Source of the DNA: Rebecca billardiae RCC1528
Lineage: Eukaryota > Protista > Haptophyta
Assembly (NCBI GenBank): GCA_965240325.2
Contig: OZ251253.1
Span: 372,001 to 436,000 of the forward strand
Direction: 5' to 3'
DNA length: 64,000 nucleotides
Shown piece by piece: positions 1 to 64,000 of this stretch (positions within the stretch are counted from its first letter, which is position 1; every line of letters begins with the position of its first letter). Position numbers and translations under genes: made by a program. The notes beneath the pieces were generated by a model, which saw only the letters and a list, made by a program, of their open reading frames with translations, had not been told where the DNA came from and did no database searches.

Positions 1-412
1 CGTCGGGGGGCGGTGGAGCAGGGGCCGACGCCGTCGGTGGTGCGCGCGGCCGCGCAGCACACCTCAGCCCCAGGCCGGGCCTGGCCGATCACTCGGGCGG
101 CGTGGCCACTCGAAGTGGGGCGCAAGCGTTCTGCTGAGTCCCGCGCGACGATCCGTCAAAGGGAGACGGTGCGCGCGAGGCCGTGCCGGCTTGCTTCGGA
201 CTGCGGACGATGCGGCCCCTGCCGGGGGCCACGACCAGGTCGAACGAGTGATGAACGAGTTGAACGACTTACACTGTACGTACAGTACAGTTTACTGCAC
301 AGTGTAATGTACGTACTAGTACACGACTGTAGATCTGAGAGGGAGAACTGAAACAGACTTGTTGCCTTGGGACCGCCGTCGTCGTCAGCCCCGCTGCACG
401 CGCGCGCGCGCG

Positions 413-1879
413 ATGATGGCAGCGGCGCTCGCGACGCACCTCTGCCTCCTCTCCGCCGGCTTCGCGCGTCCGGCGGCGCTGCGCCTGCCCGTCGGCGCGC
501 GCGTGTATGCGCCGCCGCCGACGCCCCCGCTCCGCCGCCTCGCGCCGCACGCGGCTGCGGCCGCGCGCGTCGTCGCGTCGTCGAGCGCGGCCGAGGGCGG
601 CGGCGCCGGCGCCGACGACGCGCCGACGGTGCTGGTCGACGGGAAGCCGGTGGGCGCGGGCACGCCGGTGATCTGCGCGGACGACTTTGGCGCGTGGTGG
701 ATGGCCACCGTCGTCTCCGTCCGCGTGCGCGAGCCCGAGACTGCCGACGTGCTTGTGCATTACGACGGCTGCGATCCGGGGTGGGACGAGTGGATAGCGC
801 TGGGATCCGGGCGGGTGCAGCCGCGGCCGACGACGGGCGTGGCGCCGGAGCAGGAGACGTGGCGGGACGTGGGCGAGGACCTCGACGAGGTCGCCGACGC
901 CGAGCTCCTCGCCACGCTCCGCGCCGAGCGGCAGGCCACCATCGACCAGTGGCAGTTCAACACGCTCTGCTCGGCGCACGCGGGCGCGTGGGTGGGCGAG
1001 TGCGTCCGTTACGAGGCGAGGCGTAACGGCGGCGCGGCGGGCGCGGGCGGGCTCACGCTCGAGCCGTCCGAGCCGCGGTGCGTGCGCTCCCTCGTGCTCC
1101 CGCGCTCGGACGACGGCACCGCCGCCGCGCGCTCGCTCACGCTCGCCGAGGCGGCCGTGGACGCGCGCGGGATTCCGCAGGACTCGTCCGGACGCTCCCG
1201 GACTCTCGTGCCGCAGGAGCTGCGCGCGGCGCGCGGCGCGATGGCTGTGGGCGACGCGTACACCGTCGCGTACAGCCCGGAGCCCGGCGCGCCGCCCGAC
1301 GACCAGCCGCTCGTCCTTGAGCTCGCCATCGCCCACGACCCGCTGCGCACGCCCGGCGCGGCCGACGCGCGCGCGCTCGCGAGCGAGGCCGCCGCGCGCG
1401 CCGGCGTCGAGCACCAGGCGGAGGCGTTCACCCGGCTGCGCTGCACGCTGGGCTACGCGCCGTTCGACGCCGACGCGCGGCGGCTCGAGTGGGTCGAGAT
1501 CGTGCGCGAGATGTACGCGGGCGACGAGCCCGCGGGCTCGGCGGGCGCGGCGGGCGGCGCGCCGGACGCGGTCCGCGCCGCGCTCGGCACGGTCGCGTGC
1601 GCCGCGCACGGCGGCCCCGCGGGCACGGGCCTGTACGACGGCGAGGCGCAGCTGGGCGGCGCCGAGCTGTACAGCTTGTACGCGCCCGGCGGCGTCACCG
1701 TCGTCGCGCCCGCCGCGCTGCGCCGCGGCGCGCCCGCGGCGCTCTCGGTCGACTGGGAGGCGCGTGGCATGCGGTATCAGGCCGATAGGAAGGCGGGCGG
1801 GGAGCACGACGGCTCCCTGCTCACGCTCGAGCTCACGGAGGCGGAGGGCTCGGACGCGAAGGGGCGGGAGGGCGCGTGA
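413..1879 (+). CDS. Signal/transit-peptide protein with Tudor-knot (chromo-barrel) domain fused to a DUF3598-like beta-barrel domain
   Basis: ATG 413, no evident intron. Hydrophobic N-terminus (MMAAALATHLCLLSAGF). VLVHYDGCDPGWDEWI matches the chromo-barrel/Tudor-knot motif. QWQFNTLCSAHAGAWVGECVRY and the C-terminal RYQADRK..GSLLTLELTE resemble DUF3598 ends. Confidence 0.7.
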   Translation: MMAAALATHLCLLSAGFARPAALRLPVGARVYAPPPTPPLRRLAPHAAAAARVVASSSAAEGGGAGADDAPTVLVDGKPVGAGTPVICADDFGAWWMATVVSVRVREPETADVLVHYDGCDPGWDEWIALGSGRVQPRPTTGVAPEQETWRDVGEDLDEVADAELLATLRAERQATIDQWQFNTLCSAHAGAWVGECVRYEARRNGGAAGAGGLTLEPSEPRCVRSLVLPRSDDGTAAARSLTLAEAAVDARGIPQDSSGRSRTLVPQELRAARGAMAVGDAYTVAYSPEPGAPPDDQPLVLELAIAHDPLRTPGAADARALASEAAARAGVEHQAEAFTRLRCTLGYAPFDADARRLEWVEIVREMYAGDEPAGSAGAAGGAPDAVRAALGTVACAAHGGPAGTGLYDGEAQLGGAELYSLYAPGGVTVVAPAALRRGAPAALSVDWEARGMRYQADRKAGGEHDGSLLTLELTEAEGSDAKGREGA

Positions 1880-3650
1880 GCGAGCGGGCAGGCTGCGCCC
1901 GCCGCGCACCGCCACGCACCGCCACCGCGGCGCGCGTCCATCAGGGCCGACGACCGACCTCGTGAGCGCGCGACGCGCGCGTGTTGCTGTCAGTCAGTCG
2001 CCTGCTGACGAGATGGCACCGGCAGCGACAGCGTCTTTCGATCGGTCTTACACTCATCATCACTCGCATCGCGGCGTCACTCGGCTGCTGGCGGGTGCTG
2101 CCACGATGCTGCCGCGCGCAGCAGGCTCCGGCCGCCACTTCGTCGAGAGAGTACTCTCCGTCGGTCGCGTTTGCCTTATATATTGATTGATATCATTGAT
2201 GATTCGCGGGCGGATCGGACTATACTACCCGGGTACTGCTACTCCGCGAGTGCATCATGCACTCGCTCGTGACCGCGCGACGACGCGACTGAACTGCTGC
2301 AGCCTGTTATACTGCTAAAAGTAAAACGTTAATAAACGACTACGACTACTCGCGGCAGTACTGAGTCGTGACCGTACTTTAGACACCGTCTATATCATCG
2401 TCATTATATAGTATATATACCGCGCGTTGTCACGACGACGACTATATATACGTATACCGACGCATCGGCGCCTCCGCGCCGGGGCCCCGGCAGGCGCTGC
2501 GGTCGATCGGGCCCGCGCGATCGCGGCATTCGATCGGACGGTCTCCGGGGGCCGCGCAGGAATAATAGCGCGGCTGCCGAGGGCTTAGTCGTACCGTGCG
2601 CGGCTACCGAACTATACCGTGCTCGGACCGGAGCGGCCACGGCGCAGGCCACTGAGCTCAGCGGCTCCGAATGACGGTGACGCGGCGCCACGGCCGACTG
2701 TCCGGCGGCTCATCAGCAGAGTCAGATGGCGCGGCGGGCCGCTGATGACGACTTAGACCCGTGACGAGTCGTCCGCCCGTCGACCTGCGCGGCCCGCCGG
2801 CTCGTAGTCGTGACTTACGCGTGCGGCCCGCCGCCCGCGGGCGCCTGGCCGCCTGGCGGCCTCGCCCTCGGCCGACTCTGCAGTCTGCTGATGACTGACG
2901 ACAGGCTCGGCCGCCGCCTGGCAGCGCACGGTCCGGCGGGATCAGTGAATGAAAGTCGGTGCCGTGATGCCACTGATGGCATGAGTGATGGCGACCGCGC
3001 CGGGGCTGATCGACGCCTGTGCGCCCTGTGCTGCTCCGCCGAAATACTACTATACTACTACTAATAATAAGATATATATATTTATATAATATAAGTCCTC
3101 GTAGTCATCAATGCGGCGGCGGAGCTACTAATAGCAGCTGCGCGCTAACAGTAGTAGCTAGCAGTCAGCAGCAGCATGAACATGCATCATGATGCGCGTC
3201 GACGCATGCGCATGTGCTGACGACGATTATGATATGGCCGCGGATGATGCCATGTCGTTAGTCGTAGCGCAGAGTAGATAGACAGTAGTCGCACGCGTCA
3301 GCCGCAGCAGGCACTCGTCGTCAGTCGTCGTCGCGATACGCCCGCTGGCCCGCGCGACGATTAGGCGCGCATGCAGCAGCGTCAGCTCGCGGCGTGGAAT
3401 AATGTGGATCGTGTCGCGAATCGGACACGTCCGGAGTGACGTCGCCGCCGCTACCGTGCATGCTCGCGCGAGCCCGTGGGTGCTCGGCCCCTGCCCCGGG
3501 GCGTCGGGCGCCAGCGCCCCGAGGAGACGCGCGCGCACCGCGACCACAGGGGGTCCCGACCACAGGCCAGGCAGGCGCTGGCTCGGCGGCGCTCGGCAGC
3601 CGCGTGGTGCGCCCGATGCCGCAGACGCCGCGTGCTCGCTGCGGACTTGG

Positions 3651-6600
3651 CTAGGCCAGACTGCGCGGCGGCGTCGCGCTCGGCGGCACAGGCGACGCCG
3701 GCGCGGACGGCGACCTCGACCAGCTGTGCCGCCGGGCGCGGCTGCCGCGGCGCGAGCGCCCGCCCGCGCTTCGGGCGGTCTGATAGAAGAGCGTCGTCGG
3801 CCGCGTGCCCGCCCACGTGGCCGTGAAGCGCTCGTACATCGACGGCTGCTTCGACCAGCGCAGGTAGTAGCAGCCGTGCGCGGGCGCGCGCGCCGTGAGC
3901 TCGCACAGCAGGTATTCACCGAGCCTGCCGTCGAGCCGCGCGACGGTTCGGCGCGAGATTGCAATCTCGAGCGGCACCGCTACCAGCGACTCGGAGGGGC
4001 CGCCGCCGCCATCGGACTGCGCCGCGCCGCCGGGCGTGCGGGGCTCCGCTGGCGACACGTCCGCGCCGCCGTCGGCGCTTGCCGAGGCGGCGTGCGCCGG
4101 CGGCGCGGCGGTAGGGTCGCACAGGAGCACACAGCTCACGGGCAGGGCTGGCAGCGCGGCGTCGGCGGCCGGCGGGCCGGCGCCCGTCGCCGGGCGCCGC
4201 CCCGCCGCCCCGCGCGCCGCCCGCCACGCGCTCGCCGCCATGCCGGCCGCTGCCGCCGACGCGCGCGCGCTCATGCCGGCCGGCGCTGCCGCCGCGCCGC
4301 CCGCGCCTACCGCGCCGCCCGCGCCGCCGCCCGCGCCGCCCGCCCAGTCCTGAACGAGAAAGCGGCAGCGGAGCAGCTCGCCGGCCTCGCGCCAGCCCAC
4401 GTGCGCCTGCGCCACGCCGCCGCCGTCCACGGTGAGCAGTGCCTGCGAGCGCGCGGCGCACAGCGGACCGGGCGGACGGCACACGAAGCCAATAGCAGAA
4501 GCCAATATTTCGGGGGGGGGGACGGAGAATAGAAAAAGGCAAGCGGAAAATGGGCGGCGTGAGACGGGGCGCGGGCCGCGCGCGCGCACGCGGTGCGGTG
4601 GCCGCCGTGGCGCCGGCGCGTTTGTTCGCGCGCCGTCGGACCGGAGCGGCGGCGCGCGCGCGCACCTCGTGCAGGTGTGCGCCCAGATAGCCGTCCCCGC
4701 CTCCGGGCGACTGCGGCTGGGGCGTCGACGGCGGGCTGGGCGCGGAGCCGGAGGCGCCTCCCAGCTTGCCCACTGCGGCACCGGCGCGTGGCGCCGTGAG
4801 CGGCGTGGCGGCGCGTGGCGTGGGCGCGGCCGGCGTCGCCAACGTCGGTCGAGGCGTGGGCGCAGTGGCTGCCGCGGCGGCCGCGCCGGCGACCGGCCCA
4901 GCGGGCGTGCGTGCCGCAGTGGGCGCCAGCGCCACGTTGGGCGCGAGTGCCGCAGTGGGCGCGGGTGCCGCAGTGGGCGCGGCCCCCCCAAGCAACTCCT
5001 CAGCGTCGAGCCGCTCGAGCAGCGCCGCGCGCAGCGCGGCGGCGTTCGCGGCCTGGTCGGTGGCGACCAGGTTGACAATCCACTTGGGGATGATCCCCAT
5101 CGGGTCCAGCTGTGCAGCGGCGGGTCCGGGCCCAGAGAAGTCCGGGGCAGGGGCGGGGCGAGGCGGCGCGGCGCCGGACGGACAGCGCGGGCGGCGGTCA
5201 GTGAGGGGGCGTGGGGCAGCACGGCGCGCGGCGCGCCGGCGGGCCCCGCGGAGCGAGCCAACCCGCGCCGGGCCCCGGCGAGCATCGCGCGTGCACGCAC
5301 ACACACACACGCACACACGCGGCGATCTCGCGCGATCTCGCGCGATCTCGCGCGATCTCGCGCGATCTCGCGCGCGGCGCCACGGGAGACGGCCGCACAC
5401 GCGGCGGCGGGCGCGGCGCCCTCCCGCGCGCGCGGCTGCGCGCGCGCTCGCACCTGCACGACGTAGTTGAGCTGCCACAGCCCGGGCTCGTCCGTCTCGA
5501 CGAAGACGTACCCGGCGGCGAACACCCGCCCGCGCACGTACCCGTGTGTCTGCCACATGTCCGGCGCCTGCTCGCGCGGGGCGTACCGCCGCCGGGGTGG
5601 CGCGTGCGCGCGCGAGAGCGAGCGGGGGTGTCAGGGGCGAGCGTTGGGGGCGGGCGGAGAAGGCGGCGTGCGGGCGTGCGGCGCCATGCCGCACGCCGCC
5701 GCGGCGGGTGGGCGGCGGGTGGGCGCGCGGCCGTGTCTCGATGCTACTCCCCTCCGCTGTGCTGCCCGCGGCGCGCCGCGTGCTGCAACGCGGCCCGGGT
5801 CGCCGCGCTCTGAGCGCCCCGCCCCGGCCGCGTGTGCGCGCACAGCACCGCCGCCCTCCCCGCCCCGCCCGGCCACGGGCGCGCACAGCTGCGCGCGCGC
5901 ACGCGCGCGCGCGCACCTCCTCACGCTCCACCGAGCTGCAGATCGAGAGAAAGGCGCGGCGCCCGTCGGGCGCGAGCGCGTGCGCCGAGTGCTCGAGCCA
6001 GCAGAAGTCGCGCGGCGCGAGCGGCGGCGGCGCGCGGAAGCAGGCCCACTCGACCTGCGTCTTGCCCGCGGGCGGCCGCCCCGCCGCGGCGGGCTCCGGG
6101 CTGCTCAGCCGGCGCGGCGGCCGCGGCGCGGCGGAGGGCGGCGTTGCGACAGCAGGCTCGCCCTGCGTGGCCGCTGCGCCGCCGCCGCCCGCGCGCGCCT
6201 TTGCCGCCGACGCGCCGGGGCTCACGTGCGCCGCGCCCGCGGGCTCCGACGCGCGCTGCGCCCGCGCGCCCTCGCCCTGCACCTCGGCGCTCTCGGGCGG
6301 CAGCGTCAGCAGCACGCGGCCGTCTTGGAACATCGGGTCGACCTTTGCGAGCGCGTGCCGCATCGCGTCCGTGGTGGTGAGCGCGGCGAAGTGGGCGGCG
6401 ACGGTGTCGATCGAAGGGATGGGCAGCGTCGTCACGCCCTTGATCAGCACGACGGGCGACGCGTCCGTGTGCGCGAGGAAGCACTCCGCGCCGTCGACGC
6501 GGCCGCGCGGCTGCCAAGAGATGTCGCCGCCGCCGTCGGAGCGCACCGCGGCCATGGCGTCGCGGACCATCGAGGCGCAGAGCTCGGCGTACTCGGCGCG

Positions 6601-6888
6601 CTCGCGATCGGTCACGTCCGTGCGCGCCATCGACGACAGCTCGTATAGGTTCGAGCGCTTGTGCGAGAGGCGCGCCGGCGGCTTGGCCGCGGGCGCGGCG
6701 AGCCCGGATCCCGTCGGCGCGGACGGCGCGTGCAGGCGACGGCGCAGCACGAGGACGCGGCGGGCGAGGAGGACGATGCGCAGTAGCACGATCGCGTAGA
6801 CGGCGAGCAGTACCGTCGTCGTCGTCCGGGGCGCCTCGAGTACCGCATGCCACGCCGCGGCCCACAGGCTTCCCCACATGCTACCCAT
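3651..6888 (-). CDS. Membrane-anchored START lipid-transfer domain protein with C-terminal GOLD-like domain (4 exons: 6888-5917, 5567-5454, 5109-4666, 4442-3651)
   Basis: N-terminal TM helix. START motifs FRAPPPLAPRDFCWL, GYVRGRV..GYVF and LDPMGIIPKWIVN. GOLD-like YYLRWSK..TTLFYQ. GT..AG introns give exons whose lengths are all multiples of 3. Confidence 0.85.
5322..5372. repeat. 10-bp tandem repeat (GCGATCTCGC)x5 in START gene intron
   Basis: Directly visible. Confidence 0.9.
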
Positions 6889-7264
6889 TTCGTGTTCGGC
6901 GCGGTCGCTCGGCTTCTCGCCGAGTTGGCTGGCGGCTGGCTGTTGCGGCTTGCAGCGCTCACCGCTCTCACGCCGACGACGACGCGCCCGCGCTCCGGCG
7001 CGCAAAGGCGAGCTCGCTTGTGCCCGTTCGGAAGCGGGGAAACGACGATTTCATTCTCTACGAGGGGAAAATGCGGCTCCGGATTGCTGGAAGCAAAATG
7101 CCGTCGGCGCCATGCGGGGCGTTTTGGAGTGGAGTTAGCATTTTCCAGCTACGTCGAATCTTTGGGGTGCCGCGCGTCGCTGCCTCGCTGGCGGCTCCCG
7201 CGCGCTGCCGAGACCCGTGGCACGACGCCCCAACGCGGGCAGCCCGCCCGCCCACGCCCGCTGG

Positions 7265-8041
7265 CTAGCCCCGCTTGAAGAACTTGGCCAGCCTGTTGAT
7301 CAGGCCGAGCGAGCGCAGCTGCCACGACTTGCGGTACGGCTTCGCCTCGGGGAACGGCAGCGGCCGGCCGACGCCCCAGAAGTAGCCGAACGCGCCGCCC
7401 AGCCCGCCCGTGTTGCCCACGCGCCTGTCAATCGGATAGCCCACCGTGAACTCGACCACGTTGCTCGCCTCGTCGAAGATCAGCGAGAACGACTGCGGCG
7501 GAAACTCGAGCGTCTTGCCGGTCGGCTCGCCGAACGCGCCCGTCTTCTTGCCGTCGTGCACGGCGACGACGCGCGAGACGAACCAGACGCGGTTGGGCTG
7601 GAACGGGTCGACGCGGAACGCGTGCCACTGCGGGCGCACGCTGAACGCGTCCTCGATCTTGAAGCTCTCGAGCGCGGCGAGATACTCATCTCGCGGCAGC
7701 GGGCCGATGAACGGCGCGCAGAACTCGAAGCTCTCGGCGAGCACGGCGGGGTCGGCGGTGCCCACCTTCGCCTCGTTGAGCACGTACTTTGCGCGCGCGA
7801 TCAGCGCGTCCGGCTTGACCGGAAACGTCGAGCGCGCGAGCATCGCCGCCTCGTCCACAACGTCCGGCTCGATCGTCGGCGCGATCGTGGCGCTGACGTC
7901 GCCCGCGGTCGCGGTCATGACGGGCGCGGTGCCGGCGCGGCGGGCGAGCGTGCGCGCGACGGGCGCGGTACGCGACACGTGCGCTGCGCCGCCGTGCGCG
8001 GCGACGACGAGCGCGGCGACGAGCGTTGGCGCGCGAAGCAT
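7265..8041 (-). CDS. Conserved algal, probably plastid-targeted SnoaL/NTF2-like protein
   Basis: Signal+transit-like N-terminus (MLRAPTLVAALVVAAHG). Motifs FEFCAPFIGPL, FRVDPFQPNRVWF and TVGYPIDRRVGNTGGLGGAFG..GRPLPFPEAKPY. Strong GC3 codon bias. Confidence 0.75.
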   Translation of the reverse strand: MLRAPTLVAALVVAAHGGAAHVSRTAPVARTLARRAGTAPVMTATAGDVSATIAPTIEPDVVDEAAMLARSTFPVKPDALIARAKYVLNEAKVGTADPAVLAESFEFCAPFIGPLPRDEYLAALESFKIEDAFSVRPQWHAFRVDPFQPNRVWFVSRVVAVHDGKKTGAFGEPTGKTLEFPPQSFSLIFDEASNVVEFTVGYPIDRRVGNTGGLGGAFGYFWGVGRPLPFPEAKPYRKSWQLRSLGLINRLAKFFKRG

Positions 8042-8210
8042 CCTCGGGCGGTGTGCGGGCGATCGACGGCCGAGCGTCCTTGCAGCGAAGCTTCGAGAGA
8101 GCTGGGGAGCCGTTGGTCCGCCGCCGCCGCGCCAGCGCGAAAAGAAAAAGGAGTGGTGCAGCCGTGCTGCGTGGGGCCCGACGCCGCCGCCGCGTGGGCG
8201 CGCCCCCGCC

Positions 8211-9374
8211 ATGGCCGGCCGGCTGATCGACTGCCGCTGCGCGCTCACGTCGAACCTCTTCTCGCACCGCGTCGGTCGGCACTTCCGCTTCGAGGGCGAG
8301 GCCGCCTTCCGCGCCGCGCACGCCGACTACCTCCGCCGGCTCGGCGCGCACGAGGCGGACGCTCTCGTCGCCGAGCTCGAGGCCGAGGTCGCGCGCCGCG
8401 CGGCGCTGCCGGTCGACTCGCGCGCGCGGCGCGAAGCGATCGCGGCGGGGTACACGCGGCGGCACCCCGAGATCTTCGAGCTGCGCGCCGAGTGGCTCGA
8501 CCCGCGCTTCGTCGAGCTCGCGCAGCTCGCGCGCGAGGATCCGTCCGCGCTGCGCGCGCTCGGCCGCGGCGCGGGCGCGCTCGACCTGCGGCGCGTGCCG
8601 GCGCTGCTCCCGGTGTACGACATGCCGGTGCTCTCGGATGCGTTCTGCGAGCGCATCTGCGCCGAGCTCGACGCCTTCGAGGCCGCGCCGCTGCCCAAGG
8701 GCCGGCCCAACTCGATGAATAACTACGGCGTCCTGCTCGACGAATTGGGATTTGGCGATTTCTTGGCGGAGCTGCTGGCGGCGTACATCCGGCCGGTGGC
8801 CGGGGCGCTGTTCGGCGAGGCGGGCGGCGCGGAGGTGGACTCGCACAAGTCGTTCGTCGTGCGCTACCGCATGGGCGAGGACGAGGGCCTCGCGCTGCAC
8901 TACGACAACGCGGAGGTCACGCTCAACGTGAACATTGGCCGTGAATTCGAGGGCGGCGAGCTGATGTTTGGCGGGCACAGCGACGAGGGCTCGGAGCAGG
9001 AGCCGCGCGCGTACCACGCGCACGCGCGCGGGCGCGGCGTGCTGCACCTCGGCGCGCACATGCACCAGGCCCTGCCCATCCTCGCCGGCGAGCGCCTCAA
9101 CTTTGTCGTCTGGGCGCGCGCCGCGCCGTACCGCCGCCGGTGCGGCTGCCCAATGTGCGGCCGCACCGACCAGCTCATCGACCCGGCGGCGGACGAGGGC
9201 GGCGCGCGCGGCGTGCTGCGGTCCGGCGGGGAAGAGAAGCCGCGTGCGCGCGCGCCCGAGATTGCATCTCGGCGCGGCGCGGCGGAGGGCACCGAGCAGA
9301 ACCACGACTCTGCGGACGACGACGTGCTCGCGCTGCTGCGGCCGGAGCAGATCGACGAGTTCATGCGAGGCTGA
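8211..9374 (+). CDS. OGFOD2: 2-oxoglutarate/Fe(II)-dependent oxygenase domain-containing protein 2 homologue
   Basis: RPNSMNNYGVLLDELG, DSHKSFVVRY, HYD (HxD) followed by AEVTLNVNIG..FEGGEL, LHLGAHMHQALPI..GER, and C-terminal CPMC. Confidence 0.88.
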   Translation: MAGRLIDCRCALTSNLFSHRVGRHFRFEGEAAFRAAHADYLRRLGAHEADALVAELEAEVARRAALPVDSRARREAIAAGYTRRHPEIFELRAEWLDPRFVELAQLAREDPSALRALGRGAGALDLRRVPALLPVYDMPVLSDAFCERICAELDAFEAAPLPKGRPNSMNNYGVLLDELGFGDFLAELLAAYIRPVAGALFGEAGGAEVDSHKSFVVRYRMGEDEGLALHYDNAEVTLNVNIGREFEGGELMFGGHSDEGSEQEPRAYHAHARGRGVLHLGAHMHQALPILAGERLNFVVWARAAPYRRRCGCPMCGRTDQLIDPAADEGGARGVLRSGGEEKPRARAPEIASRRGAAEGTEQNHDSADDDVLALLRPEQIDEFMRG

Positions 9375-9676
9375 GCGCGCGGCGCGCGTGAAGGGGGTGT
9401 GTGGCAGGCAGGCCGAGCGGTGCCGGAGGCGTGAGGGCAGCCGCGGCTCCTGCCAGGTGGCTGCCGCCGTTGTTGAATCTGGCCGGGCAGCCCGCTCGAT
9501 GGCGCGGATGGCGGCGCCATGCACAGCAGTCGCCAGCATCGGCACTAGCATCGATCGGCGTCTCGACCGACTCACCGAGCGCGCGCGCGTAGGCCGTTGC
9601 TAGGCCTAGCCCGTACAGCGTAGCCCGTAGGTCATCGTCGTCAGGCCTGCTCGCGTTAATGTTATATATATATATA

Positions 9677-9714
<38 letters not shown>
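9677..9714. repeat. (AAT)n microsatellite
   Basis: Directly visible in an AT-rich island between convergent genes. Confidence 0.9.
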
Positions 9715-9715
<1 letters not shown>

Positions 9716-10137
9716 TCGCGCTTTGACCTGACGATATGCGTATTCCGCGCGCCTATAATATAATGCTTGCGCCTCGTGATCGGACTCCCGCGCAGTGTCA
9801 AGCGCCTGTCATCAAGCGCTATATAGGATGTCTTGCGCTGCTGGCGCGTCGGCGCCGCGCGTCAAGACCGCTGCGCGAACTGACTATTGGCGAGCAGCGC
9901 GACTCCTGATGCTCGTCTGACTCTGAGAGTCTGAGCCTCGTCCGCCCGCGGCCCGGGAAGCACGCTGCACGGGGCCCGTCGGCCTCGTCGCGGAGCGGCA
10001 CAGCAGATCGATGACGCGCGAGATCGGAGACATGCAGCAGCTTTGAGTACTCCGGATCATTCGCGCGCCGCGCTGCCGTGCTGACGACTTGAGCTTTTCG
10101 ACGGCACATGCTGCATCAGAGTCACGGATGAGACCAC

Positions 10138-11857
10138 TCATCCGTGCCGCAGCAATTGGCTCTCGAGCGTGCGCGTGTACTCGAGCTGCGCCTGCGCACG
10201 CGATGCAGGCCCGTCGGCGTCTGTGCTGCTGCGCCGGCAGTCCGGGGAGGTGGGGTGTGGACTGGGTCAGTACCAAGTGAGACTGGGTAGCTTGGTGCAG
10301 CGTGCTGGGCTGCTGGCTGGCGCAACAGTCGCACCGCGCGTGCAGGCATGGGCGGCGCTGCAACGGCAAGATGCAGCGCACCTGGAGCCAGCGTCCGCCA
10401 CCTCGGCGCTCAGCACCTGGCGCAGCACGCGCACGCGCGCAGGGTCCGCCACGTGCTCCGCCACGCGCTCGGCCGCCTGCAGCCACGCGCGCACGCCGCG
10501 CAGCTCGGCCTGCAGCCGCTCGACTAAACACGTGCGCGCATGCAGCTGCATCTTCAGCTCGACGATCATCTCCACCGCAGCGGCAGCCTCGGGAGTCTCG
10601 CCACTGTGAGCGGGCAGCCCGTCAAGGAGCAGCGTGTGGGTAAGGGTGATCAGCGCCGGTCACAAGCGTCGCGAGGAGCGGCGGCGGCTCAGCACCGCTC
10701 TCGCCGGCTGTGTCGGCCAGCGTGTCCGCGGGCGCACAAGCAGCCGCCTCCGCACGCGCACCTGCTGCCGAGTCAATCCCAGCGCTGGCAGGCGCAGGAT
10801 GCTCGGTGGAGGGCGGCGTGGCGGGCTGCGCGTGTGCAGGAGCTGGCTGCACCGCAACAGCGGCAGCGGCTGGGCCTTGCTCAGCCACGCGTGCAGAAGG
10901 GCGGCGGGCAGGCGGCGGCTGCTCGATGGCGGGCTCCGCTGCTGCTGGTCTCTGCGCGGCCACGCTCGTGTATTTGCGTGTCACGCAGCGCTCGTTGAGG
11001 TCGCGCTCGTCAGCCGTGGGGAAGTTGAGCAGCTTGATGCCCACCAGGAGGTGCTCGCGCACGAGTGCATCGTACGCGCGCGCGGCCTCCTCCGCCGTGG
11101 CGCATGTGCCGGTACATACACGCTTCCCCTTGTGACAGACAGCTCCTTGCCATGGTCGTGGGCCCGCCTTGCTGCTGGAATTACAGGTTATCCCCACAAA
11201 GCCGTGGCTCGAGGCCTGTGCGGCGCGACCGGCCTGCAGCTCGAGCTCGCGCTCGTGCGAGGACGGGAAGTTGAGCCGCTTCACGCCGACGAGGCCGTTC
11301 TCGCGCACGAGCGCGTCGTACGCGTGTGCCGCCTCGGCGGCAGTCGCCCGGCCTCCGGGCGCGTAGAAGATGTCGCCCTTGTGCTGTACTTTTGCATACC
11401 ACCGCCTCACGTGTGCAGCGTAGTTCACGCCAAGGAACTCGGAAGGTGAGACGTCGTCCACGCAGGCGGGCTCCGCGCGCTCAGCGCCGCCTGCAACCAC
11501 CGTCTCCGCGTCATCAACCTCGCCGTCCTCCTCCTGGTCGCAGCGCAGGTCAGCATCACGCGGCCGTGCGTCGGTCGTGCCAGACGCCATCCGCTGGGTA
11601 GCGTGTGCGGCGAGCAGCGCGTGCACCGCGCTGGCCCCTTTGAGCCGGCCGCCACGTGACTCGAACACCATCGAGTGCCTGGCCCTCTTGTTCGCGCCTT
11701 CAGCCTCGGGTGCGCTCGGCACTGGGAGGTCCGCGGCACCGTCAGCGTTGGAGCCGCCGGGGTCGAGCTCGAGCTTCGCCGACGTAGCCAGAGCCGTAGC
11801 CGTTTGTATCTGACTGGACGCGGGTGCGCGGCTACCACTCTCTTCGGCGCGCTTCAT
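10138..11857 (-). pseudogene. Double-AP2 domain gene, copy 1 (frameshifted before the conserved coiled-coil tail)
   Basis: Two AP2-like domains (FLGV..W..ATAAEAAHAYD..RLNFP; FVGI..W..TAEEAARAYD..LNFP). A 1-nt insertion creates TGA at 10622-10624, and the conserved tail continues in another frame. Terminal exon 10228-10138. Confidence 0.75.
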
Positions 11858-12541
11858 GGCGTGCTGAGCCTCAAGGAGAGCGTCCTCCCCGAGCTCGCCG
11901 AGCCGCCCGAGCGCCCATGCGTCCGGAGCCGTCCGCCTGACCGCCTCGGAATTCCGGATTTGCATGACCGCCTCGAAACCGCGCAGTCTGCAGACCCGGA
12001 CCTACGCCCCGGACACCCCCCCCGCCTCGGTGGGGGTTGGTCCGGTACGGTCCGGCTGCAGACTGCGAAACCGCGGGCTGAGCGCATCGGCAGAGCTACC
12101 GCAACGTCTTGCACTGCTAAGAGTCTTGCAGGGCAGCCCCGCCTGCACCCGGAGTGCTACGAGGGGCACATCCGTCGACCGGACAGTCGGCACCCGCGCA
12201 GCTGCTTCGGCCTCGGGCCCAATCGCCATTGCCCATTCAATCGGCCGGGGGCTTGGCCTCGTCGCTCGCGAACCTTGATGCGCCTCACCGCCCACAATAC
12301 TACAGCTAGTTGCTGGCTACGTCACCAAGCATCAGCATCAGTTATTCATCAGCTACATAGTACATACAGCAGTACGCCAGACCCTCTGACCGCCTGACCG
12401 ACAGGCTGCCGACGCTGATCAATAGACTATAGAGTCTGCGACTCCTCGTCTGAGCCTCTCGGACGCACGTCGGCGGGGCCGATGTGCAGCAGCTTTCGCC
12501 GCCACTTCTGCTGCCGTGCGGTGCCGCCGCGTGACCGAGAC

Positions 12542-14270
12542 TCATCCGTGACGCAGCAGCTGGCGCTCGAGCGTGCGCGTGTACGCGAGCTGCGCCTGCG
12601 CACGCGATGCCGACCCGTCAGCGTCAGTGCTGCTGCGCCGGCAGCCAGGGGAGGTGGGATCGGTAGGCTGGGTCAGTACTGCATGTCAGGTGAGAGAGTC
12701 TCAGAGTTGTGCAGCGTGCTGGGCTGCTGGCTGGCGCAACAGTCGCACCGCGCGCGCATGCGTGCGCGGCGCGGCCTGGGCGAGCTGTGGCGCACCTGGA
12801 GCCAGCGCCAGCCACCTCTGCGCTCAGCACCTGCCGCAGCACGCGCACGCGCGCAGGGTCCGCCACGTGCTCCGCCACGCGCTCGGCCGCCTGCAGCCGC
12901 GCGCACACGCCGCGCAGCTCGGCCTGCAGCCGCTCGACTAAACTCTCGCGCGCATGCAGCTGCATCTTCAGCGTGACGATCGTCTCCACCGCAGCAGCAG
13001 CCTCGGGTGTCTCGCCGCTGTGAGCGGGCGGCGCTGTGTGAGCGACGTGTGCGCAAGGGTGCTCGACGCTCGTCACGAGCGTCGCGAGGAGCGGTGGCGG
13101 CTCAGCACCGCTCTCGCCGGGTGTGTCGGCCAGCGTGTCCGCGGGCACAGGCAGCACGGCCGCCTCCGCGTGTGCACCTGCGGCCGAGCTGAGGCCATCG
13201 CTGGCAGGCGCAGGGAGCTCGGTGGAGGGCGGCATGGCGGGCTGCGGGTACACAGCAGCTGGCCGTGTGGCATCAGCAGCATCGGAGGGCCCGTGCTCAG
13301 CCGCGCGTGCAGAAGGGCGGCGGGCAGGCGGCGGCTGCTCGATGGCCGGCTCCGCCGCTGCTGGCCTCAGCGCTGCCTTGATGGTGCAACTGTGATGCGC
13401 CCGGCAGCGCTCGTTGAGGTCGCGCTCGTCCGGCGTGGGGAAGTTGAGCCATTTGATGCCCACCAGGTGACGCTTGCGCACAAAGGCATCGTAAGCATGC
13501 GCGGCCTCCTCTGCTGTGGCATAGCTGCCGGTTAGAAGTTTCTTGCCGTTGTGACGAAAAAGTCCTCGCCATGGTCGTGGACCCGCCTTTGCCCTGGAAT
13601 CGCAGGTAATCCCCACAAAGCCGTGGCTCGAGGCGTGCGCGGCGCGGCTCGCCTGCAGCTCAAGCTCGCGCTCGTGCGGGGACGGGAAGTTGAGCCGCTT
13701 CACGCCCACGAGGCCCTTCTCGCGCACGAGCGCGTCATACGCGCGCGCCGCCTCGGCGGCAGTCGCCGCCAGGCGTCCGGGCGCGTGGTGTTTGACGCCC
13801 TTGTGCTGTATTTGTGCAGCCCACCGCCCCCTATTTGCAGCGTAGTATACGCCAACAAAGTCGGAAGGCGACGCATCGCCCATGCCGGCGGGCTGCCCGC
13901 GCTCATCCCCGCCTGCAACCACCGTCTCCGCGTTCTCGTCCTCGCCGTCCTCCTCCTGGTCGCAGGGCGAGGCCCCGTCACGCGGCCGAGCGTCGGTCGA
14001 GCCAGACGCCATCCGCTGGGCAGCTTGGGCGGCGAGTAGCGCGTGCACCGCGCTGGCCCCTTTGAGCCAGCCGCCACGCGACTCGAGCACCATCGAGTGC
14101 CTGGCCCTCTTGTTCGCGCCAGCAGCCTCGGGCACGGTTGCTACCGCGGTATCGTCAGCGTTGGAGCCGCCGGTGTCGAGCTCGCGCTGCACCGACGGGG
14201 TTGAAGTCGTCGCCACCCGCATCGGACTGGACGGGGGCGCGCGGCTGCCATTCTCTCCAGCGCGCTTCAT
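12542..14270 (-). CDS. Double-AP2 domain DNA-binding protein, copy 2 (intron ~12795-12633)
   Basis: ATG of MKRAGE at 14270. Two AP2 domains and conserved tail LKMQLHARESLVERLQAEL. Spliced terminal exon SSTDADG..YTRTLERQLLRHG*. Confidence 0.8.
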
Positions 14271-14416
14271 GGCGTGTTGAGCCTCGGGCGCGGAGGAGGG
14301 CGCGGCGACCGAGATTGCGCCGACCGTCCTTCCGCATGCGCCCGGATCGGCACCTCGAAATCCGGGTTGAAAACTGAATGACCGCTCCCGGTGGACTTGC
14401 AACTCTGCATCGGACG

Positions 14417-15754
14417 ATGCCGCTCGCGTGGCCCGCGGTACCGCGGTGGGCACTGCTCGTCGCGGCGGCTTGGCTGCGGGGCGCGTGGGGTGTGGGCACG
14501 CCCATCCCAACGCCACCCCTCGTCTTCGCAAACGGCGTGGCGCCCACCGAGCCAGCGCCCAGCGCCGCGTGCAAGCCGCTCTCGCAGGCCGAGCGCGTGC
14601 GCTTTCAGGGCACGCCCGCCGCGCGCGCCGAGCTGCGCGCAACGCTCGAAGCGCTCGTCAACCGCACGATGCGCGGTCAGCCGTGCGCGCCCCGGATGAC
14701 GGTGCTCCAACGACCCGGCCTGAACGGGTACAACTTTGGCGAGGACCTCAGCGTCGAGCTCTTCCGCGCGCTGAGCGGCGGCGCCGAGCCTGACAAGCGC
14801 CACTTCAGCAAGCTCCTGCTAGGCGGCTCGACGCTCGAAGGCGCTCGGGTCGGGGACATCGTCGCCGGCGCGGGGTTCCGCCTCGCGCCGACGAGCGTCG
14901 TCAAACCCGACCCCGCGTGGGCGGACCTGCGCGTCACCTCCGTCCGCGGCCGCCTCAGCCGCGACCGCCTGCTCGCGCTCGGCGTGCGGCACGTGCCCGC
15001 CGTCTTTGGCGACCCCGCGCTGTTCGTGCCCGAGCTGCTGCCGTGGCTCCGCGGGCTGGCGCACGTGGGCGGCGGCGGCATCTGTCTGATGCCGCACATG
15101 ACGGACAAGCGGCTCAAGGTGCTCGGCTTGCTCTCCAAGCTGCGCGTGATCTCGTCCGTCGACCTTCCGCCCAAGGGCGTGCTGAACGAGCTGCTCGACT
15201 GCGACCTGCTGGTCACGTCCTCCCTGCATGGCCTCGTGGTGGCGGACGCGCTCGGCATGCCGTCTATGTTCGCGCACACGAGCTCGGAGGGGCTGAACGC
15301 GTACGCGGACTACCTCTCTGGCCTCGCGTTCAACGTGCGCCGACGCGCACCGCCTGGCGCCGACGGGCTACTCCACAGCATGGACATCTTCGGCTGGATG
15401 CTGATGCTGCCGTCAATGGGGGCGCCGCTACGCGCCGAGAAGGGCCGGGAGACGCTCGCGGCCGCGCGCGCCGCGTGCAGCGAGGGCGGCCTGCAGCCGC
15501 GCGTGAGCTTCCCGGACCGCGCGTGGATGGCGGTCCAGTACGTCACGGCCGTGCTGCCGGCCATGCGACTGGCCTGCGGGCTCGATCCCGATCCGGCGTG
15601 TCACGTGCCGGCTGAGGCGGCGACGTGCCCGTGCTGCGACAGCGAGCCGCCCATGCGCGTGGAGCTTGTCAAAAACGATACCTCGCAGCCTGCGAGCGAA
15701 TGCTCGTCCTTCTGGGGCTGCGTCGTCTCGTGGGCAGCAGGAGCGCATCAATGA
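14417..15754 (+). CDS. Polysaccharide pyruvyltransferase family protein (ExoV/GumL-like) with signal peptide
   Basis: NFGEDLS, GGSTL, SVRGRLSR..L, FGDPAL, LMPH and VTSSLHGLVVADALGMP motifs. Intronless. Confidence 0.85.
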   Translation: MPLAWPAVPRWALLVAAAWLRGAWGVGTPIPTPPLVFANGVAPTEPAPSAACKPLSQAERVRFQGTPAARAELRATLEALVNRTMRGQPCAPRMTVLQRPGLNGYNFGEDLSVELFRALSGGAEPDKRHFSKLLLGGSTLEGARVGDIVAGAGFRLAPTSVVKPDPAWADLRVTSVRGRLSRDRLLALGVRHVPAVFGDPALFVPELLPWLRGLAHVGGGGICLMPHMTDKRLKVLGLLSKLRVISSVDLPPKGVLNELLDCDLLVTSSLHGLVVADALGMPSMFAHTSSEGLNAYADYLSGLAFNVRRRAPPGADGLLHSMDIFGWMLMLPSMGAPLRAEKGRETLAAARAACSEGGLQPRVSFPDRAWMAVQYVTAVLPAMRLACGLDPDPACHVPAEAATCPCCDSEPPMRVELVKNDTSQPASECSSFWGCVVSWAAGAHQ

Positions 15755-16387
15755 GCAGACAGCCGGACGCGGGCGCGCGGCTGTCCCTCTCTCCGGCACG
15801 CTTGCTCATGGCGTGCTGGTGAGACGAGGAGAACGCGGCAACCGCGATCGCGCGCCGGCCGTCCTATCGCAGTGGCCTCATTGCGTCCGGCACCTATGCA
15901 GACCCGTCGGCGTCAGCGAACAGGCCTCAGCGCTGCTTAGCGCCGGCAGTCGTCAGCGGCCCACCTGCTCGAAATCCGGATGAAAGCGCAGCTAGCATTG
16001 ACTACACTGCATTATGAACAGCTACTCGTCGGGATTCTGCTGCTCAGCCGACTTGGTTAGCTAGTGACTTGCCAACCGTCGTCGCCCGGGCAGCCCGAGC
16101 GCGCACGTGGCCTCGGCTTCGTCGGCGACCGCCGGGACAATTCAAATTGGGCATTGGCGCCTCACCACACCGCCCCCAACCAACTAATCATCATCAATGC
16201 GACTGCGGCGTGGCTCAGCGTTCGTCGTCATAGCAGTAGTAGTACTTCAGACCGAGCCGCCACTGACATCATCATAATAGCAGGCGCGGGATGACTCCAG
16301 TGTCTAGCTGAGCCACCCGGATGAAGCACGCGTGGGCCAACCGCAGCCTCTGCTTTCCGGCTGCTGAACTTCATCACCGAGATTAAA

Positions 16388-18136
16388 TCATCCGTGGCGC
16401 AGCAGGAGCTGGCTCTCGAGCGTGCGCGTGTACGCGAGCTGCGCCTGCGCACGCGATGCTGACCCGTCAGCGTCAGTGCTGCTGCGCCAGCAGTCAGGGG
16501 ACGATGTGGGGTGCGAATTGGGTCAGTGCTGCCAAGCCTAGACGACACGGGTGCAGCGCAGTTGTGGGCGGGCGTTGGAAGTGCATGCGCATGCGTGGGC
16601 GGCACGGCATGGGCGTGCGGCAGCGCACCTGAAGCCAGCGCCCGCCACCTCGGCGCTCAGCACCTGGCGCAGCACGCGCACGCGCGCAGGGTCAGCCACG
16701 TGCTCCGCGACGCGCTCGGCCGCCTGCAGCCGCGCGCGCACGCCGCGCAGCTCGGCCTGCAGCCGCTTGACTAAACACGTGCGCGCATGCAGCTGCATCT
16801 TCAGCTCGACGATCATCTCCACCGCAGCGGCAGCCTCGGGTGTCTCACCGCTGCGAGCGGGCGGCGCTGTGCGGGCGTCGGATGGGCAAGGGTGCTCGGC
16901 GCTCGGCACGAGCGTTGCGAGGAGCGGCGGCAGCTCATCACCGCTCTCACCTGTGGTGCCGGCCAGCGTGTCCGCAGGCGCAGAAGCAGCCGCCTCCGCA
17001 CGTGCAGCTGCGGCCGAGCCGACGCCAGCGCTGGAGGGCGACGGGTGCTCGGTGGAGGGCGGCATGGCAGGCTGCAACTGGTGCAAGGCACCTGGCTGCG
17101 TGGCATCGGCGGAGTCGGAGGACCCCGGCTCAGCCACTCGCGGAGAAGGGCAGCGTGCAGGCGGCGGCTGCTCGATGGTGGGCTCCGCTGCTGCTGGTCT
17201 GTGCGCGGCCGTGATGGTGCACCTGTTGAATCGCACCTGGCAGCGCTCGTTGAGGTCGCACTCGTCTGGCGTGGGGAAGTTGAGCCGTTTGGTCCCCACT
17301 AGGAGGTGCTCGCGCACGAGGGCATCGTACGCACGCGCGGCCTCCTCCGCCGTGGCAAATGTGCCGGTGTTAAGTTGCTTCCCGTTGTCACGGACAAATC
17401 CCCGCCATGTTCGTGGACCACCCTTTCTGCTGGAGTTGCAGCAAACTCCCACAAAGCCGTGGCTCGAGGCCTGTGCGGCGCGACTGGCCTGCAGTTCGAG
17501 CTCGCGCTCGTGCGAGGACGGGAAGTTGAGCCGCTTCACGCCGACGAGGCCGTTCTCGCGCACGAGCGCGTCGTACGCGTGTGCCGCCTCGGCGGCAGTC
17601 GCCCGGCCTCCGGGCGCGTAGAAGATGTCGCCCTTGTGCTGTACTTTTGCATACCACCGCAGCGCGCGGTAGTGCACGCCAAGGAACACAGAAGGCGAAG
17701 CATCGCCCATGCCGGCGGGCTCCTCGCGCTCACCCCCGCCTCCGACCACCGTCTCCGCGTCATCGTCCTCGCCGTCCTCCTCCTGGTCGCAGCGCAGGTC
17801 AGCATCACGCGGCCGAGCGTCGGTCGTGCCAGACGCCACCGGCTTGGCAGCGGCGAGCAACGCGCCGTCAACGTGCGATGGGCTGGCGCCATTGGTCCCA
17901 TGATCTCGCGCCTCGAGCACCATCGAGTGCCTGGCCCTCTTGTTCGCGCCAGCAGCCTCAGGCGCGCTCGGCGCGGGCAAGTCGGTGGCATCGTCGGCGC
18001 GAGCGTCAGCGTTGGAGCCGCCGAGGTCGAGCTCGCGCTGCGCCGACGGAGCCGAAGCTGGTCGCATGAAGCCTGTCACCATCCGCATCAGACTGTACAC
18101 GGGCGTGCGGCTGTCGCCCTCGCCGGCGCGCTTCAT
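16388..18136 (-). CDS. Double-AP2 domain DNA-binding protein, copy 3
   Basis: Same architecture as copy 2. Open frame 18136 to ~16629, GTGCGC donor, terminal exon ending TGA 16388-16390. Confidence 0.8.
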
Positions 18137-18621
18137 GGCGTGCCGAGCCTCGGGCGCGAGGAGCGCGCGGCGACCGTGAACGCGCCGTCAGTCAGGTCGG
18201 TCCGGAGGGGGAGCCATCACGGAAATCCGGTGCATCAGGGTCCGCTCCGGCTGGTCTAGAACTGCAGCCGCTTCCACTAGTTCCAGCCCGCGGCCGCGGC
18301 CGCGACAGCGGCAACGGCGCGGCTGTCCCCAGCGTTGACTATGACGCCTACTCGTCGCCATCAGCAGGCGCTACTGCTGAATGCACTATCCGGATACCCG
18401 ATGACCGCGCAGTTACTCTAACTTCATCTTATCAGTGGACGCCCGTCGGCGGGCTGCACTCGGTGCACCGCACTCGCCCGGCCCGCGCGCCGTCGTGAGA
18501 CGTGAATTCGGTGAGTGAGCCAATCGCCAATCGGGGCCCGGGCGTGCCTGCTTGAACCGCGCGCGGGCGCAGATAGTGATACGCTTTCGGCCTTTTCGGT
18601 ACCAGCTTCAAGTCTCAGGAC

Positions 18622-20374
18622 TCATCCGCGAAGAAGCTGGCGTTCAAGCGTGCGCATGTACGCGAGCTGTGCCTGTCTGTGCAGCAGGTGATGCCAGCCC
18701 GTCGCCTTCTATGCGGCTGCACCAGCAGCCAGGGCGGAGGGCAGTTGCGTGCGTGCGGGCCAAGCGGCGGGCCGGGACGCAGGGATGGGGGGGGTGCAGA
18801 CTGGGTCAGCGCCACGCGTACTGGCAGGCGCAATCGAGTGGTCATGCGCGCGCGCATGCGTGGGGGGCGCGGCGCTGGCGAGCTGCAGCGCACCTGGAGC
18901 CAGCGCCCGCCACCTCGGCGCTCAGTACCTGGCGCAGCACGCGCATGCACGCAGGGTCCGCCACGTCCTCAGCCACGCGCTCGGCCGCCTGCAGCCGCGC
19001 GCGCACGCCGCGCAGCTCGGCCTGCAGCCGCTCGACTAAACTCTCGTGCGCATGCAGCTGCATCTTCAGCTCGACGATCATCTCCACCGCAGCAGCAGCC
19101 TAGGCAGTCTCCCCCGTGCAAGCTGGCGGCACGGTGTGGGCGTCGTGTGGGCAAGGGTGCTTGGAGCGGGTGTCGAGCGTTGCGAGGAGCGGCGGCGGTC
19201 CCACGCCGCTCTCGCCGGCTATGTCGGCCAGCGCGTCCGCTGGCGCAGGCAGCACGGCCACCTCTGCACGCGCACCTGCTGCCGAGCCGATGCCAGCGCT
19301 GGAGGGCGACGGGTGCTCGGTGGAGGGCGGCATGGCGAGCTGCGCGTGCTTGGGAGCTGGCTGCACTGCATCAGCGGTAGCGGCTGGGCCTTGCTCGGCC
19401 ACGCGTGCAGAAGGGCTGCGGGCAGGCGGCGGCTGCTCGATGGCGGGCTCCGCTGCTGCTGGTCTGTGCACGGCCACGCTCGGGTACTTGTGTGTCACGC
19501 AGCGCTCGTTGGGGTCGAGCTCGTCCGGCGTGGGGAAGTTGAGCCGCTTGATGCCCACCAGGTGACTCTTGCGCACAAGGGCATCGTACGCGTGCGCGGC
19601 CTCCTCTGCTGTGGCATAGCTGCCGGTTTTAAGTTTCTTGCCGTTGTGACGAAAAAGTCCTCGCCATGGTCGTGGACCCGCCTTGCTGTTGGAATCACAG
19701 GTAATCCCCACAAAGCCGTGGCTCGAGGCGTGCGCGGCGCGGCTCGCCTGCAGCTCAAGCTCGCGCTCGTGTGAGGACGGGAAGTTAAGACGCTTCACGC
19801 CGACGAGGCCGTTCTCGCGCACGAGCGCGTCGTACGCGTGTGCCGCCTCGGCGGCAGTCGCCCGGCCTCCGGGTGTGCGGTAGACGCAGTTCTTGTGATA
19901 CACTTTTGCATACCATCGGCACATTTTTTCATGGTAGTACGCGCCAAAGAAATCGGAACGCGACACGGTGCCCATGCCGGCGGGCTGCCCGCTTCCAGCC
20001 CCGCCTCCAACCACCGTCTCCGCGTTCTCGTCCTCGCCGTCTGTCTCCTGCTTGCAGGGCGAGGCCCCGTCTGGCGGCCGTGCGCTGGTCGTCTCAGCAG
20101 CAACCGGCTGAGAAGCGTGTGCGGCGAGCAGCGCGTGTACTGCGCTGGCACCTGTGTGCCAGCCGCCACGCGACTCGAGCACCATCGAGTGCCTCGCCCT
20201 CTTGTTCGCGCCAGCAGCCTCGGGCACGGTTGGCGCCGGCAAGTCAGCAGCATCGGCAGTGTTGGAGCCGCCGGGGTCGAGCTCGCGCTGCACCGACGGA
20301 GCCGTGGTCGAAGCCAGCATCCGCATCGGACTGGACGCAGGCGCGCGGCGGTCACCCTCTCCGGTGCGCTTCGT
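18622..20374 (-). pseudogene. Double-AP2 domain gene, copy 4 (disrupted)
   Basis: Homologous start ATG is ACG (20372-20374). GAG->TAG premature stop at 19100-19102. An out-of-frame insertion lies in the terminal exon. Both AP2 domains are still open. Confidence 0.75.
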
Positions 20375-20870
20375 GGCGTGCTGAGCCTCGGGCGCGAGGA
20401 GAAAGGCGGCGACGGAGATCGCGCCGACCGCCCTTCCGCAATAATAAGCGCCCATGCGGATTGCGTCCGGTTGTGCCCGCATTCACCAATATATTTGGCG
20501 AAATCCCGACGCGACTACTACGAATAATAATCCGGAGCGCAAGGGCCCTTGCGGAGCGGATGCACAGCCCGGGTGGCGGCAGCACCGACGAACGGGCCGC
20601 AGCGATTGTCACCACCAGCCGGCCACTTTCCGAACTTCACTAACTTGCTCATTGTACATTGCGGCTGGTGAGCACTGAGGCAGCCTGCTCTCGCCAAGCG
20701 GCTACTACAGAAGAGTCTGCTACACGCAGAAGGCAGTCTCAGGTACTTCAGCAGACAGCTCCGCTGATCAACCGCAGTGTCAGTGACTCCTCGTCCGAGC
20801 CTCGTCCCGGAAGCACGGCATGCATGCCGCCCGCGTGCGCAGCAGCTTCTTCGCTGAGCTTTGCTGAGCC

Positions 20871-22559
20871 TCATCCGCGCAGCAGCTGGCTCTCGAGCGT
20901 GCGCGTGTACTCGAGCTGCGCCGGCGCATGCGATGCTGGCCCGTCGGCGTCGGTGCTGCTGCGCCGGCGGTCAGGGGAGGCGGGGTGCGGACTGGGTCAG
21001 TACCAAGTGAGAGAGGCGGTGCAGCGTGCTGGGCTGCTGGCTGGCGCAACAGTCGCACCGCGCGCCGGCGCGCGCATGCGTGGGCGGCGACATGGGCGAG
21101 CTGCAGCGCACCTGGAGCCAGCGTCCGCCACCTCGGCGCTCAGCACCTGGCGCAGCACGCGCACGCGCGCAGGGTCCGCCACGTGCTCCGCCACGCGCTC
21201 GGCCGCCTGCAGCCGCGCGCGCACGCCGCGCAGCTCGGCCTGCAGCCGCTCGACTAAACTCTCGCGCGCATGCAGCTGCATCTTCAGCTCGACGATCGCC
21301 TCCACCGCAGCGGCAGCCTCGGGGGTCTCGCCGCTGGCAGCTGGCGACCCGGTGTGACCACCGCCATGCGGGTAAGGGTGCTCGACGCTCGTCACGAGCG
21401 TCGCGAGGAGCGGCGGCGGCTCAGCACCGCTCTCACCGGCAGTGTCGGCCAGCGTGTCCGTGGGAACAGGCGGCGCACCCGCGTCCACACGCGCACCTGC
21501 TGCCGAGCCGATGCCAGCGCTGGCAGACGCAGGGTGCTCGATGGAGGGTGGCATGGCGAGCTGCGCGTGCGCAGGAGCTGGCTGCACCGCATCGGCGGCA
21601 GCGGCTGGCCCCTGCTCAGCCGCGCGTGCAGAAGGGCGGCGTGAAGGCGGCGGCTGCTCGGAGGCGGGCTCCGCTGCTGCTGGTCTGTGCGCAGCCACGC
21701 TCGTGTACTTGCGCTTCACGCAGCGCTCGTTACGCTCGCGCTCGTCCGGCGTGGGGAAGTTGAGCCGTTTGATGCCCACCAGGTGACGCTTGCGCACGAG
21801 TGCATCGTACGCGCGCGCGGCCTCCTCCGCCGTGGCATGTATGCCGGCATAAAGCTTCTTACCGTTGTGATTGGCCTTTCCCACCCATGGCCGTGACCCT
21901 GAGGCACTGGAGGTAATCCCCACAAAGCCGTGGCTCGAGGCATGTGCGGCGTGGCTGGCCTGCAGCTCGAGCTCGCGCTCGTGCGGGGACGGGAAGTTAA
22001 GACGCTTCACGCCGACGAGGCCCTTCTTGCGCACGAGCGCGTCGTACGCGCGCGCAGCCTCGGCGGCAGTCGCGAACATTCCAGATGCGTGGTATTGGAC
22101 GCTGTTTTGTGATACTCTTGCGCGCCACCGCCCCGTCTGTGCATGGTACCACACGCCAAGGAACTCGGAAGGCGACACGTCGCCCATGTTGGCAGGCTGC
22201 TCGCGCTCAGCCCCACCTCCAACCACCGTCTCCGCGGCATCGCCCTCGCCCTCCGTCTCCTGGTTGTAGGGCGTGGCCGCATCTCGCGGCCAAGCGTCGG
22301 TCGAGCCGGACGCCACCCGCTGGGCAACCTGTGCCGCGAGCAGCGCGTGCACCGCGCTGGCGCCTTTGGTCCGGCCGCCACGCGACTCGAGCACCATCGA
22401 GTGCCTCGCCCTCTCGTTCGCGCCTTCAGCCTCGCGCACGCCTGACGCTGGCAAGGCCGTGGCGTCGTCAGCGCGAGCGTCGGCGTTGGAGCCGCCGAGA
22501 CCGAGCTCGCGTGATGCCGACGGAGCCGACGCCGGTGGCATGCAACTCGCCGCCATCAT
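20871..22559 (-). CDS. Double-AP2 domain DNA-binding protein, copy 5
   Basis: Open frame with two AP2 domains and the conserved tail. Terminal exon ..LEYTRTLESQLLRG*. Confidence 0.8.
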
Positions 22560-22919
22560 CCTTCAATAATCCGCGCCGATCATTCGCGCATGCTCGATTT
22601 GTTCACGTTGTTCACTGTGAATTCACTGTCAATTTCCAAATTGACTTGTGTGGGGCCGGTGCACACGAGCCGAGCTGGGCAGCCGCTCCGCCAGTGAGTA
22701 GGGGGCCCAGCTGCGTCAGGCTGCCGCACAGCGGCCGTCGCGTACGCTGAGCTGCCGCTGCCCAAAGTCGGTCAGCCAGTTTAATGCTGGAGACCATGCT
22801 ACGGTATGCTGGGCATGGACGGGTGATCGTCGAAAGGACGCATCGCTGATGATGCCTAATTGCGGCCCGGTCTGGGTGTGTCAAGTCATCTGCTGCTCAC
22901 TGCGCCGCCGTGGCATGCA

Positions 22920-24624
22920 CTAAGACGGCGGCGCAGCATGGCTGCGAAGAAGCTGGCGTTCGAGCGTGCGCGTGTACTCGAGCTGTGCGCGAGCAGGTGA
23001 TGCCAGCCCGTCTGCGTCTGTGCTACTGCACCAGCAGCCAGGGCGCAGGGCAGTTGCGTGCGGGCCACACAGGCAGGGAGGAAGATGAGGGGTCATCGCC
23101 AAGCACACTGGTAGGCGCAGTTGTGGTAGCGCATGCACAAGAGCGGGCAGCGCGGCGCCGCAGAGCGGCCACGCACCTGGAGCCAGCGCCCGCCACCTCG
23201 GCGCTCAGCACCTGGCGCAGCACGCGCACGCGCGCAGGGTCAGCCACGTGCTCCGCAACGCGCTCGGCCGCCTGCAGCAGCGCGCGCACACCGCGCAGCT
23301 CGGCCTGCAGCCGCTCGACTAAACTCTTGCGCGCATGCAGCTGCATCTTCAGCTCGACGATCGCCTCCACCGCAGCGGCAGCCTCAGGAGTCTCGCCGTC
23401 GTGCGTGGGCGGCGCGATGTGAGCGTCATGTGGGTAAGTGTGCTCGGCGCTGGTCACGAGCGTCGCGAGGAGCGGCGGCGGCTCAGCACCGCTCTCACCG
23501 GCAGTGTCGGCCAGCGTGTCCGCGGGAACAGGCTCACCCGCCTCCGCATGCGCACCTCCGGCAGAGCCGACGCCAACGCTGGCAGGCGCATGGTGCTCCG
23601 TGGAGGGCAGCGTGCCGGGCTGCGCAAGTCCGGCAGCTGGCTGCACCGCATCGACAGCAGCGGCTGGGCCTTGCTCCACCGCGCGTGCAGAAGGGCGGCG
23701 GGCAGGCGGCGGCTGCTCGGAGGCGGGCTCCGCTGCTGCTGGTCTCTGCACGGCATTGATGGTGCACCTGCGCTTCACCGGGCAGCGCTCGTTGAGGTCG
23801 CGCTCGTCTGGCGTGGGGAAGTTGAGCCGTTTGATGCCCACCAGGTGACGCTTGCGCACGAGTGCATCGTACGCGCGCGCGGCCTCCTCCGCGGTGGCAT
23901 GTGTGCCGGTGCGTACACGCTTATAGTTGTGAGAGACAGCTCCTTGCCATGGTCGTGGGCCCGCCTGGCTGCTGGAATTACAGGAAATCCCCACAAAGCT
24001 GTGGCTCGAGGCCCGCGAGGCGCGACCTGCCTGCACCTCGAGCTCGCGCTCGTGCGGGGACGGGAAGTTGAGACGCTTCACGCCGACGAGGCCCTTCTCG
24101 CACACGAGCGCGTCATACGCGCGTGCCGCCTCGGCGGCAGTCGCGAACAATCCAGATGCGTGGCATTGGACGCCCTTGTGTGATACTCTTGCGCGCCACC
24201 GCCCCGTCTGTGCATGGTAGTGCACGCCAACGAAACCAGAACGCGACACGTCGCCCATGCCGGTGGGCTGCCCGCGCTCGTCCCCACCTCCAACCACCGT
24301 CTCCGCGGCATCACCCTCGCCCTCCGTCTCCTGGTTGTAGGGCTTGGCCGCATCTCGCGGCCAAGCGTCGGTCGAGCCAGACGCCACCAGCTGGGCAGCC
24401 TGTGCGGCGAGCAGCGCGTGCACCGCGCTGGCGCCTTTGGTCCGGCCGCCACGCGACTCGAGCACCATCGAGTGCTTGGCCTTCTTGTTCGCGCCTTCAG
24501 CCTCGCGCTCGCTTGGCGCTGGCAGGTCCGTGGCGTCGTCAGCGCGAGCGTCGGCGTTGGAGCCGCCGAGACCGAGCTCGCGTGAAGCCGACGGAACCGA
24601 CGCCGGTGGCATGCAACTCGCCAT
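22920..24624 (-). CDS. Double-AP2 domain DNA-binding protein, copy 6
   Basis: Open frame with two AP2 domains and the conserved tail. Terminal exon SSTDADGLAS..LEYTRTLERQLLRSHAAPPS*. Confidence 0.8.
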
Positions 24625-24907
24625 CGTTCAATCCGCCGAGCATTTGCGCATGCGGGCATGCGCAGCGGGAGTCCGGCGCGAATCACCGCAACTAACTACG
24701 AGTCCGTGGCGCCGTGCGGGTGCTGCTGGTAAGTCTCTGCTGCTGAGTCTGGTGATAACTGGCACAACCGGCCTACCGGGCCCGGCAGCACCAACGGCGA
24801 CTTGTACGTAGCGGCTTGGGCGGACGAATGGCGCGCACCGCGACATGACTACTATATCAGCATATATCCCCCACACCATGCGCAGTAGCGCGCACCAGCA
24901 CTCGCCG

Positions 24908-25994
24908 TCACGGCGACTGCTCTAGCCCCGCGCCCCTGGGCGGCGGCGGCTCGCCGCGCGCCCTCGCGCGCTCCGCCTCGAGCGCCCAGAGCGCGCCCGG
25001 CGTGGCGCGCGCGAGCTGCTCCGCGCAGCGGCGCCAGCCCGCCCAGTCGGGGCGCCAGAGCTCGGGCGCGTCTCGGAAGGAGATCGCGTGGTCGCGCATG
25101 CACTTGGACTTGATCACGGTGAGGCGCAGGCTCTCCGCGAACGCGGCGCGCAGCTGGCGGAGCAGCGCGAGTGCCTCGAGCGGCCCGTCGTGCCCAGAGA
25201 GCCCGCCGACGTCGACCAGCACGATCGAAAATGCATGGCCGAGGCCGATGAGCGCGCGCACGTCCCAGCCGTCGGCCACCTCGAGGCGGAGGCCGGCGGG
25301 CGAGCGCTTGCGCGCGTGCTCGATCACCGAGCGCCCGACGTCCACGCCCACCACCGCGCCCCGCCCGCCCATCCCCGCGAGAGCGCCGTGCACCAGCCGC
25401 GCGGTCACACCCGAGTGGCAGCCGATCTCGAGCACGAGATCGTCCGGACTCAGCGCGGCCAGGACGGCCTGCCGGTACTCGAGCACGCCCATCGCGCAGA
25501 CGGTCACGTGCCGCGGCGGCGCGGCGGACGGCGGGCTCGGCGCCGGCCCGCCGCCGCCGCCGCCCTCGCCCCCGCCCGCACGCGCCGCGCCGCGCGGCCG
25601 CGGCGGCGGCCTCGGCGGCGGCGCCGCCCGCAGCGTCGCTAGTTCGTCTCGCCATCGGATGGCATCGACTGTGTGCGAGGCGTGCGTGGCGAGGAGGCGC
25701 GACTTGAGGACGAGCGCGCGGCACGAGCCGGCGTAGATCCCCACGAGTTGGCGCACCAGCGCCAGCCCGTCGCTCAGCAGGTCGTTCCCCACCAGCACCG
25801 GAATATCCAAAAAGATTAATTCGAATTCGTCGCCGGCATCCAGCCACGCGCGCGCGGAGCACGCGTCCGTGCAGACAAAGTCGAGGCGCGTGGTGCCGAG
25901 CTCGTCGGCGCGCGCCGCGGCGCAGCCCGAGCGGATCGTGTCGCCACCCTTCCGCGCGATGTCCAGCACGACAACGCGCGGCGCGCGCGCGCAC

Positions 25995-26030
<36 letters not shown>

Positions 26031-26416
26031 GCGCCGAGCTGCTCCGCGCGCGCGCCGGACGGCGCCGTCGCCTCGACGAGCGCCTGCAGCACCTCGTCGA
26101 CGGTGCTGCCGACGACGAGGACGCGGTCCGATGGTCTCGCCAGCGAGCTCACGCAGCGCACCTGCTCCGCCGCCGTGCTCGCGCACAGCACGCGCACGCG
26201 CGGCGGCGCGCGGCCGCGCGAGCGCGCGCCCGGGCCGCCGCCCTGCTGCGGTCGCGCGTCGGCGTGTGCTGGCGCGGCGGGCGCGGTGGGCGCTGCGCCC
26301 GCGCGGCTCGGCGGCTGGCGCGCGCGTCGTAGGCGGCGCCACGCCACGCCGGCGAGTACGCACGCGCTCACGCCTAACGCGGCGAGCGCGAGCGCGCCGC
26401 CACGTGGTGCGCGCAT
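24908..26416 (-). CDS. Membrane-anchored protein with two tandem SAM-dependent methyltransferase-like domains
   Basis: N-terminal TM. Second domain DDLVLEIGCHSG..AVVGVDVG..ADGWD..VLVDVGGLSG..VIKSK. The first domain is a degenerate copy (DRVLVVGS..VVVLDI..TDACS..IFLDI..LVLKSR). Confidence 0.7.
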
Positions 26417-26654
26417 GGCTTTGCTGCGCCCCGCGTCAAAAGTCGGAGCTGCGGCCGTCCGGCTCACTCCGGCTGCCCAGCAGGCATTCCGGGAGCCGGC
26501 TTGAGGAACGAAGGGCGGAACGGCGGCGAGCGATCTGCGATGGCGGCCGTCAGCGGCCGCGGCGGCCCAACAACTTTGAAGCGATCATCAGGCGGCGAAA
26601 GCCGGCTGCTACTGTACAGTCGCGCGGTCGTGCACGCGCGGCCGCGCGGCGCGC

Positions 26655-27929
26655 CTACTTGCGCTTGCCCTTCCCCCCGGCGCTCCCGCCGAGCCTCCGC
26701 CCGTGCGTCACGAATTGATCGAGCGTCTTCTTCGCCGCGTGCTTGTGCTTCTTCGCGAGCAGCCGCGGGTGCAGCGGGAGGTACGCGTACGGCTGCTGCC
26801 CGTCCGGGCGGCGCACGTCGCCCTTCGCGCCCTGCGCTCCACGCGCGGGGGCACGCCACGCACGGGCAGCCGGCGCCGTGAGCGAGCGCGCGGCGCGCGC
26901 GTCGCCGCCGGCGCGCGCGGCAAGCGAGGGTGGCGCATGCCACGCACACACGGGCCGGCGGTGGGCATGGGCGCACGTGCGACGCGCGTACCGGCTTCTT
27001 CGGCTTGAACTCGTCGCCCATGTACTCGCCGAACCCGCCGCTCCGCCGGCCGCCGCTCCCAGAGCCGCCGCCGCCGTCGCGGCCGGCCGAGCCTGCGCGC
27101 CGGCCGCCCGCGCCGCCCGGCGCGGCCGCCGCGCCGCGCCGCGCGGCGCCGGCGCTGCCATCGAGCTCGATGCCCGTGAGCTGATGCGCGCCCTCGAGCT
27201 GCGCGGCGGTGAGCGCTGGCGCGGTGGCGAGGTGCAGCGGCTCCGCCTGCGCGCGCGCCACGCGCGGGCGCACGGGCGCGCAGGGTCAGGGCGGCGGCGG
27301 CAGCAGGGTGCGGCGCGGCGGCGCGCGCGCACGGCGCGTGCGCGCGCGCGGCGGCGCGGCGGCGCGCACCGCCTCCTCCGCCGCCATGCGCTGGCGCTTG
27401 CCCATCTTCGCGCCGCCCTTGCGCGGCGCGATGCCCGCGCCGCCGCGCGGCCGCGCGCCGCCACCGCCGCCATCGCCCATCTCAGCATCCGGCACCGCGG
27501 CCGCGTCGGCGCGCTCCGCCGCCTGCGCCGCGCGCCGCGCGGCGAGCGCCGCCGCGCCCACGCGCAGAATGCCGTCCGGACCCATCGCCACCGCGCTCTC
27601 CGCCGCGCCGTCCGCGCCTCCGTCATCGTCGTCGTCCTCGTCGTCGTCGCCGACCACGCCGCCGCTGCGCCGCCGCTTCCGCTCGGCCTCGCCGCCGCGC
27701 GACGGCCGCGCGCCGCGCGCGCCGCGCACCGGGCGCTGCAACAGGTCGGAAGGCGCCGCGCCGGCGCCGCGCCGGTGGGTGTCGCCGTCTCCGCCGTCGT
27801 CGTCGTTGGCGTTGGCCGCGGCGGCGAGCGCGTCGGCGGCGGCGGCGGTGGCGTGGCGGCGGTCGAGGCCGAGCGCGTTCAGCAAGGCATCCTCCTCCGC
27901 GGCCGCGGCGCGCTCCGCCGCCGCGCGCC

Positions 27930-27972
<43 letters not shown>

Positions 27973-29200
27973 CGCGCCGGCGGCCGCGGCGCCGCGCGCG
28001 CCGTCCGCCGCGCCGCCGCGCCGCCGCTCGCCGCCCGCGCCGCCGCCCACCGCCTGCGCGTGCGCGCGCCGCGCGTCTCGCTTGGCCGTGCGCTTGCGCT
28101 CGAGCTTCTCGACCTGGGTAAAATAAAAACAGGAATTCAAAGGCGCAAGACAATAATAAACAGTAAACAAGAAATCAAAAGAAAGAAACACATGGACAGA
28201 GAGGGCGCGAGGGGACGTGCGAGAGGGGGCATCAGCGCGAGCGCTGCTTCCGACACACGCAGCCCAGCCGCATGCGCGCGGCGGCGCGCGTGCTGCGCGC
28301 TCGGCGGCGCGCGCGCGCGTGCGCGCGGCCGGCGCGGCCGGCGCGGCCGGCGCGGCGCACTCACCTCGCGCCTGACGTGGCTGACTAGGGCTGCGTGCGC
28401 GCTGGGCGTGCACGCCGCGACGTCGTCGAAGCCGCAGCGCCGGCCGAGCCGCTCGATCAGCACGCGCGCCGCGTGCAGGTGCGGGCTCGCGCCGCCCGCG
28501 GCGGTGACGGAGCTGTCGAGCACGGCGCACAGTCCGGGCAAAATGTCCGGGAGCCGCGCGCCGACGCGCGCCGGAGGCAAGACGACGATGCCGACGCGCA
28601 GCGCGACGAGCGCCGCCCGGACCACCTCCGACGCCGCGTGCTGCGTCAGCAGCAGCGGCGAGCTGTGCGGTGGCGGGCGGCGCGCGGGGCGGGGGCGCGG
28701 GTGGGACGCTGAGCGGCGGCGCGGCGGCGGCGGCGGTCGGGCGCTGCAGGGCGCGCGCGCCGCACGGCCGCGGCCTCGCGCGCGCTGCGGCCCGAGCGCT
28801 CTGCGCGCCCTGCAGCGCCCCCGCCCCTTAGGAGGTGCCCCTTGGGAGAATGCCCGTTAGGGGTAGGAGATAGGAGCTACCCCTTAGGGCGAGGGTTGGG
28901 GGTCGGGGTAGGGGCTGGGCCGTGCAGCGCACGCACGCACGCAGACACACGTGCACACACGCGCGCACACACACACACACGCACACGCACACACGCACAC
29001 ACACACACGCGCACACACGCGCACACACACTCACACACGCACACCTGAGGAGGAGGGACTCGAGCTGCTCCGGTGGGATCTCCGCCGGCAGCTCGCGGCG
29101 CAGCGCGAGGCCGACGCGCGCCGTGCAGTGCAGCGTCGCCGCCACCATGTGCGGCGACTGCCCGGCCAGCCCGGCCGCGAGCGCGCCGAGCGCGCGCGCC

Positions 29201-29258
<58 letters not shown>

Positions 29259-31892
29259 TGCGGCCCGCGTGGCGCGCGCCGTCAACAAGGCGAAGGACGC
29301 CGTCGTACGCGACGGCGCGCGTCTTGAGGTTGGGCTCCTTCGTCGCGAGCACGAGCTCCGAGAGCAGCGCCGGGTCCAGCACCGCGCCGGCCGCGCCCCC
29401 GCCGCCCGCCGACGCCGGCGCCGCGCCGGCGGCGCAGCAGCCGAGCGCGGCCGCGCGCGCCAGCGTCGCAAGGCGCACGTGTCGCGCGGCGGCGGCGCAG
29501 TCCGCGCCCGCCTCGAGCAGCGCGGCGTGGAGCTCGGCGGCGTGCGCGCGGGAGAAGGCCGGGCCGTGCGCGAGCAGCAGCGAGAGCGTCGCGCGGTACG
29601 CCTGCGCGCGGTACCGCCGGGGTTAGGGTTAGGGTTAGGGTTAGGGCGGGCTAGGGCTAGGGTGGCGAGGGCGGCGGCGCGCGCACCGCGCCCCGCCGCT
29701 GCAGACAGCGCGGCGGCGCGCGCGCGCGCGCGCGAGCTCGCGCGCTTGCAGCCCCCAAAACACGCGCGCGCGCGCGCCCGGCCCACGCGCGCACCTTCTT
29801 CTGCACGACCGGCGCCGAGTGCAGCCGAAGCAGCGGGCGCGCCACGCGCCACAGCAGCGCCACCGACGGCTCGTCCAATGAGGGCGCGAGCGAGATTGCA
29901 ATCTCGAGGAGCTCCGCCTGCCGCCGCGCGGTGGGCGGCGTGGGCTTCGGGCCCGCCTCCGGCTCGCCCTCGCCCCCGCCCACCAGCTTCGTCAGCACCG
30001 CCCGGAAGAACGCGCCGAGCGTGCCCGCCGCCGCCGTGCCGGCGAGCGCGCCAATGGCGGCCTCGATCGAAGCGCGGCCGGACGGCGGCGTGACCGCGTG
30101 GACGTTAAATAAAACGGGTAGGAATTTGGGCGCGAAGGCGCCGAGCGCGTCGAGCGCGGCCTGCGCCGCGTCCGCGCGCGCGAGCAGCCCGCCGAACGCG
30201 CCAGACGCGCCCGCGCCGCCGCCGCCTGCCGCCGCCGCGCCCGCCGCCGCGCTCGGCGCCGCCGCCGCCTGCGCGCGCAGCGCGCTAAGGCCGCGCGTGC
30301 GCGCGCGGTTCGCGTCTACGTATGCGCGCAGCGCGGCGCAGACGGCGGGGCGGAGCTCGGTGTGGTTGTTCACCGCCTCGCCCAGCCGGCGCGCCAGCAG
30401 CGGCATCGCGTACGCCCCGTCCTCCGCCGCCGCCGCCACCGGCGGCAGCAACGCCCACACCTGACACCACAGCAGCGCGCGCGTCTTGGCCTGAACGCCC
30501 GCGCCCGCGCCATCGGCGGCGCGCGCCGACGCGAGCAGCGCGTCGGCAAACGGGAGCAGCGTGGAGGCGAAGAAGCCGAGCTCTGCGCGCGCACGTCGGC
30601 GGGAGGGCACGCCGCGCACGCGCGGGGGCGGCCGGGGCGAGCGCGGTTGGCTGGGCGCGCGGCGGCGCGGCGGCGGCGCGCGCGGCGGCGCGGCGCGGCG
30701 GCGCGGCGCGGCGGCGCGGCGCGGCGGCGCGGCGCGCACCGGCGGATCGGCGGATGTGCCGCGCGAGCAGCGGCAGCAGGTACGTGCTGTCCTCGCGGCC
30801 GCCCTCGCGCGCCGCCGCGGCCGCCGCGCCGCCGCCCTGCGTGCCGACGCCCGACTCGGCGTGGTACAGCGGCGAAATTTCCAGAAAGTTCCGAAGGCCG
30901 ACGCACTCGGCCGCGGCGCCGAGCGCGCGCAGGACAGCGGCGAGCCCGGCGCCCTCGGCGTTGTCCTCCTCCTCCGCCTCGTCGGCCTCGCGCGCCGAGC
31001 GCTCCGCCGCCGCCGCGAGCGCCGCCTCGCCGCCCTCCGCGCGCGCCCGCCGCTTGCGCGCCGCGCGCTTGGCCGCGAGCGCGCGCGCGCGCTCGTGCGC
31101 GCCCGCGATCGCTCCGCGCACCGCCGCCAGCCGTCGAATGAGCGCGGCGAGGGCGGCGCGGAGGTGGGCACTGTGCGGCCGGCCGGGGAGCAGCTCGGCG
31201 CCCCCCGCCGCGCCGCCCGCCGCCGCCGGGATCGGCGGCCGGTGCGGCGGCAGGTTGAGGCAGAGCGCCGTAACGGCCGCCAGTAACGGCTTCCGCGCGT
31301 CGACGTGACGGTCGTCCAGGCCGTTACGGAAGGCGTCGGCGAGCGCGCACGCGGCGCCGTCGTCGGGCGGGGGGAGCGGCGCGCCGCCCGCCGCGTGCAC
31401 CGCCTCGACGTACCGCGCGCCGCCGCCGTCGCCGCCGCCGCCGCCGAGCGCGCGCGCCACGTCCACCGCCAGGCCGCGCAGTGCGGCCTCGGCCGCGGCG
31501 CGTACCAGCTCATCAAAGTGGCCCATGCGCGCAAGCAGCAAGCGCACGCACGCGCGCACCGCCTCGGCGGCGTCGTCGCGCGAGGCGGACGCGGCGGCGA
31601 GCGAGGCGCTGCTCCCCGCGCGCGCCGCCGCCGACGCCTCGCTCGCGTGCAGCTGCCGCGCCACCGCCGTCGCCGCCGCGGCGCACACGCGCACGCACGC
31701 CACAAGTGCCGCGCGCGGCGTGTCAGCACTGTCAGCTGGCACGGCGGCAAACGCGCGGAAGACGACGAGGGCCGCGCGCGGCGGGAGCAGCCGCGTGCCC
31801 GCCGCGCCACCCAGGCCGCGAGCACCGCCACTGCCATCCTCTTCCTCGTCGTCATCCCCGCCGCCGCCACTACGGCCGCCGCCGCCACTACG

Positions 31893-31973
<81 letters not shown>

Positions 31974-32879
31974 GCCGCCAAGCGACGGCAGCAGCGCGTC
32001 GGCGGCGATCTGCGTGAGGAGCGGCTGGCCGAGCGCAGGCAGCCGCGCCACCGCCGCCGCCACGCCCGCGCCCTGCGCCGGCGGCAGCGCGGGCAGCACC
32101 CCCGCGCACGCGTTCAGAGCCCAGCACAGCCGCTGCAGCTCGCCCGTGCCCGCAGCGGGCGCGACGCCCGCCGCCGCCGCGCCGCCGATCGTCTTCTCGA
32201 GCCACTTGGCGGTGGGCGCGGCGAAGGGCGCGGGCGCGCCGCCGGCGTCTGCGCCGGCATCGGCGCCGCCCTGCTGCTGCGCCGCCCCCGCCGCGCGTCC
32301 CAGTCCGGGCGGCGAGCCCCGGACCAGTCCGGTGCTCGCGTGCTGCGCCTTTGCGCGCACCTTGGCGTTCGGGTGCAACGCGAGGGAGAGGAGCCAGCGG
32401 TGGAGGCGCCCCGCGTCGGAGCCCGGCTTGGAGAGCCCGGCGCCGCCACTCTCGCGCAGCACCGCCGCCGCGCACGCCACGCACGGCTTGAGCACGCGCG
32501 GCGAGTCGGCGTGCGCGGTGGCGGCGGCGGCGACGAGCGCGGTGAGCCGCGGCGCGCGCGAGCGCAGCACAGCGGGGCTGACGCCTTTGCACGCGACGTG
32601 GAGCACGGCGAGCTGCGCGCCGCACTGCGCCGCCGCCTCCTCCTCCCCCTCCTCCCCCCCGTCCTCCTCCATCGCCTCGTCGTCGCGCGCGGCGGCGCGC
32701 GCGGCCGCCGCGCCGCCCGCCCCCAGGGTCGACTCGAGCGCAGTCACCAGTGTGCCCATGACGGCGAGGGGCGAGGGCTCGATGCCCTGCGCGAGGATGA
32801 CCTCGCGCATGGCGGCGAGCACCGCGTTCTCCTCCCGGAACTTCTTCGGGTGCGCCGTCAGCTCGCCGAAGCACTCCAT
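26655..32879 (-). CDS. RRP12: Ribosomal RNA-processing protein 12 (HEAT/NUC173), multi-exon
   Basis: N-terminal AVLAAMREVI..QG, HPNAKVRAKAQ, YLLPLL, LWCQVWALLP, FAPKFLPVLFNV, VQKK|AYR, ELVLATKEPNLKTR, GLAGQSPHM and C-terminal AKGDVRR..QQPYAYLPL. Confidence 0.92.
28933..29045. repeat. Imperfect (CA/CG)n microsatellite in RRP12 intron
   Basis: Directly visible. Confidence 0.85.
29621..29662 (+). repeat. Intronic telomere-type repeat (TTAGGG)4 plus degenerate CTAGGG copies
   Basis: ggTTAGGGTTAGGGTTAGGGTTAGGGcgggCTAGGGCTAGGG inside the RRP12 intron. Confidence 0.9.
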
Positions 32880-33067
32880 CGCGCGCGCGCGGGTCGCGGC
32901 GTCGAGCGGCCGGGCGCGTGCTCAAGCACGTGCCGGTGGTGAGCAGTGGCCGCACCTTTGCACCAGCAGCCCTGGGCTCTGAGCGCACTCGCCCGGACTT
33001 GCCAACGCCTCGTCCGGACGGCGCCCACCCGCTCCAGCCGAAGCGTGGGCGTAAGTCGGCGCTCGCG

Positions 33068-34181
33068 ATGGCGCCCAAGGAGGCCCCGCTCGAGTGGGCG
33101 CCGTTCGTCCCGGCGGAGACGGCGGTGCTGCGCCGATGCCGCGCGGAGCTCGGCGAGGATCTGCTCGGGCTACCCGATGATCTCGTCACCATGCTCGTCC
33201 GAGGTGCGCCGCGCGCCGCCGCGCACCACCACCCCTGCGCCGCGCGGCCGCGCGCGCGAGCGCCGACCGCGCGCCTCGCGCGCCGCCGCCGCACGGCGCG
33301 CGCAGGGTACATGACGGAGAAGGACCCGGTGGCGAAGAGCATAGAGCACATGCGCGAGACCGCCGAGTGGCGCGCCTCCCACGCCATCGACAAGGCGCTC
33401 CTCCCGCACAACGTGCCCGCCGAGCGCGAGGCATTCGAGACGATGTGGCGCTCAGCCATCATCGGCGAGGACGGCGACGGCCACCAGGTGCTGTACGAGA
33501 GCGTGGGGAAGGTGCCGCCGCGCGAGTTCGGCGCCAAGTTCGCCGGCGACCCCGCCAAGGAGGAGCTCTTCCTCGCGCACTGCGCGTACAACAAGGAGCT
33601 GCTGCGGCAGCGCAACGTGCAGCGCTCGGCACAGTTGACGAAACGGCTGTATAAGATGCTCGTCGTCCTCGACCTGCAGGGGCTGGGCGCGGCGCACCTC
33701 TCGTCGCAGTTCATGACGCTGCTCAAGACGTACATCTCGCGCTTCTCCAACATCTACCCCGAGTCGTTGTACAAGCTGTACATCATCCACGCCCCGTGGC
33801 TCTTCTCTGGTACCTACACGATGATCTCGCCGCTCATCCACCCGGTCACGCGGGCCAAGATCCACGTCTTGACCAACCCCAAGTACGCGATGGAGGACTT
33901 CGGGAAGATGGGCGTGAAGCTGAGCTACTCGCTCGAGGAGGTGCGTGGCGCCGCCGCCCCTCCCGTCCGCGCGCGGGGTGTGCGTGTGCGCGTGCGTGTG
34001 CGTGTGCCGTGTGCGTGCGCGCCGCCAGCCGCGCCGGCCGCCGACCATCCGCCACCGACCGCCGACCGCGCGCGCGCAGGCGTACGCAAAAGCGCCGCCG
34101 CTGCGCTCGCTGGCCGCCGAGTTGGAGCCGCTGCCGCCGCCATTCAACCCGCCGGGCGAGGACCGCGCACGAGCCAAGTAG
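33068..34181 (+). CDS. Sec14/CRAL-TRIO lipid-binding protein (introns 33204-33305, 33941-34079)
   Basis: EWR, GEDGDGHQVLY, LVVLDLQGLG, YPESLYKLYIIHAPWLF..ISPLIHPVTRAKIHVL. Confidence 0.92.
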
Positions 34182-34715
34182 GTCTGTGCCGCACCTGGCG
34201 GCGGGGGCACCGGGGGGCGCGTTGCTCAGGCTGCCGGCGCTGTCGGCGCCCGCCCCACCTAGTACCTACCTACTCACCTACTGGCTGAGCACTGGCTGCG
34301 TGCCCTCTGCACGCGCCCGCAGCACGTCGCGCGGCCAACTCCAGACACACTCGTGCGGCGGCCCGTGGGCGCTGGGCTGAGTAGGCTGGGTGGCGTGCCG
34401 CAGGCAGCGGTGCGGTGAGCGGGCTGCTTGCTGCCGACCGGGCGAGTGCGACTGTGAGCGACGAGCTGGTGAGCAGCAGTGAGCTGCGCACCCGGCGTTG
34501 GCCGCGCACGGACAGTCGTGCAATAGCTGCGTCTCAAAAAGATGAGCGCGCGGTTCCGCCATGGCTGCGGTCTTTTATTTTACCGCGCGTAGCGCGCCGG
34601 CGCCGCGCACACGTCCGCACAGCCAGCGGCCACCGCGGCTGCCATCAACGCCACACGGCCCTCCAAGCGTGTGGCCGCCCGGGCGGACGACGCCAGCGGG
34701 CACCGCGCGCGGGCG

Positions 34716-36275
34716 ATGGCGACGCACCAGCAAGTGCTCGACGTGCCGCCCGAGCCGTCCGCCGGCGCCGGCGGCGGGGCGGCGCCCCCCGCCGAGCCGG
34801 AGAAGGGCTGGTCCTCCGGCGTCTTCGCCTGCGCCTCGGACGCGGACGCGTGCTGCCTGGCCTTTTGGTGTCCGTGCATCCAGTTTGGGCAGAACCAGGA
34901 GCGCGCGTTCCGCTCGCAGCACCGCGCGTGCTGCAAGTGGACGTGGGCGTGGTGCGCGCCCTTCCTCGCGTGCTACATCTTCCTCACCTTCGCCAAAGTG
35001 CTCGTCTCGCACCAAGTGCGCCGCGCCGAGCGCGCGCGCCGAGCGCGAGCGCACACCCGTCCGGCCGCGCCGCGCGACATCGCGTGCGCGCGCGGTGTGC
35101 GCGGGGCTCCCCGGCAGCGTGCGCGCTCACGCGCCGCGCTCCCCGCGCACGTGCCCCAGGTGTGCGGCGTGCTCGAGTGCCCCGAGGCCGTCGAGCGCGC
35201 CCTCGTCCACGAGCGCCACCACCGCGCGTTGCTGGACGCCGCGGCCGACGCGGAGGCGGAGGCGGGCGCGGCGTCGCCCCTGCGCGCGCTGCTGCGCGGC
35301 GCGGGCGACGAGGGTGGGGCGTGGGGCGTGCGCGTGCCCGAGCCGCCGTGGGGCCCCCGCGCTCTCAAGGAGCTGCCCGAGGGCAGCAGCACCACGGCCA
35401 CCAACAGCAGCAGCGGCGCAACCGACCCGCCGCCGCCCGAGCCCGCCGCCGGGCCTTATGCCTCACTCAGCACGCAGCAGCTGCTCGACCTGTGCAAGGA
35501 GGAGTGCGAGCTGCGAGCGCCGGTGCGCGCGGCGCAGCGCGGCGCGCGCGCGTGAGCCCGCGCGCGGGGTGGCTGCGGCTGGGCGGCCGCCGGGTTAGCG
35601 GCGCGTCCCCGGCGCCCGCGGGGCGGCGTGGGCACGCGGTCCACCCGCGCTGCACTGAACAACCCTAACCCTAACCCTCACCGCGCCCCGCACGGACCCG
35701 CCGCGTGTGCCGCCCCGGCCGTGCTCCTCCCTGGCTGGATGCACCCCGCCCTGCCCACGACGCTGCGTGTGCTGCATGTGCGCAACATACGCGTGACGCA
35801 CCCTGCGCGCGTGCTACTTTTTTCCCCTTTCGTCGTTTTTTTTTGGGGGGGGTGAATTCGCCAGGGCTGGTACGGCCTCTTCGCGCTCGTCGGCTGGTGC
35901 GCCTCGCTCACAGCCGTCGCCTCGCTCGCCGGCCGGCGGCGCTCGATGCTGCGGCAGCAGTACCGGATCAAGGGCAGCCTCGACACCGACATGATGTGCC
36001 ACTGCTGCTGCGGCTGCTGCGCGCTCGCCCAGGAGGCGCGACAGATCGCGGACGAGGAGCTCACCGCAGGCGCAGGCGCGGGCGGCGCGCACGCGGCCGC
36101 GCCGCTGCACGCCGCCGTCCTCGCCCAGGGCTCCGCGCCGTACGCCGGCGGCGGTTACGCCGGCGGTTACGCGGCCGAGGGCATGGCGCCGTCGTGCGCC
36201 GGCGGCGCCACGGCGTCGGCCAACGGGCTCGCGCAGCCGCTGGCCCAGCCAGTGTACGGCGGTCGCGTCGAGTAG
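34716..36275 (+). CDS. PLAC8 (Cys-rich) family protein with an internal insertion (introns 35016-35159, 35523-35864)
   Basis: WSSGVFAC..CCLAFWCPCIQFGQN and R..LRQQYRIKGS..D..CHCCCGCCALAQEAR. Confidence 0.88.
35661..35680 (+). repeat. Short intronic (CCCTAA)n telomere-type repeat
   Basis: aaCCCTAACCCTAACCCTCA in PLAC8 intron 2. Confidence 0.7.
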
Positions 36276-36974
36276 TTCTCGGTCAAGTAGCCTGCAGCAC
36301 GGCCGCAGCAGCAGCACGCGCGGCAGCGCCGGCGGCAGCAGCCGCGGCGCGCACGCGCGTGCGGTGCGCAGCAGCCACGCGCGTGCGCGGCAGGCGCAGG
36401 GCGATGACGACGGCACCGGGGGTGGCGGCAGGCGGTGGCCGCACACACCAGCGGGTGAGCCGTACGTCAGGCTCCGGCGCACCGCTGCCACATGTGCGGC
36501 AGCCGCCATGGCCCGCCGCCACCGCGGCGCTGCCGACGCCGCCGCGCCGCACGCTCGCACTCGTCGGACAGACAGCGGTGCGAGTGGCGGGGTGGCCATC
36601 GTCAGCCAGTGGCAGGCCGCCGCCGCCATATCAGGGGCTCATATCAGCCGGCAGACAGTGCGCGCGCACTCATCAAGTGGACAAGTGACGACGATATATA
36701 TGGCGTACGCGCCTCCGCCACTGACTATATACGACGGATGGTGATGACGATGACGACTGCTGCGCCTGCATGCTGATGTGCGGCGCGCGCGCCATATCGT
36801 CGTCAGCAGCATCTGATGCTGATGATGATGATATATATATATCTGCTGTACATATCGATCACCGCCGCCAGTCAGAGCGCAGTGATTCTGCTGTAGTATG
36901 GAGCAGGTCGTCACTCCCCTGGCGGCTCGTTATAAATCATCCGCGACGAGTCGTAGCGGCAGGGCGGCTGCGCG

Positions 36975-38666
36975 TCATGACAATGACGACTGCGGCGGAT
37001 TGGCGGCGGCGACGGAGTCAGTCGCGGACGAGCTCCACTGCTGCTGCTGCTGCAGCTGCTGGCTCTCAGCCGCAATGCCTGCCGCTGCGGCGTGCGCCGC
37101 CAGGGCGCGCGCGCGCGCCGGGCTGCGCGTCTCCTCGAAGTTGACGCCGGACGCGGCGATCATCATCTTCGTCTCCTGCTTCCTGCGCCGCTGCTCCGCC
37201 TCGCCCACCGTCGGGTTTACCCAGCGCCCCATGTACATTGTGGCGAGCGTGATCCGCCGCATGATCCAGCCGCATGCGATGCAGGCCAGCAGCCCGATGT
37301 GCATGCCGTACACACCCCACAGCCAGAGCGAGAGCGCCGGCGCGAAGTTGACGATGCCGAAGACCACCGCGAAAGCGGGCTCGCCCACGTAGTCGGCGAA
37401 CGTCCCTGCGGGCGCGAGCGCGCAGGGTGGCGGCGGGGCGCGCGCCGCCGCGTCAGGCTGCCGGCAGCGCGCTGGCCAGAGTCCCGGTTGACGCGCGCGG
37501 CGCGGACGGGACGGCCGCGCGGCGCCGTTGAGTGCGCATGCACAGCGTGCGCACTCGGCCCACCATGCGCCACGCACACCGCTCTGGCCTGCTTGGCGCC
37601 GGCCAGCCAGCACTGCACACAGACACCGCCACGGGGCAGACCGACGCGCGCAGCAGGTCCGAGGAGGGCGCGCGCGGCGAGTTTTCTTTTTGAATAGATC
37701 GATCAGAAAACTACAAGTACGCACCGACAAAGTTGTTGGCCGCGCGGTCGTCGAGGGGCTCGATGTACAGCAGCAGCATCGAGCTGAGCACCGTGCCGAC
37801 GAAGCACGGCACCGTCGCCGCGAGCAGGAACGCCGAGTACCACTGCGAGAGCAGAGCGTGCGTCTCAGCGAGCGGTGGTTCCACCTGTAACATCGCGACG
37901 ATGACGCTGCGGGCGCGCGCGCGCGGGGTGGTGGAGGGATGGGACGGCGCGTGGGTGGCACGCGCGCGCGTCCGAGGGTCAGGGGCGGGCGTGTCGGTGG
38001 CCGGGCTCGCGCGCGCCGCGTGGGCGTGTCCGGCTAGTACTATACTACTACTAGGAGGAGGAGTACTCACGTGAGTAGGAGGGCTGAGACGACGGCGGTG
38101 TTGGTCAGGTTGGCGCGCTCGGCCTCGCGCACGCTCACGCCCTCCGAGCGCTGCTCGAGCACGTCGGTGGAGAAGCGGGTGCGGTTGGTCTCGATCGTGA
38201 GCATCATCGCCGCGAGGTACACCGCCCCGGGCACCAGCACGCCCAGCACGCGCGTGCCGTACGACAGCGGGTCTGCGCCGCTCAGCCCTGGTACAAACTC
38301 GTGCAACATGCCGATGACGAGGGCGGGGGAGGCGAAGCCGATGCCGAAGAGGATGGCGAGGACGTTGAAGCGCCCGCTCGCCGAGGGCATGCCGAACGGC
38401 ACGTCGAGCTTCGCCGAGACCACCTGCTTGAGCTGGAGCTTCTGCCCGAGCGTCAGACCCTCCGCGTACAGACGTGCCCAGTCGGTCGCGTCGAGCGCCT
38501 CGATGGCGAAGGCGTCGGCGATCTGCTCGCGCGCGAGCAGCTCGAGCAGCGCGGGTTCCAGCCCGTCGTCGAGCGACAGCCCGCTGGCAGCGCCACCGCC
38601 GCCGCCGTTGGTAGGGGGGCGCGAGGCCACCACCTGGCTGGCCACCCGCAAGGGGGAGGCCGCCAT
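36975..38666 (-). CDS. Multi-pass membrane protein with N-terminal SAM-like domain and PGG-like TM region (3 exons)
   Basis: SAM-like LLAREQIADAFAIEALDATDW..GLTLGQKLQL. NLTNTAVVSALLLT|VIVAM followed by several TM helices. GT..AG introns near 38070-37907 and 37723-37406. Confidence 0.65.
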
Positions 38667-38773
38667 CGCGCCGTCTGGCCGCAAAGCCCGCAACGGCCTT
38701 CGCCCGGAGCGGCTCCTTCCGTGCAAAGAGCCGATGCAACGTGGCCCGTCCGCGCGCAGCCTCGGCGTGCAGC

Positions 38774-40111
38774 ATGGAGCACTTTGACGTGGTCGTCGTG
38801 GGCGCGGGCATCCTGGGCGCGGCGTGCGCGGCGGAGGTGGCGCGGCGGGGCGCGCGCACGCTCATCCTCGACGGCGCCCCCCGCCTCTGCGCCGACAACG
38901 CCACGTCCGCCTCGTGGGCGTGGCTCAACGCGAACGCGAAGTCTCCGAGACATTACAAGGAGCTGAACAAGGAAGGGATGCGGCTGTGGGCCGAGATGGA
39001 GCGGAGCCCCGCGGTGGTGAGCGGCGCGGTGGTCGTGGGCGACGAATCGCCCTTCGACCCGGACTACCCCTCCGAGCGCCTCGCGCGCCCAGAGTCGTTC
39101 GACGCCGCGATCCGGATGCCGGCCGAGATTGCAATCTCGGCGCCGAGCGTGCGGCTCTACCGGCAGGAGGGGCTGATGGACCCGGTGGCGGGGGTGGCGC
39201 GGCTGGTGGGCGAGGCGGAGGCGCACGGCGCCACGCTCGCGCTCGGCGAGCCCGTCCTCCGCCTCGCGCCGCACCCGGACGGCGGCGCGCAGATCGAGAC
39301 GGCTCGGCGCGCGCTGCGCGCGTCACGCGTTCTGCTAGCGGCGGGGACGGCGACGGCGGCGCTCGCGGCGCAGCTCGGCGCGGGGCCGGCGGACGTGCCG
39401 CTGCTGCGCAAGCCGGGCGTGCTGGTCTGGACGCGCCCGCTCCCACCGGGCACCCTGCGCGCGCTGCTCGTCACGCCGCAGGTGTACATGCACCAGAGGC
39501 CATGCGGGCGGTTCGTGATCGGCGTCGGCGTCGCAACCGCGACCGCTCCCAAGCCGGCCGGCGGCGGCGGGGGCGGGGTTGGCGGCGGGGGCGATGGCGG
39601 CGGCGGCGGTGGTGGTGGTGGTGGCGGCGTGGCGGCGGGTGGTGGGGCCGGCGCGCCGCCCCCCGCGCCCCCCGCGCGCGACGCCGCCGCCGCCACCCCC
39701 GCCGCCGAGGACACCTCCTTCGAGCACTGCGCGCGCGCAATCAGCATGGCCGCCGAGTGGGTGCCGGCGCTCCGCGCCGCCGCGCCCGAGCGCGCGACGC
39801 TCGGCTTTCGGCCGTACCCGGCGGACGGGCTGCCGGTGGTGGGGTTCCTCGGCGCGCGACCGGGCGGCGTGGCGGCCGGCGTGGCGTACGTCTGCGTCGC
39901 GCACTCCGCCGTCACCCTCGCCCCCGCCCTCGCCCGCCACGTCGGCGCCGAGCTGCTCGCCGGCCGCGCCGTCGCCGAGTCCGCCCTCGCGCCGTACCGG
40001 CCGGGGCGGGCGGCGCTGGCCGTGGCGCGCGGCGCGTACGACGTGCAGATGGACGGCGTGCGCGGCGCGGCGCGGCCGGAGGCGCGCGCGGGCGCGAGCA
40101 GCAAGCTGTAG
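38774..40111 (+). CDS. FAD-dependent oxidoreductase, DAO/glycine oxidase family
   Basis: DVVVVGAGILG (GxGxxG), ATSASWAWLNA, GFRPYPADGLPVVG and HSAVTLAP. Confidence 0.92.
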   Translation: MEHFDVVVVGAGILGAACAAEVARRGARTLILDGAPRLCADNATSASWAWLNANAKSPRHYKELNKEGMRLWAEMERSPAVVSGAVVVGDESPFDPDYPSERLARPESFDAAIRMPAEIAISAPSVRLYRQEGLMDPVAGVARLVGEAEAHGATLALGEPVLRLAPHPDGGAQIETARRALRASRVLLAAGTATAALAAQLGAGPADVPLLRKPGVLVWTRPLPPGTLRALLVTPQVYMHQRPCGRFVIGVGVATATAPKPAGGGGGGVGGGGDGGGGGGGGGGGVAAGGGAGAPPPAPPARDAAAATPAAEDTSFEHCARAISMAAEWVPALRAAAPERATLGFRPYPADGLPVVGFLGARPGGVAAGVAYVCVAHSAVTLAPALARHVGAELLAGRAVAESALAPYRPGRAALAVARGAYDVQMDGVRGAARPEARAGASSKL

Positions 40112-41336
40112 CGCGGGCGGGGCGAGAGACGGCGGGACGGGCGACCCGTCGCCGCGACCTGCGCTGCTGCCCCCGGAGTGTCACCACTGTCACCTGACGG
40201 CGCGCAGCCGCGGTCAAGCTGCCTGCTGCCGGCGCTGCCGCCGCCGCGCCACGCGCACTACTTGGCGGACGACAGCCGCGCGCGCCGCCAATTCGCGACG
40301 CCGCTGGACTGCAGCACGCGCGGGCTACGTAGGCGCGCGAGGACGACGCGATATCGCCTATCGGCGGACTGAGGAATGACTACTCGCACGACGGCACGAT
40401 GACGACGGACATGCGCCGTAGCAGTAGTAGTAGTGCCAGCATATATGTGGCGTTATAGGGAATCGTCTATAACTAATAACTGAGTAGTGTCTATGAGCAA
40501 CGCGCCGCCAAGAATATCCGGCTCGCATGGCATCCCGCCAGCGTTCATCACTGATATATGCGTTGTCCGCTGCCGCGCCTCGCCGCGCCGCCAAGGCGGC
40601 AAGGAGTCCTGGTGTCCGGCTGGTGCCGCTGCCAATCATCCGACGACCCGCAGCAGCGCACATGCAGGACTCGGTTTGTTAAGCTCGTCGCTCATCGAGG
40701 CCAAGCTATCGGGGCGAAGCTTCCGGCTCGTGGGGCGCATGGGCTGCGCGCTTGCGACGAAGGCGCCGCCGAGCTGGGCCGAGGGGGATCGCTTGCATAG
40801 TGCATCGGATCGGCTCACTCACGGCGGTGCCGACTCTCTGACCACGGAGGTGCACCGGGTCCGACCGGGCAGCCCCTCTGCTCGGTAAGGCCGCTGGCTG
40901 TCCGTGTGGCCTGTCTCCCCGCCTCATCGTTCGGCGGCGCGACTACATCATCCGTGTCCGTCATTGCTCGCCGCGTCGCCCCTCATGCAATGCCCTCTTG
41001 CTAGTCTCGGCCGCTGTTGCGTCAACCCGCCGCACGATTCGGCATCGCGTTTGATGTGATCATCGTTCCTTATATATATATATTGATCGTCGTCGATCTA
41101 TCATCGTGGCGGTCTACCTCACGACGCCGCGCGCCACGACCATCCAGCTCCAGTCGTACCCGACTCAGTCATCACTCGATCATCACCATATACGAGCCGG
41201 GCATATGATGGCGGAGTGGCGGCGGCTGCTAGACACGACAGTACGCCTCCGGCCGGCGCGCAGCATCCCGCCAACGACGACAAGTGTACGACGAAGTGTA
41301 CCGCGGACCGGCGAGTCGCGACGACGCACCGGACTC

Positions 41337-41436
<100 letters not shown>

Positions 41437-43336
41437 ATAATAAATATATACGACGTACGATACCGTACTGCATGACGAGTACGCGACGCGCGCGATTATA
41501 GCGCATATATATATATATGACCGCGTTCCGCGGTCCTTCCGTAGAACCAACGTAGTTAGAGGCCCGCGGTGCACCCTCCGTTGCGCCTCGTGCCGGCAGA
41601 GCGAGAGCGCGCGCCACTGCTGCGGCCCCGCCCCCCGGGCCCGTGCGCTCACTCACGGCGCTGCGCAGCCGCGCACCGAGAGGCGAGACCGAGCGCGGAG
41701 CTCGGGGTGGAACGAGGCGAGCGGCGGGTCGCGCCTGCCGCCGCGCGTGCGCGCCTGCTCCACCGCGCCACCGTGCAGCGTGCTCGCCCGCCGCCTCCTC
41801 CGCCGCGTCGGCCTCGAAGCAGCGGCGGCCAGCCAGCCGACCGAGGCTGAGCCCGTGCGTGCTCACTCACCCGGCGCGGTGGCGCCCTCGAGTCGACGGC
41901 CGTCTACTCCACAGCTGGCTGCTCGAGCTGCTGCACGGGGCGTCGCGACGAGGGCGCCGCGCGCGCCCAGCCAGCGCGTCCGTCGCCGCGTCGCGCACGG
42001 CGCAGCGCGTCGAGCTCGGCGCCGCGCTTCCGGGCCAGCTCGGCGCCCAGCGCCTGCGCGCGCACGTGCTCCGATGCACGGCCCGAGTCAGCTGGGCGCC
42101 CGGCTGCGCGACCGAACGGGAACCGGCGCGCGTTCCACGACTGTCACTGCTCCTGCTTGTCCTCACGCTGCTGCACCTCCACGCCGCCGTCGACCGAGTT
42201 GCTAAGGAGGAGCTCGCGCTCGACGTCACGAGGAGCGAGCTCGCGTGCTCGAGCTCGCCCTTCAGCCGCGCTAGCTCCGGGCGCATCCGTTGCGTGCTCG
42301 CGGCGCGCTCCTCCTCTAGCAACGAACGAGCTTACGCGTAGTGCTCCGGACTCGGCTCGCCTTTGCGTGCTCCTCCTCGAGGACGAACGCGCCCGCGCGG
42401 GCAGGGCCCGCGCCCGGGTAAAAAACCTGCTGTGTTCGGCCTCGGCCCTCGGGCCGCCATCCAATACCGGGTGCCCAAGGGAGGTCCTCCCTTGGGGTGC
42501 CGTTCGTCATAGTTCAGACTCGGCCAATCGGTAATCGGATGCGACGCATCATACTCGCCGGGAGCGCAAAGGTTTACGTCGTCAGTAAAGTTGAGTACTT
42601 GACGAGACTTTTTGCCAGGAGCCCAGGACCTCCATCGCACGCGCTTGGGTCCTCGTCCTATTTGGCAACATTATGGTCGTATGAAGATTTACAACAAATC
42701 GCAGATTATTCGTTCACCCAGATATACTGACAAATGCACGTCCACAGGCTCACGTCCGTCCGTAGATACGGAATTGGAGCGGGCGCGGCTATTTCGTCAA
42801 TCGAGTCTTGCTAATGCAAAGCAATGGGCCAATGTACCCCTCGAAAAAGCGAAAACTCACCCTCCAACAGCCCTCAAAATCGTCCCCCGTCCCCTTTTCT
42901 TTGATCAAAAGATCTTTTTGACAACGTAGTGAGGGCCCCCGGCGGGGCTCCACGCTACGCGTTCCGCCCTGCACCGCGGGCCATGATGCATGCGCGCTGG
43001 CTACTGAATGATCGGCGGACAGTTGCTGAGTAGGCCTGCAGGGCGCGCCACGGACCGCCTTAAGCTGGCGCCGCCTCAGCCAGTAAGTGACTGACCGCCC
43101 GCCTGCCGTATCATAAAGAGGCAGCAGGGCGCGTCAGGAAGCGCGGCCCGCGCGCGTAGGCCAGGCCGCGGCAGCGGGCCGCCTGCGCTGCGAACGTGCG
43201 GTGAAGTGCGGGGCTCCTAGTAAGCGGTGGTCACAGTCCGGACGCTCCCGGTATCTCATCCGGTATCTCATGCACCGCGCGGCGGCGTGTCGCGCGGCGG
43301 CGCGCGTGGCAGCAGGCAGCTCAGCTGAGCAGCCGA

Positions 43337-46267
43337 CTACGACGCGCCGCCGCCGCCGTGCTGCTGCTGCTGCGCGCCCGCCTCGAGCGCCGCGCGCAGC
43401 TTGGCCGCGTCCGCCGGCTCGAGCGCCTGCTCCAGCGCGCCGACGATCTGCGCGGTCGCCGGCTGCGAGCGGAGGGCGGCGAGCAGCGCGGCGGCGCGCG
43501 CGCGCGTGCGCGCGTCCGCCGCGCCCGAGTCGACGGCTGTGGCGATGTAAAGCAGCTGCGTCGCGACCGCGTGCGCGCGCTCGCCGCCCGCGCCGAGAAG
43601 CTCGGCGCCGCGCGTCTCGGCGAGCGTGCACAGCTGCGCGTGCACCACCTGCGCCTCGAGCAGGTCGGCGCGCACCGGCAGGTAGCCTGCGGCGCGGCGG
43701 CGCGGCGGCGCGGCGGCGCGGCGGCGCGTGCGCGCGTGCGCGCGCGCGAGGCGCGTGCGCGAGTGAGCGCGCGCTGCTGCTGCGCTGCGGAGGGCTGGGG
43801 GGGGGCAGGGGCGGGGGCGAGGGGGGCGGCGCGGCGCAGCGGAGGAGGGCGGGCGGCGGGCCAAGGGCGGCGCGGCGCGCCCGGCCGCACCGAGGAAGAT
43901 CGGCAGCAGCGCCTCTGCGCTCACGACGGGCGCGCGGTGCAGCAGCAGCTTGCCGAGTGCAGACACCGCGTTGTCGGTGGCGGACTCGTTATCCTCATTG
44001 CGCGCGTCCGGCGCCTGGACGACCCCCACGAGCGTCTGCGCGGCCTCGAGCACGGCCGCGTCGGCGAGCGCGCCGCGCGCGTGCTCGGCGAGCACGCCGA
44101 GCCCGTAGCACGCCGCCTGCCGCACCTCCGCCGCGGCGTCTGTGGCGTAGCGCAGCAGCAGCGGCAGCGCTGGGCCGATGTAGGGTGCGGAGCCGCCGTC
44201 GGCGGAGCAGTGCCTGCGGCGGCGGCGCGAGGGCGGTGGGGTGGCCGCGCGGCGGGGCGGGGAGGCGAGCTCAGCGCGCAAGCGAGGCGGGCGGGCGGGT
44301 TGCAGGCGGGGCGTGCGGCTGTGCGGCGGTGCGGCGGCGGTGCGGCGGCGGTGCGGCGGTGCGGCGGTGCGGCGGTGCGGCGGTGCGGCGGTGCGGCGGT
44401 GCGGCGGTGCGGCGGTGCGGCGGTGCGGCGGTGCGGCGGTGCGGCGGTGCGGCGGTGCGGCGGTGCGGCGGTGCGGCGGTGCGGCGGCGCGCGCGCGCGC
44501 GTGCTGCGCACTCGGCGATGTCATCAAAGACACAAAGGGCGGCCGTGCGGTCGTTGGGCGTGCGATCTGGCGGGAGCAGCGTCTGCCGTGCGTGCGCGTG
44601 CGCGTGCGTGTGCGTGCGCGTGTGCGTGTGCGCATGGGGGCGGGCGGCGCGGGCGCAGGCACGCGCGTGCGCGCGTCAGTGCGTCACGGCGCCCGCCGCG
44701 CGACACCGCGGGCGTGCGCCCGCGCCGCCACGGTGCCGCGCGGCCGCAGTGCCGCGTTGCGCCGCATGCGCCCCCGCCTCCCTCGCACCCGCACTGCCCC
44801 CGTGCCCCTTGCCCCGTGCCCCTCGCAGGGGCAGTGCCCACCTCGGCACTGCCCAGCGGGGGCACTGCCCTAACCCGCACCGCCCACCAGGCGCAGTGCC
44901 GCGGTGGGCGCGCGGGTGCCGCAGTGGGCGCGCGCGGGTGCCGCAGTGGGCGCGCGCGGGTGCCGCAGTGGGCGCACGGGTGCCGCGGTGGGCGCGCGGG
45001 TGCCGCGGTGGGCGCGCGGGTGCCGCGGTGGGCGCGGCCGCACCTGTACGACGCCCATCAGGTGCTCGTTCAGGTGCGGCAGGAAGGCGGACCTGTAGAC
45101 CTTGATGTACCGCCCGACGCACTCGACGATCGTCGAGAGCAGCGACTCCTCCTCCACGTCCGCGCCGTCGTCCTCCTCCTCCTCCTCGTCCGCGCCGCGC
45201 TCCGCCGCCGCCGCCGCCGCCGCGTCGCGCCGCCTATCCAGCGACTCAGTCGCCGCCGCGCCGAGGGCCTTGGCCGCCGCGCCGATCTGCTCGGGCGCCT
45301 GCGCGCACGAGGCGTGCGTCTCGCCGAGCTCGACGAGGGACGAGAGCGCGTCCACCAGCGAGGAGAGCGTCTGCGAGCGGCGGCGCATGGCGGCGGCGGC
45401 AGCGTCGGTGCGCGGTGGCGCGGCGCGACGCGCGGCGGCGGCAGCAGCAGCGGCAGCCGCGCCGGCATGGGGGGGTGGGGGGGTGGACGGTTGGCGCGGT
45501 GGCGGGCGCGCGCGGGGCGGCGCAGGCGCGTCCACCGCGCAGGCAGGCGGTGCGCGCGCGCGCGCGCACCGCCGTGTCGTCCTCGTCGCCGATCTGCTCG
45601 AGCAGCTTGGCGAGAGCGAAGCCGAGCGTCTGACGAGTGAGCTCCGCCGATGCGTTGGGCGCGCCCGCGCCCTCCGCGAGGGCTGTTGCTTCGACGAGCG
45701 CCGGCAGCCCCCCCGCCGCGGCCGAGCGCACCTCCTCGTGGTAGTCGAAGCCCACCAGCTCCGCCAGCACCGGCAGCACCGCGCCCACGTGCGGGAAGAA
45801 GCCACCCTTCAGCTCGGCCGCGTACGCAGCGAGCATCGTACACGCTGTCGCCTTCTCCTCGAGGGCGGCGGTGCGGATGGAAATGCGCTTGTTGCCCACG
45901 CCGGGGATGGTCACCTCCACGGACTCGACGCCCTCCTCGTCCTGGCGCGCGCGGCGTGCGTGTGTGTGGTGCGTGTGTGTGTGAATGAGTGTGTGCGTGT
46001 GTGGTGGGCGCGCGGGTGCCGCGGTGGGCGCGCGGGTGCCGCAGTGGGCGCGCGGGTGCCGCAGTGGGCGCGCGCACGCCCCCACCTCCTCCGGCGCGGC
46101 CACCGCCTCGTCCGCGTCGGTGACGCTCAGCTCGGGGTCGACCTGCGCCGAGGCGAGCAGCGGCGGCAGCACGTGCGGCAGGTACGGCACGAACCCCTCG
46201 CCCAGGCACTTGCAGATGCGCGCGCTCGCCTGCAGCATGAACGCCATCTGCGCGTCGTCCTCGGGAG

Positions 46268-46300
<33 letters not shown>

Positions 46301-49300
46301 GCGACTGCGCGTGGATCATGGCCTCCATCACCGCGGCGGCGTGCGGCGCGAAGGTCTCGCGCCCCACCGCGAGGCCGATCAGCGAGACGCACTCCATCGC
46401 CTTCCCCTGCAGCAGCCGGTACTCCGGCCCCTGATTCGCCTGCAGGATCGCGAGCAGTCCGGGCACGAATGTCTCATAGTACTGACTAAACGCGCCCTCC
46501 ACGACGTCCGCAACCGACGCGACGGCCGTGACCGCCTGCTCCTGCACGTGGCGCACGCCCGAGCGCAGCAGCTCGAGCAGCTGCGCGCGCGCCGAGCGGC
46601 GGGCGGGCGGGCGGACGGGCGGCAGCCGCGCGTTCGGGTGGGGTTAGGGTTAGGGTGGTTCGGGTTAGGGTTAGGGGGTAGGGTTGGGGGTAGGGTAAGG
46701 GCACGCCCTCGGCAGGTGCGGCGGCGGCGCGCTCGCCCGCACCTGCGTGAGCAGCGGCTCGAGGTACGGCTCGAGCGTGGGGCGCGCGCAGTGCTCGCAG
46801 AAGTTGATCACCGCGGACGCGGCGTGCCCCTGCACGCGCGCCGACCCGTCCTGTGCGGGACGCAGGCGCAGGCGCGGCGCAGGCGCAGGCGCGCGCGCGC
46901 AAGGGCGGCGGAGGCCGGGGGGCGGGCGCGCGCGGTGTCAGCCGGCTCGTCCACCGCCGCCACCGCCCCGCACACGCGCGCACACACACGCACACGCTCG
47001 GCCCCCCAACATCCACCCACCCACACGCGCGCGGCACGCGCGGGGGGGGGAGCGCAGAGCGTGGCAGGCAGCGCGCACCCGCATGGTGGCGATCAGGGGC
47101 GGCACCAGCAGCGCATGAAACTGCCGCTGCAGCGCTGGGCCAAAGTCGGTGGCCATCTGGCCGATGGTGTTGACGGCGGCCCAGCGCACGCGCGGGTGCG
47201 GGTCCTGCAGGTTCGCCACCACCATCTGCACGACGGAGCCCAGCTGCTTCGACAGCTGCTTCGCGCACCCCTCCCCCGCCTGCGAGATCGCAATCAGGGC
47301 CGCGTGCCGCTCCTTCCAATTGGCCGAGGCGGCGAGTTGGCCGATTCGCTCGAGCAGCACGGGGAGGCAGGCCTTGCCGCCGAGCGCGATGGAGAAGCGG
47401 TCGAGCGCCTCCGAGCCCACGTCGTAGTCCGAGACCGACGCGTCCTCCTCGTTCTCCCCCGCCGCGGTCTCCCACTCCGCCACCTCCGCCGGCGTGTCGC
47501 CCTCCACCTGCGCCCGCGGGCCAATATGGGCAGATGCGGGCAAATGCGGGTAAATGCGGGTACGGATGCATGGTGCGGTACACGTGCGGGCGAAATGGGC
47601 GAGAGGGGGGCGTGCGTGCGTTGCGTGGACGGGCGGAGGCGGGTGGGCGGGAGGCGCAGGGCGCGGGGGAGCCACGGCACCGCGCTGCCGCCCAGGCGGC
47701 CGCGCGCGCGCGCGCCACGCGCCGCCGCCCCTTGTGCCCGCGCCCGCCGCCGGGCGCCCCGCCCCGCCGAGCCCGCCCAGTCCCCCTGCGGGCGGGGGGC
47801 GCGCGGCGGGCCGGGCGCGGCACGCGGCGCACCCCCGCGCACACGACACGCCACCCCGCCCGCCCCTCGCACCCCTCCCCCCCCCCCTCCTCTGTGTGTG
47901 TGTGTGGGGGGGGGAGGGTACGCATGCGCGCACACACGCGCGCACCCCCCCCCTCCCCCCACCGCTCCGCTCAGGCCACCCCCCGCGCGCACACCCGCCT
48001 CCCCCCGCCACCCCCCACCCCGCTGGGGAAAGCCCCGGACGCGCCCTCCGCGCAGGTGGCGGGAGCCCTCCCAGGCGCGCCCCCCCGCCACACGCGCGCA
48101 CACACACCCCTCACACACACACACTCCTCCTGCGCAGGAAACTTCCCGGAAGCTTCCCGCGAGGCGCGCGGCGCGCGCACACCTCGAGCATCATGCGCAG
48201 CGCCAGCGGCAGCACGGCGGCCGGGAAGCCGTCGATCTTCTTCACGATGGCGGGCGCGGCCTCGGCGAGGGTGAGCATGCACTCGAACGCGAGGTGGCGC
48301 GTCGGTTCGTCCAGCTGCGCCGCCGACGCCACGGCGAGCAACGCGTGCACAAGGGCGGACGCGTGCGGCTTGAGGAAGCGCGGACAGTTCTCGGAAAGTT
48401 CCACAAAGGTCTCGAGGGCGTCGCGCGCCTCGTCCTCCGCCGAGGCGTTGAGCGCGGTGGAGACGACGGCGAGCATGTGCGGCACGAGCTCGGCGTACGG
48501 CGCGCGCTCGGCCGCGCTGCCCAACGCTTGCACCACCGCCGCCACCGCCTGCACCGCCGCCACGCGCACCGCCGTCGATTCACCCTCGGCCAGCGAGCGC
48601 GCGAGCGTCTGCTGCAGCGTCGGGCGCGCGTCGCGCAGCGCGGGGCGCGCGAGCGGGCCGGCGAGCTCGGCGAGGATGTGCATCGCGGCCTCGTGCAGCC
48701 CGGCGTTGCCGCTCGTCGCGCAGCGCAGCACGAACGGCAGCAGCCCTTCCCAGCCGAGTGGCGGCGGCGGCGGCGGCTCCGGCTGCCCCGCCTGCTGCGC
48801 CGCGATCGCTGCCTGCGCGTGCGCGGCGCTCGACGCCTCGGCGCACTCCCACGCGAGCTGGCTCACGGCGTCGCTGATCTTCTTGCGCAGCGAGCTGCGC
48901 TCCGCGGGGCCGCCGGGGCGCGGGCGTGCGCGCCGGGCCGGCGCGCGCGCGCGCACGCGGCGGCCCGTAAGCGCGGCGGCGGCGCGGCGCGGCCGCGGGC
49001 GGCGGCGCGCGCGGGGCCGCGCGGCGCGCGGCGCGCGGCGGGGCGCGCGCACCGCTCGGGCTCGACCTCGAGCGCGGCGAGCAGCTCCGCCTTGAACTGC
49101 TCGAGCAGCCCCGGGCTCAGCCGCGCGATCAGCTTCGTGGTCGTCGTTCGGGCCTGCTGCTGCTGCTGTAAATCGGTGCCGGCGCCGCCGCCGCCGGCCG
49201 CCGCCGGCACCGGAGCAAAGGAGGAGGCGACGCGGCGGGCGAGCACGGCGCAGAGCTGGCGCACCTGCGGGGGGTGGGGAGAACGCGGCCGCATGCCGTG

Positions 49301-49665
49301 GCGGGGGAGCAGCCCGCCGCGCACGCCAACACGGTCGGACATGCGAGCGCGCGCGCGGCCGGCGTGCGCGCGCGCGCCGGGGCCGCGCGCCGCGCGCCGG
49401 CCGCGCGCCGCGCCGCTCCGCGGCGCGCGGGTGGCCGGCGGCGAGCGCGAAGGGGAGGCCGCGAGCGCACCGCGCGGCGCGCGCGCGCGCCGCCCACCTG
49501 CGTGTCGTGGCTCGTGCGCAGCAGCGTGATGAGGCAGGCGAAGAGCGTGTCAGGCTGCTCCTTCGCCTGGTTGAACGTGCGCTCGGCCGCGCCGCGCGTT
49601 TCGTTGTCGGGCGACATGAGCGCGCGGACGAGCTGCTCGAAGCTCGCGACCGCCGCGGGGTCCAT
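43337..49665 (-). CDS. IPO5: Importin-5 / karyopherin beta-3, multi-exon
   Basis: LMSPDNETR.AAE, EALDRFSIALGGK, WKERHAALIAIS..GEGC, DPHPRVRWAA, GKAMECVSLIGLAVG, IRTAALEEKATAC, YHEEVRSAA, EVRQAACYGLG and ATDNAVSALGK. Confidence 0.95.
44323..44488. repeat. 8-bp-based minisatellite (GCGGCGGT)n in importin intron
   Basis: Directly visible. Confidence 0.9.
44896..45036. repeat. ~19-bp minisatellite GTGCCGC(A/G)GTGGGCGCGCGG in importin intron (also 46004-46072)
   Basis: About 7 copies here and 3 in another intron of the same gene. Confidence 0.85.
46641..46701 (+). repeat. Intronic degenerate (TTAGGG)n telomere-type repeat
   Basis: gggTTAGGGTTAGGGtggttcgggTTAGGGTTAGGGggTAGGG..TAAGGG in an importin intron. 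Confidence 0.85.
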
Positions 49666-49982
49666 GGTGGCGGCGGGGCGCGAGAGGCGGGCTGCTGCGG
49701 CGCGGCCGCCGCGCGGCTGGGTGGCAGGGCACGGGCCGCCTGGCGCAGGGAGGAGCGTCCGCGCTTTGGACTCCGCGTGAGTACGCGCCACTCGCCACCC
49801 GCTGCAGCTGGGGGCGCCACCGCGGACTGCGGCAGTGGCTGGACGCCTGGACCGGCCTCGGGCCTCCCGGACTGGGTACAGTATTCACTATTCAACCAGC
49901 AGGTGCGCAACTTGCAGCCACCGCTCTCTGGGCAGTCGCAGTGATCGCACCGCCGCCCGCGACCGAACCGCGCGCGCCCCCC

Positions 49983-50654
49983 ATGGACGACACGCGCCGC
50001 GTGATCGCGCCCGGCGCCGCGGCGGCGGAGGGCGAGGCGGACGCGGCGATGGACGGCGTGGCGGAGCCGGAGGAGCCCCTCGACGCCGACGCCCTCCCCG
50101 CCCGCCCGCGCCGCCACGTCGAGCGCAAGCAAGGCTCAGAGCCTTACATCGTCAGGGAGCGGGTTGCGGTCGTCGGCATGTCGGCGGCGGTCGGCGCGGA
50201 CCTGCCGCCAGAGCCGGCGCCGCGCCGCGGGCGCGACGTGGACAGGAGGCCGCCGTCCACCTCCAGGCCCTCCTCCGCCCCGCCGCGCGGCCGCGAGCGC
50301 TCCGTCGCCCAGGAGATTGGCGGCGCGCTGCGCGGCGCTCGCGCGGTGCGCGCGCGCGCGTCGGGTGGCTCCACCGACCTTCGCGTCTCCGTCCTCGCCG
50401 GCGGCGGCGGCGGCGGCGGCGTGGGCGGCGGCGGGATCGGCAAGGCCTCGCGCGGCGCCGACCTGCGCTCGCAGATCGGCAAGTCGCGCCGCCTCGGCGG
50501 CCCCGCCACGCCTGCCGGCCGCGGCGGCCGCTCGCCGCTTCCGGCGGCGGCGCGCGGCGGCGGCGGCGGCAGCGCGGCCGTGCCGAGGCGCGCGCCGACA
50601 GACCCGTCGCGCGCGGACGGCAAGTGGGAGCACGACCTGTACTACCAGCTCTGA
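49983..50654 (+). CDS. Low-complexity RG-rich protein with C-terminal WxHD motif (ALYREF/CASC3-type), putative mRNP-associated factor
   Basis: ATG 49983 lies head-to-head with IPO5. EPY, repeated DLR motifs, RGG, and terminal DGKWEHDLY. Confidence 0.55.
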   Translation: MDDTRRVIAPGAAAAEGEADAAMDGVAEPEEPLDADALPARPRRHVERKQGSEPYIVRERVAVVGMSAAVGADLPPEPAPRRGRDVDRRPPSTSRPSSAPPRGRERSVAQEIGGALRGARAVRARASGGSTDLRVSVLAGGGGGGGVGGGGIGKASRGADLRSQIGKSRRLGGPATPAGRGGRSPLPAAARGGGGGSAAVPRRAPTDPSRADGKWEHDLYYQL

Positions 50655-51902
50655 CCCCCCTTCCCCCTCGGCGACACCCGCCGGCGCCGACCGGCGCGGC
50701 GGCGGCTGCGCCCGCCGGCAGCGGTGCGGCACGCCTGTGCATGGCGCGTTGGCCCGTGTGCGCTGTGGCGAGCGCGCACGGCCGGCCGTCCGTGCCGGTG
50801 GCTGGGCAGCAGCATGGCCGGCCGTCCGTGCCGGCGGCTGACCAGCAGGTTGCGTGGCGTCTTGCGGCGGTGGCGGCGCCTGGCTGCCCAGTGGGTGCCG
50901 GCCTACCCGCACGCGGGCTGTGCACGAGACCGGCCGACCGGGCTGCCGGCTGGCTGGCTCGGGCCCACCGCTGCGGCCGCCTCAGTCCTGGCAGGCCTCC
51001 GCCCGCGCGCCCGCCTCGGACTCGGAGGCGCGCGCGTCAGCCGGAAGGCAACCACACTTGTCGTCGTCGCGGAGCCGGTCATATCACATATGGCGCAATA
51101 CTCGACTCGCGGATCATCGCGGACGCCAACTACGGCATCATCATCATCGTCATCATTACTGCTGCTAGCAGGCCCCTTATCGTCCCCTGACGAGAAGGTT
51201 ACATCCGCACACCTACTAGACGCTGATAGTAACACCTAGTACGACGCGGAGGATAATCAGATTCGTCACTGGAGACAACGAAACATCCGAAGGCCTCAAA
51301 CCACACACACACAAATATATATATAATTTAATGTCAAAATATATAGAACACAAAATTAAAAACCAAAATAAAATTCATGCACCATTTACGCATGCCAACG
51401 GCATCATGATCATTTTTATTACTATCTAAATTTTATTTTGATAGTAACATTGTTATTACTAACTAGTATAATGACGTTGTTACTGCTATAGTTAGTAACA
51501 TTGGTAGCTATCTCGGTAGTGACACTGTCACTACTAAGCTAGATCTATACTTCAATCTATACATGCTATAATACTATACTTCAATCCCGGTCAGTCATCT
51601 CAGACATTGATAGATAGATATCCGACTCGAGTCGTCTCGGCGTCTGTCATTCTCTTGAAAGTTATTCTGGCGTCCGCCGGAACAGTCATCAGCATAGTCT
51701 AGCTGCTCTCTCTCTCTGTCTCTAGCTAAGCTGCTACTAGAATCATTATCATCATCATCATCCATCATCATCATCATCATCATCATCATCGTCGTCGTCT
51801 GAATAGTAAAGCTTGTTACAAAGTACGACTACTAAATATACTAACTTTAGCGTGTATCTGTGAAGTCCTGTCTAACTACCCGTTCGACCGCCTATGCCCT
51901 AT

Positions 51903-52365
51903 CCGGACGGGGCATCGAGCTCGAGCCAGGCCCGCATCCAGACCTGCGTGTAAAGTTGCAAAGTGTAAAGTAGGTCCGGGAGCCCAGCCGGACTTGTCCG
52001 GCCAGTCCGACCGGACGCGTGCGGCCGGGCCGTGCCAGCTGCCACCGGGCCCGGCACTCTCCGGCGCCTCCGCCCGGCGCCGGCCGGTCGCCGGGGCGCC
52101 GCGGCCGAGAGGCAGTGCAAAGTTGTAAAGTGTAAATTACATCCGGGAGCCAGGCCGGACCTATCCGGACAGCCGTCCGGCCACGCACGCGTGCGGGCTG
52201 TGCCGACGCGCCGCGCCGGCCGGCTGCCGGGCGCACGAGGGCGTGTATGACAGTGTGAAAAAGTAAATCCGGGCGCCTCCGGACGGGGCATCGCGCGCCG
52301 CGCAAGCTGCTTGGCCCAGCAACCCCCCGTAAAAGTTGTAAAGTGTAAAGTAGTAAGTCCGGGGC
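51903..52365 (-). repeat. Short diverged inverted copy of the 199-bp satellite (about 4 TGTAAAG-motif blocks)
   Basis: GTGTAAAGTTGCAAAGTGTAAAGTAGGTCCGGGAGCCCAGCCGGAC.. closely matches the reverse complement of the right-arm unit. Confidence 0.9.
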
Positions 52366-52754
52366 TTTCGCGGGTCCAATCCGGGATCCCGCAGCCCGAG
52401 CGGCGGCGCGATGTTCGCCGCCATGGTCGATGGTGTTCGCAAGCACGTTCAGAAGCCGCCCGCCCTCGACGACGCGATCTGCACGTGCGCGCGTTGGTCA
52501 GAGCACACGCGTGACGTGGGTGAGTCGGGGGACTACCCACTACGAAGCAAAGTAGAGCGTGAAGCAAGGTAGAGTGTGTTTCCGCGTGCGCGCTCGGGCA
52601 GCTCTGCTGTGACCCCTCGGCCACGTCGTGATGTGTGCGTCCGCGCGCACGGCCACGCCAGCGTGGCCAGTGCGCTTCCTCTTCAACGACACCAACGAGC
52701 TCGCCCTGGCGCACAACGTTGGCAGCAGCGCCGTGACTACACGGCTGCTGGTGG

Positions 52755-53305
52755 TGCGCGTGTCCGGTTGGCCACACCCTCGTGACTCTGCGGCTGCGCG
52801 CAGAAGCAGCGCCACCGGCGTGCTGCTGCCTGCCGGCATGCTGGTGGCGCCCGCGCCCGCGCCGCCGCCGCCATTTTGTGACCGTCCCACAGTGCGCCCC
52901 GCTGCATGCGCCTTGTGGCGCGCGTCCGGTTGGCCACAGCCTCGTGACTCTGCGGCTCTGCGGCTGCGCGCACAAGCAGCGCCACCGGCGTGCTGCCGCT
53001 GCCGGCATGCTGATGGCGCCCGCGCCCGCGCCGCCGCCGCCATTTTGTGACCTTCCCGCGCCGTGCGCCCCGCTGCATGCGCCGTCTGGGGCGCGTCCGG
53101 CTGACCGCAGCCTCGTGACTCTGCGGCTGCGCGCGCAAGCATCGCCACTGGCGTGCTGCCGCTGCTCGCATGCTGATGGCGCCCGCGCCCGCGCCGCCGC
53201 CGCCATTTTGTGACCTTCCCGCGCGGTGCGCCCCGCTGCATGCGCCGTCTGGGGCGCGTCCAGTTAGCCACAGCCTCGTGACTCTGCGTCTCTGCGGCTG
53301 CACGC
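52755..53305 (+). repeat. Internal tandem repeat, ~163-171 bp x 3.3 (a diverged extra copy near 54055-54200)
   Basis: CCTCGTGACTCTGC recurs at 52778, 52940, 53111 and 53274. GCCGCCATTTTGTGACC recurs three times. Confidence 0.9.
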
Positions 53306-53307
53306 GC

Positions 53308-53870
53308 ATCTACCGCGGCGGGCTGCGCCTGCTGTTCACGGCCAAGGCGGACGGCGAACCCCGTACATCCCCGCCGCGGTCGTTGCCACCGCCGGCGACG
53401 GCGTCGTGCGCTGCGAGTGGCTTGCGCGCCTGCCCGCGTGGCACGCCCTCCGCACGCACCCGCACTGTGCCCGCGGCTTGGCCCACACGCGTGCACAACG
53501 AGGCGGTCGAATGGGCAGCGCGTGCGTAGACGGCACCTGCGCCGTCGGGTCAGCGCCGCCCGTGCGCCGGGCGTGCGCACCTTCCCGCCTCGCCAGCTGG
53601 CGCGCGAACCGCCCTCGCCGCGTGGCTAAACGAGCAGCTCGGCTCGCGCGGCGCGGGCGAGCCGATCAGTGCGTGCCCGGCGGCGCCGGGCGCTGGCCGC
53701 CGATTACGCGCGTGTACGCGGGGCGCTCGCCGGGTCTACTCGCGACGTGCTCGACGGCGAGTCGATGGTGTGACTACAAGCGCAGTGAGCACTGGCGGCG
53801 GATTGTCTTCTACTTCGCCAAGCTAGACGGCATCGACCTCTGCTGCGTGGACGACGCGTGTGTCCACGCG
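53308..53870 (+). pseudogene. Decayed archaeo-eukaryotic primase (PrimPol / NCLDV-herpes clade) C-terminal half with CHCC zinc finger
   Basis: IYRGGLRLLFTAKADGE (53308-53358), then a frameshift into PYIP (53361), then SRWCDYKRSEH-x17-CVDDAC (53760-53861), i.e. C-x6-H-x17-C-x4-C. Confidence 0.6.
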
Positions 53871-54502
53871 CACGGCCGCGCAGGCGCAGCTGCCGTGCGC
53901 CTTCGTGGCTTCCTTTTGACGGTGCCGACGGGCTCGCCCCCTCACCACGCGTGGCCTGCGCGGCCGTGCAGCGTGGGCACGGTGGCTCGCGCGGCAAGGC
54001 GCCGGTTGCGCGCTCGCAGCAGTTTGCAGCCCTCCGGCGCGCGGCGTTTGCTGCAGCGCCGTGACCACGCGGCTGTGGGCCGCGCCACTGGTGCTGCTGG
54101 CCGCCGCGGCCATGCCGCCGCCGCCATGATACGACCTTTTCGCGCTGTGCGCCCCGCTACACACAGCATGCGTGGACGACCGCGCTGCGCCTCGCGCCAA
54201 ATGGCGCCCAGCAATACGGATGCGCACTGCACACTGCGTGCAGCGGGTTGAACGGCCCTGGCTGTGGCGTGCAACGTGCGCCGTAGAGGCGTGACTCGCC
54301 AGCCCGCGGCGGGCGTAGCGCGCGCACGCACGGGCGAGCAGCACTACTGCGTGTTGCTCAGCCGCGCCCGCGCCGCGCCATCGGTAGGTGGTGGCGCCCT
54401 CGACCGGTATCGAATCGCCCTCCCTCACCTACCTCCCTCGCCCGGGCGGGTCGATCGCGGGCGCCGGCATCGCGATCAAATCGCGTCCGGCCGCGTCGTC
54501 CC

Positions 54503-57500
54503 GCCCGGACTTACTTTACACTTTACAACTTTACAGGCCCTCTCGCGCCCGCGGCCCGGCGGCGGCGCGGCGGCCGGCGGGCCAGCATGCGTCCGGTCGG
54601 ACTGGCCGGACATGTCCGGCCGGGCTCCCGGACCTACTTTACACTTTACAACTTTACACGCCGGGCTGGGTGCTGGCCTGGCTCGTGCTCGATGCCCCGT
54701 CCGGACGTGCGCTCCCGGACTTACTTTACACTTTACAACTTTACAGGCCCTCTCGCGCCCGCGGCCGCGGCGGCGCGACGGCCAGCATGCGTCCGGTCGG
54801 ACTGGCGTGACATGTCCGGCTGGGCTCCCGGACCTACTTTACACTTTACAACTTTACACGCCGGGCTGGGTGCTGGCCTGGCTCGTGCTCGATGCCCCGT
54901 CCGGACGTGCGCTCCCGGACTTACTTTACACTTTACAACTTTACAGGCCCTCTCGCGCCCGCGGCCGGCGGCGCGGCGGCCAGCACGCGTCCGGTCGGAC
55001 TGGCCGGACATGTCCGGCTGGGCTCCCGGACCTACTTTACACTTTACAACTTTACACGCCGGGCTGGGTGCTGGCCTGGCTCGTGCTCGATGCCCCGTCC
55101 GGACGTGCGCTTCCGGACTTACTTTACACTTTACAACTTTACAGGCCCTCTCGCGCCCGCGGCCGGCGGCGCGGCGGCCACGGCATGCGTCCGGTCGGAC
55201 TGGCCGGACATGTCCGGCTGGGCTCCCGGACCTACTTTACACTTTACAACTTTACACGCCGGGCTGGGTGCTGGCCTGGCTCGTGCTCGATGCCCCGTCC
55301 GGACGTGCGCTCCCGGACCTACTTTACACTTTATACAACTTTACAGGCCCTCTCGCGCCCGCGGCCGGCGGCGCGGCGGCCAGCACGCGTCCGGTCGGAC
55401 TGGCCGGACATGTCCGGCTGGGCTCCCGGACCTACTTTACACTTTACAACTTTACACGCCGGGCTGGGTGCTGGCCTGGCTCGTGCTCGATGCCCCGTCC
55501 GGACGTGCGCTCCCGGACTTACTTTACACTTTACAACTTTACAGGCCCTCTCGCGCCCGCGGCCGGCGGCGCGGCGGCCAGCACGCGTCCGGTCGGACTG
55601 GCCGGACATGTCCGGCCGGGCTCCCGGACCTACTTTACACTTTACAACTTTACACGCCGGGCTGGGTGCTGGCCTGGCTCGTGCTCGATGCCCCGTCCGG
55701 ACGTGCGCTCCCGGACTTACTTTACACTTTACAACTTTACAGGCCCTCTCGCGCCCGCGGCCGGCGGCGCGGCGGCCAGCACGCGTCCGGTCGGACTGGC
55801 CGGACATGTCCGGCCGGGCTCCCGGACCTACTTTACACTTTACAACTTTACACGCCGGGCTGGGTGCTGGCCTGGCTCATGGTCGATGCCCCGTCCGGAC
55901 GTGCGCTCCCGGACCTACTTTACACTTTACAACTTTACAGGCCCTCTCGCGCCCGCGGCCGCGGCGGCGCGACGGCCAGCATGCGTCCGGTCGGACTGGC
56001 CGGACATGTCCGGCTGGGCTCCCGGACCTACTTTACACTTTACAACTTTACACGCCGGGCTGGGTGCTGGCCTGGCTCGTGCTCGATGCCCCGTCCGGAC
56101 GTGCGCTCCCGGACTTACTTTACACTTTACAACTTTACAGGCCCTCTCGCGCCCGCGGCCGGCGGCGCGGCGGCCAGCACGCGTCCGGTCGGACTGGCCG
56201 GACGTATCCGGCTGGGCTCCCGGACCTACTTTACACTTTACAACTTTACACGCCGGGCTGGGTGCTGGCCTGGCTCGTGCTCGATGCCCCGTCCGGACGT
56301 GCGCTTCCGGACTTACTTTACACTTTACAACTTTACAGGCCCTCTCGCGCCCGCGGCCGGCGGCGCGGCGGCCACGGCATGCGTCCGGTCGGACTGGCCG
56401 GACATGTCCGGCTGGGCTCCCGGACCTACTTTACACTTTACAACTTTACACGCCGGGCTGGGTGCTGGCCTGGCTCGTGCTCGATGCCCCGTCCGGACGT
56501 GCGCTCCCGGACCTACTTTACACTTTATACAACTTTACAGGCCCTCTCGCGCCCGCGGCCGGCGGCGCGGCGGCCAGCATGCGTCCGGTCGGACTGGCCG
56601 GACATGTGAATGTCCGGCTGGGCTCCCGGACCTACTTTACACTTTACAACTTTACACGCCGGGCTGGGTGCTGGCCTGGCTCGTGCTCGATGCCCCGTCC
56701 GGACGTGCGCTCCCGGACCTACTTTACACTTTATACAACTTTACAGGCCCTCTCGCGCCCGCGGCCGGCCGGCCGGCGGCGCGGCGGCCAGCATGCGTCC
56801 GGTCGGACTGGCCGGACATGTCCGGCTGGGCTCCCGGATGACCTACTTTACACTTTACAACTTTACACGCCGGGCTGGGTGCTGGCCTGGCTCGTGCTCG
56901 ATGCCCCGTCCGGACGTGCGCTCCCGGACTTACTTTACACTTTACAACTTTACAGGCCCTCTCGCGCCCGCGGCCGGCGGCGCGGCTGGCCAGCACGCGT
57001 CCGGTCGGACTGGCCGGACATGTCCGGCTGGGCTCCCGGACCTACTTTACACTTTACAACTTTACACGCCGGGCTGGGTGCTGGCCTGGCTCGTGCTCGA
57101 TGCCCCGTCCGGATCTGCGCTCCCGGACCTACTTTACACTTTACAACTTTACAGGCCCTCTCGCCCCCGCGGCCGGCGGCGCGGCGGCCAGCATGCGTCC
57201 GGTCGGACTGGCCGGACATGTCCGGCTGGGCTCCCGGACCTACTTTACACTTTACAACTTTACACGCCGCGGGCTGGGTGCTGGCCTGGCTCATGGTCGA
57301 TGCCCCGTCCGGACGTGCGCTCCCGGACTTACTTTACACTTTACAACTTTACAGGCCCTCTCGCGCCCGCGGCCGGCGGCGCGGCGGCCAGCATGCGTCC
57401 GGTCGGACTGGCCGGACATGTCCGGCTGGGCTCCCGGACCTACTTTACACTTTACAACTTTACACGCCGGGCTGGGTGCTGGCCTGGCTCGTGCTCGATG

Positions 57501-57690
57501 CCCCGTCCGGACGTGCGCTCCCGGACTTACTTTACACTTTACAACTTTACAGGCCCTCTCGCGCCCGCGGCCGGCGGCGCGGCGGCCAGCATGCGTCCGG
57601 TCGGACTGGCCGGACATGTCCGGCTGGGCTCCCGGACCTACTTTACACTTTACAACTTTACACGCCGGGCTGGGTGCTGGCCTGGCTCAT
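54503..57690 (+). repeat. Satellite: 16 x ~199-bp units, each with two copies of CCCGGACYTACTTTACACTTTACAACTTTACA
   Basis: One motif phase starts at 54631, 54831, 55029, 55229 ... 57635. Spacing alternates ~87 and ~111 bp. Confidence 0.97.
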
Positions 57691-58569
57691 GGTCGCGCCA
57701 GCCAGATCAGTCGCGCGCGCGCGGCGGCACTGCGCGCGCGCGGGGCGCGCGTGCCTTTCCTAGAAACTTCCGCAGAGCCGCGAGAAGGTTACACTTTACA
57801 TAGTGACAGGGCTGGACCAGGCTTACTAGTTACACATAGGAGACCACGACGTTACATATAGGAGGCATAGGCTACATTTCTACTATACGGCTTTTCTGGG
57901 GGGTGTAACCTTCTCGTGACAGGACCACCACCAGCAGGCCCGGATGACGACTCCGCCGACGATATATATATGATGACGATGATGATGATCGCGTCATCAC
58001 GAGCGCGGGCCTGCCGGCGCCGGCCTGCGCGAGTGCCGCGGGATGACGACGACGGAGAATATATTCGCAGCGCGCTGCTGACGATCCGCCGGCGGTCGGC
58101 GCCGCTGCTAATGGATGGCACGCCCGCAGACGCAGTACCGGCAAGAGTACCGACGGTGCGGACGGTCTGAGCGCACCCGCCTGCGCCGCCGTGACGACAC
58201 GACTGCAGGCTTGTGATGCGGTTATGACGGGAGGCTTATTCTATTCGATCATGCGCATCATAATCAGCATCAGCAGGCATCATCAGCCTGCTGCGCACTG
58301 TGCTGAGCTGCGCTGACGACGCGATCATCTCGGCCGCCCGAGGCGCCCACCTCACCCGCCCGAACCCACCCCACCCCAGCCCTCACACCTCACCCCCACG
58401 CACGTCACGGCAGCGCATTGGCCGCGGCGCAGGCCACGCCCTCGAAGCCGCCGCTGGCCCCACCGAGCGCCGCGGGTGCCGACGGCGGCGGCGCCGGTGT
58501 CGCGGACGGCGGCGGCGGCGGCTGCGCGGGCGCTCCTGCTGCGGCGCGGCGCGGCAGGCGCAGCGCCTA

Positions 58570-59496
58570 CTACATGGCTGCGGTGGCGGCCCTCTCCTCG
58601 TGCTCCTCGTCCCTGCCGCCGACGACCTCGCCCGCCGCGCCGTCGGGCGGCGCCGCCTCCGCCCTCGCGCGCGCCGCCTCGAGCTGCGCCTCCACCTCCG
58701 CCGCCTCCGTCTCGAGCAGCCGGACCGAGTCCTGGTTGATAAAATACCCACATGCCTCCTTTGTATTAGTCGAGAGGATGCGCTCCATGTGCTCCTGGCC
58801 GAGCTCGCGCTCGATGGCGATGCGCAGCGCGATGGACGGGAGGTAGATCGCGTGCCCGAACACGCAGAGCGTCAGCCGCGGCGGCGCCGACAGCCGCGGC
58901 ACCGGCTCGCCGTAGTGGCCGCACCGGCTGGCGGCGGCGTGCAGCTCGTGGACCGCGCGCTCTGCGTAGTTGTCGAGGTACCGGAGCATGTGCTCGGCGG
59001 CGCGGTACTCTTTGAGCGGCGCGTAGCCGAGCTGGGCGAAGCACATCGAGCCCGCCGGCTGCAGCGTCCCGCCGTACAGGCAGTCCGGCTTGACGACCGT
59101 GAAGTGGTAGTTCTCGCACGTGATGCCCGACTCGGTGAGGGCGAGCCGCGCGGTCTCGACGCAGCGCGGCGCGCCCGAGGAGACGACGACGGGCGCGAAC
59201 GGGCCGAGCGTGCGCATGTACACGCTGGCCGCGCGCGCCTGCGCGCGCCCCTTCTCCGTGAGCGTGCGCTCGAAGTCGTTCGGGTTCTTGTTCGTGTTGC
59301 CGTGCCGGACGAGCGCGACGTTGAAGCCGTCGAGCGCGCGCTTGCGCACGGCGGCCGAGGTGGAGAGCGGCGCGGCGGCGCGGAGGAGGAGCGTGCGGCC
59401 GAGCGGCGAGTCGGCGCGGCGGCACGGCCGCACGGCGGCGCCGGCCTGCTGGCGCAGGCCGCCCAGCAGGCCCGCGCCCGCCCCGGCGGCCACCAT
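58570..59496 (-). CDS. Histidine phosphatase superfamily protein (SixA/PGM-like), possibly organelle-targeted
   Basis: ALVRHG..D.ERTLTEKGRAQA, VSSGAPRCVETA and CVFGH motifs. Confidence 0.88.
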   Translation of the reverse strand: MVAAGAGAGLLGGLRQQAGAAVRPCRRADSPLGRTLLLRAAAPLSTSAAVRKRALDGFNVALVRHGNTNKNPNDFERTLTEKGRAQARAASVYMRTLGPFAPVVVSSGAPRCVETARLALTESGITCENYHFTVVKPDCLYGGTLQPAGSMCFAQLGYAPLKEYRAAEHMLRYLDNYAERAVHELHAAASRCGHYGEPVPRLSAPPRLTLCVFGHAIYLPSIALRIAIERELGQEHMERILSTNTKEACGYFINQDSVRLLETEAAEVEAQLEAARARAEAAPPDGAAGEVVGGRDEEHEERAATAAM

Positions 59497-59671
59497 CGCA
59501 GCCAGCCCCAACCCCGCGCAACGCGTCGCGGGGCTCGTCGAGACGCGCAGAGGGAGGCTGCCGCAGCGGTTGGGGCTCGGTGAGTCCGGGAGGGGGAGCG
59601 CGCTCCCGGACTGCCGTTATTCATCGGTTTTGAGAGCAGCGAGCGCCGCGCGCAGGCTGGCAGGTGCCAGG

Positions 59672-62600
59672 ATGTCGTCTGGTGGCGCACCGCGCTCGCC
59701 CGCGGGCGGCGGCGAGTACGCGCTGCGTGGCGCGGACACGGGCGGCGCGACGCGCACGCTGCCGCCACACCTCAAGTACGCCAAGCTCATCGAGGACGCG
59801 CCCGAGGAGGGCAAGGTGCGCGCCGCGCGCCACCGCGGCCGCGCGCGCGCGGCAGGCGGCCATGGCCGCCCAAACTGCCGGAGCGCGCGAGCGCGCCGCG
59901 CGCGCGGAGGGGTGGGGGTGGCGAGCGTCGCCCGCCCGCGCGGGAGCCGGCTCGACGGCGTGCCCCCGCGCGCGCGGCCGGGTCGAGCCGCGCGCCGCCG
60001 CCGCCGACCGCTGCTCACGCTGCCGTGCGCCGCCCGCGCCGCGCGCCGCGTTTTTTTTTTCTCGCGCGCGCACGTCCACCCGGCTGCCGCGCGCCGCGCC
60101 CACCGCCCGCGCGTGGCGCAGAAGACGCCGGGGCAGCTGGTCGCGGAGCTGCGCGGCGAGTTCCAGCTGCCGCTCGCGCTGCTCCGCCCCAAGATCACCG
60201 AGCTCCTCAACATCGGCGAGTTCACGCACCAGACCGCTTCGATCGTGCCGCTCGACGAGCCGATTTTTCAGCCGTCGCCGCCGGCGATTATGTTCGATTC
60301 GTTCGAGCCGCTCGCGGTGTACACGGTGCAGCTGCGGCTGCGGAACAACGACGCGGTGGCGCGGCGGGTGAAGGTGATCCCGCCCAACTCCTCCGTCTTC
60401 GCCGTCGCGCGCGAGCAGACCAAGGCCGCCAACACGAAGGTTGCCCCTGGTGCGCGCCGCGCCGCGCCGCGCCGCGGCCGCGCGCGCGCGAGGCGTCGCG
60501 CGCCGCCGAGCCAGCGCACGCCTCGGCGCGGCGGCGGCGTCGCGCGCGCTCACGCCGTGCGCGTGCCCCTCCTCCCCGCCCTCCCTCGCCACGCTCCCCA
60601 ACCCCGCCCAGGCATGGACGTCACCTTCACCGTCTCGTTCGCGCCGCGCGACCCTGTTGACTACGCGTGTGATCTAACCGTCGTGACGGAGCGAGAGAAA
60701 TTTGTGCTGCCGATGCGCGCGCGCGGCCCGCGCGCGCTGTTCGACTTCCCGGACGTGATCACGTTCGGCACGCACCCGGTGAAGGCGAGCGCGAGCGAGG
60801 CGGTGCTCGTGCGCAACTCGGGCGGCCGCGCCTCGCGCGTCACCCTCAGCGTGCCGCCGCCGTTTGCCGTGGCGCCGTCGCACGCGCTGCTGGGCGTCGA
60901 CGAAGCAATTCAGTTCGAGTTTTCGTACGCGCCGCAGCTCGTGGGGCCGGTGCGGCGCGAGGTGCGCATCGCGTACGAGACGGGCGAGGAGTGCTTCGCG
61001 CTGCTCGAGGGCGCGGCCACCGACATCGACGTCCGCCTCGAGACCTCCGCCGTGCACTGCGCGCCCACCTACATCACCCTCGCCTCCCAGCGCACGATGC
61101 GCGTGCTCAACCGCGCGCCCACGCCCGTCTCGTTCCGGTGGAAGCGGTACGGCGACGACGGCGCCGAGCGCGACGAGAAGCTGGAGCGGCTGCTGCACGT
61201 GGCGACGCTCGAGGACGCGGCGGGCGGCGGCGACGCGGGCTCCGCCGCGCTCGCCTCGGGCGCGCTCCCTCCGGAGCTCTTCGCGTCGGCCGAGCTCTCC
61301 CGAGAGGGCCTCCGGGAGTTGCGCCAGCAGATCGACGAGGACCCTCTGCTGTACGCGGACCCGGTGTTCTCGATCGAGCCGGCGGCGGGGGTGATCCAGC
61401 CGGGGATGCACGCGGAGGTGACCGTCTCCTTCGCCCCCGACGCCGCGGGCGACTGGCGCTCCGTCGCCTACCTCGACGTGACCGGCCGCGAGGCGCGACT
61501 TCCGCTCGAGCTCACGGGGACAGGCCTCGGCCCGCGCGCGGAGTTTCTTTTCGACTCTCTCGACGTGGGCGACGTGTTCGTCAACTCGATCCACCGGTAC
61601 GAGCTTGAGCTGGAGAACGTGGGCAACATCCCCACGCGCTTCTCCGTCGAGGACTCCGCCTCGCGCCTCGCCGACAAGTTCGCGTTCACGCCGCGCGAGG
61701 CTGAGCTCGCGGTCGGTGCGTCGGTTCTCATCGACGTCAAGTTCACCTCGGAGTTGATGGGCGAGTTCCACGAGAAGTTCAACTTCGTGCTGGCGGGGCA
61801 GCCGGAGCGGCTGCCCGTCGTGGTGAAGGGGCGCGTGATCGGGCCCACCTTCGCGCTCGAGCCCGCGGCGGGCATCCAGTTCGGTCCCGTGTCCTTTGGC
61901 CTGCCGGTCGCGCGGCAGCTCACCATGCACAACACGTCCGAGATTCCGATGCGCTACGCGCTGCGCGTGCCGGGCGACGGTGCGCGCGGCGCGCGCGCGC
62001 GCGCGCACTGGGCACGCGCCGCCCCCTCGCCCCCCGGCCCTCGGCTCCCGCGCCTCTCACCACGCGCCGCGCCGCGCCGCCCCCTCGCTTGGTGCGCGCC
62101 GCGCGCGCCGCGCCCCGGCCGCAGGCGAATTTCTGGACCGCGAATTCGACATTGTGCCCGCGGCCGGAGTCCTGCTGCCCAACTCGCAGGTGCCGATCCG
62201 GCTCGAGCTGTGCTCCCGGAGCGCGGACCGGCGGTACGACACCTCGCTCGTCGTCGACGTCGACGCCGTCGGCACCGACCTCCTCAGCCTCCCGCTCAGC
62301 GCGCAGTGCGTCGTCCCCAAGCTGAGCGCCTCGGGCGAGCGGCTGCAGTTTGGAGAGTGCTTCATACGGTACCCGTATACGCAGGCGTTCACGCTGCGCA
62401 ACGGCACGGCGCTGCAGGCCAACTTTGAGACCGTCGAGCTCGAGGCGGCGTCGAGCACGATCGCCCTCGTGCAGATCCGCCCGGACCGGGGGCTGCTCGG
62501 TACGCGCCGCCGTTGTGGAGCGCTCGGCGCCCCAACCCCGGAGGCGCGGCGGCGCGCGAGCGAGCTGCATGCCGCGCGCCGCGCGCCGCCGTGCCGCGGC

Positions 62601-63386
62601 GGCTGCGGACGGGGCGGCGGGCGTGGCCCTCACCGCGGTAGCGAGCACGCGCGCGCGCACGCCTCACCCGCCGCGCGCCCGCCCCGCCCCCTCCGCGCCC
62701 CTCCCCTCTGCCCCCCCGCTGCGCAGAGCCCGAGCAAGAGCTCACCGTCTCCGTCACGTTTACACCGCAGCGGCTCGGCCGGCTAGAGCTGCCGCTGCGC
62801 ATGCGCGTGGTGGGCACGGAGGGGCCGCCGGCGGTGTCGGTGCTGCTGGTGGCCGAGTCGGTGGGCCCGACGATCGAGCTCTCCACGCACTCGCTCGAGT
62901 TCGGCAAGACGCCCGTGCTGCAGGAGCGCTCGCAGCCGCTCGTCGTGACCAACACCTCGCTTATCCCGGCGCACCTCACGACCGCCGTGCGCAAACCCAA
63001 CTCGAACTTCAGGGTGGAGCCGACGACCGCGACGCTCGCGCCGGGCGCGGCCTTCACCTTCTCGGTCTCGGCGAACCTCGACGAGACGATCCGCTTCGCC
63101 GACGAGCTGTACGTCGGCGTCGCCGACTCGGACGAGCGCATGGTCAAGCTCTCCGCCTCCGGGACCGGCTCGACGATTTGGTGCGCGGACTCGCTCGAGC
63201 GCGTCGAGTTTGGGCCGTCGCTCACGGCCGCGGTGCTGATGCGCGAGCTCGTGCTGGAGAACAAGGGGCGGAAGCCGATGACGCTCACCTTCACCAACGT
63301 GACCGCGCGCGAGCTCGCCGAGCGCGCCAAGGCGTCGTCGCGCAAGCAGCGCCTCACCGGCGGCGGCGCGGGCGGCGGCGGCGCGG

Positions 63387-63429
<43 letters not shown>

Positions 63430-64000
63430 GGCGGACAAGGCCGCCGCCGCCGCCGCCGCGTCCGGGCTCACCACGACGGGCTTCGAGTGCTTCCGCGTCG
63501 TGCCGGAGCAGCTCACGATCGAGGCCAAGTCCGACGCGGTCATCTCCGTGCGCGGCCTCTCGACGACGCGCGTCGGCGCCATCGAGGAGGTGATGGCCTG
63601 CACGGCTAAGGGCCCGAGTGGCAAGGAGCGCTCGCTCTTCGACATCACCGTCGCCGCGACGTTCGCGCACCCGCTCGTGCGGCCCGAGCCCGCCGAGCTG
63701 CGCTTCGAGTACCTCTGGGCCGCGGACACGCCGCTCTCCTCCTCCACGCAGCCGCTGTCCCTCACTAACGTCTCCGAGCTGCCGCTCACGCTGTTGCTCA
63801 AGGCGCGGCCGCCGTTTGCGTGCGACCGCTCCGAGGTGCACCTGCCCGCGGGCGAGACGGCGACGGTGTCGGTGACGTGGGACCCGGGCTTCCGCGGCGA
63901 CCGGCAGTGCGAGCTCACCGACGCGAAGCTCGCCATCGCCTACCGCGAGCACCCGCAGCGGGACTCGGTCCGCCTCGTCGGCGACGCGCAGTTCCCGAAC
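59672..64000 (+). CDS. HYDIN: HYDIN axonemal central-pair protein, 5' part (continues beyond window)
   Basis: IFQPSP..F..FEP..Y..L.LRNND..RRVKV, KVAPG|M..F.P..DY..DL..TEREKF..P..RG.RA.FDFPD, YLDVTGREARLPL..G.GP and serial ASH/Ig-like domains. Introns 59816-60121, 60450-60611 and others. Confidence 0.93.

Follow-up and report, generated by a model that had tools for sequence, protein, structure and literature searches.

We found that the alga Rebecca billardiae RCC1528 carries 13 neighboring copies of a gene for a predicted DNA-binding protein with two AP2 domains, which have exchanged short pieces with each other and which selection has driven apart at positions corresponding to those that touch DNA in plant AP2 proteins. 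Thus, the paralogs probably read different DNA sequences, although both DNA binding and differences in specificity are inferred from sequence and predicted structure. Six copies (c1–c6) lie on the minus strand, at positions 10138–24624, of the 64,000-nucleotide stretch that we analyzed (hereafter the window; positions 372,001–436,000 of contig OZ251253.1, assembly GCA_965240325.2). Seven more (U1–U7) lie on the plus strand at contig positions 345861–360364, 12–26 kb before the window, such that the two arms of the cluster point towards each other. The features of the arm in the window are as follows:

10267–11857 (minus): c1, double-AP2 gene with the tail out of frame; ORF 10622–11965 plus a tail frame at 10267–10614; conserved ATG at 11855–11857
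10622–10636 (minus): c1 lesion, one extra base relative to the other copies, followed by an in-frame TGA at 10622–10624
11351–11440 (minus): c1 AP2-1 β-sheet segment, hypervariable (codon alignment columns 138–167), here 100% identical to c3
11099–11203 (minus): c1 AP2-2 β-sheet segment, hypervariable (columns 224–258), nearest to U6 and c6
10381–10596 (minus): c1 tail module, conserved as DNA but not in frame with the AP2 part
12624–14270 (minus): c2, intact double-AP2 gene with tail; conserved ATG at 14268–14270
13773–13862 (minus): c2 AP2-1 β-sheet segment
13518–13622 (minus): c2 AP2-2 β-sheet segment, near-identical to that of c4
12795–13010 (minus): c2 tail module
14378–15754 (plus): intervening host gene, polysaccharide pyruvyl-transferase-like (Pfam PF04230, 33.2 bits, cut-off 25.3), head to head with c2
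16538–18136 (minus): c3, intact double-AP2 gene with tail, ORF of 532 aa
17606–17689 (minus): c3 AP2-1 β-sheet segment, with a two-codon deletion in the β1–β2 loop
17354–17458 (minus): c3 AP2-2 β-sheet segment
16628–16843 (minus): c3 tail module
18842–20482 (minus): c4, double-AP2 gene truncated before the tail (ORF 19100–20482), with the conserved ATG replaced by ACG
19100–19102 (minus): c4 premature TAG (GAG in the other copies); the same stop is present in U7
19865–19954 (minus): c4 AP2-1 β-sheet segment
19613–19717 (minus): c4 AP2-2 β-sheet segment
18893–19108 (minus): c4 tail remnant behind the stop, with several changes seen in no other copy
20997–22559 (minus): c5, intact double-AP2 gene with tail, ORF of 520 aa
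22077–22166 (minus): c5 AP2-1 β-sheet segment
21834–21929 (minus): c5 AP2-2 β-sheet segment, with a three-codon deletion
21111–21326 (minus): c5 tail module
23023–24624 (minus): c6, intact double-AP2 gene with tail, ORF of 533 aa
24148–24237 (minus): c6 AP2-1 β-sheet segment, with predicted strands at residues 134–137, 142–149 and 152–155
23896–24000 (minus): c6 AP2-2 β-sheet segment
23176–23391 (minus): c6 tail module, with predicted helices at residues 413–459 and 463–499

The preliminary description of this locus, a six-gene tandem array with near-invariant AP2 helices, linker and tail but independently assorting β-strand segments, is confirmed as an observation. The six paralogs are 68–75% identical to c1 in protein and 69–80% to c6, and every motif that had been assigned to particular copies is present in them. 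In domain 1, WYAKVQHKGDIFYAPGG is found in c1 and c3 (with c4 related), WAAQIQHKG in c2, and YHAQTGRWRARVS in c5 and c6. In domain 2, c1 and c6 group together, as do c2 and c4, whereas c3 and c5 are each alone. The mean pairwise amino-acid difference among the six copies is 0.50 in the AP2-1 β region and 0.38 in the AP2-2 β region, compared to 0.09–0.14 in the helices, linker and tail and about 0.3 in the N-terminal and middle regions, which is far beyond chance. However, three corrections are needed. First, while the tail is conserved as DNA in all six copies, it is not in frame in two: c1 has one extra base near 10627–10633 (a +1 frameshift evident in DNA alignments, with tblastn changing frame between 10614 and 10628), and c4 has the TAG. 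Second, the array is interrupted between c2 and c3 by the pyruvyl-transferase-like gene. Third, it is only one arm of the 13-copy cluster.

Each protein displays, in order, a disordered N-terminal part with a KRAR basic patch and an acidic stretch, two plant-type AP2 domains joined by a conserved linker of about 26 residues, a disordered Pro/Ala-rich middle, and a helical C-terminal module. Against the Pfam AP2 profile (PF00847, gathering score 33.3 bits), c6 scores 38.3 and c5 36.2, while c2 (30.1) and c3 (18.1) fall below the cut-off, and c1 and c4 have no hit at E ≤ 0.01; all six align to each other across the domain. Sequence searches against the PDB recovered WRI1, ERF096 and ERF1, albeit weakly (E 0.002 to 0.4). 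An AF2 model of c6 (pLDDT 81) predicts two β-β-β-α modules, with strands 15–18, 23–30 and 33–36 packed on helix 44–57 in the first domain and the same again in the second, i.e., the three-stranded antiparallel sheet and single helix of the AP2 fold. The top Foldseek hits are WRI1 on DNA (E 2.6 × 10−5), TEM1 and 1GCC, with a TM score of 0.64 on the 1GCC chain but only 0.33 over both domains.

A word-based protein search gave three weak hits, and a metagenome scan returned only single AP2 domains at 29–49% identity. An exhaustive profile search found 1881 AP2 relatives, many of which match profile positions of about 120–263 in one stretch. The best of these scored 140 bits and matched only the double-AP2 core, and none of the 150 best carries the tail. 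The tail itself has no Pfam family, and an atlas feature search with it stayed at 0.82, which is chance level; it is, however, a helical module shared with distant AP2 paralogs on other chromosomes. A scan of the region against Rfam found nothing, and a tandem-repeat scan found only two short simple repeats, both outside the array.

Several lines of evidence show that the copies are mosaics. A sliding-window nearest-neighbor analysis recovered a patchwork of partners with 100% identical tracts. The PHI test gave z = −14.3, with 0 of 1000 permutations as low, and 8 of 55 pairs share significant tracts of 40–230 nt, including U6–c1, U6–c3 and U3–c1 between the arms. Within the window, c2 and c4, whose AP2-2 β segments are near-identical, agree over a run of 35 consecutive polymorphic sites (p < 0.0005). 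AU tests rejected every segment's tree on nearly every other segment's data: the AP2-1 β data reject the AP2-2 β tree (p = 2.7 × 10−5), and the reverse test gives p = 4.6 × 10−39, although the trees of these short segments are poorly resolved. A simple palindrome was ruled out because the best partners between the arms (c1–U6, c3–U1 and c4–U7) are not in mirror order.

Codon models with segment-specific trees showed positive selection only in the AP2 β-sheets. Under M0, ω is 1.71 and 0.92 in the two β segments, compared to 0.14–0.23 in the helices and linker (0.14 in the linker) and 0.31–0.80 elsewhere. The M2a versus M1a likelihood ratio (LRT) is 66 for the AP2 domains and 65 for the β segments (ω about 4), but only 1.95, 0.44 and 1.10 for the N-terminal, middle and tail regions. 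Columns fixed in advance as homologs of the AtERF1 DNA-contact residues, without regard to their variability, have ω 2.6–4.2 (above 1 at p = 4 × 10−8 to 4 × 10−17), and all 13 copies have a different contact-residue combination. Trees congruent across segments and the lack of a dN excess in the β strands had been named beforehand as outcomes that would count against the preliminary reading; instead, the trees are incongruent and dN exceeds dS in the β strands. In c6, the selected residues are V132, H135, H137, Q139, R144, R146, S148, Q153, H155 and F160 in domain 1, and S214, A229, S231, R238, T241 and R259 in domain 2. The result holds with intact copies only, with the six window copies only (LRT 20.6, p = 3 × 10−5), with the upstream seven only, and with segment-specific codon frequencies. 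These codon models are our own implementation rather than PAML or HyPhy, but were checked against IQ-TREE likelihoods and by simulation: in 40 data sets simulated under M1a the largest LRT was 6.07. A per-site grid test is weak on its own, with 21 sites at p < 0.1 being no more than expected by chance among 490 codons, although 9 of them fall in the 65 β-segment codons. The register of β3 relative to ERF1 rests on the predicted hairpin and not on coordinates.

We interpret the locus, with fair confidence, as a two-arm cluster of lineage-specific transcription-factor-like genes. In this view, the family evolves by birth and death, with duplication, an in-frame fusion, and loss of the tail in some copies. 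Frequent short-tract non-allelic gene conversion, within and between arms, would keep the helices, linker and tail nearly uniform and move β-sheet segments from copy to copy, while diversifying selection acts on the outward face of the three-stranded sheet of both domains, which corresponds to the DNA-contact residues of AtERF1. The architecture, the predicted AP2 fold, the mosaic history and the ω above 1 at contact-homologous sites emerge directly from our analysis. In contrast, that the proteins bind DNA, that the paralogs differ in specificity, and that the shared tail serves pairing or partner recruitment are inferences.

The earlier interpretation, a conversion-driven repertoire of DNA specificities on a constant effector tail, reminiscent of KRAB-ZNF clusters and possibly targeting mobile or viral DNA, is thus supported only in part. 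The short-tract conversion, the reshuffling of the two β-sheet segments and the excess of amino-acid change confined to the strands that read DNA in solved AP2/ERF structures are supported. The constant effector tail is less so: the tail is conserved and homogenized (pS 0.10 against 0.16–0.29 in the other regions), but it is lost in 2 of the 6 copies here and in 4 of the 13, suggesting that part of the array may be decaying, and it matches no known effector domain. We found no evidence supporting the targeting of mobile or viral DNA.

The cluster can be compared with four known systems. It shares with the plant AP2/ERF superfamily, especially the double-AP2 (APETALA2/ANT/WRI1) type, the predicted sheet-plus-helix fold present twice with a conserved linker, and the GV, RW, A.AYD and LNFP motifs, with WRI1 bound to DNA as the best structural match. 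However, the similarity is weak (Pfam scores at or below the cut-off and 21–33% identity in the Foldseek alignments), the N-terminal, middle and tail regions are unrelated, the organism is an alga and not a plant, and the basic DNA-contact residues that plants conserve (ERF1 R150, R152, R162, R170, W172) are here the most variable positions. With KRAB zinc-finger clusters and PRDM9 it shares the tandem clustering, concerted evolution by conversion or unequal exchange, positive selection focused on DNA-contact residues (here identified by homology), and a constant non-DNA-binding module. This is an analogy of evolutionary mode only: the fold is AP2 and not C2H2, Pfam finds only AP2 with no KRAB, SET or other known effector domain, the diversity lies between paralogous genes with two fixed domains and not in a variable number of fingers, and we found no link to transposons or recombination hot spots. 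The tandem ERF clusters of plants (CBF/DREB1 and the NIC2/ORCA/GAME9-type) are likewise local arrays of AP2-domain genes whose members can differ in DNA-binding preference, but these have a single AP2 domain and far less sheet-face variation, and our literature searches turned up no report of ω above 1 at their contact residues. Finally, the ApiAP2 proteins of apicomplexans also feature AP2 domains, often several per protein, in a non-plant protist lineage, but structural matches to PfAP2 domains are weak (3igm, E 0.67; 6sy0, E 0.59), and ApiAP2 genes are dispersed and are not near-identical tandem paralogs.

Among the alternatives, the one that survives best, though it remains unlikely on present evidence, refines our interpretation by naming a driver: the paralogs might be repressors that chase fast-changing selfish DNA (transposons, satellites or giant-virus DNA), with the shared tail recruiting a silencing partner. 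The evolutionary mode, namely a tandem cluster, conversion and ω of about 4 at contact-homologous sites, matches that of KZFP clusters and PRDM9, and preliminary sequence notes place a putative satellite and a putative primase-like fragment in the same window. Against this, nothing ties the genes to repeats, the neighbors being ordinary host genes (glycosyltransferase, OGFOD2-like, methyltransferase and pyruvyl-transferase); the tail matches no repressor domain; no target motif could be derived; and the acidic N-terminal stretch would suit an activator equally well. A similarly doubtful extension would see here an AP2-fold counterpart of the KRAB-ZNF/PRDM9 principle, an adaptive DNA-recognition repertoire in which conversion between two facing arrays recombines β-sheet reading heads and selection renews the contact residues in a conflict with transposons, satellites or giant viruses, while pairing of paralogs through the helical tail multiplies the number of specificities.

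It is improbable that the ω above 1 is an artifact of recombination, GC-biased conversion, misalignment or saturation. Recombination is pervasive, is known to inflate site-model tests, and within the 30–35-codon segments could still inflate the LRT. However, equally recombining control regions give LRTs of only 0.4–2, the a priori contact columns have elevated ω, and the simulated null is well behaved. The selected codons are 46% GC against about 72% for the gene, the opposite of what GC-biased conversion would give; pS is 0.29, so the sites are not saturated; the β segments have few indels; and the selected sites alternate along the strands, as one face of a sheet would. It is also improbable that the variable face binds something other than double-stranded DNA, such as RNA or a host or pathogen protein. 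Although DNA binding is inferred from homology alone and the similarity to plant AP2 is weak, every structural match of note is a DNA-bound AP2 domain, the varying residues are homologs of the ERF1 base-contact residues, and the substituted residues are mostly of the kinds that typically read DNA bases (R, K, H, Q, N, Y and S). Least likely is a decaying array of redundant or silent copies drifting under relaxed constraint, as might be suggested by the tail loss in c1, c4 and U7, the fusion of U1 to U2 and the missing ATG of c4, because relaxation gives ω near 1 and not 4, the helices and linker of the same genes are under strong purifying selection, and the double-AP2 reading frame is open in all 13 copies.

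The 13 natural variants on one scaffold represent a ready-made set for working out an AP2 recognition code, and they raise the question of what drives such diversification in marine algae. Rapidly diversifying DNA-binding repertoires are known mainly from animal zinc-finger genes, where they mark genetic conflict. Here the same mode, combining a tandem cluster, homogenizing conversion and selection on the contact-homologous residues, appears in a different predicted fold and a distant eukaryotic lineage, where the positions that plants keep invariant for GCC-box reading would serve as the variable code.

The window is about 70% GC and lies at positions 372001-436000 of contig 37 in a genome of 72 Mb and 41 contigs. 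Within it, six paralogous open reading frames were found on the minus strand between positions 10138 and 24624:

10267-11857, minus strand: c1
12624-14270, minus strand: c2
16538-18136, minus strand: c3
18842-20482, minus strand: c4
20997-22559, minus strand: c5
23023-24624, minus strand: c6

The repeat unit is about 2.1-2.4 kb and runs from about 130 nt past the stop codon to the N-terminal coding region. Farther upstream, c1-c4 share one kind of 5' sequence and c5-c6 another. The approximately 130 nt past the stop codons (window 10138-10270, 12552-12686, 16401-16535, 20878-21012 and 22945-23079) are conserved among the copies at 67-93% identity, while the reading frames there differ, suggesting that this is probably a shared 3' untranslated part of the repeat unit. 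The spacing between c2 and c3 is longer (3.8 kb) because a plus-strand polysaccharide pyruvyl-transferase-like gene is embedded in the array at 14378-15754, head to head with c2. In contrast, the upstream arm of the locus shows no comparable gap in its copy spacing (2.1-2.7 kb). Just downstream of the array, 3' of c1, a perfect (AAT)13 microsatellite lies at 9677-9715 in an otherwise 70% GC region. The observation made in the preliminary description holds, with all the motif strings it listed being present in the copies to which it assigned them.

We then searched the genome in six frames and recovered seven further copies, U1-U7, on the plus strand at contig positions 345861-360364. These lie 12-26 kb before the window, so that the two arrays point towards each other across about 22 kb. 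The spacer holds ordinary genes, among them those coding for a GT64/GT1 glycosyltransferase and an OGFOD2-like oxygenase, while a methyltransferase-like gene follows c6. In the upstream arm, U1 and U2 are fused in frame into a single open frame of 1236 residues (contig 37, 344652-348359, outside the window): U1 stops just before its tail and runs straight into the N-terminal acidic region of U2, giving a four-AP2 protein with one tail, apparently made by an in-frame deletion or unequal exchange. More distant multi-AP2 paralogues (31-53% identity) lie on at least eleven other contigs. Other local clusters of multi-AP2 genes exist on contigs 13 (1623837-1639485), 36 (837561-844558) and 18 (88851-92564), some with the same C-terminal module, and one open frame of 1106 residues has many AP2 repeats.

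The double-AP2 frame is open in all 13 copies. c1 has one extra base and an early TGA at 10622-10624, whereas c4 has a TAG at 19100-19102 and has also lost the conserved ATG. U7 of the other arm carries the same TAG as c4, plus a 4-nt duplication (CTAG; contig 37, about 359611-359620). Thus, this tail-less allele is shared between the two arms, either by descent or by conversion.

The Pfam AP2 profile scores above the curated cut-off in c5 and c6 and below it in c2 and c3, and gives no hit in c1 and c4. The c6 core aligns weakly to WRI1, ERF096 and AtERF1 in the PDB, with the canonical ..GV..., RW.A and A.AYD register. An AlphaFold2 model of the core, built on 23 paralogues, has a mean pLDDT of 81 and shows two β-β-β-α modules. 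A Foldseek search ranked WRI1 on DNA first (E = 2.6e-5), followed by TEM1, with AtERF1 on DNA ranking tenth (E = 0.10, rmsd 2.8 Å over 64 alignment columns). A full-length model is disordered outside the AP2 domains except for the tail, which is predicted to form helices at residues 413-459 and 463-499.

Next, we investigated the history of exchange among the copies. First, sliding-window nearest neighbors change along every copy, and some tracts are 100% identical: for example, c1 and c3 over the AP2-1 sheet, c1 and U6 over the AP2-1 helix, U4 and U5 over the AP2-2 sheet, and U4 and U6 over the N-terminus. Second, the PHI statistic is 14 standard deviations below its permutation mean, with 0 of 1000 permutations as low. 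Third, a GENECONV-like run test found 8 of 55 pairs to be significant after Bonferroni correction, with tracts spanning 44-232 nt and three of the pairs joining the two arms. Fourth, in AU tests, each of seven blocks rejects almost all other blocks' trees: the AP2-1 sheet data reject the AP2-2 sheet tree at p = 2.7e-5, and the reverse test gives p = 4.6e-39. Thus, the independent assortment of the variable strands proposed in the preliminary description is correct, and identity at synonymous sites shows that this is exchange rather than convergence.

To study selection, we built a protein-guided codon alignment of all 13 copies, with the breaks masked, and fitted Goldman–Yang models using our own code, giving each of 14 segments its own IQ-TREE tree, although the short segments give weak trees. 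The segment ω was 1.71 for the AP2-1 sheet and 0.92 for the AP2-2 sheet, as against 0.18 and 0.23 for the helices, 0.14 for the linker, 0.47-0.80 for the N-terminal and middle parts, and 0.31-0.49 for the tail. The comparison of M2a against M1a yielded an LRT of 66 (p = 4e-15) for both AP2 domains and 65 for the two sheet segments (ω2 = 4.0, 39% of sites). In contrast, the LRT was only 1.95 for the N-terminal part, 0.44 for the middle part and 1.10 for the tail, even though these three control regions recombine as much as the sheets do. The signal survived every subset and setting tried: segment-specific codon frequencies (LRT 54), intact copies only (LRT 55), the upstream seven only (LRT 38) and the six window copies only (LRT 20.6, p = 3e-5). 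Forty data sets simulated under M1a gave a maximum LRT of 6.07. A per-site grid test on its own is not significant after multiple testing, although 9 of its 21 sites fall in the 65 sheet-segment codons.

We also examined a set of columns fixed beforehand as homologs of the AtERF1 contact residues. This set has an ω of 2.6 with the sequence register and 4.2 with the hairpin register; using β-1 and β-2 only, where there is no register ambiguity, ω is 3.9. All three are above 1, at p = 4e-8 to 4e-17. Of the contact residues, R150, R152, R170 and W172 are confirmed in PMC3602543. W154, E160 and R162 are reported to be contacts by Allen et al. 1998. The selected codons are 46% GC against about 72% for the gene, which argues against GC-biased conversion. 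Further, third-position GC is 0.48 at the selected codons and 0.65 in the other sheet codons, compared to 0.88-0.89 in the helix and linker segments and 0.75-0.86 in the rest of the gene. The sheet segments of all copies (e.g., window 11351-11440) use codons that are otherwise rare in this gene, which is consistent with rapid recent turnover.

Sites with a posterior above 0.9 map to alignment columns 140, 143, 145, 147, 152, 154, 156, 161, 163 and 169 in AP2-1, and 229, 244, 246, 253, 256 and 274 in AP2-2. Both domains are affected, not only one. They alternate along the strands, and between them lie conserved residues, namely Y, A, W, A, V and an aromatic residue in β-3. The model places two-residue turns between β-2 and β-3; with such turns, columns 152/154/156 and 161/163 face the same side of the sheet, and so do 244/246 and 251/253. 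By alignment, columns 143, 145, 147, 154 and 156 correspond to ERF1 R150, R152, W154, E160 and R162. All 13 copies differ in the combination of residues at these positions. While the mosaic history and the ω above 1 at these homologous columns are shown by our analysis, the assignment of this face as the DNA-contact face is an inference from secondary structure and homology, not from coordinates, and DNA binding by these predicted proteins is likewise inferred from sequence and predicted structure alone. The interpretation offered in the preliminary description, of a conversion-driven repertoire of DNA specificities on a constant effector tail, is partly supported, with the term "effector" being unproven.

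An exhaustive profile search found 1881 relatives, the best of which scored only 140 bits, with matches restricted to the double-AP2 core. A word-based protein search and a metagenome scan recovered no close kin, and our literature searches found no report of an AP2 array under positive selection at contact residues. The tail has no Pfam family and no meaningful neighbor in an atlas search, and none of the 150 best foreign relatives has it. The same module, a helix followed by a conserved VADP..VRVLRQ.LS.E motif, ends distant AP2 paralogues on contigs 36, 13 and 14. Synonymous divergence is lowest here (pS 0.10, against 0.16-0.29 in the other regions), which is consistent with the tail having undergone the strongest homogenization. 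It is therefore a family-level module of this genome, for which a pairing or partner-binding helix is the most economical guess.

Follow-up and report, generated by a model that had tools for sequence, protein, structure and literature searches.

The window (the whole 64-kb stretch of DNA that was analysed) contains a mobile insertion of 6,757 bp, which is probably a cut-and-paste DNA transposon of the foldback type, non-autonomous, whose superfamily is most likely Mutator/Foldback (MULE) and whose centre holds what is probably a passenger gene (Table 1). We found the corresponding empty site on a contig, L007, from a public short-read run (ERR14847148), where window position 51175 is joined straight to 57942. 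Positions 1-2553 of this contig align with window 60481-57933 (99.8% identity) and positions 2545-3314 with window 51175-50406 (100% identity), and the 9 nt by which the two alignments overlap are AGCAGGCCC. This 9-mer, which is present once in L007, stands in the window as two identical copies, one at each end of the missing stretch. The L007 junction with its single AGCAGGCCC therefore sets the limits of the inserted unit at 51176 and 57932. A near-identical sequenced sample lacks the element at the same site, and so the insertion is a genuine mobile one; its general kind is known, and it does not represent a new self-replicating element. The empty site bears out that the element is mobile, now or recently, as a sequence-only reading of this DNA had proposed; the site exists, with a sequence other than the ..CCCCTGACAGG.. 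which that reading had predicted.

Table 1. Features of the element and its surroundings, in window positions
Feature	Position	Strand	Basis or remark
Importin-5-like gene (ORF covers part), left neighbour	48111-50132	-	Pfam TPR_IPO5 1.3e-26, Importin_rep_4 5.3e-10
Host 20-bp inverted repeat, left arm	51137-51156	+	perfect partner at 57970-57989
Target-site duplication, left copy AGCAGGCCC, 9 bp	51167-51175		same 9-mer at both indel ends; single in L007
Whole inserted element, 6,757 bp	51176-57932		exactly the stretch absent from L007
Left terminal inverted repeat, 28 nt	51176-51203	+	inner 13 nt (51191-51203) perfect, outer 15 nt imperfect
AT-rich left subterminal tract, 37-48% GC	51204-51889		composition
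Left array, ~2.4 diverged 198-bp units, inverted relative to right array	51890-52375	-	inverted matches
Decayed gene relic	52411-53936	+	GC3 periodicity, HMMER, frameshift-aware alignment
Unique GC-rich spacer, gene relic to right array	53937-54486		sequence inspection
Right array, 16 units of 198 bp	54487-57695	+	repeat analysis, 96% alike
Right subterminal unique stretch, with third CGAGAAGGTTACA at 57781-57793 (+)	57696-57903		sequence inspection
Right terminal inverted repeat, 29 nt	57904-57932	-	inner 13 nt (57904-57916) perfect
Target-site duplication, right copy AGCAGGCCC, 9 bp	57933-57941		comparison with L007
Host 20-bp inverted repeat, right arm	57970-57989	-	partner at 51137-51156
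Histidine-phosphatase gene P0005, right neighbour	58570-59496	-	Pfam His_Phos_1 4.6e-9

Reading L007 as a spliced transcript was rejected, since a 9-bp direct repeat is not needed for splicing and since the contig runs colinear through intergenic DNA as well as through genes of either strand. The flanks of the filled and the empty allele diverge by no more than 0.25%, and the P0005 protein recurs, identical, on Logan contigs L006 and L007; among 20 window ORFs looked up exactly it was the only one with a match. Of the public sequencing runs involved in the analysis, only ERR4195064 could be traced in the literature, to a paper on Swedish lakes. At this locus a single allele of each state, filled and empty, is known, and the insertion is known from this single site. 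In the empty allele the arms of a 20-bp inverted repeat are 47 nt apart, with the insertion point within the loop; folded as DNA, the empty site gives -26.1 kcal/mol (z -4.3). Extension of the terminal repeat of the element out to this 20-bp repeat was rejected, as the latter belongs to the host DNA and is present in the empty allele. The element is 65% GC, against 73% for the remainder of the window. The importin-5-like gene on its left has the 5' end facing the element, and the stop codon of the histidine-phosphatase gene on its right is ~640 bp away. The window also contains a CFAP65-like ORF.

The ends of the inserted unit (CTTATCG... and GGTGGTG...) pair at 21 of 28 positions, the outermost ~7 nt being unpaired. 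The perfect inverted 13-mers, CGAGAAGGTTACA, which had been described before as the termini, are indeed there but lie 15 and 16 bp inward of the true ends, so that the earlier boundaries (51191 and 57916) were drawn too far in. In 64 kb, chance alone should yield inverted 13-bp pairs at one place or another; from a simple count (~1e-5) we infer that it does not account for a perfect pair 15 and 16 bp inward of indel ends that were defined independently. A third copy of the 13-mer lies inward of the right end and runs on into a CTTTACA motif. TGA triplets do stand beside both 13-mers, as had been observed; they are, however, part of the imperfect outer terminal repeat, within the inserted unit, and not the 3-bp target-site duplication for which they had been taken, the duplication being the 9-bp AGCAGGCCC defined by L007.

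Between its ends the element has a two-fold symmetry, with the short left array and the 3.2-kb right array in opposed orientation around a 2.1-kb core. Both arms follow one plan, one inverted relative to the other: a terminal repeat with the 13-bp core, then a subterminal stretch of unique sequence, then arrayed 198-bp units. The left array matches units of the right array in inverted orientation over 58-148 nt at 76-94% identity, the longest matches (up to 148 nt) being at 89-94%. Each 198-bp unit of the right array has two copies of a 24-mer, TACTTTACACTTTACAACTTTACA, which itself consists of three CTTTACA-type repeats; this motif resembles the GGTTACA of the terminal repeat. The right array has a 398-bp higher-order repeat and 29 perfect copies of the 24-mer on the plus strand, and the left array has three copies with 1-3 mismatches on the minus strand (51949, 52116 and 52329). 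TTTACA occurs 93 times on the plus strand of the right array and never on the minus, six times on the minus strand of the left array and never on the plus, and four times in the other 57 kb of the window. One 198-bp unit taken by itself is not unusually structured (folding z -1.7). Both arrays had been noted in the sequence-only reading, as had the AT-rich tract, and our repeat and composition analyses agree with it on all three, the window being otherwise 73% GC. The AT-rich tract contains TGATAGTAACA twice and an (ATC)n run among short internal repeats, has no ORF longer than 64 aa, and on comparison shows no similarity to the right subterminal stretch. The array repeat was not seen elsewhere in the window, exact scans of IMG/VR and the JGI metagenomes for TACTTTACACTTTACAACTTTACA gave no match, the inner 12 nt of the 13-mer at the termini (GAGAAGGTTACA) had no match in the retrieved loci, and the GC-rich spacer had no family matches. 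Pfam matches to the translated satellite (Carla_C4 and similar) were discarded as sums of repeated 16-residue matches, none of which passes alone.

No transposition domain was detected in any ORF or stop-to-stop piece of the element, and Pfam transposase, integrase and capsid domains are absent from every ORF, in line with the earlier description of a transposase-less, foldback-like element bounded by terminal inverted repeats. No transposase was seen, so that the assignment to a superfamily relies on the architecture and on the target-site duplication. The latter, AGCAGGCCC, has the length most common among Mutator/Foldback elements (mode 9 bp, range 8-11 bp). The element shares with Drosophila FB-NOF and with Tm1 the 9-bp duplication, the unequal inverted arms of tandem repeats, and the occurrence of transposase-less members with unrelated central DNA. 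Its terminal repeats are composite, as in that superfamily, with the arrays in a subterminal and not a terminal position: in classical FB elements the arrays extend to the ends, whereas here they stay 0.24-0.7 kb inside them, and the repeat unit is 198 bp, as against 10-31 bp in FB-NOF and Tm1. A MULE-type DDE transposase is not present in this copy, and membership is unproven as long as no transposase-bearing relative of the element is known. Unpaired outermost bases, ~7 nt in this case, are unusual outside Tm1-like elements. Tm1, a Mutator/Foldback element of root-knot nematodes, makes 9-bp duplications, has asymmetric 7-bp outer ends (motifs A1/A2, with which we compare the outermost bases here) and composite terminal repeats formed by variable-length tandem repeats, and includes transposase-less members with unrelated cargo (PMC3169594).

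Other known systems resemble the element in part. Like Pack-MULEs, it is non-autonomous, has a 9-bp duplication and carries a non-functional, cellular-looking gene piece, apparently with an intron; unlike them, it has terminal repeats of 13 perfect and ~28 total positions instead of 100-500 bp, and its cargo has no parent gene found, only allelic copies and distant relatives. The expansion of one arm, to 16 units against ~2.4 in the other, recalls Tetris, a foldback transposon of Drosophila virilis whose internal tandem repeats seeded a satellite (PMC4079207), in a different organism and with a different sequence. PIF/Harbinger and CACTA elements, to which the sequence-only reading had compared this one, also have terminal inverted repeats and subterminal repeated motifs; the comparison fails because the duplication is 9 bp and not 3 bp (TWA in PIF/Harbinger), and CACTA/CMC elements, besides their 3-bp duplication, have ends that start with CACTA, as neither end does here. 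A hAT element was rejected, given the 9-bp instead of 8-bp duplication and the lack of a hAT transposase or dimerisation domain.

An element of the same kind could belong to another DDE superfamily that makes 8-9-bp duplications, such as Merlin, a P-like or Galileo-type foldback or an undescribed one, and there is no transposase in the element to decide; we regard this as possible, though rather unlikely. Merlin and P-like elements can give duplications of 8-9 bp; Galileo and P elements, however, usually give 7-8 bp, whereas the 9 bp found here is the Mutator/Foldback mode. Foldback architecture is reported to have arisen in the P superfamily too, in Galileo. On the other side stands Tm1, the precedent for asymmetric outer ends combined with 9-bp duplications (PMC3169594).

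The core of the element contains the relic of a gene, visible as coding-like patches in three frames, whose 3' half is colinear with residues 40-263 of a relative, P0002. Frameshift-aware alignment places about three frameshifts, one in-frame stop and one tandem-repeat expansion in it (a 163-bp tandem repeat lies within its span), and by these lesions in its sequence the gene is dead. Exhaustive HMMER searches matched it to P0002 (E 2.6e-10) and P0004 (E 1.4e-4). Inspection by eye shows a candidate GT-AG intron that would connect two 5' coding-like patches in frame; the two patches were searched apart, unjoined. The relatives are few and all come from GC-rich environmental or algal-like reads. 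The searches gave allelic copies (P0001 and P0006, 99%) and, from other organisms, distant relatives. In the same organism we found only these allelic copies and no parent gene, in searches that could miss longer parents; capture is therefore what we infer. The flanks of the relatives lack arrays and terminal repeats and do not resemble the arms of the element, and one relative lies ~200 bp from a convergent called ORF, without arrays. A 9-mer, TCCCCTGAC, and a motif, AAGTCCGGG, common to the element and the relatives' loci, were set aside: chance predicts roughly one match of this kind, and the local alignment scores fall within the range of shuffles. Relatives of the gene were not matched in plasmids and phages (tblastn), in the JGI metagenomes scanned by protein pattern, or in IMG/VR, whose single match (locus L005) falls, in the wrong frame, within a phage capsid-protease gene rich in GC.

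The gene had been labelled a decayed PrimPol-like primase. The decayed gene is real; the label stands on short motifs, with profile and structure searches blank. Pfam, PHROGs, NCBIfam and PDB sequences gave nothing for any of the window pieces, nor for P0002, P0004, P0007, P0008 and profile A2; a profile built from three relatives had no primase match, and AlphaFold2 models of P0002 and P0007 were unusable (mean pLDDT 38 and 32). The likeness to a PrimPol/UL52-like AEP lies in a Cys-His-Cys-Cys cluster of the relatives, with nearly the spacing of the PrimPol zinc finger. In P0002 it reads R-x-C-x4-R-x-H-x17-C-x4-C (R204, C206, R211, H213, C231 and C236), with arginines two residues before the first Cys and before the His, and corresponds, as a pattern match only, to Arg417, Cys419, Arg424, His426, Cys446 and Cys451 of human PrimPol (PMC10415149); the His-Cys loop is 17 residues in P0002 and 19 in the human protein. 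These Cys and His positions do not vary in A2 and A3. Upstream in P0002, a V-D-A...R-L-P-F-T-S-K stretch resembles motif III (hDh); the V-D-A is found in P0002 and P0007, and its aspartate is absent from the window copy. Motifs I (DxE/D) and II (SxH) are not identifiable in the 5' patches of the window, and the relatives' contigs end before this region.

If the gene were the element's own, the window would hold a dead copy of a family with terminal inverted repeats and an AEP/PrimPol-type protein, for which the arrays would be putative binding sites. We consider this improbable. The gene does exactly fill the space between the arrays, starting ~35 bp past the left one; the family is rare, and a second member, L010, likewise has shifts of frame and a stop within a conserved motif, which is how decaying genes of mobile elements look; and the zinc-finger residues agree with PrimPol in order and spacing (PMC10415149). 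Yet the pieces and relatives match no primase profile or PDB sequence, the models are of no use, the relatives' surroundings look nothing like the element, the databases of viruses, metagenomes, plasmids and phages returned no relatives, and a primase alone explains neither the 9-bp duplication nor excision. The replicon-like, self-replicating build of the sequence-only reading is not supported; only the arrays and an unverified primase label speak in its favour. Were the gene nevertheless the element's own, this would be an undescribed type of eukaryotic DNA element, self-priming or replicative, and other GC-rich algae would have scattered relatives of it.

It is more doubtful still that there was no transposition, and that ordinary resident DNA was deleted in the L007 allele between two chance 9-bp repeats. 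By our estimate chance pairs of 9-mers are common in 6.8 kb of GC-rich DNA, and the locus is known from one allele of each state; however, chance would need to have placed the ends of such a deletion 15 and 16 bp beyond the perfect inverted 13-mers, and around exactly a compositionally odd, two-fold symmetric unit. An integrated viral or virus-like remnant (from a giant virus, a Polinton-like virus or a transpoviron-like plasmid), which terminal inverted repeats, tandem arrays and a possible primase recall in a general way, is the hardest to credit, as no ORF has a capsid, packaging ATPase, integrase, helicase or polymerase domain, the one IMG/VR match is the L005 artefact, and the element is only 6.8 kb long, half of it satellite.

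For the non-autonomous foldback transposon that we prefer, a transposase encoded elsewhere would recognise the 13-bp core, and probably TTACA-type sites too, and would cut the target with a 9-bp stagger. Unequal exchange or slippage may since have expanded the right array to its 16 near-identical units, one arm thereby having been turned into a small satellite. On the most economical reading, the gene in the 2.1-kb core would be a passenger acquired from host DNA, in the manner of Pack-MULEs, and would not belong to the machinery of the element itself. The near-identical flanks, the perfect duplication and 13-mers and the 96% homogeneity of the right array all count, on the sequence as it stands, for a recent insertion.

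The locus thus offers a clean presence/absence insertion, with exact ends, duplication and empty site, in a flagellate, alga-like genome of very high GC content; the data that we reached contain no other description of mobile elements from it. One arm of the transposon appears here to be turning into a 3.2-kb satellite. The locus also brings to light a gene family that is rare, unannotated and missed by existing profiles, and that has a PrimPol-like zinc cluster. If full-length members of this family are primases, those profiles could be extended; if the family travels with elements of this sort, it would represent a new link between primases and cut-and-paste transposons.

The neighbouring histidine-phosphatase protein (P0005, His_Phos_1; window ORF 58570-59496, minus strand) was found by exact look-up to be encoded also by two public short-read contigs. 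L007, a 3,314 bp short-read contig from run ERR14847148, matches the window at 60481-57933 with 99.8% identity and runs straight on from 57933 into 51175-50406 with 100% identity, the two alignment blocks overlapping by 9 nt, AGCAGGCCC. This 9-mer stands in the window at 51167-51175 and again at 57933-57941. The inserted stretch is, thus, 51176-57932 (6,757 bp), present in the window and missing from L007, and the perfect 9-bp direct repeat on both sides of it is the signature of a target-site duplication. The sequence-only reading had described a mobile element here and named an empty site among the checks on it; L007 provides such a site. The element had been located, but its ends (put at 51191 and 57916) and its duplication (taken to be the 3-bp TGA) were misplaced: the empty-site contig gives 51176 and 57932, the TGA triplets fall within the insertion, in the imperfect outer part of the terminal repeat, and the duplication is 9 bp.

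Alternatively, the L007 allele could have suffered a deletion between two chance 9-mers. Both ends of such a deletion, however, must land 15-16 bp outside the perfect inverted pair by chance, and it must also enclose precisely the symmetric, compositionally odd unit, a joint coincidence that we estimate at ~1e-5. L007 is not explained as a spliced transcript either, because splicing does not need a direct repeat. Since k-mer assembly is unable to bridge two regions on a mere 9-bp repeat, we infer that reads in ERR14847148 must cross the empty junction. The unique core of the insertion is covered by contigs L001 (ERR14847149) and L008 (ERR14847150), which match the window at 99.3-99.5% identity and one another at 99.8%. 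With the core present in these two runs and the site empty in ERR14847148 (ERR14847151 was uninformative), the insertion is polymorphic among genomes differing by ~0.1-0.5%.

The element lies ~640 bp past the stop codon of the histidine-phosphatase gene and upstream of an importin-5-like gene, both on the minus strand. In the empty allele, the insertion point forms the loop between the arms of a perfect 20-bp inverted repeat of the host (51137-51156 and 57970-57989; L007 2490-2600). The arms are of (ATC)n type and share one interruption, and this hairpin has a strong predicted DNA fold (z -4.3). The window is 65-80% GC and of eukaryotic character, and looks like DNA of a flagellate alga with very high GC; besides these two genes, it holds a CFAP65/HYDIN-like ORF and a tandem array of AP2-domain ORFs, and has zero tRNA and Rfam matches. 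The array (10335-24630, minus strand) comprises six paralogous ORFs (447-672 aa; period 2.1-3.8 kb; 60-90% identity), four of them with AP2-domain matches, and includes a polysaccharide pyruvyl-transferase ORF (14378-15754, plus strand). Very GC-rich long ORFs without a family match contain a long microsatellite with an 8-bp unit, (GCGGCGGT)n, and a minisatellite of 20-22 bp in two arrays (44297-44500, 44884-45056 and 45984-46092). Of two patches of low GC (55-60%), that at 40300-41520 contains runs of (GA)n, (AT)n and ATC type resembling the flanks of the element, and that at 42400-42950 is unique sequence.

Repeats and arrays of the element (window positions)
Feature	Position	Strand	Details
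Low-GC tract	51204-51889		37-48% GC
Perfect 13-mer CGAGAAGGTTACA, left copy	51191-51203	+	adjoins TGA
Perfect 13-mer CGAGAAGGTTACA, right copy	57904-57916	-	adjoins TGA
Third CGAGAAGGTTACA copy, inward-facing	57781-57793	+	110 bp from right copy
Left array, short	51890-52375		
Right array, long	54487-57695		16 units of 198 bp, 96% alike; 398-bp higher-order period

Much of the architecture read from sequence alone was recovered, namely the perfect 13-bp inverted repeats with TGA beside each, the AT-rich tract, and a short inverted array with a long one in the opposite orientation. The terminal repeats pair at 21 of 28 positions; the inner 13 are perfect and the outermost ~7 nt unpaired. A 24-mer built from three repeats of CTTTACA type occurs twice in each unit of the right array, and TTTACA occurs 93 times in the right array (plus strand) and 6 times in the left (minus strand), against only 4 occurrences in the other 57 kb. 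The two arrays turn mirror-image innermost units towards the core, so the two-fold symmetry of the element extends well past the 13-mer. As the third 13-mer copy passes directly into a CTTTACA motif, terminal core and array motif seem to be two versions of a single site.

None of the element's ORFs or stop-to-stop pieces matched a transposase, integrase or capsid, as had been reported, or any other family, summed repeat artefacts excepted. Carla_C4 and other Pfam matches on the translated satellite (54264-57861) were such artefacts, one 16-residue match being summed per unit with none passing alone. GC1/GC2/GC3 periodicity of coding type marks three patches on the plus strand of the core, no two of them in one frame. 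The longest core piece, used as query in an exhaustive HMMER search, recovered its own allele (P0001) and two real distant relatives, the proteins P0002 (281 aa, E 2.6e-10) and P0004 (114 aa, E 1.4e-4); P0007 (335 aa) and P0008 (220 aa) were added from the clusters of these two. All relatives lie on short contigs of ~67-71% GC, from other read sets and one metagenome assembly (ENA analysis ERZ18668368, with METAG in its record name). Positions 1-24 of the Logan contig L002 are presumably a sequencing-adapter remnant, and its first bases thus not genomic. ERR4195064, one of the read sets with relatives, appears in a publication on lakes in Sweden. P0002 is single-frame where the window copy occupies several: in a frameshift-aware alignment, window 53308-53936 is colinear with P0002 residues 40-263, with 3 frameshifts and 1 in-frame stop, and ~3 tandem copies of a 163-bp unit lie within the span of the gene. 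The window copy is, judging by these lesions, dead, in agreement with the decayed gene first described. The P0008/P0004 relative on contig L010 (1-800; ERZ18668368) is also broken, with conserved stretches in alternating frames and a stop codon inside the conserved IY..GLRLPF motif, so the family decays in another organism too.

The gene had been called a PrimPol-like primase. Searches for a primase match in Pfam, PHROGs, NCBIfam, PDB sequences and with a three-sequence profile were blank, tblastn for relatives of the gene against plasmids and phages gave no match, and two AlphaFold runs on the family gave unusable models. A pattern-based search retrieved the sole IMG/VR match, L005 949-1194 (IMGVR_UViG_3300036948_000024), rejected because it reads a prohead protease/capsid gene on a GC-rich phage contig in an alternative frame; GC-rich DNA translated in the wrong frame can, thus, yield Cys-rich sequence that mimics this family. 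The family-invariant residues in P0002, R-x-C-x4-R-x-H-x17-C-x4-C, nevertheless follow the same order as the human PrimPol zinc finger (Cys419, His426, Cys446 and Cys451, with conserved Arg417 and Arg424; PMC10415149), with equal spacing save for one loop. Upstream of this cluster, P0002 and P0007 share V-D-A-C-I-Y-R-G-G-L-R-L-P-F-T-S-K, resembling primase motif III (hDh), the aspartate of which is absent from the window copy. We consider 'PrimPol-like' plausible, at about even odds, and unproven; the primase label is possible but unverified.

On whether the gene is the element's own or a passenger, the loci of the relatives have neither arrays nor a copy of the terminal repeat, nor significant similarity to the arms of the element, and one relative has a convergent called ORF ~200 bp away and no arrays. 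Inspection by eye shows a candidate GT-AG intron that can link the first two coding-like patches (searched separately, unjoined) in frame; its retention would fit genomic capture. Together, the array-free loci and the candidate intron favour passenger DNA, as in Pack-MULEs. A parent gene of this cargo was not found in the organism among the sequences searched, and the replicon-like, self-replicating reading was unsupported.

PIF/Harbinger and CACTA, to which the element had been compared, are both excluded by the 9-bp duplication and the end sequences. Composite inverted arms together with a 9-bp duplication are the hallmark combination of Mutator/Foldback elements. Both features occur in the Tm1 family of root-knot nematodes, in which 7-bp outer ends likewise fail to pair and some members lack a transposase and carry unrelated cargo (PMC3169594). 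Expansion of foldback repeats into satellite is described for Tetris (PMC4079207). Because the transposase is absent, we infer the superfamily, probably Mutator/Foldback. The element is a real foldback-type DNA transposon, non-autonomous and recently mobile, which represents a new family of a kind already known.
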